DNA from: Oscillospiraceae bacterium
GTDB lineage: Bacteria > Bacillota > Clostridia > Oscillospirales > Oscillospiraceae
Assembly: GCA_021771265.1 (NCBI GenBank)
Contig: JAETPK010000001.1
Location: 1-59,289 of the forward strand
Reading direction: 5' to 3'
DNA: 59,289 bases
Below the pieces are notes generated by a model. The model was not told the DNA's origin. It made no database searches and was given only the letters and a program-made list of their open reading frames with translations. Numbering within the stretch: the stretch's first letter is position 1; every line of letters starts with the position of its first letter. A program made the translations under genes and the position numbers. Shown here in pieces: positions 1 through 59,289 of this stretch.

Positions 1-738
1 GCCAAGGTCCTGGACCGGGCCGGACAGGCCCAAAGCCGCAACATTCCTGCCGCCACGGACTTTCTCAGTCCCCAGCAGCAGACGCAGGCGCTGGACCTGC
101 TGCGCCTGGCGGGTATTCCGGAGACGGGATATACGCGCCTGGGCGGCTATGAAGGGGCCGAGCGGAGCATCCTGCTGTTTTTGCCGGATTGGCTGGAAGC
201 CGCCGACGCCGGGAGCCAGAGCCCCATCCGGTGCCTGCGGGCAGCCTTCCGGGAGGAGGAAAAGCTGACCCACCGGGACTTCCTAGGCAGTCTCATGGGG
301 ATGGGCATCGTCCGGGAAAAGGTAGGGGATATCCTGGTGGGGCCTGCCGCCGCGGACCTGATGGTGCTGGACACGGTGGCGGAGTTTCTGCTGCAAAGCT
401 GGAGCAGCGCCGGACGGGCCAGGCTGGCCGTCAACGCCATCGAGCCCTGGGAGGTCCGGGTGCCGGAGGTCAAATGCCAGGAGCTGCGGGACACTGTGTC
501 CTCCCTGCGGCTGGACGCCGTGGCGTCCGCCGGCTTCCGCATGGCCCGGGGCAAGGCGGCGGAGCTGGTCTCGTCAGGCCGGGTGCAGGTGAATTGGCGG
601 GAGTGCACGAAGCCGGATAAGCTGCTGGCGGCGGGAGACACCATCTCTGCCAGGGGCTTTGGAAAATTTGAATTGACGGAGGTGGGCGGCGTCACGAAAA
701 AGGGCCGCATCTCCATCGTGCTGAAGCGATATATCTGA
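1..738 (+). CDS. YlmH/Sll1252-family RNA-binding protein with S4 domain (5' end outside window)
   Basis: Frame is open from base 1 (AKVLDRAGQAQSRNIPAATDFLSP...). It contains LTHRDFLGSLMGMGI and the S4 motif SSLRLDAV...GRVQVNW...GDTISARGFGK. Confidence 0.88.
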   Translation, partial: AKVLDRAGQAQSRNIPAATDFLSPQQQTQALDLLRLAGIPETGYTRLGGYEGAERSILLFLPDWLEAADAGSQSPIRCLRAAFREEEKLTHRDFLGSLMGMGIVREKVGDILVGPAAADLMVLDTVAEFLLQSWSSAGRARLAVNAIEPWEVRVPEVKCQELRDTVSSLRLDAVASAGFRMARGKAAELVSSGRVQVNWRECTKPDKLLAAGDTISARGFGKFELTEVGGVTKKGRISIVLKRYI

Positions 739-749
739 GGAGGAGAACC

Positions 750-959
750 ATGGATCAAAAGCAGATCGACCGGATCAACGAGCTGGCCAGAAAGGCCAAG
801 AGCCCCGAGGGGCTGACAAAGTGGGAAGAGGAAGAGCGGGCCGCTCTGCGCCGGGAATACGTGGATTCCGTGCTGGGCAGCCTGCGGGGCCAGCTGGACA
901 ATACCTATATTCTGGACGAGAAGGGGCAAAAGCACAAGCTGAAGAAAAAGGGGGAATGA
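750..959 (+). CDS. DUF896 / YnzC-family small protein
   Basis: IDRINELARKAKSPEGLT..E..ER..LRREY signature; RBS GAGGAG upstream. Confidence 0.88.
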   Translation: MDQKQIDRINELARKAKSPEGLTKWEEEERAALRREYVDSVLGSLRGQLDNTYILDEKGQKHKLKKKGE

Positions 960-962
960 GCC

Positions 963-2114
963 TTGGCCGCGCAGCAGAAAAAAGACAACGACTGGCTTGC
1001 CTGGGTCCTGATCGTGTTCCTGTTTTCCGTGGGGCTGTCGCCCCTGGCGCTGTTGCTGCTGTTTTTCAAGCTGTTTGGCGGCGATGGGAAAAAGAAGCAG
1101 GCGGCCCCGCCGCCTCTCCAGAGCCGGACGGCGGAGCAAACGGCGGTGCCCCGGCAGTCCAGCAGGGCGCGGGCGGCCGTGGAAAAGGTCACCAAAACGC
1201 CCCAGGCGAAGCGGTCCACCGCCCTTTGGCTGAAGCTGGCCGGCGCGGTGCTGGCGGCGGTGGGTGTGATCGCCTGCGTGGAGCCCATTGACATGATGGT
1301 TTGGCTGGGAAGTGCTGAAAGCTATTATATCGAGGACCTGCTGAAGGCCCTGACCATGGTGGTGGGCGGCGGCGCCATGCTTGGCAGCGGCCTTTCCATG
1401 GACCGCCAGCTCAAGCGCCATGCCAAGTACCTCTCTGTCATGGGCGACCGGGAGGCCATGGCGGTGGAGGAGCTGAGCCGGGTCCTGGGATATCCCAAAA
1501 AGCGGGTGGAGAAAGATCTCCAGAAGATGATTGACAAGGGCTATTTCGGCGGCAAGGCCTACCTGAACATGGAGCTGGGCTACCTGTTCCGCAGCGGCCA
1601 GGCGGACGCGGCGTTTCAGGAAAAACGGCGGGAGACCGCGGCCCAGGCTCCCAAAGAGGCGGAGGAGGGATACTCCGGCATCCTGCGGAACATCCGCCGG
1701 GCCAATGACCGCATCGCGGACCCGGTGCTCTCCGCCAAGATCGACCGGTTGGAGGACATCACCGCCAAGATCTTCCGGGCGGTGGAGGAGGACCCCAAAA
1801 AGCGGAGCCGCATCGACACGTTCCTGAATTACTATCTGCCCACCACCCAGAAGCTGTTGGATTCCTACGCGGAATTTGAGGCCGCCGGTGTGGAGGGCGA
1901 GAACCTGCGGCAGGCCAAAAGCCGCATCGAATCCACCATGGACGCCATCGTCAAAGGCTTTGAGCACCAGCTGGACGAGCTGTACAAGGCGGATGCCATG
2001 GATGTGGACAGCGACATCCGGGTCATGGAGACCATGCTGCACCGGGACACCGCATCGGCGGAGCGGGACTTTGGCCTGGGCGGGACTGCCGCCCAGCGGA
2101 AGGAAGAATCATAA
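963..2114 (+). CDS. Membrane protein with C-terminal 5-bromo-4-chloroindolyl phosphate hydrolysis (XpaC-like) domain
   Basis: N-terminal TM segments; C-terminal KIFRAVEEDP...FLNYYLPTTQKLLDSY...DVDSDIRVMETML typical of the XpaC family. Confidence 0.75.
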   Translation: MAAQQKKDNDWLAWVLIVFLFSVGLSPLALLLLFFKLFGGDGKKKQAAPPPLQSRTAEQTAVPRQSSRARAAVEKVTKTPQAKRSTALWLKLAGAVLAAVGVIACVEPIDMMVWLGSAESYYIEDLLKALTMVVGGGAMLGSGLSMDRQLKRHAKYLSVMGDREAMAVEELSRVLGYPKKRVEKDLQKMIDKGYFGGKAYLNMELGYLFRSGQADAAFQEKRRETAAQAPKEAEEGYSGILRNIRRANDRIADPVLSAKIDRLEDITAKIFRAVEEDPKKRSRIDTFLNYYLPTTQKLLDSYAEFEAAGVEGENLRQAKSRIESTMDAIVKGFEHQLDELYKADAMDVDSDIRVMETMLHRDTASAERDFGLGGTAAQRKEES

Positions 2115-2119
2115 ACAGG

Positions 2120-2149
2120 ACCGGCGCGCCGTATGGTGCGCCGGTTTTT
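2120..2149 (+). terminator. Rho-independent terminator
   Basis: ACCGGCGCGCC-GTAT-GGTGCGCCGGT stem followed by a T tract, just after the stop at 2114. Confidence 0.75.
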
Positions 2150-2217
2150 CGTCCGCAATAAACCGTTGCGTGACTTTTAGTGCCCTTTGGCGTATGCTGA
2201 AGGCGGGAGGGATGGAC

Positions 2218-2919
2218 ATGAACACTGTGGCGAAAAATCTGAAGTGCCTGCGCAAGCAGGCGGCCATGACCCAGGAAGAGTTGGCGGAGCGGCTCCATGT
2301 CACCCGGCAGGCGGTCAGCAGCTGGGAAACCGGCAAGACACAGCCGGATATTGAAACGCTGACGGCTCTGGCGGAGACCCTGGGAACGGACGTGAATGAG
2401 TTGATCTGTGGTCCCCGGCCGCGGGTGGGCGTGTATCTCCGATTCCAGCGGCGGTATGTGGCCTTGACCGCGGTATGCGGCGCGGTGCTGCTTCTGAAGC
2501 TGTTGCTGGGGCTGACGCTTGAGCCTTGGATGCTGGAGCGGCGGGCGGCAACCTTCGACATATGGCCGTCCCTGTATTACGGAATGACCGTTCCACCGCT
2601 GGTGTGGCTGGCGGCTGGTGTTGGACTGCCGGCATTGGCCTCCCTCTGGGCGGACCTGCGCGTCCGTGACAACTCCCTCCGGCGGGGACTGGCAGTGGCC
2701 GGGGGATTGTGCCTGCTGCTTTATGGCGGCTGGTTCCTCGCCTGTTGGGCGGGGGTTCCGGATTGGCCGGGAATGGCGCTGTGCCGGCAGTGGGTTTACC
2801 TGCTGCTGAAAGAGAAGACGCTACGGCTGGGGCCGGTGTTTTTAGGCGGTCTGTTCCTTTTCTTGAGCTTGAACGGGGAAAGTGCTTGCGGAAGAGACAG
2901 CAAACCGGGTATAATGTAG
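2218..2919 (+). CDS. XRE-family HTH regulator with C-terminal membrane helices
   Basis: NLKCLRKQAAMTQEELAERLHVTRQAVSSWETGKTQPD HTH_3 motif, then about 4 hydrophobic segments. GGAGG RBS supports the ATG at 2218 rather than the track start at 1876. Confidence 0.8.
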   Translation: MNTVAKNLKCLRKQAAMTQEELAERLHVTRQAVSSWETGKTQPDIETLTALAETLGTDVNELICGPRPRVGVYLRFQRRYVALTAVCGAVLLLKLLLGLTLEPWMLERRAATFDIWPSLYYGMTVPPLVWLAAGVGLPALASLWADLRVRDNSLRRGLAVAGGLCLLLYGGWFLACWAGVPDWPGMALCRQWVYLLLKEKTLRLGPVFLGGLFLFLSLNGESACGRDSKPGIM

Positions 2920-2946
2920 GCAGATCAAAAACAAGGAGCGAGCAGC

Positions 2947-4389
2947 ATGGCAATATTGGATCAATTGGAACCCAAAAACGTATTCCGCTTTTTTGAGCAG
3001 ATGTGCGCCATCCCCCACGGCTCATACAACACGAAGGCCGTCAGCAACTGGTGTGTGGCCTTTGCCAAGGCACGGGGATTGGAGCATTACCAGGATGAAC
3101 TGAACAACGTCATCCTCATCAAGGAAGCCTCCGCGGGCTATGAGGCGGCTGAGCCGGTCATCCTCCAGGGCCACTTGGATATGGTGTGTGAAAAGGCCCC
3201 CGGCTGTACAAAGGACATGGCCCGGGAGGGCCTGGATCTGGCGGTGGAGGGCGACTATATTTACGCCGAGGGGACCACCCTGGGCGGCGATGACGGCATC
3301 GCCGTGGCCATGGCCCTGGCGGCGCTGGATGACGAGTCTTTGCCCCATCCCCGCCTGGAGGTCATCCTCACCACAGAGGAGGAAGTGGGTATGGACGGCG
3401 CCATGGCGCTGGATGTTGCCCCTATCCGGGGCAGGAAGCTTTTGAATTTGGACTCCGAGGCGGAGGGAGTTTTCACCGTCAGCTGCGCCGGCGGCTCCAT
3501 GGCGGCCTGCACGCTGCCGGTGGTCCGGGCTCCTTTCGGCGGTGCGCTTCTGCGGATCCGGGTGGCGGGTCTCACCGGCGGACATTCCGGCGCGGAGATC
3601 CATAAGGGCCGGGCCAACGCCAGCATACTGCTGGGCCGGCTGCTGCGGGCCATGGCGGCGGAGACGGAGCTGCGGCTGGTGTCCGCTGACGGCGGGTTAA
3701 AGGACAACGCCATCCCTGCGGCGGCGGAGGCTGTGGTGGCCGTGGCGGACGGTCAGAGGGCCAGGACCGCGGCGGAGCGTATGGCCGCCTGCTTCCAGAC
3801 GGAGTACAGCTGCTCCGACCCGGCGCTGACGGTGACGGCGGAGGAGGGCGCTGCGGCTGCGTGGCTGCCCATGGACGCTGCCTCCACGGAAAGGGCGGTG
3901 TGTCTGCTGACTTGCGCCCCCAACGGCGTGCAGGCCATGAGCCAGGATATCCATGGCCTGGTGCAGACCTCGCTGAACCTGGGCATTTTGAAAACAGAGG
4001 AGAGGGCCGTGACGGCGTCCTTCTGCATCCGCAGTTCCCTGGACAGCGAGAAGGAAATGCTGAAGGACCGGCTGGCCTGTCTGCTGGCCCAGCTGGGCGG
4101 CGGGGTGTCCTTCTCCGGTGAATATCCCGGCTGGGCATACAAGGCGGACTCCCCTCTGCGGGAGCTGATGACGGAGGTCTACCGGGAGCAGTACGGTCAG
4201 GAACCCAAGGTGGAGGCCATCCACGCGGGACTGGAATGCGGACTGCTGGCGGGCAAGCTGCCGGGTCTGGACTGCGTATCCATCGGTCCGGATCTGCTGG
4301 AGATCCATACGCCCAGGGAGAAGATGAGCATCTCCTCCGTGCAGCGGGTGTGGACATTCGTGGGGGAGGTCCTGCGGAGGTCCAAATAA
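2947..4389 (+). CDS. pepD: Aminoacyl-histidine dipeptidase (M20C)
   Basis: LQGHLDMVCEK, TTLGGDDGI, TTEEEVGMDGA, NLDSE, GGHSG, IHAGLECG and IHTP motifs. Confidence 0.92.
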   Translation: MAILDQLEPKNVFRFFEQMCAIPHGSYNTKAVSNWCVAFAKARGLEHYQDELNNVILIKEASAGYEAAEPVILQGHLDMVCEKAPGCTKDMAREGLDLAVEGDYIYAEGTTLGGDDGIAVAMALAALDDESLPHPRLEVILTTEEEVGMDGAMALDVAPIRGRKLLNLDSEAEGVFTVSCAGGSMAACTLPVVRAPFGGALLRIRVAGLTGGHSGAEIHKGRANASILLGRLLRAMAAETELRLVSADGGLKDNAIPAAAEAVVAVADGQRARTAAERMAACFQTEYSCSDPALTVTAEEGAAAAWLPMDAASTERAVCLLTCAPNGVQAMSQDIHGLVQTSLNLGILKTEERAVTASFCIRSSLDSEKEMLKDRLACLLAQLGGGVSFSGEYPGWAYKADSPLRELMTEVYREQYGQEPKVEAIHAGLECGLLAGKLPGLDCVSIGPDLLEIHTPREKMSISSVQRVWTFVGEVLRRSK

Positions 4390-4431
4390 GCAAACAAAAA
4401 GAGCTGCACAGCAGCTCTTTTTGTTTGCTTA
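4387..4431. terminator. Bidirectional terminator, perfect 21-bp inverted repeat
   Basis: TAAGCAAACAAAAAGAGCTGC-ACA-GCAGCTCTTTTTGTTTGCTTA. The arms include the stop codons of both convergent genes. Confidence 0.85.
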
Positions 4432-4713
4432 CTCGTCTTTTATATCCCGATATTTGATATCTATCGCATTCCGCATGGCACTGGCGTCCTTTTCTGCCTG
4501 GCGGACATCCTTTCCGACTTGAACAGAAATCCAGAGATCGCTGAGGCCAGCGTAAACCAGAAAGACGCCGATAAAGCGGACTACGGTTGTAAAAGCCTCA
4601 AAGGGACCGTACACCAGAATCCCGCCCAGTATCAGCGTGATCGCGCCCAGCAGGGCATACAGTGCCGCGGAGAGCAGCGCATTGGTTTTGACTCGTTTCA
4701 ACAGATCGCTCAT
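4429..4713 (-). CDS. Short DUF308/HdeD-like membrane protein, possibly internally deleted
   Basis: 94 aa MSDLLKRVKTNALLSAALYALLGAITLILGGILVYGPF...FIGVFLVYAGLSDL; AGGTG RBS upstream. Confidence 0.55.
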   Translation of the reverse strand: MSDLLKRVKTNALLSAALYALLGAITLILGGILVYGPFEAFTTVVRFIGVFLVYAGLSDLWISVQVGKDVRQAEKDASAMRNAIDIKYRDIKDE

Positions 4714-4962
4714 AAAATGCCACCTGTGATCCATATGGATCTGGTATACGCCTTTTTCCACGGCTGTGAAGCGCGTTTCATCCCGCGTGAAAATACGGTG
4801 GATACCCGTAGTCAGACAAATCATGGGGAATAGTCAAAATGACAAGAAACGAAAAGAATAATTATTAAAAATGACAAATGCGAACAGAAAATAGAGAATC
4901 AAAGCAGAAAACTTGTGAAAAAATGACCAAAGGAAACCGGCAGATTTCTATATGCGTGTTGT

Positions 4963-5003
4963 TTGTAGTTTAATTGACAAGCTCCCGACCCACAGGCTAT
5001 ACT
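4963..5003 (+). promoter_or_regulatory. Sigma-A promoter of the PFOR gene with an overlapping Rex-like operator
   Basis: TTGACA (4974-4979), 18 bp, TATACT (4998-5003). The 18-bp TTGTAGTTTAATTGACAA (4963-4980) overlaps the -35 box. Confidence 0.6.
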
Positions 5004-5146
5004 AATACATGCAACGAGCATTTACAAAAGCGATACTGCGCAGATTTTCCCCCATCTGGGGGGAGAAATCTGAGGAAATCCCTGAGAAGATACTCCATCT
5101 GAACTCGTTTTGCTTAGACTAAATAACAATAGGAGGAATTAAGTTT

Positions 5147-8100
5147 ATGGCAAAGAACAAAGTGTTCAAGACGATGGACGGTAATGAGGCTGCCGCATAC
5201 GTGTCTTACGCGTTTACCGAGGTAGCTACCATTTACCCCATCACCCCGTCCAGCCCCATGGCTGACCACGTGGATGCGTGGGCTGCCAACGGCAAGAAGA
5301 ACCTGTTTGGCCAGCCCGTGAAGCTGGTCGAGATGCAGGCGGAATCCGGCGCGGCCGGCGCGATGCACGGCTCTCTGGAGACCGGCTCCCTGACCAGCAC
5401 CTACACCGCTTCCCAGGGCCTGCTGCTGATGATCCCTCCCATGTACCGGATCGCCGGCTCTCAGTTGCCCGGCGTTATGCATGTCTCCGCCCGTACCGTG
5501 GCCACCCACTCCCTGTCCATTTTCGGTGATCACTCCGACGTCATGGCCTGCCGTCAGACCGGCTGGGCGCAGCTGGCTTCCTCCAGCGTGCAGGAGAGCA
5601 TGGACATGGCCGCCGTTGCGCACCTGTCCGCCATCAAGGGTTCCATCCCCTTCCAGCATTTCTTCGATGGCTTCCGGACCTCTCACGAGATCCAGAAGAT
5701 CGAGGTTCTGGACTATGAGGACCTGGGCAAGATGCTGGATTGGGACGCCGTTCAGAGATTCAAGGATCACGCGCTGAGCACTGAGCATCCCACCCTGCGC
5801 CACACCCTGCAGAACCCCGACACCTTCTTCCAGTCCCGCGAGGCCTGCAACACCGCCTATGATGCGCTGCCCGCCATCGTTGAGGAGTACATGGGCAAGA
5901 TCAACGAGCTCACCGGCCGCAACTATCAGCTGTTCAACTACTACGGCGCCCCCGATGCTGAGCGCGTTGTGGTAGCCATGGGCTCTGTCTGCGAGACCCT
6001 GACCGAGGTCGTTGATTATCTGGTGGAGCGCGGTGAGAAGGTTGGCTTCATCCAGGTCCACCTGTTCCGGCCCTTCTCCATGGAGCGTCTGCTGGAGAAG
6101 ATCCCCGCTTCCTGCAAGTGCCTGACCGTTCTGGACCGTACCAAGGAGCCCGGCGCTCCTGGCGAGCCTCTGTACCTGGACGTGTGCGATGCCCTGTGGG
6201 AAGGAAAGCGCACCAACATCGAGGCCCTGTGCGGCCGCTACGGCCTGGGCTCCAAGGATACCACTCCCGCCCAGATGAAGGCCGTGTTCGACAACATGCA
6301 GGGTGAGAAGAAGAACCACTTCACCGTCGGCATCAACGATGACGTCACCCACCTGTCCCTGCCCGTTGGCGAGAACATCGTCACCGCCGGCAAGTCCATC
6401 ATCTCCTGCAAGTTCTGGGGTCTGGGCTCCGACGGCACCGTGGGCGCCAACAAGAACTCCATCAAGATCATCGGCGACCACACCGACCAGTACGCCCAGG
6501 CTTACTTCGAGTATGACTCCAAGAAGTCCGGCGGCGTCACCAAGTCCCACCTGCGCTTCGGCCATGAGCCCATCCACAGCACCTACTATGTCACCATGGC
6601 TGACTTCGTGGCCTGCCACAAGCCCTCTTACATCAAGGACTTCGACATCGTCTCCGAGATCAAGCCCCACGGCACCTTCCTGCTGAACACCAGCTGGAGC
6701 GGCGCTGAGCTGGAGGCAAACCTGCCCAACCGTGTGAAGCGCCAGATCGCCGAGCGTGAGATCAACTTCTACACCATCGACGCCACTGCCATCGCCATGG
6801 AGCTGGGCCTGGGCAACCGCACCAACACCGTGCTGCAGGCTGCCTTCTTCAAGCTCTCCGGCATCATCCCCATCGCTGACGCCGTGGGGTACATGAAGGC
6901 CGCTATCGTCAAGTCTTACTCCAAGAAGGGCCAGAAGATCGTCGATATGAACTGCGCCGCCGTTGACAAGGGTGTTGACGCCGCCGTGAAGATCGATGTT
7001 CCCGCGTCCTGGAAGACCCTGGCTGACGACACCCAGGCTCCCGACGCCAACCTGCCGCACTACATCCGTAAGATCCAGATCCCCGTTAACAAGCAGGCCG
7101 GCGATGCCATCCCCGTGAGCGAGTTCATGCCTTACGCCGACGGCGTCACCCCCTCTGAGACCTCCAAGTACGAAAAGCGCGGCATCGCCGTGAAGGTGCC
7201 CCAGTGGCTCCCCGAGAACTGCATCGGCTGCAACAAGTGCGCCCTGGTCTGCCCCCACGCCGCCATCCGTCCCTTCCTGCTGAACGCGGAGGAAGAGGCT
7301 GCGAAGCCCGCCTCCTTCGTCACCAAGGAAGCCAAGGGCAAGGGCTTTGAGGGCCTGACCTTCCGCATGCAGGTCGATCCTCTGGACTGCCAGGGCTGCG
7401 GCGCCTGCGCCAACGTCTGCCCTGCCAAGGAGAAGGCTCTGGTCATGGAGCTGCTAGAGACCCAGATGCCCGAGCAGGAGAACTGGGACCATGCGCTGAC
7501 CCTGTCCACCAAGGCCAACCCCATGGACAAGTTCACCGTCCGCGGCTCTCAGTTCGAGCGTCCTCTGTACGAGTTCAGCGGCGCCTGCGCCGGCTGCGGC
7601 GAGGCCCCCTACATGAAGCTCATGTCCCAGCTGTTCGGTGATCGGATGTTCGTTACCTCTGCCACTGGCTGCTCTTACGTCGTGGGCTCCTCCACGCCTT
7701 CCTTCCCCTACGCGGCCAACGAGAAGGGCCACGGCCCCGCCAACTCCAACTCCCTGTTCGAGGATAACGCCGAGTATGCGCTGGGCATGAAGCTGTCCAT
7801 CGACCAGATGCGCCGTCAGATGGCCGCCCACGCCGAGGCTGTGGTGGCTGCCACCTCCGACGCCGCACTGAAGAGCGCCATCGAGGCCTGGTTGGCCGAG
7901 GGTGATATCGGCGATAAGACCCGCGCCCTGTCCGAGGCGGTCGTGGCTGCTCTGGACGCCACTACTGAGACCTCTGATGACATCGCCTTCATGAAGGCCA
8001 ACAAGGATGTTCTGCCCAAGAAGAGCGTCTGGATGTACGGCGGCGATGGCTGGGCTTACGATATCGGATTCGGCGGTCTGGACCATGTCCTGGCTTCCGG

Positions 8101-8668
8101 CGCTGACGTGAACATCCTGGTGGTCGATACCGAGGTGTACTCCAACACCGGCGGCCAGGCTTCCAAGGCCACCCAGCTGGGCGCTGTGGCGCAGTTCGCC
8201 AACGCCGGTAAGAAGACCGGCAAGAAGGATCTGGGCGCTATCGCCATGACGTATGGCAACGTCTATGTTGCCCAGGTTGCCATGGGCGCCAACGAGCAGC
8301 ACCTCATCACGGCTTTGAAGGAAGCCGAGGCGCATCATGGTCCCTCCCTCATCATTGCTTACGCACCCTGCATCAACCACGGTATCTCCAAGGGCATGGG
8401 CCAGGTCCAGCTGGAGGAGAAGCAGGCCAGCGAGTGCGGCTATTGGCCCCTGTGGCGCTATGTGCCCGAGCTGAAGGACGAGGGTAAGAATCCCTTCATC
8501 CTGACCAGCAAGGAGCCCAACGGCCAGCTGCTGGACTTCATGATGGGCGAGACCCGGTTCGCCTCTCTGACCAGAACATTCCCCGAGACTGCCAAGGAGC
8601 TGTTCGAGGAGGCCCAGGAGTTCTGCGCTAATCGTTACGCCAGATACAAGAAGCTGGCTGAGGGCTGA
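5147..8668 (+). CDS. nifJ: Pyruvate:ferredoxin (flavodoxin) oxidoreductase
   Basis: MDGNEAAA, YPITPSS, EMQAESGAAG, two CxxCxxCxxxCP ferredoxin motifs, FSGACAGCGE, GGDGWAYDIG and DTEVYSNTGGQ; 1173 aa; AGGAGG RBS. Confidence 0.96.
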   Translation: MAKNKVFKTMDGNEAAAYVSYAFTEVATIYPITPSSPMADHVDAWAANGKKNLFGQPVKLVEMQAESGAAGAMHGSLETGSLTSTYTASQGLLLMIPPMYRIAGSQLPGVMHVSARTVATHSLSIFGDHSDVMACRQTGWAQLASSSVQESMDMAAVAHLSAIKGSIPFQHFFDGFRTSHEIQKIEVLDYEDLGKMLDWDAVQRFKDHALSTEHPTLRHTLQNPDTFFQSREACNTAYDALPAIVEEYMGKINELTGRNYQLFNYYGAPDAERVVVAMGSVCETLTEVVDYLVERGEKVGFIQVHLFRPFSMERLLEKIPASCKCLTVLDRTKEPGAPGEPLYLDVCDALWEGKRTNIEALCGRYGLGSKDTTPAQMKAVFDNMQGEKKNHFTVGINDDVTHLSLPVGENIVTAGKSIISCKFWGLGSDGTVGANKNSIKIIGDHTDQYAQAYFEYDSKKSGGVTKSHLRFGHEPIHSTYYVTMADFVACHKPSYIKDFDIVSEIKPHGTFLLNTSWSGAELEANLPNRVKRQIAEREINFYTIDATAIAMELGLGNRTNTVLQAAFFKLSGIIPIADAVGYMKAAIVKSYSKKGQKIVDMNCAAVDKGVDAAVKIDVPASWKTLADDTQAPDANLPHYIRKIQIPVNKQAGDAIPVSEFMPYADGVTPSETSKYEKRGIAVKVPQWLPENCIGCNKCALVCPHAAIRPFLLNAEEEAAKPASFVTKEAKGKGFEGLTFRMQVDPLDCQGCGACANVCPAKEKALVMELLETQMPEQENWDHALTLSTKANPMDKFTVRGSQFERPLYEFSGACAGCGEAPYMKLMSQLFGDRMFVTSATGCSYVVGSSTPSFPYAANEKGHGPANSNSLFEDNAEYALGMKLSIDQMRRQMAAHAEAVVAATSDAALKSAIEAWLAEGDIGDKTRALSEAVVAALDATTETSDDIAFMKANKDVLPKKSVWMYGGDGWAYDIGFGGLDHVLASGADVNILVVDTEVYSNTGGQASKATQLGAVAQFANAGKKTGKKDLGAIAMTYGNVYVAQVAMGANEQHLITALKEAEAHHGPSLIIAYAPCINHGISKGMGQVQLEEKQASECGYWPLWRYVPELKDEGKNPFILTSKEPNGQLLDFMMGETRFASLTRTFPETAKELFEEAQEFCANRYARYKKLAEG

Positions 8669-8709
8669 GCCTCTGCCTGACGCTTATCTGTGCGGCACAG
8701 CATCATAAA

Positions 8710-8745
8710 AAAGGAGCGGTACCCGATCTCGGGTGCCGCTCCTTT
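8710..8745. terminator. Rho-independent terminator after nifJ
   Basis: AAAGGAGCGGTACCCGA-TC-TCGGGTGCCGCTCCTTT. Confidence 0.8.
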
Positions 8746-8923
8746 CAGCTTGTCAAAGGACCACGCCAAAGGCGTGGATTTTCTGGTACAATGGAAGCAA
8801 GGGATGAAAAGAATGGAAAAAAGATTCTCGGAAAGCGCCCGTCCTAAGCAGGACAGGCGCTTTTGGAATAGGGCAGAGAAAGATCGCTGTTCTCCGATCC
8901 GCGGAGGAACAGCGGCCTTCGTA

Positions 8924-9385
8924 TTATTTCCCCAGTTCCCTGCGGACAGCCTGCCGCAGCAGGGCCTGTCCATCGGGGGAGCGGAGCACGTCCAGCACCG
9001 CGGCGCGGACCACGCTCTGAAAGGACTTGCTGTTCAGCAGGGCGCTGAACACGGCACTGTCCTGACCGCCGCCGGAGGACTGGACCACCACCGGAGCCTC
9101 GGGCCGCTTGGGCGCCGGTGCGGGGGCGGGGGTCTCCTCGGCGTAGGCTTGCTCCAGCCAGGTGCCCTGACCTTCTTCCCGAACATCCGCTTCGCCTCGG
9201 AGATAGGCCAGGGTAACGCCGAAGAACTCCGCCAGCTTTTTCTGCTGGTCCTGAGAGGGCGTCTGCCGCCCGGTCTCAAATTTTTCCGCCGCGTTTTTGG
9301 GGAAACCCAGAGCGGAGGACAGGGCGGGGCGGCTGAGGTTCCGCTCTGTCCGCAGGGTTTCAATGCGCTGTGCCATGGTGACCAT
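8924..9385 (-). CDS. XRE-family HTH transcriptional regulator
   Basis: RIETLRTERNLSRPALSSALG...EKFETGRQTPS...LAEFFGVTLAYLRG; AGGAGG RBS before the ATG at 9385. Confidence 0.8.
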   Translation of the reverse strand: MVTMAQRIETLRTERNLSRPALSSALGFPKNAAEKFETGRQTPSQDQQKKLAEFFGVTLAYLRGEADVREEGQGTWLEQAYAEETPAPAPAPKRPEAPVVVQSSGGGQDSAVFSALLNSKSFQSVVRAAVLDVLRSPDGQALLRQAVRRELGK

Positions 9386-9529
9386 TGTGTGATTCCTCCT
9401 GAAACTCAATCTTTGGAATGCCGCTGCCGGATGACGGAGAAAGCCTCCGCGGCGGCTGCGGCCATGTCCTCTCCGGCGAGGGCATGGCTGATAAAATAAA
9501 GGCGTGTGGAAAAGGACTGCCTGGGAAGC

Positions 9530-9976
9530 TTATTCGGAGATGCTTTGGTAGAACCGGACCGCGCCGGCTACATCTTCCGGGGAGGGGTGGCCCTTGGAAA
9601 TGCCGCCCACCAGCCGGAAGGGGCCGAAGGTGTCAAAGCCCAGGCAGCCGTATTCGCCGAGGATCTCGGCGTTTTTCGCGCGGGCGATCCGGGAGATGGC
9701 ATTTGTGTAGCTCTGGTTTTTTGTCCCGCAGGTGTAAAGAAAAAATACCGGCTTTCCCGCGGGCAGGCATGCTTCTGCCAGACGCAGGACGCTTTTGTGG
9801 AACTTGGAATAATAAATGCCGGAGGCGAAGCCGATCCGGTCATAGCTGCCCAGGCTGGCATCCTCCGCGGCCGCGGCGTCGATCAGGTCTATGCCGCCAA
9901 AGGCTCCCGCCAGGGCATCCACAAGCTGTTTCGTGTTGCCATGATGTCTGGAATAGTAAACAATGGCTGTTTTCAT
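9530..9976 (-). CDS. Flavodoxin-domain protein
   Basis: IVYYSRHHGNTKQL FMN-binding loop, IGFASGIYY, GFDTFGPF...GGISKGHP. Confidence 0.85.
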   Translation of the reverse strand: MKTAIVYYSRHHGNTKQLVDALAGAFGGIDLIDAAAAEDASLGSYDRIGFASGIYYSKFHKSVLRLAEACLPAGKPVFFLYTCGTKNQSYTNAISRIARAKNAEILGEYGCLGFDTFGPFRLVGGISKGHPSPEDVAGAVRFYQSISE

Positions 9977-10159
9977 AAGCGATTCTCCTTGATTCGTGGC
10001 AGTATAAAAATTATACTATAAAAAATGACCGCGGGCAAGTGCGCAGAATGCCCATACCTGGTATCGGCGGAATGACTGCGTTTTCCGTAAAACAGTGGAC
10101 ATTCAGACAGCGGCATGATAAAATAATACATCTATTTTTCAATAACGCGGGGGGCGGAT

Positions 10160-11053
10160 ATGCGGTACACAGGACAGCGGAGACGGCGGCTGCGGCAGGC
10201 TAAGCGGGTCTGCCTGGGGCTGTTGGTCTGCTTTGCGCTGTGGTGCGCCTGGGGCTTGTGGCAGTCCTACCACCACCCAGCGACACGGACGTGGACGGTG
10301 GAGCTGTCCCGGCTGGACAGCCCGGTGCGGCTGGCGGTGCTCTCCGACCTTCATGACATGGACTTTGGCGAAGACAACCGCCGTTTGGCGGAGCTGACGG
10401 CGGCGGAGAGACCGGACCTTATCCTGCTGGACGGGGACATGCTCAACAGCTACTCCCGGGACAGCGGCCGGGTGTGCGCGCTGGTGAGGCGACTGGCGGA
10501 CATCGCGCCGGTCTATTATGCCTGGGGCAACCATGAACTGGAATACATGGAGCAAGGGACCTCACTCCTGGAGGCGGAGCTCACCGCCGCCGGCGCTGTG
10601 GTGCTGAATCGTTCCTTCGTGGACCTGACGGTGAACGGCCAGCGTCTTCGCCTGGGCGGGCTGTACGATTACGCCTTTGCGCTGGATGACTTCAACACCT
10701 GTGACCCCGCCCGCATGGACCCGGCGGTGTACGGCTTTCTGTCGGAGTTTCAGGATACGGACCGGTACCGCATCCTGTTGGCTCACCGGCCGGACAGCTT
10801 TGTGTTTGGGGAGGCCTCCGCTGCCTGGGATGTGGAGCTGGTCATCAGCGGCCATGACCACGGCGGTCAGGTGGTGCTGCCGTTTTTGGGCGGCGTATTC
10901 GGCGGGGACCAGGGGCTGTTTCCGGAGTATGTCCACGGCCTGTATAAAAAGGACAACATTCAGCTGGCTATCACCAGCGGTCTTGGCACCCACCGGGAGA
11001 AGCTGCCCCGGATGTGGGATCCACCGGAGATCGTGATCTTGAACTTGCGGTAA
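10160..11053 (+). CDS. Calcineurin-like metallophosphoesterase (YkuE-like), N-terminal TM
   Basis: SDLH, GDM, GNHE, LLAHRP and SGHDHGGQ motifs. Confidence 0.9.
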   Translation: MRYTGQRRRRLRQAKRVCLGLLVCFALWCAWGLWQSYHHPATRTWTVELSRLDSPVRLAVLSDLHDMDFGEDNRRLAELTAAERPDLILLDGDMLNSYSRDSGRVCALVRRLADIAPVYYAWGNHELEYMEQGTSLLEAELTAAGAVVLNRSFVDLTVNGQRLRLGGLYDYAFALDDFNTCDPARMDPAVYGFLSEFQDTDRYRILLAHRPDSFVFGEASAAWDVELVISGHDHGGQVVLPFLGGVFGGDQGLFPEYVHGLYKKDNIQLAITSGLGTHREKLPRMWDPPEIVILNLR

Positions 11054-11063
11054 AGGAAACGAG

Positions 11064-12305
11064 GTGAAAGCGCCTGTGGAACGGTATGAACAGCAGCTGC
11101 TGGAGGCCCTGCGGGCGTTTTTGCAGAGTGAGCCGGCCCGGCTCCTGCTGACAGAAAAGGAGGAGTGGGCGCGGCTGTGGGAGGCGGCGGCCCAGCAGAA
11201 GGTGCTGCCCATGGCGGCGGACGCCCTGGCGCCCGCGCTGCGGACCGGCGGCGGAGAGGCCATTCTGGCGGCGGTGCGGAAAACCGCCGTGCAGACCATG
11301 ACGGTGCAGTTCCACCGCAGCGCCATCTTCCTGGAGCTATACCAAAAGCTGCTGGAAAAAGGGACCCGCCCCCTGGTGGTGAAAGGGATCTTGTGCCGGG
11401 AGCTGTATCCGAAGCCGGACCTGCGGATCTCCGCGGATGAGGACCTGCTGGTGGCGGGGGAGGAACTGCCCACGGTGCTGGCGGTGCTGCGGAAGGCCGG
11501 CATGACGGTGGAGGACCCGGACGCGGAGCAGGTGCTGGCCTGCCGGGACAGCCGGACAGGACTGTATCTGGAGCTCCACCGGACGCTGTTTCCGGCGTCC
11601 TCGGAGGTGTACGGCGGACTGAACCGCTTTTTTGACGATGCGTTCACATGCGCTGTGGAAGTGCCGGTGGAAGGCGGGCACGTGTGGTCTCTATGTCCGG
11701 AGTCCCACTTGCTGTATCTCATTCTTCACAGCTTCAAGCACTTTCTCCACTCGGGCTTCGGCATCCGGCAGGTGTGCGATATCTGCCTGTTTACCGAGGC
11801 CTATGGCGCGGAGGTGAACTGGAACCGTTTGGCGGACCGGCTGGCCAAGGCCCGGGCGGATGTGTTTGCCGCCAACCTGCTGGCCATTGGCCGGGAACAC
11901 CTGGGCGTTTCCCGGTATCCGGAGGCGGCGGAGGCCTGGATGGCCGGCTTTGGAGATGAATTGGACTGCGGCGACCTGCTGGCGGACCTGCTGGCCAGCG
12001 GCATCTACGGCAGCAGCTCCCTTTCCCGGCAGCACAGCAGCCTCATCACCCTCAACGCGGTGAAGGCCGGCACCGGCAGCGGCGGGGGCGCCCACCGGGT
12101 GCTGCGGACGGTGTTCCCGCCCCGGAAGGACCTGCTCAGGGCCTATCCGTATCTGGAGCGGTATCCCTGGCTGCTGCCGGCGGCATGGGTCCAGCGGATC
12201 GGCCGCTATCAGAACCAGAGCGGGGGGACGGAGTCCGCCAGGGAGAGCCTTTCCATTGGCACTCAGCGGGTGGAGCTGCTGAAAAAATACCGGGTGATCC
12301 GATGA
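11064..12305 (+). CDS. Nucleotidyltransferase family protein (NTP_transf_5-like)
   Basis: LVVKG..CRELYPKPDLRISADEDLLV, LELH, HLLYLILHSFKHFLHSGFGIRQVCD. Confidence 0.82.
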   Translation: MKAPVERYEQQLLEALRAFLQSEPARLLLTEKEEWARLWEAAAQQKVLPMAADALAPALRTGGGEAILAAVRKTAVQTMTVQFHRSAIFLELYQKLLEKGTRPLVVKGILCRELYPKPDLRISADEDLLVAGEELPTVLAVLRKAGMTVEDPDAEQVLACRDSRTGLYLELHRTLFPASSEVYGGLNRFFDDAFTCAVEVPVEGGHVWSLCPESHLLYLILHSFKHFLHSGFGIRQVCDICLFTEAYGAEVNWNRLADRLAKARADVFAANLLAIGREHLGVSRYPEAAEAWMAGFGDELDCGDLLADLLASGIYGSSSLSRQHSSLITLNAVKAGTGSGGGAHRVLRTVFPPRKDLLRAYPYLERYPWLLPAAWVQRIGRYQNQSGGTESARESLSIGTQRVELLKKYRVIR

Positions 12306-12315
12306 ACGAAAGGGA

Positions 12316-12345
12316 GCGGGAGGGACGCAGGTCCCTCCCGTTTTT
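12316..12345 (+). terminator. Rho-independent terminator
   Basis: GCGGGAGGGAC-GCAG-GTCCCTCCCGT followed by TTTT. Confidence 0.75.
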
Positions 12346-12672
12346 GCGCGGCGCGTTTCAGGACGCGGCAATCAGCCGGGGACCGGTGGGGTGCCAAAAT
12401 CCGGCTCTCTCAGAGTGAGGTTGATGGCGTCCTGTTACTGGGTGGTCAGAGCGGCCATTTTACGGATGCCGGAGGCGGGACACGTCTGGGCACGCTGGGA
12501 GAGCGGCAAAGCCCCTTTCGTGTCAAACGTCTCGCTTTGGCCATGCGCGGCGGAAGGACCGCGTCTCTCCGGCATTTTGCCGGAAATACCGGAGGCAGCA
12601 GGGCGGGGAATACCTAACAAAAGCACGGTTACAAAATAGCGACAATTTTATGGGAATATTTGACATATATAT

Positions 12673-12701
12673 TTGACTTTGCCAGATAGCGGAGATATAA
12701 T
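12673..12701 (+). promoter_or_regulatory. Sigma-A promoter for the capD-like operon
   Basis: TTGACT, 17 bp, TATAAT. Confidence 0.7.
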
Positions 12702-12750
12702 AAAACAGATACTGGCGTAATAGAACTTTTTCTGGAAGGGAAGAAAGCGT

Positions 12751-14664
12751 GTGTCATTGTCGCGATTTCGCGGGCAGATCGTCCTGGCGGCGGATATTTG
12801 CCTGATCTTCATGTTCAACTTTCTCCTGTTTCTCCCGTCGCTTCTGCGCAGGGACATCCATCTCATCAATCTGGTGCTCCACATCGGCCTGCTGACGGTC
12901 TGTGTCCTGGTGTTCCAGCTGGTGTTCCGGACGTACAACACCCTTTGGCGCTACGCGGAGAGCCGGGAGTATTTCGTGCTGCTCATGGGCATGAGCCTGG
13001 GCTTTCTGCTGTACAGCGGCGTGAATCTGCTGCTGGGCACCGAGCGCATCTGGATCACTCAGGCCTTGACGGGCTCATCCCTGGCGCTGTTGGCCATGCT
13101 GGTGATGCGGTTCGTGTACCGTACATACCGGACGAAGATCACCAGCCGCTCCGCGGAGGGGCGCAGCCACGCGGCCATTATCGGCGCCGGCGCCGTGGGG
13201 GTGTCGCTGCTGGGAGAGCTGGTGAACAATCCCCAGGGCCGCTATATCCCCTATTGCCTGGTGGACGACGCACCGGATAAAGTGGGCAAGCGGGTGCTGG
13301 GCGTTCCCGTTCTGGGCCCTATCAACGACCTACGGGAGCTGCTGCAGAACACGCCGGTGACAGAGATCATCCTGGCCATTCCCAACCTTTCCCCCCGTCG
13401 GCAGACGGAGATCCTGCGGCTGTGTGCCGCCACCAACTGCCGCCTCCACATCCTGTCGGACCCCATGTCCCAGCTGAAGGGGGAAAAGACCTCCCTGGCG
13501 GCCAGCGTCCGGGAGGTGCAGATCGAGGATCTGCTGGGCCGGCAGGCCATTCAGTTGGACAACTGCCGCATCAAGAAGTTTATCTGCGGCAAGACCGTGC
13601 TGGTCACTGGCGGCGGCGGGTCTATCGGCTCGGAGCTGTGCCGCCAGATCGCCGGATATGCCCCCCGGCAGCTGGTGATCTTGGACATTGCGGAAAATAC
13701 CACCTACGATCTGCAAAACGACCTTTTGCATCTTCACGGTGCGGATTTCCCTCTTTCAGTGGAGATCGCGTCGGTGCGGGACCGAAAGAAGATCGACCGG
13801 ATCTTCGCGAAATACCAGCCCCAGCTGGTATTTCATGCAGCGGCACATAAACATGTGCCGCTGATGGAGAACTGTCCGGAGGAGGCCATTAAAAACAATG
13901 TGTTCGGCACCTACAATACCGCCTCCGCCGCGAAAAAATACGGAGCGGAGAAGTTTGTGCTGATCTCCACGGACAAGGCGGTGAATCCCACCAACATCAT
14001 GGGTACGACCAAGTACTTGTGCGAACAGGTGCTGCAGGGTCTGCGGGCGGGCAGCCGCACGGAGTTCGCGGCGGTGCGCTTCGGCAATGTGCTGGGCTCC
14101 AACGGCTCCGTCATCCCCCTGTTTAAAAAGCAGATCGCCTACGGCGGCCCCGTCACCATTACGGACAAGCGGATCATCCGCTATTTCATGACCATCCCGG
14201 AGGCGGTGCAGCTGGTGCTGGAGGCCGGCTCCTTTGCCCGCAGCGGCGAGGTCTATGTGCTGGACATGGGGGAGCCTGTCCACATTTTGGACTTGGCGGA
14301 AAAGCTCATCCGGCTGTCCGGCTACACGCCCTATGTGGACATCAAAATCGAGGAGGTGGGCCTGCGGCCCGGTGAGAAGCTCTATGAGGAGCTGCTGACC
14401 CAGAGCGCGGACCTGCGCAGGACGGAAAATGAAAAGATATTCGTGGAGGAAAAGCCCATCATCGAAGAAAGTGACCTGAAGGACTGGCTGGAGGAGTTGG
14501 CCGCCGTTGTGGAGACCGGAAGCCGCCAGCAGATATTCCAGGTGCTCCACCAGCTGGTGCCCACCTTCCGCAGCCCGGAAGATGTGAACCGGGAGGCCAT
14601 CCAGGCCGTCCGGGAGGGACAGGCTGCCCATTTGGAGGACCTGGCCCTTGTACAGAATGTGTAA
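12751..14664 (+). CDS. CapD/PglF-like membrane-bound NDP-sugar 4,6-dehydratase/epimerase
   Basis: N-terminal TMs, IIGAG, IEDLLGR, VTGGGGSIGSELC, FHAAAHKHVP, ISTDKAVNPTNIMG, VRFGNVLGS, RYFMTIPEA and GLRPGEKLYEEL. Confidence 0.92.
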   Translation: MSLSRFRGQIVLAADICLIFMFNFLLFLPSLLRRDIHLINLVLHIGLLTVCVLVFQLVFRTYNTLWRYAESREYFVLLMGMSLGFLLYSGVNLLLGTERIWITQALTGSSLALLAMLVMRFVYRTYRTKITSRSAEGRSHAAIIGAGAVGVSLLGELVNNPQGRYIPYCLVDDAPDKVGKRVLGVPVLGPINDLRELLQNTPVTEIILAIPNLSPRRQTEILRLCAATNCRLHILSDPMSQLKGEKTSLAASVREVQIEDLLGRQAIQLDNCRIKKFICGKTVLVTGGGGSIGSELCRQIAGYAPRQLVILDIAENTTYDLQNDLLHLHGADFPLSVEIASVRDRKKIDRIFAKYQPQLVFHAAAHKHVPLMENCPEEAIKNNVFGTYNTASAAKKYGAEKFVLISTDKAVNPTNIMGTTKYLCEQVLQGLRAGSRTEFAAVRFGNVLGSNGSVIPLFKKQIAYGGPVTITDKRIIRYFMTIPEAVQLVLEAGSFARSGEVYVLDMGEPVHILDLAEKLIRLSGYTPYVDIKIEEVGLRPGEKLYEELLTQSADLRRTENEKIFVEEKPIIEESDLKDWLEELAAVVETGSRQQIFQVLHQLVPTFRSPEDVNREAIQAVREGQAAHLEDLALVQNV

Positions 14665-14680
14665 AAGCGAGGAACGAGCA

Positions 14681-15382
14681 ATGAAAAAAGGCGTGAAGAT
14701 CGCATTTGGTATCGTGGGTGTCCTGGCGGCAGGCGCCGCGGCCTTGACGGCATGGCAGTGGAACAATATCAACGCTCTGCGCTACGGCTTGACCCTGGAT
14801 AAGGATACCATCGACCAAAGGCTCCAGGACAATGAGCAGGCTCTGAGCGACGCCATGGCGGAGTACAATATCCAGGGCTATACCTTCTCCCAGGAGGAGA
14901 TCGCCCAGCTGGCGGACGGAACGCTCTCAACGGAGGAGGCGGCCAAGAGACTGCTGGAGGGACAGACGCCCCTGGCGGCGTCGCCGGAGGGAGCGTCCGG
15001 CCAGCAGGGAAATGGCTCCCAGGAGGCCGGGGCCCAGTCCGAAACCGATCAGGCCATTCAGGAGCAGATCGCTGCCATGTACGTGTTGCGGAGCACCTAT
15101 GTGGGCAAGCTGGAGACCATCGCCCAATCCGCCATTGACGAGTATACCGCCGGCGAGCACACGGAGGAAAACCGCAAACAGGTGGTCTATGACAAGCTGG
15201 ACCAGCTGACAGAGCTGGAAAAGGAATGCGACGCTCAGGTGGCCCAGGTGGTGTCCCGCCTGCGGGAGCTTTTGAAGGAAGCCGGACGGGACGATTCCCT
15301 GGCCAAGCAGGTGGAGGAGACGTACCAGAACGAAAAGAGCCTGAAAAAGGCGGCCTACCTGGAGGAATTCCAGAACGGCTGA
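14681..15382 (+). CDS. Hypothetical membrane-anchored helical protein
   Basis: MKKGVKIAFGIVGVLAAGAAA anchor, then an acidic helical region; GAGG RBS; packed in the operon. Confidence 0.7.
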   Translation: MKKGVKIAFGIVGVLAAGAAALTAWQWNNINALRYGLTLDKDTIDQRLQDNEQALSDAMAEYNIQGYTFSQEEIAQLADGTLSTEEAAKRLLEGQTPLAASPEGASGQQGNGSQEAGAQSETDQAIQEQIAAMYVLRSTYVGKLETIAQSAIDEYTAGEHTEENRKQVVYDKLDQLTELEKECDAQVAQVVSRLRELLKEAGRDDSLAKQVEETYQNEKSLKKAAYLEEFQNG

Positions 15383-15398
15383 CACGGCGGAGGACAGC

Positions 15399-16142
15399 AT
15401 GATCGATCTGCACTGCCATATCCTGCCGGAGGTGGACGACGGCGCCGCCTCCGAGGAGGAGAGCTGCCTGATGGCCCGCATGGCGGCGGAAAGCGGCGTC
15501 ACGGCCCTGGCCGCCACGCCCCACTGCGGCGTGCCCGGACAGTTTGAAAACTTTGCGGACGAACGTCTGATGGACAGCTTCACCGGCCTGGAGCGGCTGC
15601 TGGAACGGGAGGGCATCCCCCTGCGGCTGTACACGGGCATGGAGGTGTTCGTAACGGAGCAGACGCCCCGCCATCTGCGGGAGGGGCGGCTTTTGACTCT
15701 GGGCGGCAGCCGGTATCTGCTGGTGGAATTCGGCTTTGATGAGGAGCCGGACTTCGCGGAGCGGATGCTGGGAGAACTGCTGGAGGCCGACGTGGTGCCG
15801 GTGGTGGCCCACCCGGAGCGGTATCATTTTGTCCAGCCGCGGCCGGAGCGCCTGCTGCGGTGGGCGGAAATGGGCTGCGCCCTGCAAGTCAACAAGGGAA
15901 GCCTTCTGGGCCGGTTTGGCCGGCGGGCGGCCCAGACGGCCCGCTGGTGCCTGGGGGAGGGCTGCGTCCACCTGCTGGGCAGCGACGCCCACAGTCCCTG
16001 GCGCAGGACGACCCGCATGGAGGAAGCCTGGGCGTATGCGGCGGACTTTGATTCGCCGGAGATCGCGGATTTTTTGCTGCGGGACAACCCGCGCCGCATC
16101 CTGGAGGACCGGCCCGTCCGGCCGGTCCTGGCGGAATTTTGA
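15399..16142 (+). CDS. CpsB/CapC-family PHP tyrosine phosphatase
   Basis: MIDLHCHILPEVDDGA, ATPH, YLLVEF, VAHPERY and GSDAH. Confidence 0.92.
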   Translation: MIDLHCHILPEVDDGAASEEESCLMARMAAESGVTALAATPHCGVPGQFENFADERLMDSFTGLERLLEREGIPLRLYTGMEVFVTEQTPRHLREGRLLTLGGSRYLLVEFGFDEEPDFAERMLGELLEADVVPVVAHPERYHFVQPRPERLLRWAEMGCALQVNKGSLLGRFGRRAAQTARWCLGEGCVHLLGSDAHSPWRRTTRMEEAWAYAADFDSPEIADFLLRDNPRRILEDRPVRPVLAEF

Positions 16143-16160
16143 ACATCCCAAGGAGAACGT

Positions 16161-16964
16161 ATGAGAAAACTTCGCATCATCACCCTGGTCTGCTTCCTAC
16201 TTTCGGCGGCGGCCCTGGGAGCTTCCACGGCCTATCAGGTCTGGAGCGAGGACAAGACCATCCCTGTCATCGACTGCCCGGAGGAGCCGCTGGTGCTGTC
16301 TGTGAAGGACAGCGGCACCGAGGTGCTGATGCGGGATGTGACCGCTTATGATGAAAAGGACGGCGACCTGACGGACCAGCTGCTGCTGGAGGGGATCGAC
16401 CGCGCCGCTGACGGCGATATCACCGTCACCTACGTGGTGGTGGACAGCGACCATCATGTGACCAGCCGCAGCCGGACCCTGCAATACACGGACTATACGC
16501 CGCCTCGTTTTGCCCTGTCCAAGGAGCTGCGCTATTCCATGGGCAGCAGCGTCCGCATCAAGGACCGGCTGACAGCCACGGACGTGGTGGACGGCGACCT
16601 GTCGGACCGCATCAAGGTGAACTCCAATGACCTCTCTCCCTATTACGAGGGCACGTATCCCGTGACCTTTGAGGTCACCAACAGCCTGGGCGACACCGCC
16701 TCCCTCACCATGGACGTGGTGGTGCGGAATTACGCCGCCGGCGAGCCCCGCATCACCCTGACGCAGTATCTGGTGTACCGGAAGGTGGGAGAGCGCTTTG
16801 ACGCCAGTGCCTATCTGGCTTCTGTCAGCGGCGGGGCGGCAGAGGACGTGGCCATCCAAATGCCGGAGGGCGGACTGTCCGCCGGCGTCAGCCGGGTGAC
16901 CTATTCCTGCGTGGGAGAAAACGGGACCGTGGGCTCCGCCGTCCTCTATGTTGTGACCGAGTGA
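16161..16964 (+). CDS. Secreted or membrane-anchored Ig-like repeat protein (DUF5011-like)
   Basis: Signal/anchor followed by repeated VTAYDEKDGDLTD / LTATDVVDGDLSD...GTYPVTFEVTNSLG motifs. Confidence 0.7.
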   Translation: MRKLRIITLVCFLLSAAALGASTAYQVWSEDKTIPVIDCPEEPLVLSVKDSGTEVLMRDVTAYDEKDGDLTDQLLLEGIDRAADGDITVTYVVVDSDHHVTSRSRTLQYTDYTPPRFALSKELRYSMGSSVRIKDRLTATDVVDGDLSDRIKVNSNDLSPYYEGTYPVTFEVTNSLGDTASLTMDVVVRNYAAGEPRITLTQYLVYRKVGERFDASAYLASVSGGAAEDVAIQMPEGGLSAGVSRVTYSCVGENGTVGSAVLYVVTE

Positions 16965-16974
16965 GGAAACGAAT

Positions 16975-18432
16975 ATGGATGAACAACAGAATTTTCGATG
17001 GACGGACCTGAATCTGTTCTGCCTGCTGCGCCGGCTGGGCCGGGACATTTTGCTGGTGGTGGCGGCGGGCCTCATTGCGGCCATGCTGACCGAGACGGCG
17101 GTCCAAAACCTGTACAAGCCGGAGTATACGGCCAGTGCCACCATGGCGGTCAGCGTGAAAAGCGGCGGATATTCCTCCGTTTTGTCCAATCTGAACATGT
17201 CCTCGGAGATCGCGGACACCTTTACCAAGCTGTTTGAAAGCAATATGTTCGGCGGCATCGCCAGCAGCAAGCTGGGCACCAGCAGCCTGCCCGGCCGGCT
17301 GACGGCCTCCGTCCTGCCGGAGACGAACATCCTGACGCTGCGGGTGACGGCCGACTCCCCGGAGGATGCCTTCCGGACACTGCAGCTGTTGCTGGACAAT
17401 TATGACACGGTCTCGGAATACGTGTTCCAAAACGTGATCCTGAAAGAGCTGGACAGCCCTTCCGTACCGGTGCGGCCCTCCAATCCCGTGGACCGGGGAC
17501 AGCTCCTGAAGCGGGCCTTCATAGGCGGCGCCGGCGCCATGATGGTGCTGCTGCTGGCTATTGCCGTCCTGTCTGACACGGTGCAGACCTCCGAGGCTGT
17601 GCGGCGGAAGCTGGACGTGAAGCTGTTTGCCACCATTCACCATGAGGAAAAGAACAAGACCCTGCGCACAAAACTGAAAAAGGCCAACAAGGGCCTGCTC
17701 ATCACCATGCCGGTGGCCAGCTTCTATTTCACGGAGGAGGTCTACAAGCTGGGGACAAAGGTGGACTATGCCGCCCGTCATGGGGAGCGGAAGGTCATCC
17801 TGGTCACCAGCGTGGCGGAGAACGAGGGCAAGTCCACTGTGGCCGCCAACCTGGCCCTGTCCTTGACCCAGGGGGGGCGGAAGGTGCTGCTCATCGACGC
17901 GGACCTCCACAAAGCCGCCCAGTATAAGCTGTTCCACTGCAAGCCGGCGGTGGAGCTGGCGGATATCCTCCAGGGCATGGCGCCCTATGAGCCGAAGCTG
18001 CTGGAAAGGCAGAACCTGTACACCCTGTTTTCCACCAAGAGCAGCGACGGCGCCGCGGAGCTGATCGCCTCCCGGGAGATGGGGGATCTGCTGGATAAGG
18101 CCCGGGAGGAGATGGACTACATCGTCATCGATTCCCCGCCCACGGCCCTGTTTTCCGATGCGGAGGCCCTGGCGGACCGGGCGGATCTGTCGCTGCTGGT
18201 GGTGCGCCAGGACGTGACCCCGGCCCGGCGCATCAATGACACGGTGGATGTTCTGAACCAATGCCGGGCGGAGCTGCTGGGCTGCGTATTCAATGATGTG
18301 CGGGGTGTGCCCTTCTCCAATGACCACTACAGCTATGGCTACGGTTATGGCTACGGCGAATATTACAGTCAAAAGTCCAAAAGCGGAAAAATGACGGACA
18401 AGCAGTCGGAGGGGACTCATGGAAGAGCTTAA
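16975..18432 (+). CDS. Fused CpsC/CpsD (Wzc-like) bacterial tyrosine kinase, copy 1
   Basis: Wzz-like TM-loop-TM; Walker A SVAENEGKS, A' LLIDADL, B IVIDSPP; Tyr cluster YSYGYGYGYGEYY. Confidence 0.88.
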   Translation: MDEQQNFRWTDLNLFCLLRRLGRDILLVVAAGLIAAMLTETAVQNLYKPEYTASATMAVSVKSGGYSSVLSNLNMSSEIADTFTKLFESNMFGGIASSKLGTSSLPGRLTASVLPETNILTLRVTADSPEDAFRTLQLLLDNYDTVSEYVFQNVILKELDSPSVPVRPSNPVDRGQLLKRAFIGGAGAMMVLLLAIAVLSDTVQTSEAVRRKLDVKLFATIHHEEKNKTLRTKLKKANKGLLITMPVASFYFTEEVYKLGTKVDYAARHGERKVILVTSVAENEGKSTVAANLALSLTQGGRKVLLIDADLHKAAQYKLFHCKPAVELADILQGMAPYEPKLLERQNLYTLFSTKSSDGAAELIASREMGDLLDKAREEMDYIVIDSPPTALFSDAEALADRADLSLLVVRQDVTPARRINDTVDVLNQCRAELLGCVFNDVRGVPFSNDHYSYGYGYGYGEYYSQKSKSGKMTDKQSEGTHGRA

Positions 18433-19882
18433 AAAAGACCAGGAAGAACTGGAGAAGATCGACATTTTCCGGGTCCTTCAGGAGTTTTGGAAGGCTTTTT
18501 GCCGGCTGTGGTGGCTGCCGTTCCTTTTGGCGGCGGTCTGCGGCGGCCTGCTGGGCCTGCGGGCCTGGCGGAGCTATACGCCCATGTACGCCTCCCAGGT
18601 GACATTTACCATCCGGACGGCAGATTCCTCCCTGACGGACATCGGCGGCAGCACCAGCTATTACAACAAGGCCACGGCGGAGCAGCTGACGAAGACCTTT
18701 CCTTACCTGGTCCAGTCAGACCTGATGAAAAGCAAGCTGCGTCAGGCCATGGGCGTGAGTTGGATCAACGGCAATATCACCGCCCAGACGGTGGATAACA
18801 CCAGCCTGTTTTCCCTGCGGGTCACCAGCACGTCGGCCCAGGACGCCTATGACATCCTGGTGGCGGTGACGGAGGTGTATCCCCAGGTGGCGGATTACGT
18901 CATCGGCAACACGGAGATGAACGTTCTGACGCAGCCGGAGGTGGCCGCGGAGCCCTACAATGCGTTCCGGCCCGTTCCCACTGTCTGCAAGGGCGCTTTT
19001 CTGGGGGCGTTTTTGGGGCTGCTGGTCATTTTGATGTACGCCTTCACCCGGCGCAGCATCCGGGACCCGGAGGATATCCGGCGGAAGCTGAACCAGACCT
19101 GTATCGCCACATTGCCCAAGGTCACGTTCAAGCGGCGGGGCAATGCCATTGATAAAAGCATCTCTGTTTTGAACCAGCGGGTGGACGGCGCCTTCCGGGA
19201 GAGCGTGCGGAGCATGCGCATCAAATTCCTGCGGGAGGCACAGAAGCAGCGGGCCAAGGTGGTCATGGTCACCAGCACGCTGCCCGGAGAGGGCAAGACC
19301 ACGGCGGCGGTGAACCTGGCCCTGACCCTCAGTCAAAACGGAGCGCGGGTCATCCTGGTGGACCTGGACCTGCGCAATCCCTCTGTGAAAAAGGCACTGG
19401 GGGTGCGGCAGGCCTCCAAGGGCATGCCGGAGCTGCTGGCAGACCTCACCGCGGAGCCAACGAAGGAGCTGCTGCGTCTGGACCACAGCCGCCTCGCCCT
19501 GCTGGCGGGGGACAGTAGCGCGGCGGACCCCCGGCGGCAGCTCAGCTCCCGCCGGCTGGGCGCCATTCTGGACACGCTGCGGCAGGAGGCAGACTACATC
19601 GTGCTGGACACGCCGCCCTGCGGCATCCTGGCGGACAGTGCCGGCGTAGCCCGGCTGGCGGACTGCACCCTGTATGTGATCCGCGCCGGCGCCGTGGAGG
19701 TGTCCCACATCATGGACAGCCTGCAGTTCCTGGCGGAAAGCGGCACCCGGATGGTCGGCTGCGTGCTCAACGGCGTGCAGCCCGGGCAGGGCGGCTACGG
19801 TTACGGCTATGGCTACGGTTACGGCGGCTATGGCTATGGAAAGTACAATGCCCGCCGCAAGAGCAAGGCGGAGGAGCTGTAG
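18419..19882 (+). CDS. Fused CpsC/CpsD (Wzc-like) bacterial tyrosine kinase, copy 2
   Basis: Same architecture; STLPGEGKT, LVDLDLRNP, IVLDTPP; Tyr cluster GYGYGYGYGYGGYGYGKY. Confidence 0.88.
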   Translation: MEELKKDQEELEKIDIFRVLQEFWKAFCRLWWLPFLLAAVCGGLLGLRAWRSYTPMYASQVTFTIRTADSSLTDIGGSTSYYNKATAEQLTKTFPYLVQSDLMKSKLRQAMGVSWINGNITAQTVDNTSLFSLRVTSTSAQDAYDILVAVTEVYPQVADYVIGNTEMNVLTQPEVAAEPYNAFRPVPTVCKGAFLGAFLGLLVILMYAFTRRSIRDPEDIRRKLNQTCIATLPKVTFKRRGNAIDKSISVLNQRVDGAFRESVRSMRIKFLREAQKQRAKVVMVTSTLPGEGKTTAAVNLALTLSQNGARVILVDLDLRNPSVKKALGVRQASKGMPELLADLTAEPTKELLRLDHSRLALLAGDSSAADPRRQLSSRRLGAILDTLRQEADYIVLDTPPCGILADSAGVARLADCTLYVIRAGAVEVSHIMDSLQFLAESGTRMVGCVLNGVQPGQGGYGYGYGYGYGGYGYGKYNARRKSKAEEL

Positions 19883-19893
19883 CGCACGGCCGG

Positions 19894-19936
19894 GAAGAAG
19901 CTGCCGGAGAAGTCCCGGGCAGCTTCTTCTCTTTTT
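19894..19936 (+). terminator. Terminator-like hairpin between kinase 2 and the S26 peptidase
   Basis: GAAGAAGCTGCC...GGCAGCTTCTTC followed by TCTTTTT. Confidence 0.6.
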
Positions 19937-19955
19937 CAGAGAGGGGAGGGGAGCC

Positions 19956-20450
19956 ATGGAACCGAAAAAGCGCATCGTGGATATCCACACCTACCTGCCG
20001 GTGCTGATGGAGCTTTTGGAGCAAGGGGAGAGCGTCAGTCTTACCGTCACGGGCAACAGCATGGCCCCCTTCCTGATCCATGGGCGGGACCAGATCAGCT
20101 TTCAAAAGCCCGCCGCGCCTTTAAAGCCGGGGGACATGGCCTTTTTCCGCCGGGAGAGCGGGGAGTATGTCATGCACCGGGTCCTGCGGGTGGAGAAGGG
20201 CGGATACTTCCTGGTGGGGGACGGCCAGCAGGAAGTGGAGGGACCGATCCGCCCCGGACAGGTGTTCGCCGTGGTGACGCAGGTGTGCCGCAAGGGCCGC
20301 TGGATCGGGCCCGGGGACTTCTGGTGGGACTTTTTTGCCGGTCCCTGGCTGCGGCTATTGCCGCTGCGGCCCCTGCTGCGGCGGCTGTACGGCGTGTATT
20401 TCCGTATGTTCAGGAGAGGAGGGCGTGACCATGACACAGCCGGATCATGA
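19956..20450 (+). CDS. S24/S26-family peptidase (Ser/His type)
   Basis: VTGNSMAPFL (catalytic Ser), GDMAFFRR, YVMHRV (His) and GDG; GGAGGG RBS. Confidence 0.8.
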   Translation: MEPKKRIVDIHTYLPVLMELLEQGESVSLTVTGNSMAPFLIHGRDQISFQKPAAPLKPGDMAFFRRESGEYVMHRVLRVEKGGYFLVGDGQQEVEGPIRPGQVFAVVTQVCRKGRWIGPGDFWWDFFAGPWLRLLPLRPLLRRLYGVYFRMFRRGGRDHDTAGS

Positions 20451-22215
20451 CCGGACGGCCCTGGGCTCCGAGGCCCTGGCCACGCTGCTGCGGCGCTGGC
20501 GGGAGGGGACCTTCGGCCAGCTGCTGGAGGACTGGCGGTGGATCCTGGCCCACACGAAGCGGTATAAATGGGCAGTGGTCTGTTATCTGGTCCTGGGCGT
20601 GGCCAGCGCCTCTTTGGGGCTGGTGTCGGCGGTGGCCAGCAAGTACGCCATCGACATCATCACCGGCTACCAGACCTCCCGTCTGGGCGCCATGGCGGCG
20701 GTCATGGTGGCATCGGCCCTGGCCAGTCTGCTGCTGCGGAGCCTGGTCTCCCGGGTGTCCGCCAAGGTGAGCATTTTCGTCAGCAACGATATCCAGGCCT
20801 CTGTGTTCGATAAAGTGCTGGACGCCGACTGGCTGTCCCTCAGCCGTTACAGCAGCGGCGACCTCCTCAGCCGCTTCAACAGCGATGTGAGCACCGTGGC
20901 CAGCAACGCCATCGGCTGGCTGCCGAACCTTCTGGTGAGCCTGTATACATTCATCGCCACGTTTTTCGTCATCCTCCATTATGACCGGGTCATGGCCCTC
21001 ATCGCCCTGGCCAGCGCGCCGTTTTTGCTGGTGAGCTCCCGGTATCTGTTGGGCCGCATGCGGCGGCACAACCAGCGGATGAAGGAGCTGGGCAGCCAGC
21101 TGATGGCCTATGAGGTGGAGACTTTCTATAATGTGGACACCATCAAGAGCTTCGGCATCATGGGCCAGTATGGCCGCGGCCTGCGGCAGCGGCAGGAGAC
21201 CTTCAAAAAAGCCAGCCTGGACTATAACCTGTTCAGCATCAAGACGGACGCGGCCATCTCCCTGCTGGGCTCCGCCGTGCAGCTGGCGGGCTTTGGGTAC
21301 TGCCTGTACCTGCTGTGGAGCGGGAAGATCGTCTACGGCACCATGACGCTGTTTTTATCCCAGAGTTCCAAGCTCTCCTCCACGTTCAGCAGCCTGGTGG
21401 GCGTGGTGCCCGCGTTTCTCACCAGCTCCGTTTCCGCCCGGCGCATCCGGGAGCTGACGGAGCTTCCCAAGGAGCCCCATATCTCCGGCAGTGATCTGGA
21501 TTGCCGGGGAGAGGGGGGCTTCGCCGTCCGGGTGGAGGACGTGGACTTTGGCTATGACCCGGCGGAGCCGGTCCTTGTGCGCTCCGCCTTCCACGCGGAG
21601 CCGGGGGAGATCGTGGCGCTGGTGGGCCCCTCCGGTGAGGGGAAGACCACCATGATCCGCCTGATGCTGGGCCTGGTCCGGCCGGACCGGGGCAGGGTGT
21701 TCCTGAAGAGCGCCAGCGGCCTGGAAGCGGAGATGAACGCGGAGACCCGGCACCTCTTTTCCTATGTGCCCCAGGGCAACACCATCCTCTCCGGCACCAT
21801 CGCGGACAACCTGCGCATGGTGAAGGCGGATGCTACGGACCAGGAACTGGAGCAGGCGCTGCGCCTGGCCTGCGCCTGGGAATTCGTGTCCCGGATGCCG
21901 GAGGGCATCCACAGCGGTGTGGGAGAGCGGGGCAGAGGCCTTTCCGAGGGACAAGCCCAGCGGCTTGCCATCGCCCGGGCCGTTTTGAAGGACGCGCCTG
22001 TGCTGCTGCTGGACGAGGCCACCTCCGCCCTGGATGTGGCCACGGAGCGGCAGGTGCTGCGCAACCTCATGACCGGGCGGCCCGACCGCACCGTCATCGT
22101 CACAACCCACCGGCCCAGCGTGCTGGGCATGTGCCGCCGGGTGTACCGGATCGTGGACCGGCGGGTGCGGGAGCTGGGCCGTGAGGAGTCGGAGCGGCTG
22201 TCCATGGATTTTTAG
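20431..22215 (+). CDS. ABC exporter (TMD+NBD fusion), no C39 peptidase domain
   Basis: Six TM segments, GPSGEGKTT, YVPQ, LSEGQAQR, LLLDEATSALD and TTHR. Confidence 0.92.
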   Translation: MTQPDHDRTALGSEALATLLRRWREGTFGQLLEDWRWILAHTKRYKWAVVCYLVLGVASASLGLVSAVASKYAIDIITGYQTSRLGAMAAVMVASALASLLLRSLVSRVSAKVSIFVSNDIQASVFDKVLDADWLSLSRYSSGDLLSRFNSDVSTVASNAIGWLPNLLVSLYTFIATFFVILHYDRVMALIALASAPFLLVSSRYLLGRMRRHNQRMKELGSQLMAYEVETFYNVDTIKSFGIMGQYGRGLRQRQETFKKASLDYNLFSIKTDAAISLLGSAVQLAGFGYCLYLLWSGKIVYGTMTLFLSQSSKLSSTFSSLVGVVPAFLTSSVSARRIRELTELPKEPHISGSDLDCRGEGGFAVRVEDVDFGYDPAEPVLVRSAFHAEPGEIVALVGPSGEGKTTMIRLMLGLVRPDRGRVFLKSASGLEAEMNAETRHLFSYVPQGNTILSGTIADNLRMVKADATDQELEQALRLACAWEFVSRMPEGIHSGVGERGRGLSEGQAQRLAIARAVLKDAPVLLLDEATSALDVATERQVLRNLMTGRPDRTVIVTTHRPSVLGMCRRVYRIVDRRVRELGREESERLSMDF

Positions 22216-22288
22216 GGAAGCGGCGCAGGAACTTGCAAAAAATGAAAATGAAACTGAAAAAATTATCCAATTCAACGCGGTTTTGAGG

Positions 22289-22317
22289 TTGCTGTTGAAA
22301 ACAGGTTGTGCTATAAT
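22289..22317 (+). promoter_or_regulatory. Extended -10 promoter for the SLH/VWA gene
   Basis: TTGCTG, 17 bp, TG-c-TATAAT. A stem-loop (GGCAG..CTCCGGCG/CGCCGGAG..CTGCC) lies in the 5' leader. Confidence 0.55.
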
Positions 22318-22414
22318 CAATTTACTTATATGTGGGCCTGTGCCCTTTGGCAGGTCCTCCGGCGAACCGGTGAACCGCCGGAGCTGCCGAACGTGTAAAT
22401 GGAGGTATCAAATC

Positions 22415-24706
22415 ATGCGAAAACACAGAGTCTTAGCGGGGATTCTGACTGTCATCATGCTGCTTGGCATGATTCCATCCGCCCTTGCGGCGGAGACAGC
22501 CGTCTATAACGGCCCGGAGCCGCCGCAGAAAACCTATACGCAGGGCGTCATTCTGGGCAAGACTGCCACGGAACTGAAAAACAATGAGACGACCCTGAAC
22601 CTGACCATTTCCGCTCCCTCTGATCAGAGCCCTGTGGCGGTGGAGTTCGTGCTGGACGGCACCAGCAGCCTGCACGGTGTTGTCAGCAGTACACAGTGGG
22701 TCCAGGATATGATGGATTCCATTAAAGCGAATCTGAAAGGCAAGCTGGACAATGTCTATGCGGGCATTACGGTGTTCGGCAAGACGGCGGAGGTTGCTAT
22801 CCCCATGAGGTTGGTGGCCGATGATGGCAGCAACTTTACTGTAAAGATGCTGCTGGATGCCATGGCCAAAATCGATGTGGGCAGCAACGTGGAAGCTGGA
22901 TTGAAGTCCGGCCTCGAGGACCTGGAAGGTGCGAACCTGCCCAAGAATACCAAGAAGTACATGGTCCTCATCACCGACGGCGGCAGCTATTTCTGGATGA
23001 ACGGCGATGAAGCTGTCAACAACAGCTACTATACCGGCGGAACGCCTGCGACCGCGTCTTTGATGAACAACGACGCCGCCGAGGGCGGCTACACCGCACT
23101 GAGGTCTCTGGCCGATATGCTGAAAGATCCGTCCGCGCCCACCGCGGGAACTGAGACCTACGGTGATGCCAGCGCCCATGAGCCTCTGGCCGCCGCGGTC
23201 CAGCAGATCAAGGATACGAAGGCATACACCAACTTTGAGACCGGCATTTACCGGGCCGCGCGGAAGCTGAATGAGATCCCCGGCGATGTGAACCTGTTCA
23301 CGGTTGGCCGTCCCTATTATGCGGATACGCCCTCCCTGTCCGCCCTGACGAAGCTGGCCGGCGAATTTGTGGCATATGCCGCTGGCAAGGACAAAACCGG
23401 CCTTTCCCGGAGCTTGGCCAGTACGAAGCTGGAAGACCTGGACGAAGTTTTGGAGCAGATCGTGGAGAAGATGAGCATCATCGTCCCCAAGGGCAGCACC
23501 GTTACCGATGTCATCGGCCGCACCCAGAGCGATAAGGGTGAGACCGAGGCCTACGACTTTGATGTCATCACCGAGGATGGCTTCACCCTGGTGGTAGGCG
23601 ACAAGACCTACACCGGCACCCGCGTGTCCGAGAACACCTGGTCCTTCGCCGATGGTTCCAGACTGGTCTACACCCCCGGCGCCAATGAGCACTTTGTCCT
23701 GACCCTGGGTCAGGATATCGTCCGCGGCGGCAAGGTGACGCTGCGCTATAACGCGGAGCTGGCTGAGTATGACGCTTCCAGTGGCCACCACGACGTGCTG
23801 ACCAACGTGGAGGCCTATCTGGATATTATCCCCACTGTGGGAAATGAGGGTGCGCGCTGCCGCTTCCCCGAGCCCAGCCTGGGCTACCGCTTCGGCGGCG
23901 GCGGTGGCGGCGGCGGGACCGTCATCCCTGATGAAGATCCCCCTCTGGCTGATTTGAATGAGAGCGACCACTACGCTTATATCATCGGCCGTAAGGACGG
24001 TCTGGTCCATCCTGAGGCCAACATCACCCGCGGCGAAGTGGCCACCATTTACTTCCGCATGCTCACTGACGAGTCCCGCAATGAGCTGTGGAGCCAGAGC
24101 AACCCCTACACCGATGTCCAGCCGGACACCTGGTGCAACGCGGCCGTTTCCACCATGACCCGCGCCGGCGTGATCGAGGGCTTTTCTGACGGCACCTTCC
24201 GTCCCTCCGCGCCCATCACCCGTGCCCAGTTTGCCACCATCGCCGTCCGCTTCTTTGAGGTGGTCTATTCCGGCGATGACAAGTTCACTGATATTGCCGA
24301 CCACTGGGCGAGGGATTATATCAACAAGGCAGCTGAGGCCGCCCTTATCAACGGCTTCTCCGACGGCACCTTCCGTCCCAACCAGAACATCACCCGTGCT
24401 CAGGCCATGGCCATCTTCAACCGCGTGCTGGGCCGTGCTCCCGAAAAGGACCACCTGCTGCCTGACGAGATGATCACCTGGCCCGACAATATGGATAAGA
24501 ACGCCTGGTATTACGCCAACATGCAGGAGGCCACCAACTCCCATGAGTTCGACATCGCGTACGACGCGGACGGTGAGCCCTACGAGGTTTGGACCGACAT
24601 CCTGCCTGTCCGTGACTGGGCGGCGTTTGAGGAGGAATGGTCCACGGTGAACTCCGCCGCCAACCCCGGCGAGGTCATCTCCGTTCCTGCAAATGCCCTG
24701 CCGTAA
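22415..24706 (+). CDS. Secreted VWA-domain protein with C-terminal S-layer homology (SLH) domains
   Basis: Signal peptide ending ALA-AE; VWA FVLDGTSSL...MVLITDG; Gly linker; SLH repeats ITRGE, GFSDGTFRPSAPITRAQ and GFSDGTFRPNQNITRAQ. Confidence 0.85.
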   Translation: MRKHRVLAGILTVIMLLGMIPSALAAETAVYNGPEPPQKTYTQGVILGKTATELKNNETTLNLTISAPSDQSPVAVEFVLDGTSSLHGVVSSTQWVQDMMDSIKANLKGKLDNVYAGITVFGKTAEVAIPMRLVADDGSNFTVKMLLDAMAKIDVGSNVEAGLKSGLEDLEGANLPKNTKKYMVLITDGGSYFWMNGDEAVNNSYYTGGTPATASLMNNDAAEGGYTALRSLADMLKDPSAPTAGTETYGDASAHEPLAAAVQQIKDTKAYTNFETGIYRAARKLNEIPGDVNLFTVGRPYYADTPSLSALTKLAGEFVAYAAGKDKTGLSRSLASTKLEDLDEVLEQIVEKMSIIVPKGSTVTDVIGRTQSDKGETEAYDFDVITEDGFTLVVGDKTYTGTRVSENTWSFADGSRLVYTPGANEHFVLTLGQDIVRGGKVTLRYNAELAEYDASSGHHDVLTNVEAYLDIIPTVGNEGARCRFPEPSLGYRFGGGGGGGGTVIPDEDPPLADLNESDHYAYIIGRKDGLVHPEANITRGEVATIYFRMLTDESRNELWSQSNPYTDVQPDTWCNAAVSTMTRAGVIEGFSDGTFRPSAPITRAQFATIAVRFFEVVYSGDDKFTDIADHWARDYINKAAEAALINGFSDGTFRPNQNITRAQAMAIFNRVLGRAPEKDHLLPDEMITWPDNMDKNAWYYANMQEATNSHEFDIAYDADGEPYEVWTDILPVRDWAAFEEEWSTVNSAANPGEVISVPANALP

Positions 24707-24734
24707 GCCCCTGCTGATCGCATACTGATGCTGA

Positions 24735-24765
24735 AAGGCCGCCGTGGAATTTCCACGGCGGCCTT
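24735..24765 (+). terminator. Hairpin/terminator after the SLH gene
   Basis: AAGGCCGCCGTGGAA-T-TTCCACGGCGGCCTT perfect inverted repeat. Confidence 0.65.
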
Positions 24766-24949
24766 GGGTTTATCAAAAAAGGAAAAAACCATGGGATAAG
24801 GGGAAGGAAGATAGTTACGAAAGAAACTCAGGAGGGGCGCAAAAAGTCAAAAAGGGAAAGGAAAAGGGAGAAAGGGTGGGTGCACTCCGGAAAGCTGAAA
24901 GCACGCTGAAAAAAACCCAAAATTTTGCAGCCTTCTTGTGCCGGGACGC

Positions 24950-24978
24950 TTGAATTTGCCAATGGAATGTGCTACCAT
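24950..24978 (+). promoter_or_regulatory. Probable promoter of the PqqD-peptide-kinase-rSAM operon
   Basis: TTGAAT, 17 bp, TG-c-TACCAT. Confidence 0.5.
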
Positions 24979-25084
24979 AACAGTAATTATCCTGACAATA
25001 GGAGTACTATGTCCGTTTGCGGAAAAGTAGTTTTTCCCAAGGGAACAAGTTTCCCGCTGTCATGGAAAAGGGGTGAAAAGAAAT

Positions 25085-25348
25085 TTGAAAGCGACAAGTG
25101 AAGTGGTCCTTCGGGAGATCGCTGGAGAGAATCTTCTCATCCCGGTCGGCCAGACGGCGCTGAAGCTCCACGGCATGATCACCCTCAGCGAGAGCGGTCT
25201 GCTGCTGTGGCAGCGGCTCCAGGAGGAGTGCACCGAGGAGGACCTGGTCAATGCCCTGCTGGCAGAATACCAGGTGGACCGGGAAACTGCCGCCGCCGAT
25301 GTGAAGGCGTTTGTCCATCAGCTGCGGGAAGTGGGGATCCTGACTTGA
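25085..25348 (+). CDS. Stand-alone PqqD-family RiPP recognition element (RRE)
   Basis: MKATSEVVLREIAGENLLIPVG...MITLSESGLLLWQRL...LLAEYQVDRETAAADVKAFVHQLREVGIL is a classic PqqD pattern. TTG start chosen from RBS spacing; GTG at 25073 is an alternative. Confidence 0.9.
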   Translation: MKATSEVVLREIAGENLLIPVGQTALKLHGMITLSESGLLLWQRLQEECTEEDLVNALLAEYQVDRETAAADVKAFVHQLREVGILT

Positions 25349-26001
25349 AACTGCAAAGAAAGCTCCGTGGGGCGTTTGCCGCGGTGCTGGCGGTCACGCT
25401 GCTTTTGCCGCTGGGCGGCTGCGGAAGGGAGCAGGAGGACGTTTCGTTTCCCTGCCTGCTGGCGGAGGACCGGCTCAGCGTTACATCCCTGTTTCAATAC
25501 TCCGGAGAAAATCCGGACTGCAGCAGTGAGGCCGGAGAGGAGATCGCCGCACTGGCGGTGACCAACCAATCGGAAGAGCACCTGACTTCCGCAAAGCTCA
25601 CCGCGAAGCTGGCGGATGGGACAAAGCGGGTATTCCAGCTGACGGATATCCCTCCGGGGCAGACGGTTTGGGCCTTTGACCGGGACAATGGCGGCTTCAC
25701 GCCTGCCAACACCTGCAAGGAGCTGAAATGCGAGGCGTCCTTTGCGGAGGAGCTGCCATTGCTGGCGGATCAGGTGGCCGTGGAGACGGCGGGCATCGCT
25801 GTGACCCTGACCAACCTGACGGACGAAGACCTTGCGGACCTGACCGTTTATTGCCACTGCCTTTTTGACGGGACCTATTTCGGGGGTTCGACGTACGCAT
25901 ATCCTGTGGAGGGCATTCCCGAGGGAGAGAGCGTTACCATCCAGGCGGAGGAATGCTATTTGGGTGAAGCAGCGGCTGTACGGGTGACCCGTAACAGCTG
26001 A
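25345..26001 (+). CDS. Hypothetical lipoprotein
   Basis: TTG start overlaps the PqqD stop; lipobox LLPLGG-C; two beta-rich repeats (LAVTNQSEEHL / VTLTNLTDEDL...IPPGQTV / IPEGESV). Confidence 0.65.
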   Translation: MKLQRKLRGAFAAVLAVTLLLPLGGCGREQEDVSFPCLLAEDRLSVTSLFQYSGENPDCSSEAGEEIAALAVTNQSEEHLTSAKLTAKLADGTKRVFQLTDIPPGQTVWAFDRDNGGFTPANTCKELKCEASFAEELPLLADQVAVETAGIAVTLTNLTDEDLADLTVYCHCLFDGTYFGGSTYAYPVEGIPEGESVTIQAEECYLGEAAAVRVTRNS

Positions 26002-26060
26002 GCAGATAAATTCGTTGCCGGGCGCGCGATCCACCGGCCGAAAAACGAGAGGAGAAGACC

Positions 26061-26327
26061 ATGAAGACATATGTAAAGCCTGAGCTCTATTTTGAGAGCT
26101 TTGAGTTGTCACAGCATATCGCGGCATGCGACTTGAAATTGAATCAAGAAAATATTTGGACTTGCAGTGTGGAGCTCCATACAGGTGACTCCAGTAGTCC
26201 CTTCTTTGGCGATATGGAGAATGAATTTGTCGGTGGATTTGTAGATAATACTAGCTGCACGAAAAAGTGCGAGATCTACTGCTACACCAACGGTGCCGGC
26301 AGCCTGCCCCGTCTGTTCCAGTCCTGA
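26061..26327 (+). CDS. Putative RiPP precursor peptide (88 aa, 5 Cys, C-terminal Ser)
   Basis: Strong GAGGAG RBS; leader MKTYVKPEL (YxxPxL RRE-binding motif); Cys at 23, 35, 66, 70 and 74; located between PqqD and the kinase/rSAM genes. Confidence 0.72.
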   Translation: MKTYVKPELYFESFELSQHIAACDLKLNQENIWTCSVELHTGDSSSPFFGDMENEFVGGFVDNTSCTKKCEIYCYTNGAGSLPRLFQS

Positions 26328-26333
26328 TCTCCC

Positions 26334-27209
26334 GTGGGCTTCTGCACGGAATACGGCATCGCGGATGTGACCGTCCGCCTGCATACCCCCAGGGAGGTCC
26401 AGTTGGCGGACAGCTTCCGCCCCTTCGTGGGAAGTGTCGGCGGCGAGACGGCGGAGGTATATCTCCGGGAGGTGGACCACCTGCCGGAGCTGACCGGCCC
26501 CGTGATGTTCACGGACATGGCGTTTTCCGTCTTCCCCAGGGATGGCGGTTACATTCGCCGCTACCACGACCGAAAAGAGCAGGACCGCCCCTACGCGGTC
26601 GGGGAAGCGGACTGGAAAAGCGGCCGGGAGACCGTGTCGTTCCTCTCCGGTGACTGGCGGTTTTTCTCCGGGAGCCAGAACTGCGTGTCCCATATCGCCC
26701 TGGAAGAGCTGCTGCTCTGGTATGACCGGCTCATTCTCCACGCCTCCTTTGTGGCGTCGCCCTTTGGCGGCATCCTGTTTTCCGGCCCGTCTGGCATCGG
26801 GAAGTCCACCCAGGCGGACCTTTGGGTGCGGCACGGGGAAGCCAGGCTCATCAACGGGGACCGTACCATCCTCCGGCCGGACAGCGGCCGCTGGCTGGCC
26901 TATGGCTCGCCCTATGCTGGTTCCTCCCGGTGCTACGTGAACGAAAAACACCCGGTGCGGGCCATCGTCCTGCTGGAGCAGGGCAGTGACTGCCGGATTA
27001 GCCGGCTGTCTCAGCCGGCGGCTTTCCAAAAGCTGTACGCCGGCACCACGGTCAACACCTGGAACGCGGCCTTTGTGGAGCGCGTCTGCGCGCTGCTGGC
27101 CCGCCTGGTGGCGGAGGTTCCGGTGTATGCCCTGCGGTGCACACCGGACCGGGCGGCGGTGGAGTGCCTGCGGTCCCACCTTCTGAAGGAAGATGCAAAT
27201 GGAACGTAA
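26334..27209 (+). CDS. HPr-kinase-like P-loop protein (putative peptide kinase)
   Basis: LILHASFV...GILFSGPSGIGKSTQADLW...INGDR...YGSPYAG, an HprK-related layout. Confidence 0.78.
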   Translation: MGFCTEYGIADVTVRLHTPREVQLADSFRPFVGSVGGETAEVYLREVDHLPELTGPVMFTDMAFSVFPRDGGYIRRYHDRKEQDRPYAVGEADWKSGRETVSFLSGDWRFFSGSQNCVSHIALEELLLWYDRLILHASFVASPFGGILFSGPSGIGKSTQADLWVRHGEARLINGDRTILRPDSGRWLAYGSPYAGSSRCYVNEKHPVRAIVLLEQGSDCRISRLSQPAAFQKLYAGTTVNTWNAAFVERVCALLARLVAEVPVYALRCTPDRAAVECLRSHLLKEDANGT

Positions 27210-28338
27210 AGAAGTGAATTATGAAGCGGCGCTGACCCAGTACCTGTTTCAAAAGGCGTCCCGGGCGCGGCTTCCCCTCAGCGGGACCTTTGAGCTCTCC
27301 CCGGTGTGCAATCTCAACTGCCGAATGTGCTACGTCCGCAAGACGCCCCAAGAGGTGGCTGCCCACGACCGCCCCATCATGACGCTGGAGCAGTGGCTGG
27401 ACATTGCCCGACAGGCCAAAAAGGCTGGGATGCTGTATCTGCTGCTGACCGGCGGCGAACCGTTCTTGTGGCCGGATTTCTGGAAGCTGTACGAACAGCT
27501 GACCGCCATGGGTTTCCTGGTGTCCATCAACACCAACGGCACCCTTATCGACGGCGAGGCCATCCGGCGGCTGCAAGCCGATCCGCCCACCCGCGTCAAC
27601 ATCACCCTCTACGGCGCCAGGGACGAGACGTACCGTGCCCTGTGCCGGGCAGACGGGATGTTTGACCGCGTAGACCGGGCCATCAGCGGCCTGCGGGACG
27701 CCGGCGTCCTGGTGAAGCTGAACTGCTCGCTGACCCCGGCAAATGCCAAAGATTTGGAAGCGCTCTGCCGGTACGCCCGGGAGCGGCAGCTGATCCTGGA
27801 AGTCAATACCTACATGTTCCCTCCGCTGCGCCGGGATCCGACCATGGTCGGGCAGAACCAGCGGTTCACACCGCGGGAGGCGGCCTGGTATCATTTTAAA
27901 AGGTATCAGTACCAGCAGGGGAATGAACGATACATTCGCTTTTTGAAAAACGCGGAGCGGGGCCTGATCGATCCCCCTGGTCTGGACGAACAGTGCGTGG
28001 ACCCGGTGGACGGAAAGATCGCCTGCCGGGCGGGAAACGCCGCCTTTTGGATCACCTGGGACGGTTGGATGACGCCCTGCGGCATGATGCCCACGCCGAA
28101 GGTGGATATCACGGCCCTCCCGTTTGCGGAGGCCTGGGCGAAACTCGTGCAGGAAGCCGAAGCGGTGGCGGTGTCCGGCGTCTGTCTGGGCTGCGCCAAC
28201 CAGGCCATGTGCCACGCCTGTGCCGCCATGGCCATGACGGAGACGGGCAGCGCGGGGGGCATCCCCACATATCTGTGCCGGATGGCGGAAGAGATGAAGC
28301 GTCTGGCGAAAGAAGAGCTGGCCACATTGGGCCAGTAG
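27199..28338 (+). CDS. Radical SAM protein with SPASM domain
   Basis: CNLNCRMC (CxxxCxxC), LTGGEP, NTNG; C-terminal Cx12Gx4C...Cx2Cx5Cx2C...C. Confidence 0.92.
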   Translation: MERKEVNYEAALTQYLFQKASRARLPLSGTFELSPVCNLNCRMCYVRKTPQEVAAHDRPIMTLEQWLDIARQAKKAGMLYLLLTGGEPFLWPDFWKLYEQLTAMGFLVSINTNGTLIDGEAIRRLQADPPTRVNITLYGARDETYRALCRADGMFDRVDRAISGLRDAGVLVKLNCSLTPANAKDLEALCRYARERQLILEVNTYMFPPLRRDPTMVGQNQRFTPREAAWYHFKRYQYQQGNERYIRFLKNAERGLIDPPGLDEQCVDPVDGKIACRAGNAAFWITWDGWMTPCGMMPTPKVDITALPFAEAWAKLVQEAEAVAVSGVCLGCANQAMCHACAAMAMTETGSAGGIPTYLCRMAEEMKRLAKEELATLGQ

Positions 28339-28426
28339 ATTCCCTTAACCTGCAAATCCATGTGAATATGATTTGCATTTGCATATAGATCAAGTAGATC
28401 AAGAAAAACCGAGGAGGTTCAATGCT

Positions 28427-31400
28427 ATGAGAAGACACGGACTGAAAAAGGGCCTGTCCCTGCTGCTGGCCTTTTGCATGATCCTGAGCCTGCTGCCCAT
28501 GACGGCACTGGCGGATGAGATCAGCGAGGAGCCCGGCGCCGCCGTGGAGGAACAGTCCCCCGCATCCGGCGATACAACGGCCGCGGGCACCGGCGAGGAG
28601 CAGGCTGGCGAGACCGGCGAGACCGGTGAAGCCACCGAGCCCGCGGACCCCAGCGCTCCCACGGAGCCTGATACTGGCAACACCGCGGAGCCCGGCGAGG
28701 GCGAGACCGGCGAAGCCACCGAACCCACGGACCCCAGCGCTCCCACGGAGCCTGCGGAGCCCACGGAGCCCGGTGAAGGCGACCCCAGCGTCCCTGCCGA
28801 CCCCAGCACCGGCGAGCAGCCCGCTGCTGGCGAGGAAGAGGGCGAGAAGACCTTCGAAGAGCAGGTCGGCGACGAGCTGTCTCCCATCACCGGCGAAAAG
28901 ACGCCGGAGCAGATCGCGGAGGAAGAAGCCCTCAAGGCCGCTGAGGAAGAGCGGGCCCGGCAGGAAGCGGCAGCCGCGGAAGCCATTGCCAAGGCGGAAG
29001 CAGAGGCCGCTGCCGCTGAGCTGGAAGCGGCTTTCACGGTGGAAGAGAAGAAGTCTGCCCGGGACACCGGTGATGACGGCTTCTATAAGATCGTCCACCT
29101 GGACGCCGGCCGCAAATATTTCAGCGTGGACAGTATCAAGGCCATCATCGACAATATGGCCGACGCCGGCTATAACCAGCTGGAGCTGTATCTGTCCGAC
29201 AACCAGGGCTTCCGCTTTGCCCTGGATGACATGACCATCGAGACGACATACGGCACCTATGATTTGAGCACTGCCTTGGGCGAAGGTCCCTCTGGCGGTG
29301 ATGGTAGCGGCGAATACCTGGACGAAGCTGACATGGACGAGATCATCGCCTACGCCAAGGCGAACCATATCGAGATCGTCCCCTGCATCAACACCCCGGG
29401 CCACATGGGCGCCATTTTGGAGGCGTTCCCGGAGTTCCGTTACAGCAGCTCCAAGAGCTCCATCGACCTGGAGGACCCCGAGGCCGTGGCTTTTGCCCTG
29501 GCCATCGTGGCCAAGTACGCCGACTATTTCAGCAAAAAGGGCTGCGACTTCTTCAATATCGGCGCGGATGAGTATGCCAATGACCTGTCTTCCACCATGG
29601 GCTTTGAGAGCCTGTATACCGCTGGCAAATACCAGCGCTTTGTGGACTATTTGAACGCCGCCGCCCAGATCGTTATCAACGAGGGCATGACCCCCCGCGC
29701 CTTCAACGACGGCATCTATTATAAGAATGACACCTCTTACAGCATCAACAAGGCCATCCAGGTCTGCTACTGGTCCTCTGGCTGGAACGGCTACAACGTG
29801 GCTTCCGCCGCGACCATCAGCCGGCAGGGCCATGACATGATCAACACCCACGGGGATTACTACTGGGTGCTGGGCAACAGCGGCTGGCAGTGCAGCGCCG
29901 ACAAGGCCTCCGGCTTTGCGTATCAGGATTTCCAGGGTAACAGCGGCCTTTCCGCTGATGGCGCCATGTTCTGCATCTGGTGCGACGTGGGCAATGCCGA
30001 CGGCCAGGACGGCGGCGCTCGGGTCGTTGCCAACACCGCTGACGTGATCGCGGCCTTTGGCGCCACCCTGCCTGTCCCTGATACCGGCAACGGCACGGCC
30101 GAGCATCCCTATGACCTGACGGTGGAGAAGAACCAGGATGTGCTTGTGGGCCTGAAGCTGGGCGAGTCCTGCTACCTCACTATGGGCAAAGACGTGGTTT
30201 GGATGACCAGCGATCCGGATGTGCTTCAGATCGAGGCTGTCAACGTGAGCGCGGCAGCCAGCACCTATGCGCTGGAGGAGAGCGGCGACGTGACTGCTGC
30301 CACCGTGAAGGTGACGGCGACCGGCATCGGTGAAGCTACCCTGACCGCTGACGCGTCGACCTTTGATGTCTCTGTTCGTGCAGCCAAGAGCAAGACTGTC
30401 ACCGTTACGGTGGAAGGGACCACCACTGTAACGGTCAGTGGTGCCAATTACGCCGGTACGTATATAACGGAAGACCCCGGTATTGCCACCGTTGAGGTGA
30501 CTGATACGGATGGCACGGGTTCGACCGTGGATTATAAACAGGCTTCTGTTACCTGTGGTGATTTGATTGATGCTCCTGCTGATAATTGGACAAAAACAGA
30601 TTATTATTATAAGGTAGGAGATACTTACTATCCCTTGTATGCGAAAAGAAGCGGATATTCTATTGGCAAAAAGACATATACATGGGGCTATTCCGCTTCA
30701 GATTCTTCTAATAATGTAACAGGAATTGACACGCAACAAGCGAATACTTACAACGAACCCAACATCAATGTTTATACTGCGTCGACTGTGGATGGGACTC
30801 CTGCCTCCACCACCATCACGTTCACAGGTGTGAGCGTCGGCACCACCTCTGTCATCATCGGCGACACGGAATATACCATCAATGTCCAAGCCGAGAATCT
30901 TTCTAACGTGACTCCCCTGACGGTGGAGTATTGGATCACCAACCGTCAGGTGACGGCAGACGGCGCGGAATCCAAGCAGATCACGGCGGAAGAAGCATAT
31001 GGCGAAAGCGGTGTATTGCTCAGCCAATTGATCCCTACCACTCCTATATTTGATAACCATGAGATGCTTTTGTGGAAGGGTACTCTCTTGACGTATGGCA
31101 ATCACCAAGTGGAACAAGGTGAAGACAAGACACAATCCGGCACGGACTTCACGTATATTCGTTACTGGGACAGCCAATGGGCGTATTCCGCCGATGGCAG
31201 GAACTGGACCAATGTGGCCGACGGTGACCAGATCGTGGCCTATTATCTCCAGAAGACTAAGGTAACGGACGAGGTTACGACGCAGGTGGTGGACTGGGGC
31301 CAGGATTATGCCGAGTGGAAGGGTGGCAGAGATAACCGCTGGTTCTGGGATAACTATGTGCAAAATGGCTCCAAGTTTGTCTTCTTGGACTTTGCCGTCG

Positions 31401-33223
31401 TGTATGAGAATGGCACGCAAAACCCCAGTAGCTTCCCCACAGATAACACATGGTTCTTCCATTTTGACGGGTGCTCTGCGCAAAATCCCCGTGTACTGGG
31501 CGCGATCACCTTTACTGAGAGTGCGGAATTCGAAATTTGGAAGGTGACAGTTCAGGATGGCACTTGCACAGGATATAGCAGTGTTAGCAGCTTTACGCCT
31601 AAGTATTCTGGCGAGGAAGTAGAGGTTTGGAATGTGGATACGTCCACTGAGGAACCGTGTATCGAATCTTTGACCTATACCGCAAACCGAAGCGGCAAAT
31701 TGGTCCGCATTTATATCCGGACCAAGATTACGGAGGACTCTTTGCAAGTCCGTTACGTCGACCAGACAACAGGACAAGAGTTCTATAATTATGGTATTGC
31801 CGTTCAGCAAGGAACTTATTTCGATGTGAACTTTAAGTTGAATGCCGACCAGACTCTGAGTAACAATACTGTTACAAACATTCTGGGCGTTGAGCAACCC
31901 GTTTCCGCAGACCTTTCCACTATGCCGGCCATCGGCGGTCAGTATCGGTATAGTAACTATACCTGTACAAAGGTGGAGCGCAGTGAGGACGGCAAGACGG
32001 TGACCCTGTACTATACCTTCAACGATACCCACAGCTTTGTGGTGGACTTTGGCCTGCCGCTGAGGATCACAGCAGCCGATTTGGGAATCACGGGTGACTG
32101 GACGAGTGTGACTGTAACCGGTGCGGAATATGGTACAGTGAAAGCAGGCATCGGCGAAGGCATCACTTATACACCCACCAGTGTTATGATGGGTATTGAG
32201 ACCCTGGATCTGACGCTGACACAAACTAAGGATGGTAGCTCTACTTCCAGCGCGCAAAAAATTTATATCTATCCCGCCACTACGGTGTATTATGAAGAGG
32301 GCTTCATGGTAAGCGGCGGCAGCAAGGGCACTGCCTTCCAGACCGCGGAGAAGGTTGGCGACAAGCGGAATGTCTATGGCTACGACCCCGCCTATAACAC
32401 GATGGCCCATACCACTGCTGAGCTGAAGGAAGGCGCTGACGCTGAATTCACCTTCACCGGCACCGGCGTGGATATCTACGCGGATTGCAGCACCGACACC
32501 GGCACCGTGATGATCCAGGTGACAGACCAAAACGGCGCTGTGGAAAAGCTGCTGGTGGTGAACACCGCCATGCTGGCCGGCGAGACTACCGCCACCAATG
32601 GCGCCAAGCAGGCTATCTCCGCGAAGAACGTTCCCATTGCCAGCATCGAGAGTCTCAGCTCCTCTCCCAAGGAGCACACGGTCACCATCACCCATGTGGG
32701 CAATACCAAACCCGTGTATCTGGATGGCTTCCGTGTCCATCAGACTTTGAAGTATAATACCGCCGCTTATGCCACGGACGGCGAATCCATCTCCAACATG
32801 GTGGAGCTCCGCGACCTAGTGATCCTGGGTGTCAATACGGATGCAGCCAATAGCAGTCAGGAGTACAAGGACCAGATCACCAAGACGGTGAAAGCTCAGG
32901 TTCTGAATACGGGTGCAAACGCCGCTCTGATCACGAATGTCACCAACGGCGCTGGCATCAACCAGAGCAACCTTGTGGATGTGCTGGATAAGGGCCCCAA
33001 GAACGAGATCTATCTGGGTGCTGGCGAGACGCTGGTGTTCAATGTCGACAATGATGCCCAGGTGGGCGTGAAGTGCCTGACCGACGATGCTGCTGGCACC
33101 GTCAATGGCAGGAGCGTCACCTCTCAGACAGACATGTTCTATGCGGTCAATGCCGGCCAGGTGACTATCACCAACATCGATACCGGCACGCTGGCCGTCA
33201 CGGAGCTGAAGTTCTGCAGCTGA
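28427..33223 (+). CDS. Large secreted GH20 beta-N-acetylhexosaminidase-domain protein with beta-rich C-terminal modules
   Basis: Signal peptide, acidic Pro/Glu linker, GH20 motifs HLDAGRKYFS, INTPGHM and FNIGADEY (catalytic DE); Ig-like Thr/Val-rich segments follow. Confidence 0.85.
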   Translation: MRRHGLKKGLSLLLAFCMILSLLPMTALADEISEEPGAAVEEQSPASGDTTAAGTGEEQAGETGETGEATEPADPSAPTEPDTGNTAEPGEGETGEATEPTDPSAPTEPAEPTEPGEGDPSVPADPSTGEQPAAGEEEGEKTFEEQVGDELSPITGEKTPEQIAEEEALKAAEEERARQEAAAAEAIAKAEAEAAAAELEAAFTVEEKKSARDTGDDGFYKIVHLDAGRKYFSVDSIKAIIDNMADAGYNQLELYLSDNQGFRFALDDMTIETTYGTYDLSTALGEGPSGGDGSGEYLDEADMDEIIAYAKANHIEIVPCINTPGHMGAILEAFPEFRYSSSKSSIDLEDPEAVAFALAIVAKYADYFSKKGCDFFNIGADEYANDLSSTMGFESLYTAGKYQRFVDYLNAAAQIVINEGMTPRAFNDGIYYKNDTSYSINKAIQVCYWSSGWNGYNVASAATISRQGHDMINTHGDYYWVLGNSGWQCSADKASGFAYQDFQGNSGLSADGAMFCIWCDVGNADGQDGGARVVANTADVIAAFGATLPVPDTGNGTAEHPYDLTVEKNQDVLVGLKLGESCYLTMGKDVVWMTSDPDVLQIEAVNVSAAASTYALEESGDVTAATVKVTATGIGEATLTADASTFDVSVRAAKSKTVTVTVEGTTTVTVSGANYAGTYITEDPGIATVEVTDTDGTGSTVDYKQASVTCGDLIDAPADNWTKTDYYYKVGDTYYPLYAKRSGYSIGKKTYTWGYSASDSSNNVTGIDTQQANTYNEPNINVYTASTVDGTPASTTITFTGVSVGTTSVIIGDTEYTINVQAENLSNVTPLTVEYWITNRQVTADGAESKQITAEEAYGESGVLLSQLIPTTPIFDNHEMLLWKGTLLTYGNHQVEQGEDKTQSGTDFTYIRYWDSQWAYSADGRNWTNVADGDQIVAYYLQKTKVTDEVTTQVVDWGQDYAEWKGGRDNRWFWDNYVQNGSKFVFLDFAVVYENGTQNPSSFPTDNTWFFHFDGCSAQNPRVLGAITFTESAEFEIWKVTVQDGTCTGYSSVSSFTPKYSGEEVEVWNVDTSTEEPCIESLTYTANRSGKLVRIYIRTKITEDSLQVRYVDQTTGQEFYNYGIAVQQGTYFDVNFKLNADQTLSNNTVTNILGVEQPVSADLSTMPAIGGQYRYSNYTCTKVERSEDGKTVTLYYTFNDTHSFVVDFGLPLRITAADLGITGDWTSVTVTGAEYGTVKAGIGEGITYTPTSVMMGIETLDLTLTQTKDGSSTSSAQKIYIYPATTVYYEEGFMVSGGSKGTAFQTAEKVGDKRNVYGYDPAYNTMAHTTAELKEGADAEFTFTGTGVDIYADCSTDTGTVMIQVTDQNGAVEKLLVVNTAMLAGETTATNGAKQAISAKNVPIASIESLSSSPKEHTVTITHVGNTKPVYLDGFRVHQTLKYNTAAYATDGESISNMVELRDLVILGVNTDAANSSQEYKDQITKTVKAQVLNTGANAALITNVTNGAGINQSNLVDVLDKGPKNEIYLGAGETLVFNVDNDAQVGVKCLTDDAAGTVNGRSVTSQTDMFYAVNAGQVTITNIDTGTLAVTELKFCS
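28616..28754 (+). repeat. 55-bp intragenic direct repeat (GETGEATEP.DPSAPTEP x2)
   Basis: Copies at 28616-28670 and 28700-28754 differ at 3 positions. Confidence 0.85.
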
Positions 33224-33249
33224 TGCTCCCGCAAATTTCCTGACAACGC

Positions 33250-33296
33250 AAAAACCGCCCCGCCGTGGAAGCTCCACGGCGGGGCGGTCTCTTTTA
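33250..33296. terminator. Bidirectional terminator between GH20 and alr-like genes
   Basis: ACCGCCCCGCCGTGGA-AGC-TCCACGGCGGGGCGGT flanked by A and T tracts. Confidence 0.8.
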
Positions 33297-33300
33297 TTCC

Positions 33301-34455
33301 TCACGCCTCCCGGTAGACCCGGGGCACCCGGGCGCGGATATTGCAGGTGATGGCGCTGGGCCCCAGCCCCAGCGGCTGATACAGCCACTGGCAGGGCACG
33401 ACGTCCCCGCCGCTGCCGCCCAGAAGCAGCACTTCGTCCCCTTCGGCGGCGCCGGAACAGTCGGTGACATCCACCATGAACATGTCCATACACACCCGCC
33501 CTACCACGGGGCACACCTTCCCCCGGATGCGGACCCGGCCCAGGTTGGTCAGCTGCCGGAGGTATCCGTCGGCGTCCCCGGCGGTGACCACCGCCAGCAG
33601 CGTGTCCCGCCCGGTGACGGCCTGGCGGCTGTAGCTGACCGCCGTCCCGGCGGGAGCGGGTCGCACCATGGCCACTCGGGCCTTCCAGGTCATGACGGGC
33701 CGGAACGCCGCCGGCCGCGCCATGGCGCTCTCCGGCAGAAGGCCGTACAGCACGGTGCCCGCCCGGCACATGTCCAGGGCGTATTCCGGGGAGTTCACCG
33801 TGGCGGGGGAGTTGCAGCAGTGGCGCAGTCCCGGCCGGATGCCCCGCGCTTCCAGAGCCCGGCACAGGCGCAGAAAGCAGTCAAATTGGGCCTGGGTATA
33901 GGCCTCGTCCTCCGGGTCGTGACCGTAGGCGCTGGAAAAATGGGTGAAAATGCCCCGCACTGCCAGCCCCGGCGTCCGATACGCCGCCGCCGCGTCCTCC
34001 ACGGCCGCGGAAAAGGCCTCCCCGCGGCACAGGTAGCCGATGCGGGTCATGCCGGTGTCCAGCTTCAGGTGGCAGGGAACGGTGACGCCCGCCTCCGCCG
34101 CCCGGGCGGCCAGCTGGGCCGTGTAGCCGGGGGAGAGCAGCGTCTGGGTGATGTTTTCCGCCGCCAGCAGCGGCGCCGCCTCCGGCGGTGTGTGCCCCAG
34201 AATGAGGATCTCCTGGCGGATGCCCGCCCGCCGCAGCTCCAGCGCCTCGGACAGGCAGGCCACCCCGATGTGGTCCTCCGGGAACAGCCGCGCCAACACC
34301 CGGGCCGTGGGAACGGCGCCGTGGCCGTAGGCGTCGGCTTTCAAAATGTTCATCAGGCGGCAGCCGGGCGGCAGCAGCCGGTGCAGCTCCCGGCAGTTGT
34401 CCGCCAGGGCGGCCAGGTCGATCTCCGCCCAGCAACGGCTGGTGGTCAGGTCCAT
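33301..34455 (-). CDS. alr: Alanine racemase-family PLP enzyme
   Basis: WAEIDLAAL, ILKADAYGHG (PLP Lys), HLKLDTGMTRIG, GIFTHF, VSY (catalytic Tyr) and GRVCMD. Substrate is uncertain. Confidence 0.82.
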   Translation of the reverse strand: MDLTTSRCWAEIDLAALADNCRELHRLLPPGCRLMNILKADAYGHGAVPTARVLARLFPEDHIGVACLSEALELRRAGIRQEILILGHTPPEAAPLLAAENITQTLLSPGYTAQLAARAAEAGVTVPCHLKLDTGMTRIGYLCRGEAFSAAVEDAAAAYRTPGLAVRGIFTHFSSAYGHDPEDEAYTQAQFDCFLRLCRALEARGIRPGLRHCCNSPATVNSPEYALDMCRAGTVLYGLLPESAMARPAAFRPVMTWKARVAMVRPAPAGTAVSYSRQAVTGRDTLLAVVTAGDADGYLRQLTNLGRVRIRGKVCPVVGRVCMDMFMVDVTDCSGAAEGDEVLLLGGSGGDVVPCQWLYQPLGLGPSAITCNIRARVPRVYREA

Positions 34456-34553
34456 AAAGACAGCTCCTTTCTTCCAATATGACAGCTGCCGGCCAACCAC
34501 TGTCGTGGCGGCCGGCGGCTGTCGAGGGGTGAGAAGAGAGAGGTGAGAGTAAT

Positions 34554-35918
34554 TTATTTCAGAGCGATGACTTCGTCATCCTCGTCGTACATCTTGATGT
34601 TTTCCTTCTCCTCCTTGGTTCTCAGCAGGCCAAACTGAATGGTGCAGATGGCGACGATGGCCAGGATGAAGCAGTAGAAGTTGGCGCCGATGACAGCGAA
34701 GGGGGACAGGCCCGTCAAAGAGATGCACAGCAGGACCTGGCCGCCGTGGGGGATGAGGCCCTGTACGACGCAGGAGAAAATGTCCAGCAGGGAGGCAACG
34801 CGCTTGGGAGCCACATTGTGCTCCGCCACCACCTTGCGGACCAGGGGCGCGGCCATCATGATGGCGATGGTGTTGTTGGCCAGAGCGGCGTCAAACACGG
34901 ACACCATACCGGCGGTCATGTACTCAGCGCCCTTACGGGATTTGACGCTGGCGTGCATTTTCCGCACCAGCCAGTCGATGGCGCCCAGCTCTTCCGCCAC
35001 ACCGCCGACGCCGCGCAGCAGCAGAGCAATGAGGCAGATGTCATACATGCCGCTCATGCCGCCGCCCATAGCCTGGGCGAAGCCGGGAACGTCAAAGGAG
35101 CCGGTGGCAAAGCCGATGGCGCCGGCCACGGCAATGCCGGAGAGCAGCAGCACGAACACGTTGCAGCCGGTCAGGGCGAATACCAGAATGAAGATGTAGG
35201 GCACGACCTTGATGATGTCATAGGAGAAGTCGCCGGTCAGCTCGGCGGCGCTGCCCACGATGGTGTAAACGATGATGGCCAAAACGGCGGCGACGGCGGC
35301 AATGAGGCCGTTCATCTTGAACTTGTCCCGCATCTCGCAGCCGCAGCCGCGGGTGGCGGCGATGGTGGTGTCGGAGATCATGGACAGGTTGTCACCGAAC
35401 ATGGCGCCGCCCAGAACGGTGCCGATGGCGAAGGCCATGTTCATGCCTGCGCTTTCAGCGACGGCCACAGCAATGGGGCCGACGGCGGAGATGGTGCCCA
35501 TGGAGGTGCCCATGGCGGTGGCCATGAATGCCGAGATCAGGAACAGGCCGGCAAACAGAAACTGGGTGGGAACGAGGCTCAGACCCAGGTTCGCGGTGGC
35601 CTGCACGCCGCCCATGGCTTTGGCAACGCCGGAGAACGCACCGGCCAGCAGGAAGACCATGATCATGATCATGGTGCCCTGGTTGCTCATGCCCTTGCAG
35701 AAGGTGTCCATCCGGAATTCCAGATTGCGTTCCTTGCCGCCCATGACCATGCATACCAGCAGGGCGCCCACCAGAGCGGCCATGCGGGGGATCTGCTTGA
35801 AGGAGTCGCCGCCGTAGCCCATGGCAGTGAAGATGAGGCCGCCGCCCAGATAGATGGCCAGGAATGTCAGCAGGGGGAGAAAGCCTTTCCAACCGTAATC
35901 TTTTTTCTTAGTTTCCAC
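34554..35918 (-). CDS. NhaC-family transporter (MetT-like amino acid transporter)
   Basis: FLLAGAF, AMGTSMGTI, GGAMFGDNLSMISDTTIAATR, ANNTIAI and SLLDIFSC. GTG start with an AAGGA RBS; the track ORF is over-extended. Confidence 0.85.
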   Translation of the reverse strand: METKKKDYGWKGFLPLLTFLAIYLGGGLIFTAMGYGGDSFKQIPRMAALVGALLVCMVMGGKERNLEFRMDTFCKGMSNQGTMIMIMVFLLAGAFSGVAKAMGGVQATANLGLSLVPTQFLFAGLFLISAFMATAMGTSMGTISAVGPIAVAVAESAGMNMAFAIGTVLGGAMFGDNLSMISDTTIAATRGCGCEMRDKFKMNGLIAAVAAVLAIIVYTIVGSAAELTGDFSYDIIKVVPYIFILVFALTGCNVFVLLLSGIAVAGAIGFATGSFDVPGFAQAMGGGMSGMYDICLIALLLRGVGGVAEELGAIDWLVRKMHASVKSRKGAEYMTAGMVSVFDAALANNTIAIMMAAPLVRKVVAEHNVAPKRVASLLDIFSCVVQGLIPHGGQVLLCISLTGLSPFAVIGANFYCFILAIVAICTIQFGLLRTKEEKENIKMYDEDDEVIALK

Positions 35919-35982
35919 AGATATTCGCGTCCTTTCTCTCTTGTAAATTGAGGTGTCGAGGAGCCTGCGGGATGAGGAACGC

Positions 35983-37206
35983 TTAGATCTTGGCAAACGC
36001 CTGCTCGAAGTCGTTGATGAGGTCCCTGGCGGATTCCAGGCCGACGGACAGACGGACCAAACCGTCGGTGATACCGGCGGCCAGACGGTCAGCGGGGGAG
36101 ACACCGGCGTGGGTCATGCTGGCGGGGTGCTCAATGAGGGTGTCGGGGTCGCCCAGAGAAACGGCGATGGCGGGGATGGTCAGGTTGTTCAGCAGCTTCT
36201 TGCCGGCCTCAAAGCTGCTCAGGCCCTTCACGTCGTCCTTCAGCTCGAAGCTCAGAATGCCGCCGAAGAGGCCGTTTTCCATCTGCTTGCAGGCCAGCTC
36301 GTGGCTGGGGCTGCTCTCCAGTCCGGGATAATAGACGGCCTTGACATAGGGATTGGTTTCCAGATATTTGGCGATGGCCATGGCGTTCTGGCAATGGCGC
36401 TCCACACGCAGAGCCAGGGTCTTCATGCCCCGCAGGACCAGGTAGCTGTTGAAGGGAGCGGGCGGGCAGCCGTTGATCTTGGTCATGCAGTTGGCACGGA
36501 TCTGCTTCATATCGGCGGCTTTGCCCACCACAACGCCGCCCAGGGCGTCGCCGTGGCCGTTGATGTACTTGGTGATGGAGTGGAGGACGATGTCAGCGCC
36601 CAGCTTCAGCACGTGCTGGATGGGAGGAGGCGCAAAGGTGCCGTCCACCACCACACGGATGTCGGGACCGGCCACGGCCTTGACAGCCGCCACGTCGGTG
36701 ACCTTGATCATGGGGTTGTTGGGGGTCTCGAAATAGATGATCTTGGTGTTGGGCTTGATGGCCGCCTTCAGGGCCTCCAGGTCGGAGGTATCCACCCGGG
36801 AGACCTCGATGCCCAGGTCGGGCAGGTTGGTGCTGGCCACATAGTTGGTGCCGCCGTACACGGAGTTATCGAAAATGATATGGTCGCCGGTCTTCAGGAA
36901 GGCCAGCATCACGGAGCCCACGGCACCCATACCGGAGGCGGTGGCCACGGCGTCCTCGCCGCCTTCCATGGCCGCGCACTTCAGCTCAAAGGCCCGGGTG
37001 GTGGGGTTGCCGCTGCGGGAATAGACGGGATGATAGCCGGGGATCTGATTGGCAAACTTGGCAGCGCCCTCTTCCACGGTATCAAAGCAGAAAGTGGAGG
37101 TCTGATAAATGGGGGTGGCCAGCGCGCCGTAAGCGCTGTCCGGGCCCTGGCCCGCATGGATGATCATAGTTTCGAAATCAACAGCGTTCAGATCGATCTT
37201 GCTCAT
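35983..37206 (-). CDS. Cys/Met metabolism PLP-dependent lyase (methionine gamma-lyase / cystathionine lyase-like)
   Basis: PIYQTSTF, YSRSGNPT, ASGMGA, FETPNNP, HSITKYINGHGD (PLP Lys), RGMKTL, AVSLG and RLSVGLE. Confidence 0.88.
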   Translation of the reverse strand: MSKIDLNAVDFETMIIHAGQGPDSAYGALATPIYQTSTFCFDTVEEGAAKFANQIPGYHPVYSRSGNPTTRAFELKCAAMEGGEDAVATASGMGAVGSVMLAFLKTGDHIIFDNSVYGGTNYVASTNLPDLGIEVSRVDTSDLEALKAAIKPNTKIIYFETPNNPMIKVTDVAAVKAVAGPDIRVVVDGTFAPPPIQHVLKLGADIVLHSITKYINGHGDALGGVVVGKAADMKQIRANCMTKINGCPPAPFNSYLVLRGMKTLALRVERHCQNAMAIAKYLETNPYVKAVYYPGLESSPSHELACKQMENGLFGGILSFELKDDVKGLSSFEAGKKLLNNLTIPAIAVSLGDPDTLIEHPASMTHAGVSPADRLAAGITDGLVRLSVGLESARDLINDFEQAFAKI

Positions 37207-37236
37207 GTTTGATTACCTCCTAAAAATTTGAAAATA

Positions 37237-37297
37237 ACATCAGACGTCTTACGTCTCACTATAATATTAGTTTAATGCAGACGTCGCCTTTTGTCAA
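37237..37297 (-). promoter_or_regulatory. Promoter and FadR/GntR-type operator upstream of the lyase operon
   Basis: Minus-strand TTGACA, 17 bp, TAAACT. ACATCAGACGTCTTACGTC (37237-37255) is nearly identical to 41987-42005. Confidence 0.6.
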
Positions 37298-37364
37298 CCA
37301 CGTGTACTGCCAAAGAAAAAACGGACTTTTTGTATAAAAAATACACAAAATGTACAGTGAGAGG

Positions 37365-38534
37365 TCAAATGACCGGGCCCATGCAGTAAATATCCATGGA
37401 CTTGCTGTAATAGATGCTCTCGCCCTTGCACTGCTCGCCGGAAAGGGTGCGCAGCAGCTTTTGATACAGCACCTCGCCGACTTCCTCAATGCTGCTCTTT
37501 CCCTGAATGATGAGACCGGCGTTCAGGTCCATGTCGTTGGACATGCGCGCATAGGTGTTGGGATTGCCGCAGATCTTAATGACCGGCAGGATGGGGAAGC
37601 CCTGGGGAGCGCCGCGGCCGGTGGAAAATGTGATGCACTGGGCGCCGCCGGCGGCCATACCGGTCAGGATCTCGATCTCCCGGCCCGGCGTGTCCTTGAT
37701 CCAGAGACCGCCCTTGCCGGCGCTCATTTCCGGATATTCCAGCACGCCCTCAATGGTCCGGGAGCCGGACTTCATGATGGCGCCCAGGGATTTTTCTTCA
37801 ATGGTGGTGAGACCGCCGGCGATGTTGCCGGGAGTGGGCTGCCCCTTCCGCATGTCACAGCCCAGGGACTTGGCACGGGTCTCCATGGCGTCTACCAGCC
37901 TGAGGATCTTTTCGCCCACCTCCGGGGTTCGGGCCCGCCGGGCCAGAATATGCTCCGCACCGATAAACTCTGTTACCTCGCCGAACATGACGGTGCCGCC
38001 CTGGTCCACGATCTTGTCCGCCACATAGCCGATGGCGCAGTTGCTGGCAAGGCCGGAGGTGGCGTCGGAGCCGCCGCATTTGATGCCCATGACGAAATGC
38101 GTCAGGTCAAAGGCTTCCCGCTGGAGGCCGGAGATGGCCATAGAGAGCCGCTGCGCCTTTTTGATGCCATCGGCGATAGCGTTGGCAGTGCCGCCGATCT
38201 CCTGGATGCGGACGATGTCATAGGGCTTGCCGCTTTTGGCCACCGCCTCCAGCAGCCGGTCCACATCAGTACCCTCGCAGCCCAGACTGACCACCAGCAC
38301 GGCGCCGGCGTTGGGATGACAGGCCAGGGAGATGAGGGTGTCCGTCACCCGCTCCAGGTCAGGGGGCAGCTGACAGCAGCCCTGGTGGTGCAGCAGCGGA
38401 CGGCAGTTCATGACCTGATTGCTGATGGCCTCCGCCACCTCATTGGCGCAGACAACACTGGGGACCACCGCTACGTAATTCCGGGAGCCCACTTTGCCGT
38501 CGGGACGCATATAACCGAAAAACATATCTGCCAT
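37365..38534 (-). CDS. UxaA/GarD-family dehydratase, large subunit
   Basis: GYMRPDGKVGSRN, HHQGCCQ, HPN, SLGCE, KCGGSDATSG, GNIAGGLTTIEEKSLG and FSTGRG. Confidence 0.88.
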   Translation of the reverse strand: MADMFFGYMRPDGKVGSRNYVAVVPSVVCANEVAEAISNQVMNCRPLLHHQGCCQLPPDLERVTDTLISLACHPNAGAVLVVSLGCEGTDVDRLLEAVAKSGKPYDIVRIQEIGGTANAIADGIKKAQRLSMAISGLQREAFDLTHFVMGIKCGGSDATSGLASNCAIGYVADKIVDQGGTVMFGEVTEFIGAEHILARRARTPEVGEKILRLVDAMETRAKSLGCDMRKGQPTPGNIAGGLTTIEEKSLGAIMKSGSRTIEGVLEYPEMSAGKGGLWIKDTPGREIEILTGMAAGGAQCITFSTGRGAPQGFPILPVIKICGNPNTYARMSNDMDLNAGLIIQGKSSIEEVGEVLYQKLLRTLSGEQCKGESIYYSKSMDIYCMGPVI

Positions 38535-38538
38535 ACTC

Positions 38539-38841
38539 TTACTCCTTCCAGTCGCCGCGGGCCCGCGCACTGTCCAGGTTGTGGACGTGGACGTAATCGC
38601 CCCGCTGAATATCCTTGGTGGCAATGCCGATGGATTCGCCGTACTTCAAGACGGTGCCGCCGCTGGGGATATCCCGCAGCGCCAGCTTGTGGCCGTAGGG
38701 AATGGCTTCATGGACGGGAATGGACTCCACACTGCCGTCCCGGGCCATGACCTCCACCACATCACCGGCGGATACCTCGGCGAAAATGGAAGCCACGTTA
38801 TCGGTGGGCTGCACCTGAACTGCGAGTTTTCGCTCCTGCAT
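38539..38841 (-). CDS. UxaA-family SAF-domain small subunit
   Basis: DNVA...IPYGHKLALRDI..G..VLKYGESIG.A..DI..G.YVHVHN. Confidence 0.88.
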   Translation of the reverse strand: MQERKLAVQVQPTDNVASIFAEVSAGDVVEVMARDGSVESIPVHEAIPYGHKLALRDIPSGGTVLKYGESIGIATKDIQRGDYVHVHNLDSARARGDWKE

Positions 38842-38857
38842 CGTGATGTTCCTCCTT

Positions 38858-40129
38858 TTATGATCTTACAATGACGGACACGCCGTCCGGAATGACGGTA
38901 ACGGATGCGTCGGGACCTTTCAGCCGGAAGGCCGTTTCCAGCGCCTGGTCAAAGCTGGCGGCGGCCAGGAAGCCCATGCGCTCCAGCTCTTTGGGGTCCA
39001 TGTGCTGGGTGACGATAATGATGGGATGCCGGAGCAGCAGCCTGGCGTAGATCTGGGCGCACCACTGCTCGGGGATGGACTCCTTGGGCGGAATGGCTTC
39101 AATGGTGTCCTTGATGACCTGGGGAGAGCCCAGGCGCATGAGCTTTTCAAAGTTGGTGCCGCCGATACCGTCGCACAGGGAGGCTCCCAGGATCAAAACG
39201 CCGTCCTCGCCGGCGCAGGCGGCGGCGGTGGATACGCCCTTGGGCGTCTGGTACAGGTTTTGATCCAGCGGATAGCCGCTGTTGGTGGTGATGACGATAT
39301 CGCTGGTTACCTTGTCCACACCGCACATATCCGACACAAAGGCACAGCCCTGGGCGTGGGCCTGGATGCAGTCGCCGGCAAAGGCGGCGACGATGTGTTT
39401 TTCCGCGTCCATGGCCACATTGAGAATGAAGGCCAGGCCCACCTTACGGGCCGCGTAAGCCATATCCTCATGAATGGGGTTCCCGTGCAGAACGCCGGTG
39501 GTGGCCAGAGGGCTGGCAATGGCCTTGGCGGAGTGGTTTTCATTGACGGTCTCCTGGGAGCAGATGCCCGGCAGGATGCTTTTGCGGCCGCCGCTGAAGC
39601 CGGCGAAGAAGTGAGGCTCGATAAAGCCCTCGGAAACGATAAGGTCGCTTTCCAGCGCCAGACGGTTGATGCTGAGCCCCGCGCCGGAGGGAAGCTGGCA
39701 GACATAGCGCATCTCCTCCGGCTGGAAGGCGTTGTGTACCACGATCCGTTCCCGGGCCACGATGTCGGGCCCAAAACGGTCCAGCAGCTCCTCCTGGGTG
39801 GTGGGGCGGTGGAGCCCGGTGGCGATCAGAATGGTGATGGAGGCGTCCGGCTGGCCCCTGCGGATATCCTCCAGCAGGATGGGCATGGTGATGCCGGAGG
39901 GCATGCTGCGGGTGTGGTCCGAGGTGATGACAAGGATATTCCGTTTGCCCTGTGCCAGAACGGACAGGGGCGGCGTTCCGATGGGGGCCGCCAAGGCATC
40001 ACGGACGATGTCGGCCTCTGAACGGTCTGAGTGGTATTCCTCCGCGTGGTTCACAAGGATGTGCTTGAGGTTTTTGTCAGGCACATGCAGCGGCAAAGTG
40101 CCCTTGTAATAAGGAAGTTGAAAGTCCAT
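38858..40129 (-). CDS. larA: Nickel-pincer-dependent lactate racemase family protein
   Basis: TSDHTR, ATGLHR, IEPHFFAGFSGGRKSILPG, NH, YPLDQNLYQTPKG and VIPDG. Confidence 0.88.
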   Translation of the reverse strand: MDFQLPYYKGTLPLHVPDKNLKHILVNHAEEYHSDRSEADIVRDALAAPIGTPPLSVLAQGKRNILVITSDHTRSMPSGITMPILLEDIRRGQPDASITILIATGLHRPTTQEELLDRFGPDIVARERIVVHNAFQPEEMRYVCQLPSGAGLSINRLALESDLIVSEGFIEPHFFAGFSGGRKSILPGICSQETVNENHSAKAIASPLATTGVLHGNPIHEDMAYAARKVGLAFILNVAMDAEKHIVAAFAGDCIQAHAQGCAFVSDMCGVDKVTSDIVITTNSGYPLDQNLYQTPKGVSTAAACAGEDGVLILGASLCDGIGGTNFEKLMRLGSPQVIKDTIEAIPPKESIPEQWCAQIYARLLLRHPIIIVTQHMDPKELERMGFLAAASFDQALETAFRLKGPDASVTVIPDGVSVIVRS

Positions 40130-40159
40130 GAGAGCCTCCTTTTTAAAATGTATTTATTT

Positions 40160-40174
40160 TGTATTTTAAATACA
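40160..40174. promoter_or_regulatory. Palindromic operator candidate at the larA promoter
   Basis: TGTATTT-T-AAATACA, just downstream of a minus-strand TTGACC, 17 bp, TATTAT promoter. Confidence 0.45.
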
Positions 40175-40296
40175 TAATACACTTTGTGACTGCCGCGGTC
40201 AATTGACAAAACGGGGAAAGTTCTCTGGGCGTTCTTGTACAAAAAGGAAAAACACGCACAAGGCCAGCTGGCCTTGTGCGTGTTCTCACAAAAAAA

Positions 40297-40977
40297 TCAA
40301 AAATTTGGCGGCGAAGAAACCTGGTTTTTCAGAATATACAGCACATTTTCCTTGGCGATGTCCAAATGCGTCTGCAAAATGGACGAGGCCTTTTCTGTGT
40401 CCCGCGCCAGCATTCCGTCAATGATGCCGATGTGCTCCGTGATGGAATCTTCATAGCGTTGGCGGGTACTGAGGGAAAACAGACGGACCGGCTGCAAATA
40501 CCCGTATACCCGGTCTGTGAGATCTTTGAGAAATTGGTTTCCGGAATAGATGATGATGCAGTTATGGAGCTCAATATCCAGCCGGATATAGGCGTCCATG
40601 TCTGTATATGTGCGGAAAGGTTCAAATTTGGCACGCAGCTCCAGCAGATAGCGGTCCTGCTCCTGGGTCAGCCGGGGGATGGCGCTGCGCAGGGCAAACT
40701 GTTCCAAAAGGCCCCGTACCTGAAAAATGTCCTCCACATTTCTGGGGGTCAGCACCTTCACGTAGAGCCCCTTTCCGGAGCCGCTTTCCAGCAGGCCGTC
40801 ATCCTTCAGCGTCTTCAGTGCCTCCCGGACGGGGGTCCTGCTGACCTGAAACAGTTCTGCCAGCTCACTTTCCTGCAGTTTACTCCCCTGGGGGATCTGG
40901 CCGCTGACGATCATGGATTTGATACCATCGTAGACCTGGTCCCGCACGGAGCGGATCTTGGGCACGGCTAGATCCAT
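40297..40977 (-). CDS. GntR-family regulator (FCD domain)
   Basis: VYDGIKSMIVSGQIPQGSKLQESELAELFQVSRTPVREAL, DIELH and EH. Confidence 0.92.
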   Translation of the reverse strand: MDLAVPKIRSVRDQVYDGIKSMIVSGQIPQGSKLQESELAELFQVSRTPVREALKTLKDDGLLESGSGKGLYVKVLTPRNVEDIFQVRGLLEQFALRSAIPRLTQEQDRYLLELRAKFEPFRTYTDMDAYIRLDIELHNCIIIYSGNQFLKDLTDRVYGYLQPVRLFSLSTRQRYEDSITEHIGIIDGMLARDTEKASSILQTHLDIAKENVLYILKNQVSSPPNF

Positions 40978-41145
40978 CCTCGGTCCTCCTCTTTTATTTT
41001 AATACATATATTATACCTGCGGCGCGTCTTCATTTCAAGAAAATAGTTGAGTGAAACAATAAAATATGATAAAATATCATATGCGTGAAAATGCGCGTGA
41101 AAATACAAAATCAGCTTGATAGAGAAGGGTAGAGAGGTGATCTTT

Positions 41146-41862
41146 GTGATCGGGAATCCCATGCAGCAGCCGCAGCGGAAGAGTTTGTCCCGTCAAGTCA
41201 TGGAGTCCATCGAAAAGCTGATCCTGGAGAAAGATTTAAAGCCAGGCGATGTGCTTCCAACGGAGACGCAGATCTCGGAGACGCTGCAGGTCAGCAAAAG
41301 CAGCGTCCGGGAGGCCGTTAAAATGCTGGAGGCCTTGGGCGTCGTGGAGATCCGGCGTGGATTGTGCACAGTTATCAGCGCCAACCCCGAGCAGGGATAT
41401 TTGAATGTGATGCTGTCCCACCTGTATTTGAACAGCGGAAACGAGGAGGAACTGCAGGTGTTCCGCCGGACAGTGGAATCCGCCTATACGACACTGGCCA
41501 TCGACACGGCGACAGAACAGGATCTGGCGGCGATCCAAGCGTCCCTGGCAGCATTCCGGGAGAAAAAGCGGTCCGGAGAGCTGACGGTGGATGACGATCT
41601 GGCATTCCACAGCCAGATTTTGCAGGCGACACACAATTCCTTTATGATCAGCTTGGGCGGTGCCTTGAATGAGCTGTTCCGGGAGACCATCGGCATTTCT
41701 ATTCGCTATAATCCTGAGATCGCGCTGGAGGACCATGAGAAGATCTGTGCCGCCATCCTGGCACGGGACAAGGACGCCGCTGTGGCGGCCATCTGGGAAA
41801 GCGCACGGCAGTGGGCTACCGCCTTCCGCCTCCGGGGCCAGGACGGAAACCTCGTCACTTGA
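41146..41862 (+). CDS. FadR/GntR-family regulator
   Basis: LKPGDVLPTETQISETLQVSKSSVREAVKMLEALGVVEIRRG, DLAFH and DHEKI. Start is GTG 41146 or ATG 41161. Confidence 0.9.
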   Translation: MIGNPMQQPQRKSLSRQVMESIEKLILEKDLKPGDVLPTETQISETLQVSKSSVREAVKMLEALGVVEIRRGLCTVISANPEQGYLNVMLSHLYLNSGNEEELQVFRRTVESAYTTLAIDTATEQDLAAIQASLAAFREKKRSGELTVDDDLAFHSQILQATHNSFMISLGGALNELFRETIGISIRYNPEIALEDHEKICAAILARDKDAAVAAIWESARQWATAFRLRGQDGNLVT

Positions 41863-41883
41863 TGGAAACAGAGCATACAGCAG

Positions 41884-41921
41884 ACAGGCCGAGGGAGGGG
41901 GGACCTCCTTCGGCCTGTTTT
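41884..41921 (+). terminator. Rho-independent terminator
   Basis: ACAGGCCGAGGGAGG...CCTCCTTCGGCCTGT followed by TTT. Confidence 0.7.
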
Positions 41922-41954
41922 CATAAATTTTGGCGAAAATACCCGAAAACGCTC

Positions 41955-42005
41955 TTGACAATTCCAGGGCATATGATATACTTAACACATCAGATGTCTT
42001 ATGTC
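41955..42005 (+). promoter_or_regulatory. Promoter and operator of the ilvC-like gene
   Basis: TTGACA (41955), 16 bp with TG, TATACT (41977). The palindrome ACATCAGATGT plus CTTATGTC at 41987-42005 covers the likely start site. Confidence 0.7.
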
Positions 42006-42053
42006 AAAGAATAAAACCAATTTTTTGTGAGCAAAATGAAGGAGGTTTTTCCT

Positions 42054-43052
42054 ATGGGAAAGGTTTATTATGACCGCGATGGACACATTGAGGCGATCCA
42101 GGACAAGGTGATTGCCATTATTGGCTATGGCAACCAGGGCCGCTCCCAGGCATTGAACATGCGTGATTCCGGTGTCAAGCACATCATTGTCGGCAGCATC
42201 CATGACAGCTCCTGGAACACCGCTAACGAGGATGGCTTTGAGACCTATTCCATCGCGGACGCCGCGAAGAAGGCGGATGTGGTCTTCCTGCTGCTGCCGG
42301 ATGAAGTGGCGCCTGAGATCTACGAGCGAGACATCGCCCCCAACCTGCACCCCGGTGCCGCTCTGAACTTTGCTTCCGGTTATAATATCACCTATGGCTT
42401 CATCAAGCCCGCCGCGGATCTGGATGTCATCATGGTGGCGCCCCGTATGATCGGCAAGGGTGTCCGTGAGACCTACGAGAACGGCACCGGCTTCCCCACC
42501 TTCGTGGTCATCAACCAGGATGCCACCGGCCATGCCCAGGAGATCGCGGTGGGTCTTGCCAAGGCGCTGGGCTCCACGAAGGCCGGCGCCATTGAGGTGA
42601 CCTTCAATGACGAGACCTATCTGGATCTGATGAGCGAGCAGGCCATCTGGCCCCTGATCATGAACGTGTTTGTGACGGCCTTTGACTTCTTCCAGGAGAA
42701 GGGGCTGCCTGCCGAGGCGATCCTGACGGAGATGTACATGTCCAAGGAGCCCATGGTCATGATGGAAAAGATGGCGGACATGGGCCTGTTCAAGCAGCTG
42801 CCGCTCCACAGCCGCACCAGCCAGTACGGCCAGATGTCCCGCTTCAAGATGGTGGACAACACCTCCATGCGGGCATTCATCGAGGAGCAGTACAACCGCA
42901 TCGTCGACGGCAGCTTCGCCCAGGAGTGGGAAGAGGTCAAGGCCGACGGCATGAAGAAGTTCGACGAGTTGCGGGCTGAGACGGAAAAGCTGCCCATCTC
43001 CATCGTGGAGGCGGAGGTCCGCAAGAACCTCTCCGGCGGCAAGGAAGGCTGA
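42054..43052 (+). CDS. Ketol-acid reductoisomerase (IlvC)-family protein, divergent
   Basis: IIGYGNQGRSQALNMRDSG, LLPDE, MVAPR, ETYLDLMSEQ and HSRTSQYG. Confidence 0.85.
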   Translation: MGKVYYDRDGHIEAIQDKVIAIIGYGNQGRSQALNMRDSGVKHIIVGSIHDSSWNTANEDGFETYSIADAAKKADVVFLLLPDEVAPEIYERDIAPNLHPGAALNFASGYNITYGFIKPAADLDVIMVAPRMIGKGVRETYENGTGFPTFVVINQDATGHAQEIAVGLAKALGSTKAGAIEVTFNDETYLDLMSEQAIWPLIMNVFVTAFDFFQEKGLPAEAILTEMYMSKEPMVMMEKMADMGLFKQLPLHSRTSQYGQMSRFKMVDNTSMRAFIEEQYNRIVDGSFAQEWEEVKADGMKKFDELRAETEKLPISIVEAEVRKNLSGGKEG

Positions 43053-43069
43053 GCGCTCCGCTTACAATG

Positions 43070-43113
43070 AAAAAACTCCGGCGGCTGTCAGATACAGCCG
43101 CCGGAATTTTTTT
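43070..43113. terminator. Bidirectional terminator
   Basis: A tract, TCCGGCGGCTGT-CAGAT-ACAGCCGCCGGA, T tract. Confidence 0.8.
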
Positions 43114-43126
43114 GAATGAAGCGCGG

Positions 43127-43789
43127 TCAAATAGACAGGCTTTCGCCGGGGCGCAGGACCTGAGCCTGGAAGCCCGCTGCCTGCACCGCGGCGGCAAAGG
43201 CCTCCGGGTCCTGGGCGATGGGAGGGAAGGTGTCGTAATGCATGGGAACGGTCAGCTTGGGGCGGATCATCTTCACTGCCCGCAGAGCGTCCGCAGGTCC
43301 CATGGTGAACACGTCACCGATGGGCAGCAGGGCCACGTCGATGTCCTCATCCGCCAGCAGGGCCATGTCCGTCATGAGAGCGGTGTCGCCGGCGTGGTAG
43401 ATTTTTTTGCCGCCCATCTCAAAAATGAAGCCGCAGGACAGGCACCCGGGAACGCCGCTGCCGTGGATGGCCTGGAAGAACTTGGCGGAGCCGAAAGGCA
43501 GAGGGATCCTGCCGCCCAGGTTGCCCACCTGGACCCGCACGCCGGCGGGACCGAACACCCCTTCCGCCAGGTCCACGGTGCAGCAGACTGTGGCGCCGGT
43601 GCGCTGGGCGATGGACACGGCGTCGCCGGTATGGTCACTGTGGCCGTGGGTCACAAAAATGAAGTCCGCCTCCACCTGGTCCGCCGGCACGGCCGCCAGG
43701 ACGTTGCCTGTCAGAAAGGGGTCCGTCAGGACCTTGTGCGTGCCGTCATCCAGCAGGAAGCAGGCATGGCCTAAAAATTGCAGTTTCAT
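43127..43789 (-). CDS. Metallo-beta-lactamase-fold hydrolase (UPF0173-like)
   Basis: FLGHACF, DPF, THGHSDH, YHAGDT, LPIGD.FTM and PMHYDTFP. Confidence 0.9.
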   Translation of the reverse strand: MKLQFLGHACFLLDDGTHKVLTDPFLTGNVLAAVPADQVEADFIFVTHGHSDHTGDAVSIAQRTGATVCCTVDLAEGVFGPAGVRVQVGNLGGRIPLPFGSAKFFQAIHGSGVPGCLSCGFIFEMGGKKIYHAGDTALMTDMALLADEDIDVALLPIGDVFTMGPADALRAVKMIRPKLTVPMHYDTFPPIAQDPEAFAAAVQAAGFQAQVLRPGESLSI

Positions 43790-43805
43790 GTGTCAAACCT
43801 CCGTT

Positions 43806-44966
43806 TCAGTCATCCAATGTCGTTCCGGCGTTGATGGTGCGAGCGATTTGGGAGGGCACCGGAGGGCAGCCCTTGCAAAAGGCGCGGCCCTCTCCCCGGA
43901 GCTTGGCGGTGCAATTGCCCACCAGCACCACCCGGCCGCCCTGACAGTCCTCCGCCGTGGCATCGCCGCCGAAGACGAGGGTGGCCTCCGGACCGTTCTC
44001 ATACTCCTGGTGATGGTAGCGGAAAAACTGCACCATGGCCGCGTGACAGGCGCTGCACGCGCCCTTGTCCACTACCCGGGGGTTGGGATAATGAAGGTGC
44101 AGGTCATGCTCCGACGCCAGCCGGAACCGGCGGGCCCATTTCAGGTAGTCCGCCGGATGCACACGGATGTCCGCCACATGCAGGCTGCGGTATTCCCGCA
44201 CCAAGTTCAGGTGGGGCACATCGTCCACCGCCATGCCCATGAGCTGGATGGCTGTCAGGTCGGCGGACAGGGCGTCATCTGACGCCAGCACCACACCCAG
44301 CTCCACCGGTGTGCCGCCGGAGGGGCCGAAGCCCTCCATGGCCACCACGCCGTCGGTGACCACATAATCAGGATAGCAGACTTTTGTCAGATCCACAATC
44401 CCGTAATCCAGACATTTTCCCTTGTGGATATCCGGCGGGGCCTGGTTGATGCGGTGAAGGCGGGTCTTGTCCTTTTGAAACAGGCAGCCCTTCATGTTTT
44501 TGATGCTGAGGGTAACGCCGGCATACATGTGAGTCTTCATCACCGGGACGGAAATGACCCGGTCCACCTCAAAGGGCAGGTTGGACATTTTCAGCCGGGA
44601 CACCATGATGGGGTCCGGGATCTCCTGCTCCCGCATGCCGCTGTCATCCAGATTCAGGCACTGGACGCCTTCCGCCTGACAGACATCCCAGATACCGGCG
44701 GATTTCAGAGCTTCCATGCTGTCCACGCCCACGATGGAGCTGTCACCCACATAGAGTTGCTTGGTGTTCCGTTCCTTGAAATAGCGGATCAGTCCCCGGA
44801 CCACCTCCGGGTGGGTGCAAAGGCCGCTGGCGGCGGGGCCCTTGAAGCCGGTGTTCACCTTCAGGAGGATGGACAGCTCCGCCGGGTCTTCATGGAATAC
44901 CTGGGAAATGGCGTCGTAAGCCATCTGGGCGGGGGACCCGCCCTGTACGACATATACATCTGGCAT
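43806..44966 (-). CDS. DUF362-family protein with C-terminal Cys-rich Fe-S region
   Basis: LLKVN...CTHPEV, GDSS, MKTH...TLSIKNMKGC, DG..AMEG.GP..G; C-terminal CSAC, GNC and GCPP. Confidence 0.8.
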   Translation of the reverse strand: MPDVYVVQGGSPAQMAYDAISQVFHEDPAELSILLKVNTGFKGPAASGLCTHPEVVRGLIRYFKERNTKQLYVGDSSIVGVDSMEALKSAGIWDVCQAEGVQCLNLDDSGMREQEIPDPIMVSRLKMSNLPFEVDRVISVPVMKTHMYAGVTLSIKNMKGCLFQKDKTRLHRINQAPPDIHKGKCLDYGIVDLTKVCYPDYVVTDGVVAMEGFGPSGGTPVELGVVLASDDALSADLTAIQLMGMAVDDVPHLNLVREYRSLHVADIRVHPADYLKWARRFRLASEHDLHLHYPNPRVVDKGACSACHAAMVQFFRYHHQEYENGPEATLVFGGDATAEDCQGGRVVLVGNCTAKLRGEGRAFCKGCPPVPSQIARTINAGTTLDD

Positions 44967-44986
44967 GAATGTGCTCCTTTGAAAAA

Positions 44987-46429
44987 TCAGTCTTTTTGAT
45001 CCAGCTCCTCCACCATACGCTGGATGTGGGCGGGGGGAGCCGGGGTCAGCAGGCTCACCAGGATGTGCACCACGGCGGTGACGGTGAAGGCCACGAAGGT
45101 GTAATGCAGCATGGTGTTCAGTCCGGCCTTGTACCAGGCGTACACCGCCACGAAGCCCACGATCATGCTGACCATGGCGCCCTCACGGGTGGCGCGCTTC
45201 CAGTAAAAGCCCAGGATCAGGATGGGGGCGAACACGGACAGGCCACCCCAGGCCCACCAGTTGACCCAGAGAATGCTGTCGAAGGGGTTGAAGGCGATGT
45301 AAATGGCGAAGGCACCGATAACCACGGAGGCGACGCGGGCCACCAGCAGCACCTCCTGATCGGTGGCCTGGCCTTTTTTCAGCATCTTGTTGTAAAAATC
45401 CTGGGTCACGGCGGTGGTGGCTACGTGGAGCAGGGCGTCCGCGGAGGACATGACAGCGGCCAGGATGGCGGCGGTGACGATGCCCACCAGCCAGCGGGGC
45501 GTATATTGGGTGATGAGCTGGATGAAGTTGGTGCTGGTGTTCTCACTGTTGGGGAAGAGGACGATGCAGCACAGGTTCACCAGGAAGGAGCCAAACAGCA
45601 GGAACACGCCGGTGGTGCCGGCAATGACGGCGCCCCGCTTGGAGGAGCCGGGGTCCTTCATGCCCATGAACATCTGCACGATCTGGGGCTGGCCCATATA
45701 GCCCAGCCAGCCGGCAGACAGCAGGCCTACGATGGTGATGGGATTGATCCAAGGGGAGGTGAGGGCCGGGTTCACGGCGGCAACCTCGTCCATGACGAAA
45801 CCCAGGCTGCCGGTGTTGCTGAAAGCCACGAACAAGCCCACGATGACGGCAAAGATCATCAGCATGCCCTGGACAAAGTCCGTCCAGGCCACGGCCAGCA
45901 GGCCGCCTGCGGAGGTGTACAGAATGACCACCACGGCGCCGATGAGAACGGACACCCGGTAGTCCAGCCCCAGCACCGCCTGGAAGGTGGTGCCGGCGGC
46001 CATGAGCTGAGAGCTCATGTACACGGTGATGCTGATGGCAATGATGACCGTGGCGATGGCCCGGATGAGCTTGCGGTCCTCGTCGTAATACCGGGCCTCG
46101 ATCAGGTCGATGAAGCTGCGGGCCTTGGTCATGACGGTGAACTTGGCCACCCGTCTGGCCATGACGAAGAAGTTGATGAAGGGGGCGAAGCCGGAGGAGA
46201 ACGCCGTCCAAATGGCGCCCATACCGGAGCCGGCCACCTGCTGGGACCAGGCGATGAACAGCCAGCCGCTGAGACCCGCGGCCTGGTGGGCGATGGCGGT
46301 GAGGGCGGAGCCGAAGCGGCTGCCGCCGATGAAGAAGTCCGCGGAGCTTTTCACGCTCTTTTTGGCCCGGTAGCCGATGAAGAGCATGGCGGCCATGTAA
46401 ATGGCAATGACCACAAGAATGACTGTCAT
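44987..46429 (-). CDS. Sodium:solute symporter (PutP-like)
   Basis: DFFIGG, SGWLF, YTSAGGLLAVAWTDFVQG, GYMGQPQI and AAVMSSAD; about 13 TMs. Confidence 0.9.
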   Translation of the reverse strand: MTVILVVIAIYMAAMLFIGYRAKKSVKSSADFFIGGSRFGSALTAIAHQAAGLSGWLFIAWSQQVAGSGMGAIWTAFSSGFAPFINFFVMARRVAKFTVMTKARSFIDLIEARYYDEDRKLIRAIATVIIAISITVYMSSQLMAAGTTFQAVLGLDYRVSVLIGAVVVILYTSAGGLLAVAWTDFVQGMLMIFAVIVGLFVAFSNTGSLGFVMDEVAAVNPALTSPWINPITIVGLLSAGWLGYMGQPQIVQMFMGMKDPGSSKRGAVIAGTTGVFLLFGSFLVNLCCIVLFPNSENTSTNFIQLITQYTPRWLVGIVTAAILAAVMSSADALLHVATTAVTQDFYNKMLKKGQATDQEVLLVARVASVVIGAFAIYIAFNPFDSILWVNWWAWGGLSVFAPILILGFYWKRATREGAMVSMIVGFVAVYAWYKAGLNTMLHYTFVAFTVTAVVHILVSLLTPAPPAHIQRMVEELDQKD

Positions 46430-46565
46430 AGGAAGGCCTCCTGTCTATACGCTTATCTTTGCCTATTTAAAGCTTTAAATGGACAGTCATCATTATAGCA
46501 CGGACACGGGAAAAGTAAATGGCATTTTGACAATTTTCGTAAAAGTGTCAAAAAACAGGCGCCTC

Positions 46566-46892
46566 CTACCGTTTTTTGTTATATTGGATCATGTGGTAGG
46601 TGCAGGTGCCGCTTAATAGAAAGAAAACCAGCATTTTGAGCAGCGCGCCCAAAAGCGGCAGCAGCACGGCGGCGACAGTGTCGGCGGGGCTGCCCGTCAG
46701 AGAAGCCAGCCACCAGCTGACCAGCGCGATCCCGTCGTAAAGGAACAGCTTCCCGCTGTTTTGCCGCACGTCCACCGGCGCTCCCGTTTTCATGGTTCGA
46801 TAGATACGGGACTGAAGGCGGCAATGGAAAAAGAGACTGAGCAGCGCGACGCCCATCAGCAGGACGTCGGTCAGCAGCAAAAGCGGACCCAT
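46566..46892 (-). CDS. Small hypothetical membrane protein
   Basis: Three hydrophobic segments; AAGGAG RBS 8 nt before the ATG at 46892. Confidence 0.55.
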   Translation of the reverse strand: MGPLLLLTDVLLMGVALLSLFFHCRLQSRIYRTMKTGAPVDVRQNSGKLFLYDGIALVSWWLASLTGSPADTVAAVLLPLLGALLKMLVFFLLSGTCTYHMIQYNKKR

Positions 46893-47059
46893 GTTCCCCA
46901 CTCCTTTCCGTTCCGCTTTAACGATTTATGATACCATATTCGGGAGCTGTCCGCAACAAAGCATCCTTGGATGCCGTCTTGTAATCCTGCGGAAAATACG
47001 TTATACTATTTTATTACGAATCAAACCGCCCCGGCGGGGCGGAGATGGAGGAACGATCC

Positions 47060-49708
47060 ATGAAGCTCATGGTCATTGACGGCAATTCCATCGTGAACCG
47101 GGCCTATTACGGTATCCGCCCCCTCACCACCCGGGACGGGCTGTATACCCATGCCGTGTTCGGTTTTCTCACCACGCTGCTGCGGCTGAAAAGCGAGGAA
47201 GAGCCGGACGCCCTGTGCGTCACCTTCGATGTTCACGCGCCTACTTTCCGCCACGAAGCGTCGGAGGCCTACAAGGCCACCCGCAAGGGGATGCCGGAGG
47301 AGCTGCGGATGCAGATGCCGGTGTTGAAAGAGGTGCTGGACAGTCTGAACATCCCCCGCTACGAGCTGGCGGGCTGGGAGGCCGACGACCTCATCGGCAC
47401 CATCTCCCGCAAGTGCGAGGCCGCTGGCTGGGAATGTGTGGTGGTGACGGGGGACAAGGATTCCCTCCAGCTCATTACGGACCATACGAAGGTGAAGCTG
47501 GTGTCCACCCGCATGGGCCAGACCACCACGAAGGACATGGACGAGACTGCCTTTCGGGAGCAGTACGGCTTTGCGCCCATCCACATGATCGACCTGAAGG
47601 CCCTCATGGGCGATGCCTCCGACAATATCCCCGGCGTCCCGGGCATCGGTGAAAAGACCGCCACGGCTCTGGTGCAGAAGTACGGCAGCATCGACGCCCT
47701 GTATGCGAGCATGCCGGAGGTGGAGGCCAAGCCTGCCGCCCTGCGGAAGCTCCAGGAGGGGGAGGCCAGCGCCCGCCAGTCCTACTGGCTGGCCACCATC
47801 GTCACGGACGCGCCCCTGGACTTCCGGCCGGAGGACAATCTGGTGCGTGCCCCCGGCCCGGAGGCCTACGGCGTGTTTTTGAAGCTGGAATTCACAAAGC
47901 TCATTGAAAAGTTCGGACTGACGCCCGGCGAGGCCCCGGCCGAGGCGGCTCCGGAGGAGAAGCATGTCACCGTGGAGCAGGTGAGGGCCTCGGACCGGGC
48001 GGCGGAGCTGCTGGAGCTGTGGCGCAAGGCGGACCATGTGTCCGTCCTGGCCCTGCCGGATCTCACCGGCGCGGTGGTGGTCTGCGATGCCGCGGGAGGC
48101 ACCCTCACGGCGGAGCTGTTTTTTGAAAAGTACCAGGGGGATTGGAACGGCCTTTTGAACGCCCTGTTCTCCGCCGATATCCCAAAGGTGTCCCACAATG
48201 TGAAGGACCTGACCCGGCGGCTGCTGGAGGGCGGTCTCCAGGCGGAGGGCTTTATCTTTGACACGGCCTTGGCCGCCTATCTGCTGGACGCCACGGCGGG
48301 CAGCTATGACCTGGGGCGGCTGTTCGTGACGTATTACAACACGGAGCTGCCCAAACCCACCCATTTGGAGCCGGACGCCTTCTCCCTGCTGGGGGACAGC
48401 GCCGGGGCGGAGGCCGCTTTTGACGGCTACGCCACGGCGGTGGATTGCCTGTACCATACGCTGCTGCCCCGGCTGGAGGAGAAGCACCTTCTGGAGCTGT
48501 TCGCCTCGGCGGAGCTGCCCCTTTGCCGGGTGCTGGCGGAAATGGAGCTGGCAGGCTGCCGGGTGGATGCCCGGGCCCTGGCGGACTTCGGCGATGCCCT
48601 GACGGAGCGCATCCGGGAAAAGGAAGCGGCCATTTACGCCATGGCGGGGGAGACCTTCAACATCAACTCTCCCAAGCAGTTGGGGGAGATCCTCTTCGGC
48701 AAGCTGGGTCTGCCCCACGGCAAAAAGACCAAGACCGGCTGGTCCACCAACGCCGATGTGCTGGAAAAGCTCCGCTGTGAGGCGCCCATCGTAGACGCCG
48801 TGCTGGAGTACCGCCAGTATGCCAAGTTGAGGTCTACCTACGCCGATGGACTGTTGAAGGCCATCGACCCCGACGGCCGTATCCGCACCAGCTTCCAGAT
48901 GACGGTGACGGCCACGGGGCGCCTGTCCTCCACAGAGCCGAATTTGCAGAACATTCCCACCCGCACGGACCTGGGCAGTGAGATCCGGCGCATGTTCGTG
49001 CCGGACGAGGGCTGTGTCCTGGTGGACGCCGACTACTCTCAGATCGAGCTGCGGCTCCTGGCCCACATTGCCGGGGACGCCGCCATGCAGAGCGCCTTCC
49101 GCTCCGGCGGGGACATCCACACCGCCACGGCGGCCCAGGTGTTTCATGTGGCTCCGGCGGATGTGACGCCGGAGATGCGCCGCAGCGCCAAGGCGGTGAA
49201 TTTCGGCATCGTCTACGGCATCTCCGCCTTTTCCCTCAGCCAGGACATCGGCGTCACCGTGGCGGAGGCTAAGGCGTATATGGAGGCGTATTTGGCTACG
49301 TTCCCCGGCGTGCGCGGCTACATGGAGGCTGTGGTGGAAAAGGCAAGGGAGACCGGCTTCGTGGAGACCATGTTCCACCGGCGCCGGGAATTGCCGGAGC
49401 TGACCTCCTCCAACCACAATCTCCGCGCCTTCGGTGAGCGGGTGGCGCTGAACATGCCCATCCAGGGCACGGCGGCGGACATCATGAAGCTGGCCATGGT
49501 GGCGGTCCACAAACGGCTGAAGGCGGAGCTGCCGGAGGCCCGGCTGGTGCTTCAGGTCCACGATGAGCTCATCGTGGAGTGCCCGGAGTCCGCTGCGGAG
49601 ACCGTGGCGGCCCTGCTGGAGGAGGAGATGGAGCACGTGGTGGAGCTGTCCGTCCCCCTGACCGCCGAGGCCCACTGGGGCCGCAATTGGCTGGATGCCA
49701 AGGGATGA
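47060..49708 (+). CDS. polA: DNA polymerase I
   Basis: 5'-3' exonuclease IDGNS...EADD...GDKD...GDASDNIPGV; polymerase TGRLSSTEPNLQNIP, DADYSQIELR, KAVNFGIVYG and QVHDEL. Confidence 0.97.
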   Translation: MKLMVIDGNSIVNRAYYGIRPLTTRDGLYTHAVFGFLTTLLRLKSEEEPDALCVTFDVHAPTFRHEASEAYKATRKGMPEELRMQMPVLKEVLDSLNIPRYELAGWEADDLIGTISRKCEAAGWECVVVTGDKDSLQLITDHTKVKLVSTRMGQTTTKDMDETAFREQYGFAPIHMIDLKALMGDASDNIPGVPGIGEKTATALVQKYGSIDALYASMPEVEAKPAALRKLQEGEASARQSYWLATIVTDAPLDFRPEDNLVRAPGPEAYGVFLKLEFTKLIEKFGLTPGEAPAEAAPEEKHVTVEQVRASDRAAELLELWRKADHVSVLALPDLTGAVVVCDAAGGTLTAELFFEKYQGDWNGLLNALFSADIPKVSHNVKDLTRRLLEGGLQAEGFIFDTALAAYLLDATAGSYDLGRLFVTYYNTELPKPTHLEPDAFSLLGDSAGAEAAFDGYATAVDCLYHTLLPRLEEKHLLELFASAELPLCRVLAEMELAGCRVDARALADFGDALTERIREKEAAIYAMAGETFNINSPKQLGEILFGKLGLPHGKKTKTGWSTNADVLEKLRCEAPIVDAVLEYRQYAKLRSTYADGLLKAIDPDGRIRTSFQMTVTATGRLSSTEPNLQNIPTRTDLGSEIRRMFVPDEGCVLVDADYSQIELRLLAHIAGDAAMQSAFRSGGDIHTATAAQVFHVAPADVTPEMRRSAKAVNFGIVYGISAFSLSQDIGVTVAEAKAYMEAYLATFPGVRGYMEAVVEKARETGFVETMFHRRRELPELTSSNHNLRAFGERVALNMPIQGTAADIMKLAMVAVHKRLKAELPEARLVLQVHDELIVECPESAAETVAALLEEEMEHVVELSVPLTAEAHWGRNWLDAKG

Positions 49709-50571
49709 GACTTTCGATACTGTTGCTGGGCGTTTTGTGCGGGTCCCTGTCTGCCGTATTCGTCCGGTGGTCCACGGCACCGTCTCTGGTGTTGGCGCTG
49801 TACCGCATGGCCTTCTCCGCGGCGCTGCTGGCCCCGGCGGCCTGGCGCCGCCGAAAGGAGCTGGCAGCGCTTTCGGGACGGGCGCGGCTGCTGTGCCTGG
49901 CCAGCGGCGGGGCACTGGGACTGCATTTCGCCACGTTTTTTCAGGCGGTGAAGACCACCTCCATCGCGGCTGCGGCGGTACTGGTGGACATGGAGGTGCT
50001 GTTCGTGGCTCTGGCCACGGTGGCGGTGTTCCGAAAGAAGATGCCTTTTACGGCGTGGCTTGCCATGGCGCTGGCCTTTGGCGGCGCGGTGGTCATGGCC
50101 CTGGCGGACTCCGGCGGAGGAAACAACGCCCTGAGCGGTGACCTGCTGGCGGTGCTGTCCGCCATGCTCATCGGCATCTACACGCTGATCGGCTCCGTGT
50201 GCCGCAGGACCATGAGCACCACTGCCTATACCTGCCTGGTGTACACGGCGGCACTGGGGACCCTTTTGGCACTGTGCCTGGTCAGTGGGACGCCGCTGGC
50301 GGGCCATGGCGCGGAAAACCTGGCCACCGCCCTGGCCATGGCGGTGTTTTGCACCCTGCTGGGCCACAGCGTGTTCAGCTGGGCGCTGAAATATTTTCCG
50401 CCCTCCTTCGTCTCCACCACCCGGCTGATGGATTGTGTGTTTTCCGCTGTCTGGGGTGCGCTGCTGTTTTCGGAATGGCCGACCGCGCAGACGCTGCTTG
50501 GCGGCGCGGCAGTCATCTCAGGCGTTGTGCTGTACACCCGCAGTGAGGCGCGGGACGGAAGGAGTGTGTGA
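49705..50571 (+). CDS. DMT/EamA-family transporter
   Basis: Ten TM segments, LALYRMAF, GLHFATFF, GDLLA and CTLLGHS; ATGA overlap with the polA stop. Confidence 0.85.
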   Translation: MRLSILLLGVLCGSLSAVFVRWSTAPSLVLALYRMAFSAALLAPAAWRRRKELAALSGRARLLCLASGGALGLHFATFFQAVKTTSIAAAAVLVDMEVLFVALATVAVFRKKMPFTAWLAMALAFGGAVVMALADSGGGNNALSGDLLAVLSAMLIGIYTLIGSVCRRTMSTTAYTCLVYTAALGTLLALCLVSGTPLAGHGAENLATALAMAVFCTLLGHSVFSWALKYFPPSFVSTTRLMDCVFSAVWGALLFSEWPTAQTLLGGAAVISGVVLYTRSEARDGRSV

Positions 50572-50574
50572 GCA

Positions 50575-51549
50575 ATGCGGGTCATCCGGGAATACTGGCA
50601 GTGCGCGGTGAAGGGGGAGATTCCCGTAAAAGAGATCCTGGACACGGTGGATGTCCTCCTGAAAAGCCATGGCTATCCCTGCAGGCGGCTGTGGTCGCCG
50701 ACCCATCCGGCGCTGTCCGACATGGAATTGAAGGCGCTGTTCAAAAGAATCCCCCGCCCCTGCAACCCTGACAAAGTGGAGGCTTTGTTTGAGGATGTGG
50801 ACTGGTTTGGCGGAGGAACGGCGCCCATGGAATACACAGGGCGTCAGCCCTTTTTGAGCAGCGGCGTCTATGTGGTCCACTGTGCCGGGACCAGCTTCTC
50901 TCATGTGCATGTTTATATGGAGGTGACGGACCCGGACCATCCGGCCCGCGTCCGGGACGAGAGCGCCGTGGTCGCCGTGCTGAAGGAGCGGTTCCCGAAA
51001 CTGCGGCGGGAGGGCACATACTGCCTGTGGTCGCCGGAGGAGGCGGCCGGGATCGCGGCCGCTAATGAAGCCCTGGCGCCCACGCTGGAGGAAGTGAAGC
51101 GGTCGTTGCCGCCGTTCCGGGAGCGAAAGGGCGGACCGGCGGAGTTTGCGGAGCGCCTGTGGCAGATCGAGAGATACGCCAAGGGCGAAAAACCGGGCTT
51201 TTCCGGAAAACAGCTGGCGCTGTCCGTATTTCCCAAAACACACTACCGCTACCAGCATCAATTTGGGAGCTGCTTTGAAATGGTCCGTCGGACGCCCGGC
51301 GGGCACCGGGTGACGATCCGCTTTGATTCCGCGCCGCCGGCGTACTTTTGGCAGAGCGCCAGTATCACCCTGTCGGGCCTGAAGTTCTGCTGCCCGCTGT
51401 ACCGGGAGCAGATCTGCCGGGAAAACGCGGAGACGGTACGGGCGTTTATGGAGCATTGCAGACTTTTGGCGGAGTGGGCGGAGGCCGCGCTGGACCGGCC
51501 GCTGCATGACTGCTTCGGCGCCAGCCCGGACTGGTGGCTGGCGGAGTAG
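50575..51549 (+). CDS. Hypothetical protein
   Basis: 324-aa ORF packed in the operon with GGAG RBS and host-like codon usage; no motif recognised. Confidence 0.65.
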   Translation: MRVIREYWQCAVKGEIPVKEILDTVDVLLKSHGYPCRRLWSPTHPALSDMELKALFKRIPRPCNPDKVEALFEDVDWFGGGTAPMEYTGRQPFLSSGVYVVHCAGTSFSHVHVYMEVTDPDHPARVRDESAVVAVLKERFPKLRREGTYCLWSPEEAAGIAAANEALAPTLEEVKRSLPPFRERKGGPAEFAERLWQIERYAKGEKPGFSGKQLALSVFPKTHYRYQHQFGSCFEMVRRTPGGHRVTIRFDSAPPAYFWQSASITLSGLKFCCPLYREQICRENAETVRAFMEHCRLLAEWAEAALDRPLHDCFGASPDWWLAE

Positions 51550-51583
51550 CTGCGGAATAGAACGCTTGGAAAGGAAGAAACCT

Positions 51584-52072
51584 ATGGAAAAAAACCGGAT
51601 GCATGTGCGCATCGTTCCCATGAACGCAGACCACCTGGACGAAATAGCGGAGCTGGAGCGCATCTGTTTTTCCGTCCCCTGGTCCCGGAATATGCTGGCG
51701 GAGGAGCTGGACAATGCGTGCTCCGCTTTTCTGGTGGCTGAGGACGACGCGGGCAAGGTGGTGGGCTACGCCGGGCTCCAGGTCATCCTGGACGAGGGCT
51801 ACATCACCAATGTGGCCGTCCGGCCGGAGTGCCGCCGTAACGGTATTGCGGGAAAGCTTTTGCAGGTGTTCCTGGACTTTGGCCAGGCCAACCATCTGGC
51901 ATTTTTAACGCTGGAGGTCCGGGCCTCCAATTATGACGCCATTGCCCTGTATGGAAGCCGGGGCTTCCGCAGCGTGGGCCGGCGGAAAAACTACTACGAG
52001 CATCCCAAGGAGGATGCCATCATTATGACAAAGGAGTTCACTGAGAATGGAACTGCGGATCCCAACGCCTGA
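51584..52072 (+). CDS. rimI: Ribosomal protein S18-alanine N-acetyltransferase
   Basis: FSVPWS, DEGYITNVAV...RRNGIA, LTLEVRASN..AIALY...GF..VGRRKNYY..PKEDA. Confidence 0.9.
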   Translation: MEKNRMHVRIVPMNADHLDEIAELERICFSVPWSRNMLAEELDNACSAFLVAEDDAGKVVGYAGLQVILDEGYITNVAVRPECRRNGIAGKLLQVFLDFGQANHLAFLTLEVRASNYDAIALYGSRGFRSVGRRKNYYEHPKEDAIIMTKEFTENGTADPNA

Positions 52073-52640
52073 GCAGCTGCAAACTGTTTATGACAGCGAC
52101 ATGAAGTCCGCCTTTCCGGCGGCGGAACTGAAGCCCCTGCGCGCCATCCAGCAGATGTGGCGGGAGGAGCGGTACAAGCCCTATTGCCTCTTTGACGGAG
52201 ATGACATCGTGGGGGAGTGTTTTTTGTGGCTGGGGCATCCCGGCTGGGCACTGCTGGATTACCTGTGCGTGTCCCGCCGGGCCCGCAACGCGGGCCTTGG
52301 CGCCCTCATTCTGGCAAAGCTCCGGGAGGTGGAGCCGGGCACCGTGGTCTTCGGCGAGGCGGAGGCGCCCGAGCACGCGCCGGACCCCGCCATGGCAGTG
52401 CGGCGCCTGGGCTTTTACGCCCGGAACGGCCTGCAAACCGCCGGCTATGACACGGAGGTGTTCGGTGTCCACTACAAGACGCTGTACCTGGCGGACCGGA
52501 AAGTAGAGGACGCGGCATTGATGGCGGAGCATGATTTCGTCTACCGCAGCAGTTTTGCACCGGAGAAATATGCAAAATATGTCCACATCCCCTATGACCC
52601 GGCCAAAGCGCCCGGGGAACAGGTGGCCTGGGACCAATGA
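52047..52640 (+). CDS. GNAT-family acetyltransferase
   Basis: AFPAAELKP, LLDYLCV...RNAGLG and RRLGFYARNG. Confidence 0.8.
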   Translation: MELRIPTPEQLQTVYDSDMKSAFPAAELKPLRAIQQMWREERYKPYCLFDGDDIVGECFLWLGHPGWALLDYLCVSRRARNAGLGALILAKLREVEPGTVVFGEAEAPEHAPDPAMAVRRLGFYARNGLQTAGYDTEVFGVHYKTLYLADRKVEDAALMAEHDFVYRSSFAPEKYAKYVHIPYDPAKAPGEQVAWDQ

Positions 52641-52658
52641 GAGAAAGAAGTGAGACCC

Positions 52659-53666
52659 ATGAAGATACTGGCTTTTGAATCCTCCTGCGACGAGACTGCC
52701 GTGGCAGTGGTGGAGGATGGAAGACGCATTTTGTCCAACGCCGTTGCCTCTCAGGTGGATATCCACGCCCTGTACGGCGGCGTGGTGCCGGAGATCGCCT
52801 CCCGGAAGCATGTGGAGGTCATCGCGGCCTTGACGGAGCAGGCGCTGCGGGAGGCTGACTGCACCCGGCGGGATATCGACGCTGTGGCGGCTACTTATGC
52901 GCCCGGCCTCATCGGCGCGGTGCTGGTGGGACTCAGCTTCGCAAAGTCTGTGGCCTATGCCCTCCGGGTGCCGCTGATCCCTGTTCACCATGTGCGGGGA
53001 CACATCGCCGCCAACTACCTGGCCTTCCCGGAGCTGGAGCCGCCGTTTTTGGCGCTGGCCATCTCCGGCGGCAATACCCTCATCGTGGATGTGCGGGATT
53101 ACACGGACCTGCGCATTCTGGGGGCCACCCGGGATGACGCGGCGGGAGAGTGCTTTGACAAGGCGGCCCGAGTGTTGGGCCTGCCATACCCCGGCGGTGC
53201 TCCCATGGACAAGCTGGCCCAGGGGAGCCAGGGGGGCGTGTACAAGCTGCCACACGCCCATGTGGACGGCGCGGAGCTGGATATGAGCTTTTCCGGCCTG
53301 AAAACAGCAGTGGTCAACCTGGGTCACCACGCCCAGCAGGTGGGGGAGGAGCTGGACCGGGCGGCGCTGGCCAGGGATTTTGCCCAGGCGGTCAGTGATG
53401 AGTTGGTGCCCCGGGTCATGAAGGCAGCGGCGCTGGCCGGCCGTACTGTCATCGCCGCCGCCGGCGGCGTGGCGGCCAACTCCATCATCCGGGCGGATCT
53501 GGAGCGAGCCTGTGAAAAGCAGGGCTGCCGGCTGTATTTGCCGCCGCTGAAGCTGTGCGGCGACAACGCCGCCATGATCGGTGCCCAGGGATATTTCGAG
53601 TATCTGGCGGGACATACGGCGGGGATGGATCTCAATGCCTACGCCACAATGGATATCTCGGACTGA
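52659..53666 (+). CDS. tsaD: tRNA N6-adenosine threonylcarbamoyltransferase
   Basis: ESSCDETA, GGVVPEIASRKH, PGLIGA, HHVRGH, SGG, DDAAGECFDK, SFSGLKT and DNAAMI. Confidence 0.96.
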   Translation: MKILAFESSCDETAVAVVEDGRRILSNAVASQVDIHALYGGVVPEIASRKHVEVIAALTEQALREADCTRRDIDAVAATYAPGLIGAVLVGLSFAKSVAYALRVPLIPVHHVRGHIAANYLAFPELEPPFLALAISGGNTLIVDVRDYTDLRILGATRDDAAGECFDKAARVLGLPYPGGAPMDKLAQGSQGGVYKLPHAHVDGAELDMSFSGLKTAVVNLGHHAQQVGEELDRAALARDFAQAVSDELVPRVMKAAALAGRTVIAAAGGVAANSIIRADLERACEKQGCRLYLPPLKLCGDNAAMIGAQGYFEYLAGHTAGMDLNAYATMDISD

Positions 53667-53667
53667 T

Positions 53668-53698
53668 AAAAAGCGGCTGCTTGGGCAGCCGCTTTTTG
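53668..53698 (+). terminator. Rho-independent terminator
   Basis: AAAAAGCGGCTGC-TTGG-GCAGCCGCTTTTT. Confidence 0.85.
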
Positions 53699-53955
53699 TA
53701 TATTGCCTCTTAAAAAATGAATGTAAAAATGAATGTAAAGGCTTTGAACTTGCTTTTTTTGAAGGAGACTAAGAAAATGTTTGCAAAAAACACCTTGTCC
53801 AGCAAAAAATGAAACGGGAAGTGGAGAAAATGGAGAAAGCAAAAAAGTTATGTAAATTCAGTGCGGAAATTGTCCTGTGTTGAAAATCAAGATACAGGAT
53901 CTGTTAAAAAAAGCCAATAGCGGCTATAAATCTTGAAAATAAAAGAAAAATCAGA

Positions 53956-53985
53956 TGTGGAAAACTGTGTGGAGAATGTGAATAA
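53956..53985 (-). promoter_or_regulatory. Three tandem DnaA-box-like 9-mers
   Basis: Minus-strand TTTTCCACA, TTCTCCACA and TTATTCACA versus the TTWTNCACA consensus. Confidence 0.55.
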
Positions 53986-54251
53986 CTTATGGTAGAGATA
54001 GTTTATGATTGCGGTTATGTAAAATAAAAATAAAAAAGAAATAAGAAAAAATTTCCAAAAATTACAGAGGATCAGCCAAGAATTGCAGAAAAACAGCGAC
54101 AAAATTTTTCGTTTTTTCCGCAGATGGCAGGCGATATGAAATGCAGAATAGAAAAACGCCAATATTTATATTGCAAGAAAACTTGCAATAATACAAAATG
54201 TAATATACAAAAACGACACGCAAGCTTTGGCGGAGAATACTGAAAAGGGTG

Positions 54252-54280
54252 TTGACGCTGGGATAAAAATGTGGTATCAT
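54252..54280 (+). promoter_or_regulatory. tRNA promoter
   Basis: TTGACG, 17 bp, TG-g-TATCAT, 21 nt before the tRNA. Confidence 0.7.
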
Positions 54281-54301
54281 ATGCGCTGTCAAAATAACAA
54301 T

Positions 54302-54377
54302 GCTGGTGTAGCTCAGTCGGTAGAGCAGCTGATTCGTAATCAGCAGGTCAGGTGTTCGAGTCACCCCACCAGCTCCA
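54302..54377 (+). tRNA. tRNA-Thr (CGT)
   Basis: GCTGGTG acceptor stem, D-loop AGTCGGTA, anticodon arm GCTGA-TTCGTAA-TCAGC, GTTCGAGT T-loop and encoded CCA; 76 nt. Confidence 0.96.
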
Positions 54378-54524
54378 GCTCAGAAATTCCCACCACCGCT
54401 TCGTTTCCGGCTTCGCCGAAAACTGCGCTCTGGTGGGAATTTCTTCGCTTTCCACCCGCAAACGCTTCGCTGGTTTGCGGGCGGAGGGGACGGGGATGCG
54501 ATATCCAGATTGTCCGTTCATTCC

Positions 54525-54558
54525 AAAGGCTCCTTATCGAAAGATAAGGAGCCTTTTT
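54525..54558 (+). terminator. Terminator downstream of the tRNA
   Basis: AAAGGCTCCTTATC-GAAA-GATAAGGAGCCTTT followed by TT. Confidence 0.8.
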
Positions 54559-54560
54559 GT

Positions 54561-54740
54561 ATGTACAAACTGAGAAATAAGGATGATACTGTTTCCGTGA
54601 AAAACGCCGAGGCCTCCGCCTGCATGGAGGGGTATCGAGTGACACCTCAAATGCGGGAGCAGTGTGCGCGTGTTCTGCATGGAGAAACTACTACCGCAGA
54701 ACTCCTGAAGCGTTTTTCCAAATTTGCCGGGAGAACATAA
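54561..54740 (+). CDS. VbhA-like antitoxin of a Fic toxin
   Basis: 59 aa with the inhibitory S-x-x-x-E-G motif (SACMEG), directly upstream of a Fic gene. Confidence 0.72.
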   Translation: MYKLRNKDDTVSVKNAEASACMEGYRVTPQMREQCARVLHGETTTAELLKRFSKFAGRT

Positions 54741-54743
54741 GGC

Positions 54744-55330
54744 AAGGCGTACAGCATTGATCCTATCCAGAATAATTGCTATCCTGGTACCACGGTGCTG
54801 ATCAATAAACTGGATATTCGCGATGAGGCCGCATTGAATGAGGCCGAGACACTTGCTACCTACATTAACGCCTCCAAGCTGGAACTGAATCCGCTTGAAG
54901 GCGTTTTTGACTTTGACCACTATAAAGCCATCCACCATTTTCTTTTCTCTGATTTATACGACTGGGCGGGACAGATCCGTACCGCAAATATCAGCAAGAA
55001 GGGACGAATTTCTGCCCGGTTGAGAATATTGAGCGTCAGGCTGATCTGATTTTTGGCCGCCTCAAAGAACAGGACTATTTTAAAGGACTTCCCCACGATG
55101 AGTTTGTGGAGGAGATCGTGGACTTCTATTGCGCAACCGGCTATCTGCATCCTTTCAGATAGGGAAACGGCAGGACCCAGCGGGCCGTCCTGACACATCT
55201 TATTCGCAATGCGGGCTATGACCTCAATTGGCTGGAGGTGGATGATGATCTGCTGATGATTGCCACTATCCAAGCGGTGCAAGGTGTGACAAATTTACTA
55301 AAGTGGGTGTTCAGGGAATATATTTCATAA
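54744..55330 (+). pseudogene. Fic-domain toxin pseudogene
   Basis: YPGTTVLINKL, IHHFLFSDLYDWAGQIR; frameshift near 55003; HPFR*GNGRTQR with TAG at 55160-55162; AAG where the start codon is expected. Confidence 0.88.
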
Positions 55331-55416
55331 CATCAGTGCTTATGCCGGAAAATTAAAAACCATCGAAATATAAATCCTTTGATGACTTGAAAAAAATTAT
55401 GAAGAGGATAGAAGAA

Positions 55417-55451
55417 AGCTGAGAGCTGTTGTATCATAACAGCTCTCAGCT
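55417..55451. terminator. Hairpin between convergent fic and lacI-like genes
   Basis: AGCTGAGAGCTGTT-GTATCAT-AACAGCTCTCAGCT. Confidence 0.7.
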
Positions 55452-55523
55452 AGTTCATTTTTCAAAAAAGTGAGCAGATAATAAAAAAACGCGTTAGAGT
55501 TGGAGTTTATTTTCAAATTATAT

Positions 55524-56549
55524 TTAAATGGATTGTTTTAAAGAAATATGTTGTTCGGCAAAGATATTCTCGCGTTGAGGCATTTGATCGCCAACCAAAT
55601 AGTCAAATAAAACCCGAATAGACTGATATCCTGTGAGTTCTTGATCACACCAAACGGATGCATCAATCAAGCCGTTTGCCAAAGCATGCTGGACTTCTGG
55701 AGAACAGAAGGTAGTAACAGCACGAATAGCACGACCGTTTGCTTCAACTTCCCGCAAAGCTCGGAGACTTCCGGCCACGGAAACGCTGGCAAACAGGACA
55801 GCGTTTGCGTTTGGATGCGATGCCAATGCAGCTTTAGATATCTCATAATTTGAAAACTCATCGTCGGAAAGTTCAATGACATCTTCTAAAATGATGTCTT
55901 TATATTCGGTAGCTATGCTTTCATGTAGGCCGCGTAAAACGCCTTTCGGGCCAAAGATATGCAATGGCGCAGAAAATACGAGTAATTGGCATTGAGAAAC
56001 CACCAAAGAAAGAAGATTAGCAATGATGCGGCCCTTTTGATGGCTATCTTGTCCAACATGGCAAAGGCAGTTTGGGTTAGAAGAAAATCCGCCGACAAAT
56101 ACGATTGGAATCCCAGAGTCATGAATTTCTTTTAGCTTTTTACGAACATTGTCATCATCTACTGGGCAAATCGCAATACCAGATACATTTTCTTCTAAAA
56201 GTGCGTTAATGCGTCGGAGCTGGTCAGCAGCGCTGTTGTTTTCAGCCTCTTGAATTAGTATTTCAACGCCAAAGTCTGCCAGCTCAGCGGCTGCCCGCTG
56301 AACGCCAGCGATGATCGTGTCATGAAAATAGTTGTGCTGAGCATGAAGGACAAAGCCTAGCTTTAAATTTTTCCTGCGCACAGATAAGGACTTTGCCACA
56401 AGGTTTGGAGTATAATTCACAGCTTTTGCAATATCTAAAATACGCTGTTTTACTTCGGGACTGATGCGGCCTCTGTTATTTAACGCACGGTCTACGGTGC
56501 CGACAGAGACACCGGCGAGTTCTGCGATTTGTTTCATAGTTGCAGCCAT
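55524..56549 (-). CDS. LacI-family transcriptional regulator (AT-rich)
   Basis: TMKQIAELAGVSVGTVDRALNNRGRIS...YTPNLVAKSL, followed by a periplasmic-binding-like domain. Confidence 0.92.
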   Translation of the reverse strand: MAATMKQIAELAGVSVGTVDRALNNRGRISPEVKQRILDIAKAVNYTPNLVAKSLSVRRKNLKLGFVLHAQHNYFHDTIIAGVQRAAAELADFGVEILIQEAENNSAADQLRRINALLEENVSGIAICPVDDDNVRKKLKEIHDSGIPIVFVGGFSSNPNCLCHVGQDSHQKGRIIANLLSLVVSQCQLLVFSAPLHIFGPKGVLRGLHESIATEYKDIILEDVIELSDDEFSNYEISKAALASHPNANAVLFASVSVAGSLRALREVEANGRAIRAVTTFCSPEVQHALANGLIDASVWCDQELTGYQSIRVLFDYLVGDQMPQRENIFAEQHISLKQSI

Positions 56550-56656
56550 AATTCACCTACATTCTATATGTAGTTTTCTTGATAGTTTGAGTATAACGAA
56601 TTGTCTAAAAAAAAGCAATGAAAACGGATCGAAAAATTATAGTTAACAAAATAATA

Positions 56657-56886
56657 TGCGTAAACGAACACGCAAAGACGGAAAGGAAATAAGGCGTGAG
56701 CGTTATATGCGCATGAGTGCGAAGTACACCTGTAAAGAATTCTGCTTATTTGTGTATATTATTAACAAATTACATGCCTATAATATTGATAAAAAGTAAA
56801 AAATGCAAAATTGAAAAAAAGAAAGATTGACTTGTGGAGGTGACGGTGCTATTTTTAAATCAAGAGTTGCGTAAACGATAACGCAA
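56657..56886. promoter_or_regulatory. Two LacI-type operators in the divergent intergenic region
   Basis: TGCGTAAACGAACACGCA (56657-56674) and TTGCGTAAACGATAACGCAA (56867-56886), palindromes with a central CG. Confidence 0.7.
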
Positions 56887-56938
56887 TATAAAAAACGCAG
56901 AAGTCAGAAGAAAATTTAGGAACATCAATGGAGGAGTT

Positions 56939-57283
56939 ATGAAAAAGTTAATTAGTTTGATCCTGGCCCTGATGATGGCTCTGACCCTCGCAGCTTGTGG
57001 GGGCAAGCAAAGTGAAACGCCCAGTAATACTTCTGAATCAAAAGGACAAGCAGAGCAATCTGAACCCGTAGTAGAAGACGTTGATTGGCCCACTGGCGCA
57101 GTGACAATTTATGTTAACGGTAAGACTGGATCTAACATGGATTCCAAAGCTCGTATTTTGGCAGAATATTTGGAAGCAGAGCTTGGTAAGAGTGTTGTTA
57201 TTGAAAATGTGACTGGTAACGGCGGTGCTGTGGTGCTGACCCAGTTTTTGACCCAGCAGCCTAATAGTAACAGCTTGTGCTAG
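56939..57283 (+). pseudogene. Truncated TctC/Bug tripartite tricarboxylate transporter substrate-binding lipoprotein
   Basis: Lipobox LAAC; DWPTGAVTIYV..K.GS..D..AR.LAEYL..ELGKSVVIENVTGNGG matches the TctC N-terminus; stops at 114 aa, while the family is usually over 300 aa. Confidence 0.75.
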
Positions 57284-57556
57284 CCCCCTGTACCAAATCA
57301 CCAGAGGCAGCATCGAATACCGTCAGGGAGACGCTGTGTTCCGCCGTGGCTCTGCTGCAAGCTTGCGTTCACCGCAAGGGGAAGTGCGAACACTGGGCAG
57401 GTCATTACGGCTTTTGCACGTCAAGTATTCAGCATTTTGAACTTTCAGCTTTTGAACCATCCTGAGAATCCACTGAACAAAAATCAGACGGAGTGAAATT
57501 GTAAAATCAGACGGAATAATATATAATAAACACACCTGAACGTCGAAGTGAGTGCC

Positions 57557-58030
57557 ATGGATAAGCGGAGCGATAAACCCTGCATCATTGGTGCGAAAGT
57601 AAAGGAATACCTGGCGGCGGTCGGCACGGTCTGCATTGAGGGCCCCCGGTGGCGCGGCAGGGCCTGGACTCCCTCTTATCACAGCAAAAGCAGGATCTAC
57701 ATCGGCAATCCGGACAGCAAATTCCAAAACCAGCGGCTCAGCTGCCGTCTCCACTGGTGTTGGATGGCAAGATCCCGCGCCTGATCGACGAATGGCAGGT
57801 AGTGCCCTCCATTTGAGATGCCGTGCGGTATCAGGCAGATCAGACTGCGGAAAAGAACGGTTTATCCGGGCCGGCTCCGCTGCGCCCAACCGCAAAGAGG
57901 GCCTGCGCAGCGGTGCGGGCGGATCGTGAAGCCGCGGATGCGTCCCATGGCGCTGTATGGTTCCGGCCATTCCGGCGGGAAGGCTTCCTTGGAAAAGCTG
58001 TGCCATGGCCAACGCTGCCCATCAATGCCC
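57557..58030 (+). pseudogene. AAA_14/DUF4143 ATPase relic
   Basis: Fragments in shifting frames: VCIEGPRWRGRAWT (decayed Walker A), PRLIDEWQVVPSI*DAVRY and SGAGRIVKPRMRPMALY...SLEKLC. Confidence 0.75.
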
Positions 58031-58149
58031 GGATGGCGTATTTGTGGCGCCGGTCACTGCGCTGAAAATGGAAAACTGTCCTGTTTTTGGGACATAAAAC
58101 AGGATATTTTAGATTCAAGGGCTTCAAAGCCAAAATGGGAGGCAATCAG

Positions 58150-59289
58150 ATGGAAGCATATCTCGCTCACATTGCGCAGGACGGACGGGAGCAGACGGTG
58201 CTGGAACATCTCACCGGAACGGCGGAATTGGCGGCGGAATTTGGAGCATCCTTTGGCGGAGAAAAGCAGGCAAGTCTGGCTGGACTGGCTCATGACATCG
58301 GAAAATACTCCGCCGCTTTTCAGCGGCGGCTCCGGGGCGGGCCGAGGGTGGACCACTCCACCGCCGGCGCCTTTGCCTGCCAAAAGATTGGGCAGCCTTT
58401 GGCTGCCTTTGCCGTGGCGGGCCACCACGGCGGCCTGCCTGATGGCGGCGGAAAAGGGGACAGCGAAGATGCCCCCACCTTCTATGGCCGCATGGCCCAG
58501 GCGTCCCGGGGAAAGCTCGAGCCCTGCGACGCCTGGCACAGGGAGCTGTCCCTGCCCGCGCCGCCCCGGCCGGCTATGACAGACGGCGCGGAATTGATGT
58601 TCTACACCCGAATGCTGTACTCCTGCCTGGTGGATGCGGATTTTCTGGATACCGAGACATTTATGACGGAACGCTTCCGGCCACGGGGCGGACCCTCCAT
58701 GGACGCGCTGTGGGAGCGGCTGCGGCAGTACATATCCGGATGGTTTCCGCCAAAAGCGGAGCTGAACCGGCAGCGGTGCGCCATTCTGGAGCAATGCATC
58801 ACAGAAGGGGAGCAGAGCGAGCCTGGGCTTTTCACCCTCACCGTCCCCACCGGCGGCGGAAAGACGGTGGCATCCCTGGCTTTTGCCTTGGCCCATGCCA
58901 AAGCCCACGGCCTGCGGCGGGTCATCTATGTGATCCCCTATACCTCCATCATTGAGCAGACCGCCAAGGCCTTCCGCGATATTCTGGGCGAAGAAGCGGT
59001 GCTGGAGCATCACTCCAACGTTTTGTACGACGCAGAGGATGAGGCCAGGCCGGAGACCCTTCGTCTCACGCAGGCCACAGAGAACTGGGACATGCCGGTG
59101 ATCGTGACCACGGCGGTACAGTTTTTTGAATCGCTGTATGCCTGCCGTTCCTCCCAGTGCCGGAAGCTCCACAACATTGCCAGCAGCGTGGTGGTGTTTG
59201 ACGAGGCCCAGATGCTGCCGCTTTCCTATCTCCGCCCCTGCGTCCACGCCATCTCCCAGCTGGTCAAGCATTATCACGTCTCCGCCCTT
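58150..59289 (+). CDS. cas3: CRISPR-associated nuclease/helicase Cas3, probably type I-C (3' end outside window)
   Basis: Open frame absent from the ORF track because it has no stop. Motifs: MEAYLAH...EHL, AHDIGK (HD), DHSTAG, GHHGGLPD, YSCLVDADFLDT, TVPTGGGKT, IPYTSIIEQ, ENWD..IVTT.VQFFESL and FDEAQ. Confidence 0.93.
   Translation, partial: MEAYLAHIAQDGREQTVLEHLTGTAELAAEFGASFGGEKQASLAGLAHDIGKYSAAFQRRLRGGPRVDHSTAGAFACQKIGQPLAAFAVAGHHGGLPDGGGKGDSEDAPTFYGRMAQASRGKLEPCDAWHRELSLPAPPRPAMTDGAELMFYTRMLYSCLVDADFLDTETFMTERFRPRGGPSMDALWERLRQYISGWFPPKAELNRQRCAILEQCITEGEQSEPGLFTLTVPTGGGKTVASLAFALAHAKAHGLRRVIYVIPYTSIIEQTAKAFRDILGEEAVLEHHSNVLYDAEDEARPETLRLTQATENWDMPVIVTTAVQFFESLYACRSSQCRKLHNIASSVVVFDEAQMLPLSYLRPCVHAISQLVKHYHVSAL

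Follow-up and report, generated by a model that had tools for sequence, protein, structure and literature searches.

A proposed radical-SAM-containing relative of the LPP clusters in gut Clostridia, with a giant secreted protein as its possible partner

Introduction

The clusters for linear polyphosphorylated peptides (LPP) of Bacillota (LppA/B/K/S/D/N; Popov et al. 2026, PMC13381572) share the core genes SpI, RRE, HprK, NTP transferase plus a transporter similar to MsbA. They are located in capsule loci, as are paeninodin clusters. LppK phosphorylates an internal serine, S3 of the core, and LppN was inactive on heterologous expression (PMC13381572). The role of such capsule-linked phosphopeptides (LPP, paeninodin) is stated as unknown. 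In the passages of a review that treat these peptides, paeninodin is phosphorylated on its C-terminal Ser, and pseudomycoidin receives a nucleotidyltransferase-dependent hexose on the phosphate. In addition, QhpC (with QhpD) provides an earlier example of a peptide that is cross-linked by a radical SAM enzyme and serves as a subunit of a larger protein. Here, a related locus of an Oscillospiraceae bacterium was compared with these systems.

Results

The window, which was the whole stretch of 59,289 nucleotides analysed, carried the packed five-gene operon that had been predicted originally at 24950..28338. All features given here were on the + strand. The five ORFs were close-packed in the stated order: a stand-alone RRE of the PqqD family (25085..25348; Pfam PqqD, E 6e-19), a lipoprotein of an unnamed family (25345..26001) with an LGGC lipobox-like motif and a weak FxLYD-domain match, the 88-aa precursor peptide (26061..26327), a HprK/PEPCK-fold kinase (26334..27209) and a radical SAM/SPASM enzyme (27199..28338). 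The likely start of the RRE was the TTG at 25085, inferred from homologue starts, with the stop at 25348. The start of the radical SAM gene overlapped the end of the kinase gene (27199 and 27209). However, this extent was too narrow, and the further genes needed for the system were located at 11064-22215 and 28424-33223. Upstream were an NTP_transf_5 nucleotidyltransferase similar to LppN/PsmN (11064..12305; Pfam PF14907, E 7e-46), an S24/S26 (SpI-like) peptidase similar to LppS (19956..20450; Pfam S24, E 4e-6; TIGR02228, E 3e-5) and, by profile matches, an MsbA-like ABC exporter similar to LppD (20431..22215). Profile matches also identified a capsule/EPS block (12751..19882), in the order CapD-like dehydratase, unknown ORF, CpsB phosphatase, Ig-domain protein and two Wzc-like tyrosine autokinases, and a vWA and SLH surface protein (22418..24706), a lineage-limited neighbour present in 7/38 loci. 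Downstream was a giant secreted protein of 1,599 aa (28424..33223) carrying an unnamed domain of about 400 aa at its C-terminus (32009..33223). The operon ended at a terminator-like hairpin of 16 pairs, identified by consensus match (33254..33288). A promoter scan gave 6 sites, with 4.4 expected, and none upstream of the RRE on the + strand. The region was present in four metatranscriptome runs of one study. Contigs of three of these runs were aligned to it, and one 14.9-kb contig of run X2 spanned 18365-33236. This contig was not counted as expression evidence, because contigs cannot show transcription and X3 ran past the terminator.

The precursor started with MKTYVKPEL, contained five Cys and ended in Ser (Ser88), and both the YVKPEL motif and the Ser end were as first described. 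It consisted of a YxxP leader (about residues 1-22), a hypervariable middle, an [E/D]xYCY motif and a terminal F-x-S. The leader consensus of the family was YxKPxxxxExFELSxHIAxC, and Tyr4 was kept in 63/63 homologues. Four Cys (23, 35, 66 and 74) were conserved. The C-terminal Ser was found in all 63 homologous proteins, the query counted, and in 79/80 precursors derived from loci. As background, 43 of 833 long ORFs (5%) ended in Ser when 60 contigs of the own genome, which has 162, were taken. The locus set started from 84 regex matches. Five of them were removed before counting, since they were pieces of other ORFs or lay in off-target frames, and L008 was included manually. Since the regex demanded YxxP and a Cys, counts of these two features were circular in this set; the terminal Ser was not demanded. 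The last Cys was kept in 80/81. Phe was located at −3 in 62/80, and Glu or Asp three residues ahead of the last Cys in 58/79. A Ser among the first four core residues occurred in 16/80 relatives and was absent there in the peptide of the window. The middle was replaced between near-identical strains. Core identity was 0.33-0.63 in 17 of 20 locus pairs with radical SAM enzymes at least 0.88 identical, and the leader was identical.

By analogy with described systems, the RRE would very probably bind the YxxP leader. It was present in 35 of 38 well-covered loci. The lipoprotein, which had been listed in the operon originally, was indeed there but optional (27/38). In the case of the kinase, structure comparison matched the PEPCK/HPrK fold, and its profile aligned with L. 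casei HPrK across the His, Walker A and Asp motif; a single-sequence PDB search gave no match. The residues were His136, GKST (Lys157) and N-G-D176, in which the first Asp of the DD of HPrK was replaced by Gly, as in 71/72 distinct kinase motifs. Paeninodin-type kinases carry the motif His-Lys-Asp-Asp, of which His, Lys and the second Asp were kept here. Judged from the sequences, the C-terminal Ser was the most likely site of the kinase. C-terminal phosphorylation, as predicted originally, is in keeping with the precursor family, and by analogy Ser88 is likely to be phosphorylated. However, the HprK-like kinase alone does not imply a C-terminal site, because LppK uses an internal Ser.

The closest folds to the radical SAM enzyme in structure comparison were anSME (TMq 0.68) and SuiB (0.65), and the Pfam SPASM profile gave no match at E 0.01. 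Cys149 was invariant, and eight Cys were located in the C-terminal part (266, 276, 294, 329, 332, 338, 341 and 360). The eighth, Cys266, was kept in 62/63 homologues; cluster ligation was not visible in the model. We compared the enzyme with characterised classes in NCBIfam, and no sactisynthase, ranthisynthase, SynChlorMet or GeoRSP model reached its cut-off. The predicted SPASM assignment was consistent with the fold, but a thioether was not established. Eight conserved SPASM Cys are found in fully ligated non-thioether SPASM enzymes, which weakens the thioether guess. The single most likely link is a thioether of the NxxC type from Cys74 to Glu71, which is proposed tentatively. Other Cys thioethers are improbable. 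A PqqE-like C-C bond between Glu71 and Tyr75 and other non-sulfur chemistry together have about an even chance.

The upstream genes followed the cassette. NTP_transf_5 was above the cut-off in 10/10 cassette genomes and in 2/20 cassette-negative genomes, and the S26 peptidase was found in 10/10 and 4/20, respectively. Ser35 and His74 of the peptidase were 39 residues apart, as are S29 and H68 of LppS. By this analogy, it is likely the leader peptidase, and it would probably cut near Ala22/Cys23. We infer that the nucleotidyltransferase acts on the phospho-Ser. Addition of a nucleotidyltransferase-dependent sugar to the Ser phosphate, in analogy to pseudomycoidin, has slightly less than an even chance. 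Wzc was found in 16 of 38 well-covered loci.

The giant protein had a signal-peptide-like N-terminus, a GH20 domain, Ig-like repeats and the C-terminal partner domain. No anchor was found in the protein of the window, and a C-terminal TM segment occurred in 1/70 giant proteins. The domain remained constant while the cargo changed: of 23 giant proteins, 10 carried GH20, 5 BNR/sialidase-like, 2 vWA, 2 PA14 and 4 other or no cargo. Its motifs were PATTVYYE, YGYD, FTGTG, DGFRV and GPKNE, and its homologues (E up to 1e-30) grouped into 2,515 clusters when 50% identity was used, a count that takes in fragments and partial matches. Pfam gave partial matches to Big_9 (7/20) and CE2_N (3/20), and nothing firm was obtained from NCBIfam, PDB sequences or the ESM Atlas (best 0.86). 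A Cys/Ser/His protease was rejected, with no Cys or His at 70% conservation and one Ser at 43/60. A genome-wide sorting tag was also rejected; the domain occurred once or twice per genome, equal to the number of cassettes where counted.

The giant secreted protein was the steadiest partner of the cassette. The conserved peptide ORF beside the radical SAM gene was recovered, with peptide, kinase and radical SAM syntenic in 17/18 genome loci; the exception was a broken copy (L014). The giant gene was upstream of the peptide gene in 19 loci, and the peptide gene started at most 33 nt from it in 18 of these. In the case of one genome (G091), the cassette was split, and the giant gene, peptide and kinase remained together. 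Two genomes (G000 and G785) carried two copies each of the domain and the radical SAM enzyme. The domain and the radical SAM enzyme marked the identical 11 of 401 genomes, with the domain in 0 of the other 390; 8 of the 10 positive genomes other than the own genome had contributed sequences to the domain profile. Neighbouring genes also co-transfer, which is a caution on the co-occurrence of domain and cassette. Of 6 further genomes, 2 gave no match to the domain, and both have contigs that are interrupted within the giant gene or ahead of it. In the case of four metagenome loci that are near-identical (L081, L085, L086 and L147), the retrieved DNA contained peptide, kinase and radical SAM but not the giant gene. 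A more distant cassette of RRE and radical SAM was present in eleven other Clostridia genomes, by a scoring that left out two genomes; most of these also had kinase and S26, and the domain was absent. The enzymes therefore do not need the domain. The domain-less group formed one clade (13 tips, support 0.89) in a tree with no fixed root, so the co-occurrence pattern may rest on few events. Since the focal-group tree support was 0.03, we do not conclude in which direction gain or loss took place.

The prediction of a domain-peptide complex gave weak support, with a score of 0.58 (runs 0.59, 0.00 and 0.58), and the best control gave 0.00. Contact agreement was at least 20%, and partner pLDDT at least 27. 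Among solved pairs, 116/157 reached the score mark, as did 2/215 of the mismatched ones. However, 18 solved pairs and both mismatches were at the mark yet at most 0.60, and 0.58 falls in the range where the tool is more often wrong than right. When radical SAM and kinase identity were removed, core identity was correlated with domain identity (partial r 0.25, p 0.0005, across 50 non-independent loci). The same correction gave r 0.07 and p 0.09 for the leader. The core also shifted without a shift of the domain, as in L001/L079 (domain 0.91, core 0.51) and L007/L098 (domain 0.96, core 0.46). From the complex model, binding of the peptide to the unnamed domain is an evenly balanced possibility.

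Discussion

What was observed is that the genes are present and conserved, that the precursors end in Ser, and that the domain, peptidase and nucleotidyltransferase co-occur with the cassette. The best explanation, at a probability of roughly 45%, was a radical-SAM-containing relative of LPP with a product that acts as a partner, and possibly as the anchor, of the giant exoprotein. The RRE would hold the leader of the precursor, the radical SAM enzyme would cross-link its core and the kinase would phosphorylate its last serine. The S26 peptidase and the ABC transporter would trim and export the peptide. By prediction, the product binds the unnamed domain and would tether the giant protein to the capsule or cell surface. 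In its furthest form, this would be a protein-display system of gut Clostridia with a RiPP as cell-surface anchor, which we consider unlikely. A giant glycosidase or adhesin would have a dedicated domain in which the cross-linked peptide docks. The nucleotidyltransferase would join the terminal phospho-serine of the peptide to a sugar of the capsule or wall, and this link would take the place of anchoring by LPXTG or SLH. Anchoring of the giant protein to polysaccharide via phospho-Ser is likewise speculative and improbable at present.

The strongest alternative is a diffusible cross-linked phosphopeptide, an antimicrobial or a strain-specific signal, with the giant protein as a co-inherited neighbour and at most a receptor or immunity factor. 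A hypervariable core behind an identical leader, replaced between near-identical strains, suits a toxin or signal. The related cassettes without the domain point the same way, as does the patchy spread over 11/401 genomes, a pattern that the authors of LPP regarded as typical of conflict genes (PMC13381572). However, this alternative does not account for a domain that occurs in cassette genomes alone (0/390 others) and at equal copy number, that stays by the peptide in split loci and that is carried by proteins of changing cargo without an anchor. A dedicated regulator or immunity gene was not seen in the operon either. We regard this alternative as somewhat unlikely. Less probable still is a role of the phosphopeptide in capsule/EPS synthesis, as primer, carrier or regulator for Wzc/CpsB, in which case the gene of the giant protein would be just one more surface gene in the island. 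The cassette has capsule genes on its flanks, both in the window and in many loci with or without the partner domain. LPP and paeninodin clusters share this setting, and the nucleotidyltransferase was in 10/10 cassette genomes. The strict co-occurrence of domain and cassette argues against it, and several cassettes, among them the second copy L019, are distant from capsule genes. The original prediction, read as a self-contained five-gene pathway to a thioether-bridged sacti- or ranthipeptide that is phosphorylated C-terminally as the last modification, is favoured by the RRE and the SPASM enzyme and by a precursor with four conserved Cys and a terminal Ser. In SkfB, moreover, Aux I is open despite an additional Cys. 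This reading is nevertheless very improbable, because the five genes include no peptidase or exporter (both are upstream with the nucleotidyltransferase, and the S26 peptidase and nucleotidyltransferase co-occur with the cassette), the lipoprotein is optional, the eight SPASM Cys are nearer anSME/SuiB than CteB/AlbA, and no sacti- or ranthisynthase model reached its cut-off.

The partnership with the giant protein is preferred over these alternatives. With the domain, which gut commensals carry on secreted GH20, sialidase-like and adhesin proteins, the peptide has a concrete candidate partner that can be tested. Anchoring of these proteins by the peptide, if real, would be a new display route for enzymes that process host glycans, and the RiPP would have a structural role. 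A function for the LPP and paeninodin peptides of capsule loci would then be suggested as well. Even if the anchoring reading fails, a SPASM subfamily that is uncharacterised and a variant kinase for which substrates are identified can be tested.

We compared the cassette with the known systems. No description of the cassette or its product was found in the literature searched, in agreement with the original prediction; the search was incomplete, as it missed the LPP paper and did not cover subscription journals and bioRxiv supplements. A lasso peptide was rejected, as no Asn_synthase match was found on the contig of the window (C133) and no B2 (PF13471) in the own genome (95% complete), consistent with the predicted lack of both; a 561-aa Asn_synthase match was located on another contig (C31). 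Paeninodin and pseudomycoidin, as described in the review passages, share the HprK-like kinase, C-terminal Ser and nucleotidyltransferase. However, the paeninodin leader is WxxP, whereas YxxP and a 66-residue Cys-rich core are found here. The ranthi- and sactipeptide systems (CteB, AlbA, NxxcB) share an RRE-guided SPASM enzyme beside a Cys-rich precursor, and the NxxC motif resembles [E/D]xxC here. Their enzymes have seven auxiliary-cluster Cys and an open Aux I, in contrast to eight here, and they differ from the stand-alone RRE, kinase and nucleotidyltransferase of this locus. SynChlorMet, GeoRSP and HPr-rel-A/B (NCBIfam) are cassettes that combine PqqD with radical SAM/SPASM enzymes and proteins related to HprK. 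All matches to them were weak and far below the cut-off (ScmF 72 against 400 bits, HprK_rel_B 20 against 200, PqqD_rel_X 25 against 35).

The hybrid of lasso and ranthipeptide pathways predicted originally was retained in part, as an RRE-dependent, RiPP-type pathway without a lasso cyclase, but among known systems LPP is the nearest. Its five core genes are all in the window, among capsule genes, with a YxxP leader and no lasso cyclase. In the Supplementary Data of PMC13381572, the SpI rows of clusters 4 and 9 ('RRE others') resemble the related clostridial cassettes by eye, with no assigned precursor. The LPP leader is YxxPxVLxHQxIxFETxxS, of which YxxP alone is in common. LPP carries its phospho-Ser at core Ser3, in contrast to the four-Cys core and conserved C-terminal Ser found here. 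The optional lipoprotein and the domain of the giant protein are further differences. The LPP product is linear and made without a cross-linking enzyme, and the main text of PMC13381572 has 0 mentions of radical SAM, whereas here a radical SAM/SPASM gene overlaps the kinase gene.

The five-gene cassette and its upstream genes

The five packed ORFs of the original prediction were all recovered on the + strand. They were the RRE (25085-25348; Pfam PqqD, E 6e-19), a lipoprotein ORF (25345-26001), the ORF of the 88-aa precursor peptide (26061-26327), the kinase (26334-27209), and the radical SAM/SPASM enzyme (27199-28338). Lasso B1 structures matched the RRE weakly. The predicted kinase model (pLDDT 94) matched PEPCK and HPrK folds, and the kinase profile aligned to L. 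casei HPrK across the His, Walker A, and acidic motif. This was consistent with the proposed HPrK-like assignment. The kinase is likely active, judging from its kept His, Lys, and second Asp, with Gly at the first Asp in 71 of 72 distinct motifs. By TM-score, anSME and SuiB were the nearest structures to the radical SAM model. The closest named relative was an uncultured Dysosmobacter (radical SAM identity 94%), which points to a gut Oscillospiraceae as the probable host. As predicted, there was no lasso cyclase: no macrolactam cyclase was found on the window's contig and no B2 in the genome.

The original prediction missed the genes upstream. Profile matches identified an NTP_transf_5 nucleotidyltransferase (NTase, 11064-12305), an S24/S26 peptidase (19956-20450), an MsbA-like exporter (20431-22215), and the capsule-type genes CapD, CpsB, and two Wzc kinases. 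The NTase scored above the Pfam cut-off in all 10 other cassette genomes versus 2 of 20 cassette-negative genomes in the same family, and the peptidase was present in 10 of 10 versus 4 of 20. An NTase, an S26-type peptidase, and this exporter class are core genes of clusters for linear polyphosphorylated peptides (LPP), in which LppK phosphorylates core Ser3, LppS cuts the leader with RRE assistance, and LppN gave no activity (PMC13381572). A term search of the main text of that paper gave no mention of radical SAM, and one supplement column header named the radical SAM domain. In paeninodin the C-terminal Ser is phosphorylated, and in pseudomycoidin a hexose is added NTase-dependently (review PMC8498205; likewise PMC7533575).

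The surrounding genes were compared in the 38 fetched loci that extended 8 kb or more in each direction. A vWA + SLH surface protein (22418-24706; 7 of 38 loci) lay between exporter and RRE, followed by a hairpin at ~24737-24766. The capsule block also held an unnamed ORF (14648-15382) and an Ig-domain protein (16161-16964), the latter adjoining Wzc in 10 of the 38 loci.

Giant protein and its C-terminal domain

The gene after the radical SAM gene (28424-33223) encoded a secreted-looking, GH20-containing protein of 1,599 aa. Its C-terminal ~400 residues (32009-33223) recurred beside the cassette in 33 of the 38 loci. The exceptions were G091, a genome with giant gene, peptide, and kinase on another contig; locus L111, where a 3,317-aa giant ORF extended past the fetched DNA; and the near-identical loci L081, L085, and L147, with the giant gene absent nearby. 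Of 401 genomes in the order, 11 had radical SAM matches at E up to 1e-60, and the same 11 matched the domain profile at E up to 1e-8; this profile was built partly from 8 of the 10 positive genomes other than the window's own. None of the 390 radical-SAM-negative genomes scored for the domain. The window's own genome and G785 carried two copies of each. Six further genomes lacked the domain at the locus; four had it elsewhere, and in two the contigs broke in or before the giant gene. Two gene orders were observed, with the peptide gene starting at most 33 nt from the giant gene (18 of 19 loci) or lying ~2 kb before it (most of 39 loci). For 22 of the 80 loci surveyed for gene order, the fetched DNA held no domain.

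The domain matched no established name in Pfam, NCBIfam, PDB sequences, or ESM Atlas. Its cargo among 23 proteins was GH20 (10), BNR (5), vWA (2), PA14 (2), or other/none (4), and no SLH or sortase-anchor family was reported among them. A TM tail occurred in 1 of 70 C-terminally complete proteins. Arg242 and Arg268 of the domain were Arg or Lys in 60 of 60 and 57 of 60; as a guess, they could bind phosphate.

Imperfect direct repeats at 28600-28800 encoded a Pro/Glu/Thr-rich linker near the giant protein start. A second cassette in the same genome (L019:6503-12571, contig C26) comprised a vWA protein of 1,234 aa that carried the domain, an 88-aa peptide with five Cys and terminal Ser, a kinase, and a radical SAM enzyme. 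It had no adjoining RRE and an integrase-like ORF upstream (5089-6267); further PqqD matches lay on contigs C34 and C98.

Precursor peptide and predicted binding

The terminal Ser claimed earlier was kept in all 63 homologous proteins, query included. Cys23, Cys35, and Cys66 were invariant and Cys74 was present in 62. Among 80 distinct peptides encoded next to a kinase, radical SAM, or domain gene in the fetched loci (five false regex matches removed beforehand, one peptide added by hand), 79 ended in Ser and 67 had four Cys; the background rate of terminal Ser was 43 of 833. The last Cys was the most constant feature, and a single-Cys paralogue retained exactly that Cys. Tyr followed it in 72 of 79, and Glu or Asp stood at -3 in 58 of 79. 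Of the 80, L115:7779-8015 alone had neither the last Cys nor the terminal Ser; its locus was otherwise complete and included the domain.

The precursor middle was hypervariable. In 17 of 20 pairs with radical SAM enzymes at least 88% identical, core identity was 0.33-0.63 and leaders were nearly constant. In three of four public runs, 26131-26279 was swapped for ~150 other bases between near-identical flanks. Near-identical strains likewise carried an unrelated sequence of about the same length in place of 30518-30802 in the giant gene. Both are cassette-like exchanges.

Complex prediction of the domain with the core (residues 22-88) gave 0.58, against 0.00 for the best control. Of 157 solved complexes 116 scored at or above the mark, as did 2 of 215 mismatches; those that did so at 0.60 or lower comprised just 18 solved complexes and both mismatches. 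Runs gave 0.59, 0.00, and 0.58, with contact agreement of at least 20% and partner pLDDT of at least 27. These results weakly suggested that the core may bind the domain. With radical SAM and kinase removed, core identity followed domain identity (r 0.25, p 0.0005, overstated because the loci are related). Core identity also tracked kinase identity (r 0.17). The leader did not follow domain identity (r 0.07). Since cores varied while the domain remained 91-96% identical, the conserved Cys and tail would have to account for any binding.

Radical SAM chemistry

The thioether part of the original prediction was weakened. Focal enzymes kept eight Cys in their C-terminal part, among them Cys266 (62 of 63), and in addition Cys149 (64 of 64). 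Fully ligated anSME, SuiB, and PqqE contrast with CteB, which has an open Aux I site, AlbA with seven Cys, and SkfB, whose site is open despite a fourth Cys (PMC6231123); CrpC has three Aux I ligands (PMC13692751). Eight Cys, as in the fully ligated enzymes, make a thioether less likely, and SkfB keeps it plausible. A Cys74-Glu71 thioether was ranked first because Cys74 was better conserved than Tyr75 or Glu71, and it is a tentative assignment with about one chance in three. The precursor ExxxY resembled, in its spacing too, the linked Glu-Tyr pair of PqqA. Its [E/D]xxC resembled NxxC, whose enzyme also tolerates Ala, Gln, or Asp (PMC9389541).

Related cassettes without the domain

In the class-wide sample, a more distant radical SAM occurred in 11 of 398 other scored genomes, none of which had the domain. 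These enzymes formed one clade (support 0.89, in a tree without a settled root). The 13 distant loci carried RRE (13), kinase (12), S26 (10), and, in most, capsule genes, which indicates that the enzymes can do without the domain. Most of their precursors were short and had two or three Cys. Ten of 23 ended in Ser; of the remaining 13, 12 carried an LPP-style Ser within the first four residues of the core. This fits a kinase requiring Ser at one core end or the other.

Among the related loci L158-L170, two or three short precursors were often present. L162, a 5.2-kb contig, held a Cys-free WxxP precursor that resembled a paeninodin-type lasso precursor, together with a radical SAM/kinase cassette that had a separate YxxP peptide (154-294 and 3495-3665). 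L165:8694-8909, adjoining the RRE, encoded a YxxP peptide of 72 aa whose tail was a long GGK repeat. L170:8339-9635 was a reduced copy without kinase, followed by mobile-element-like genes. Outside this set, L014:178-1354 was a broken copy in which the lipoprotein and kinase genes were split and a peptide was not found.

Comparison with known systems

The peptide might serve as the surface anchor of the giant protein, for which we estimate about one chance in four; if true, this would be categorically new. No description of the cassette was found in the literature searched, which lay outside subscription journals and bioRxiv supplements. The cassette fell outside the lasso peptides, and outside LPP on leader, Ser position, and linearity. 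In its way of working, it resembled LPP and paeninodin tailoring.
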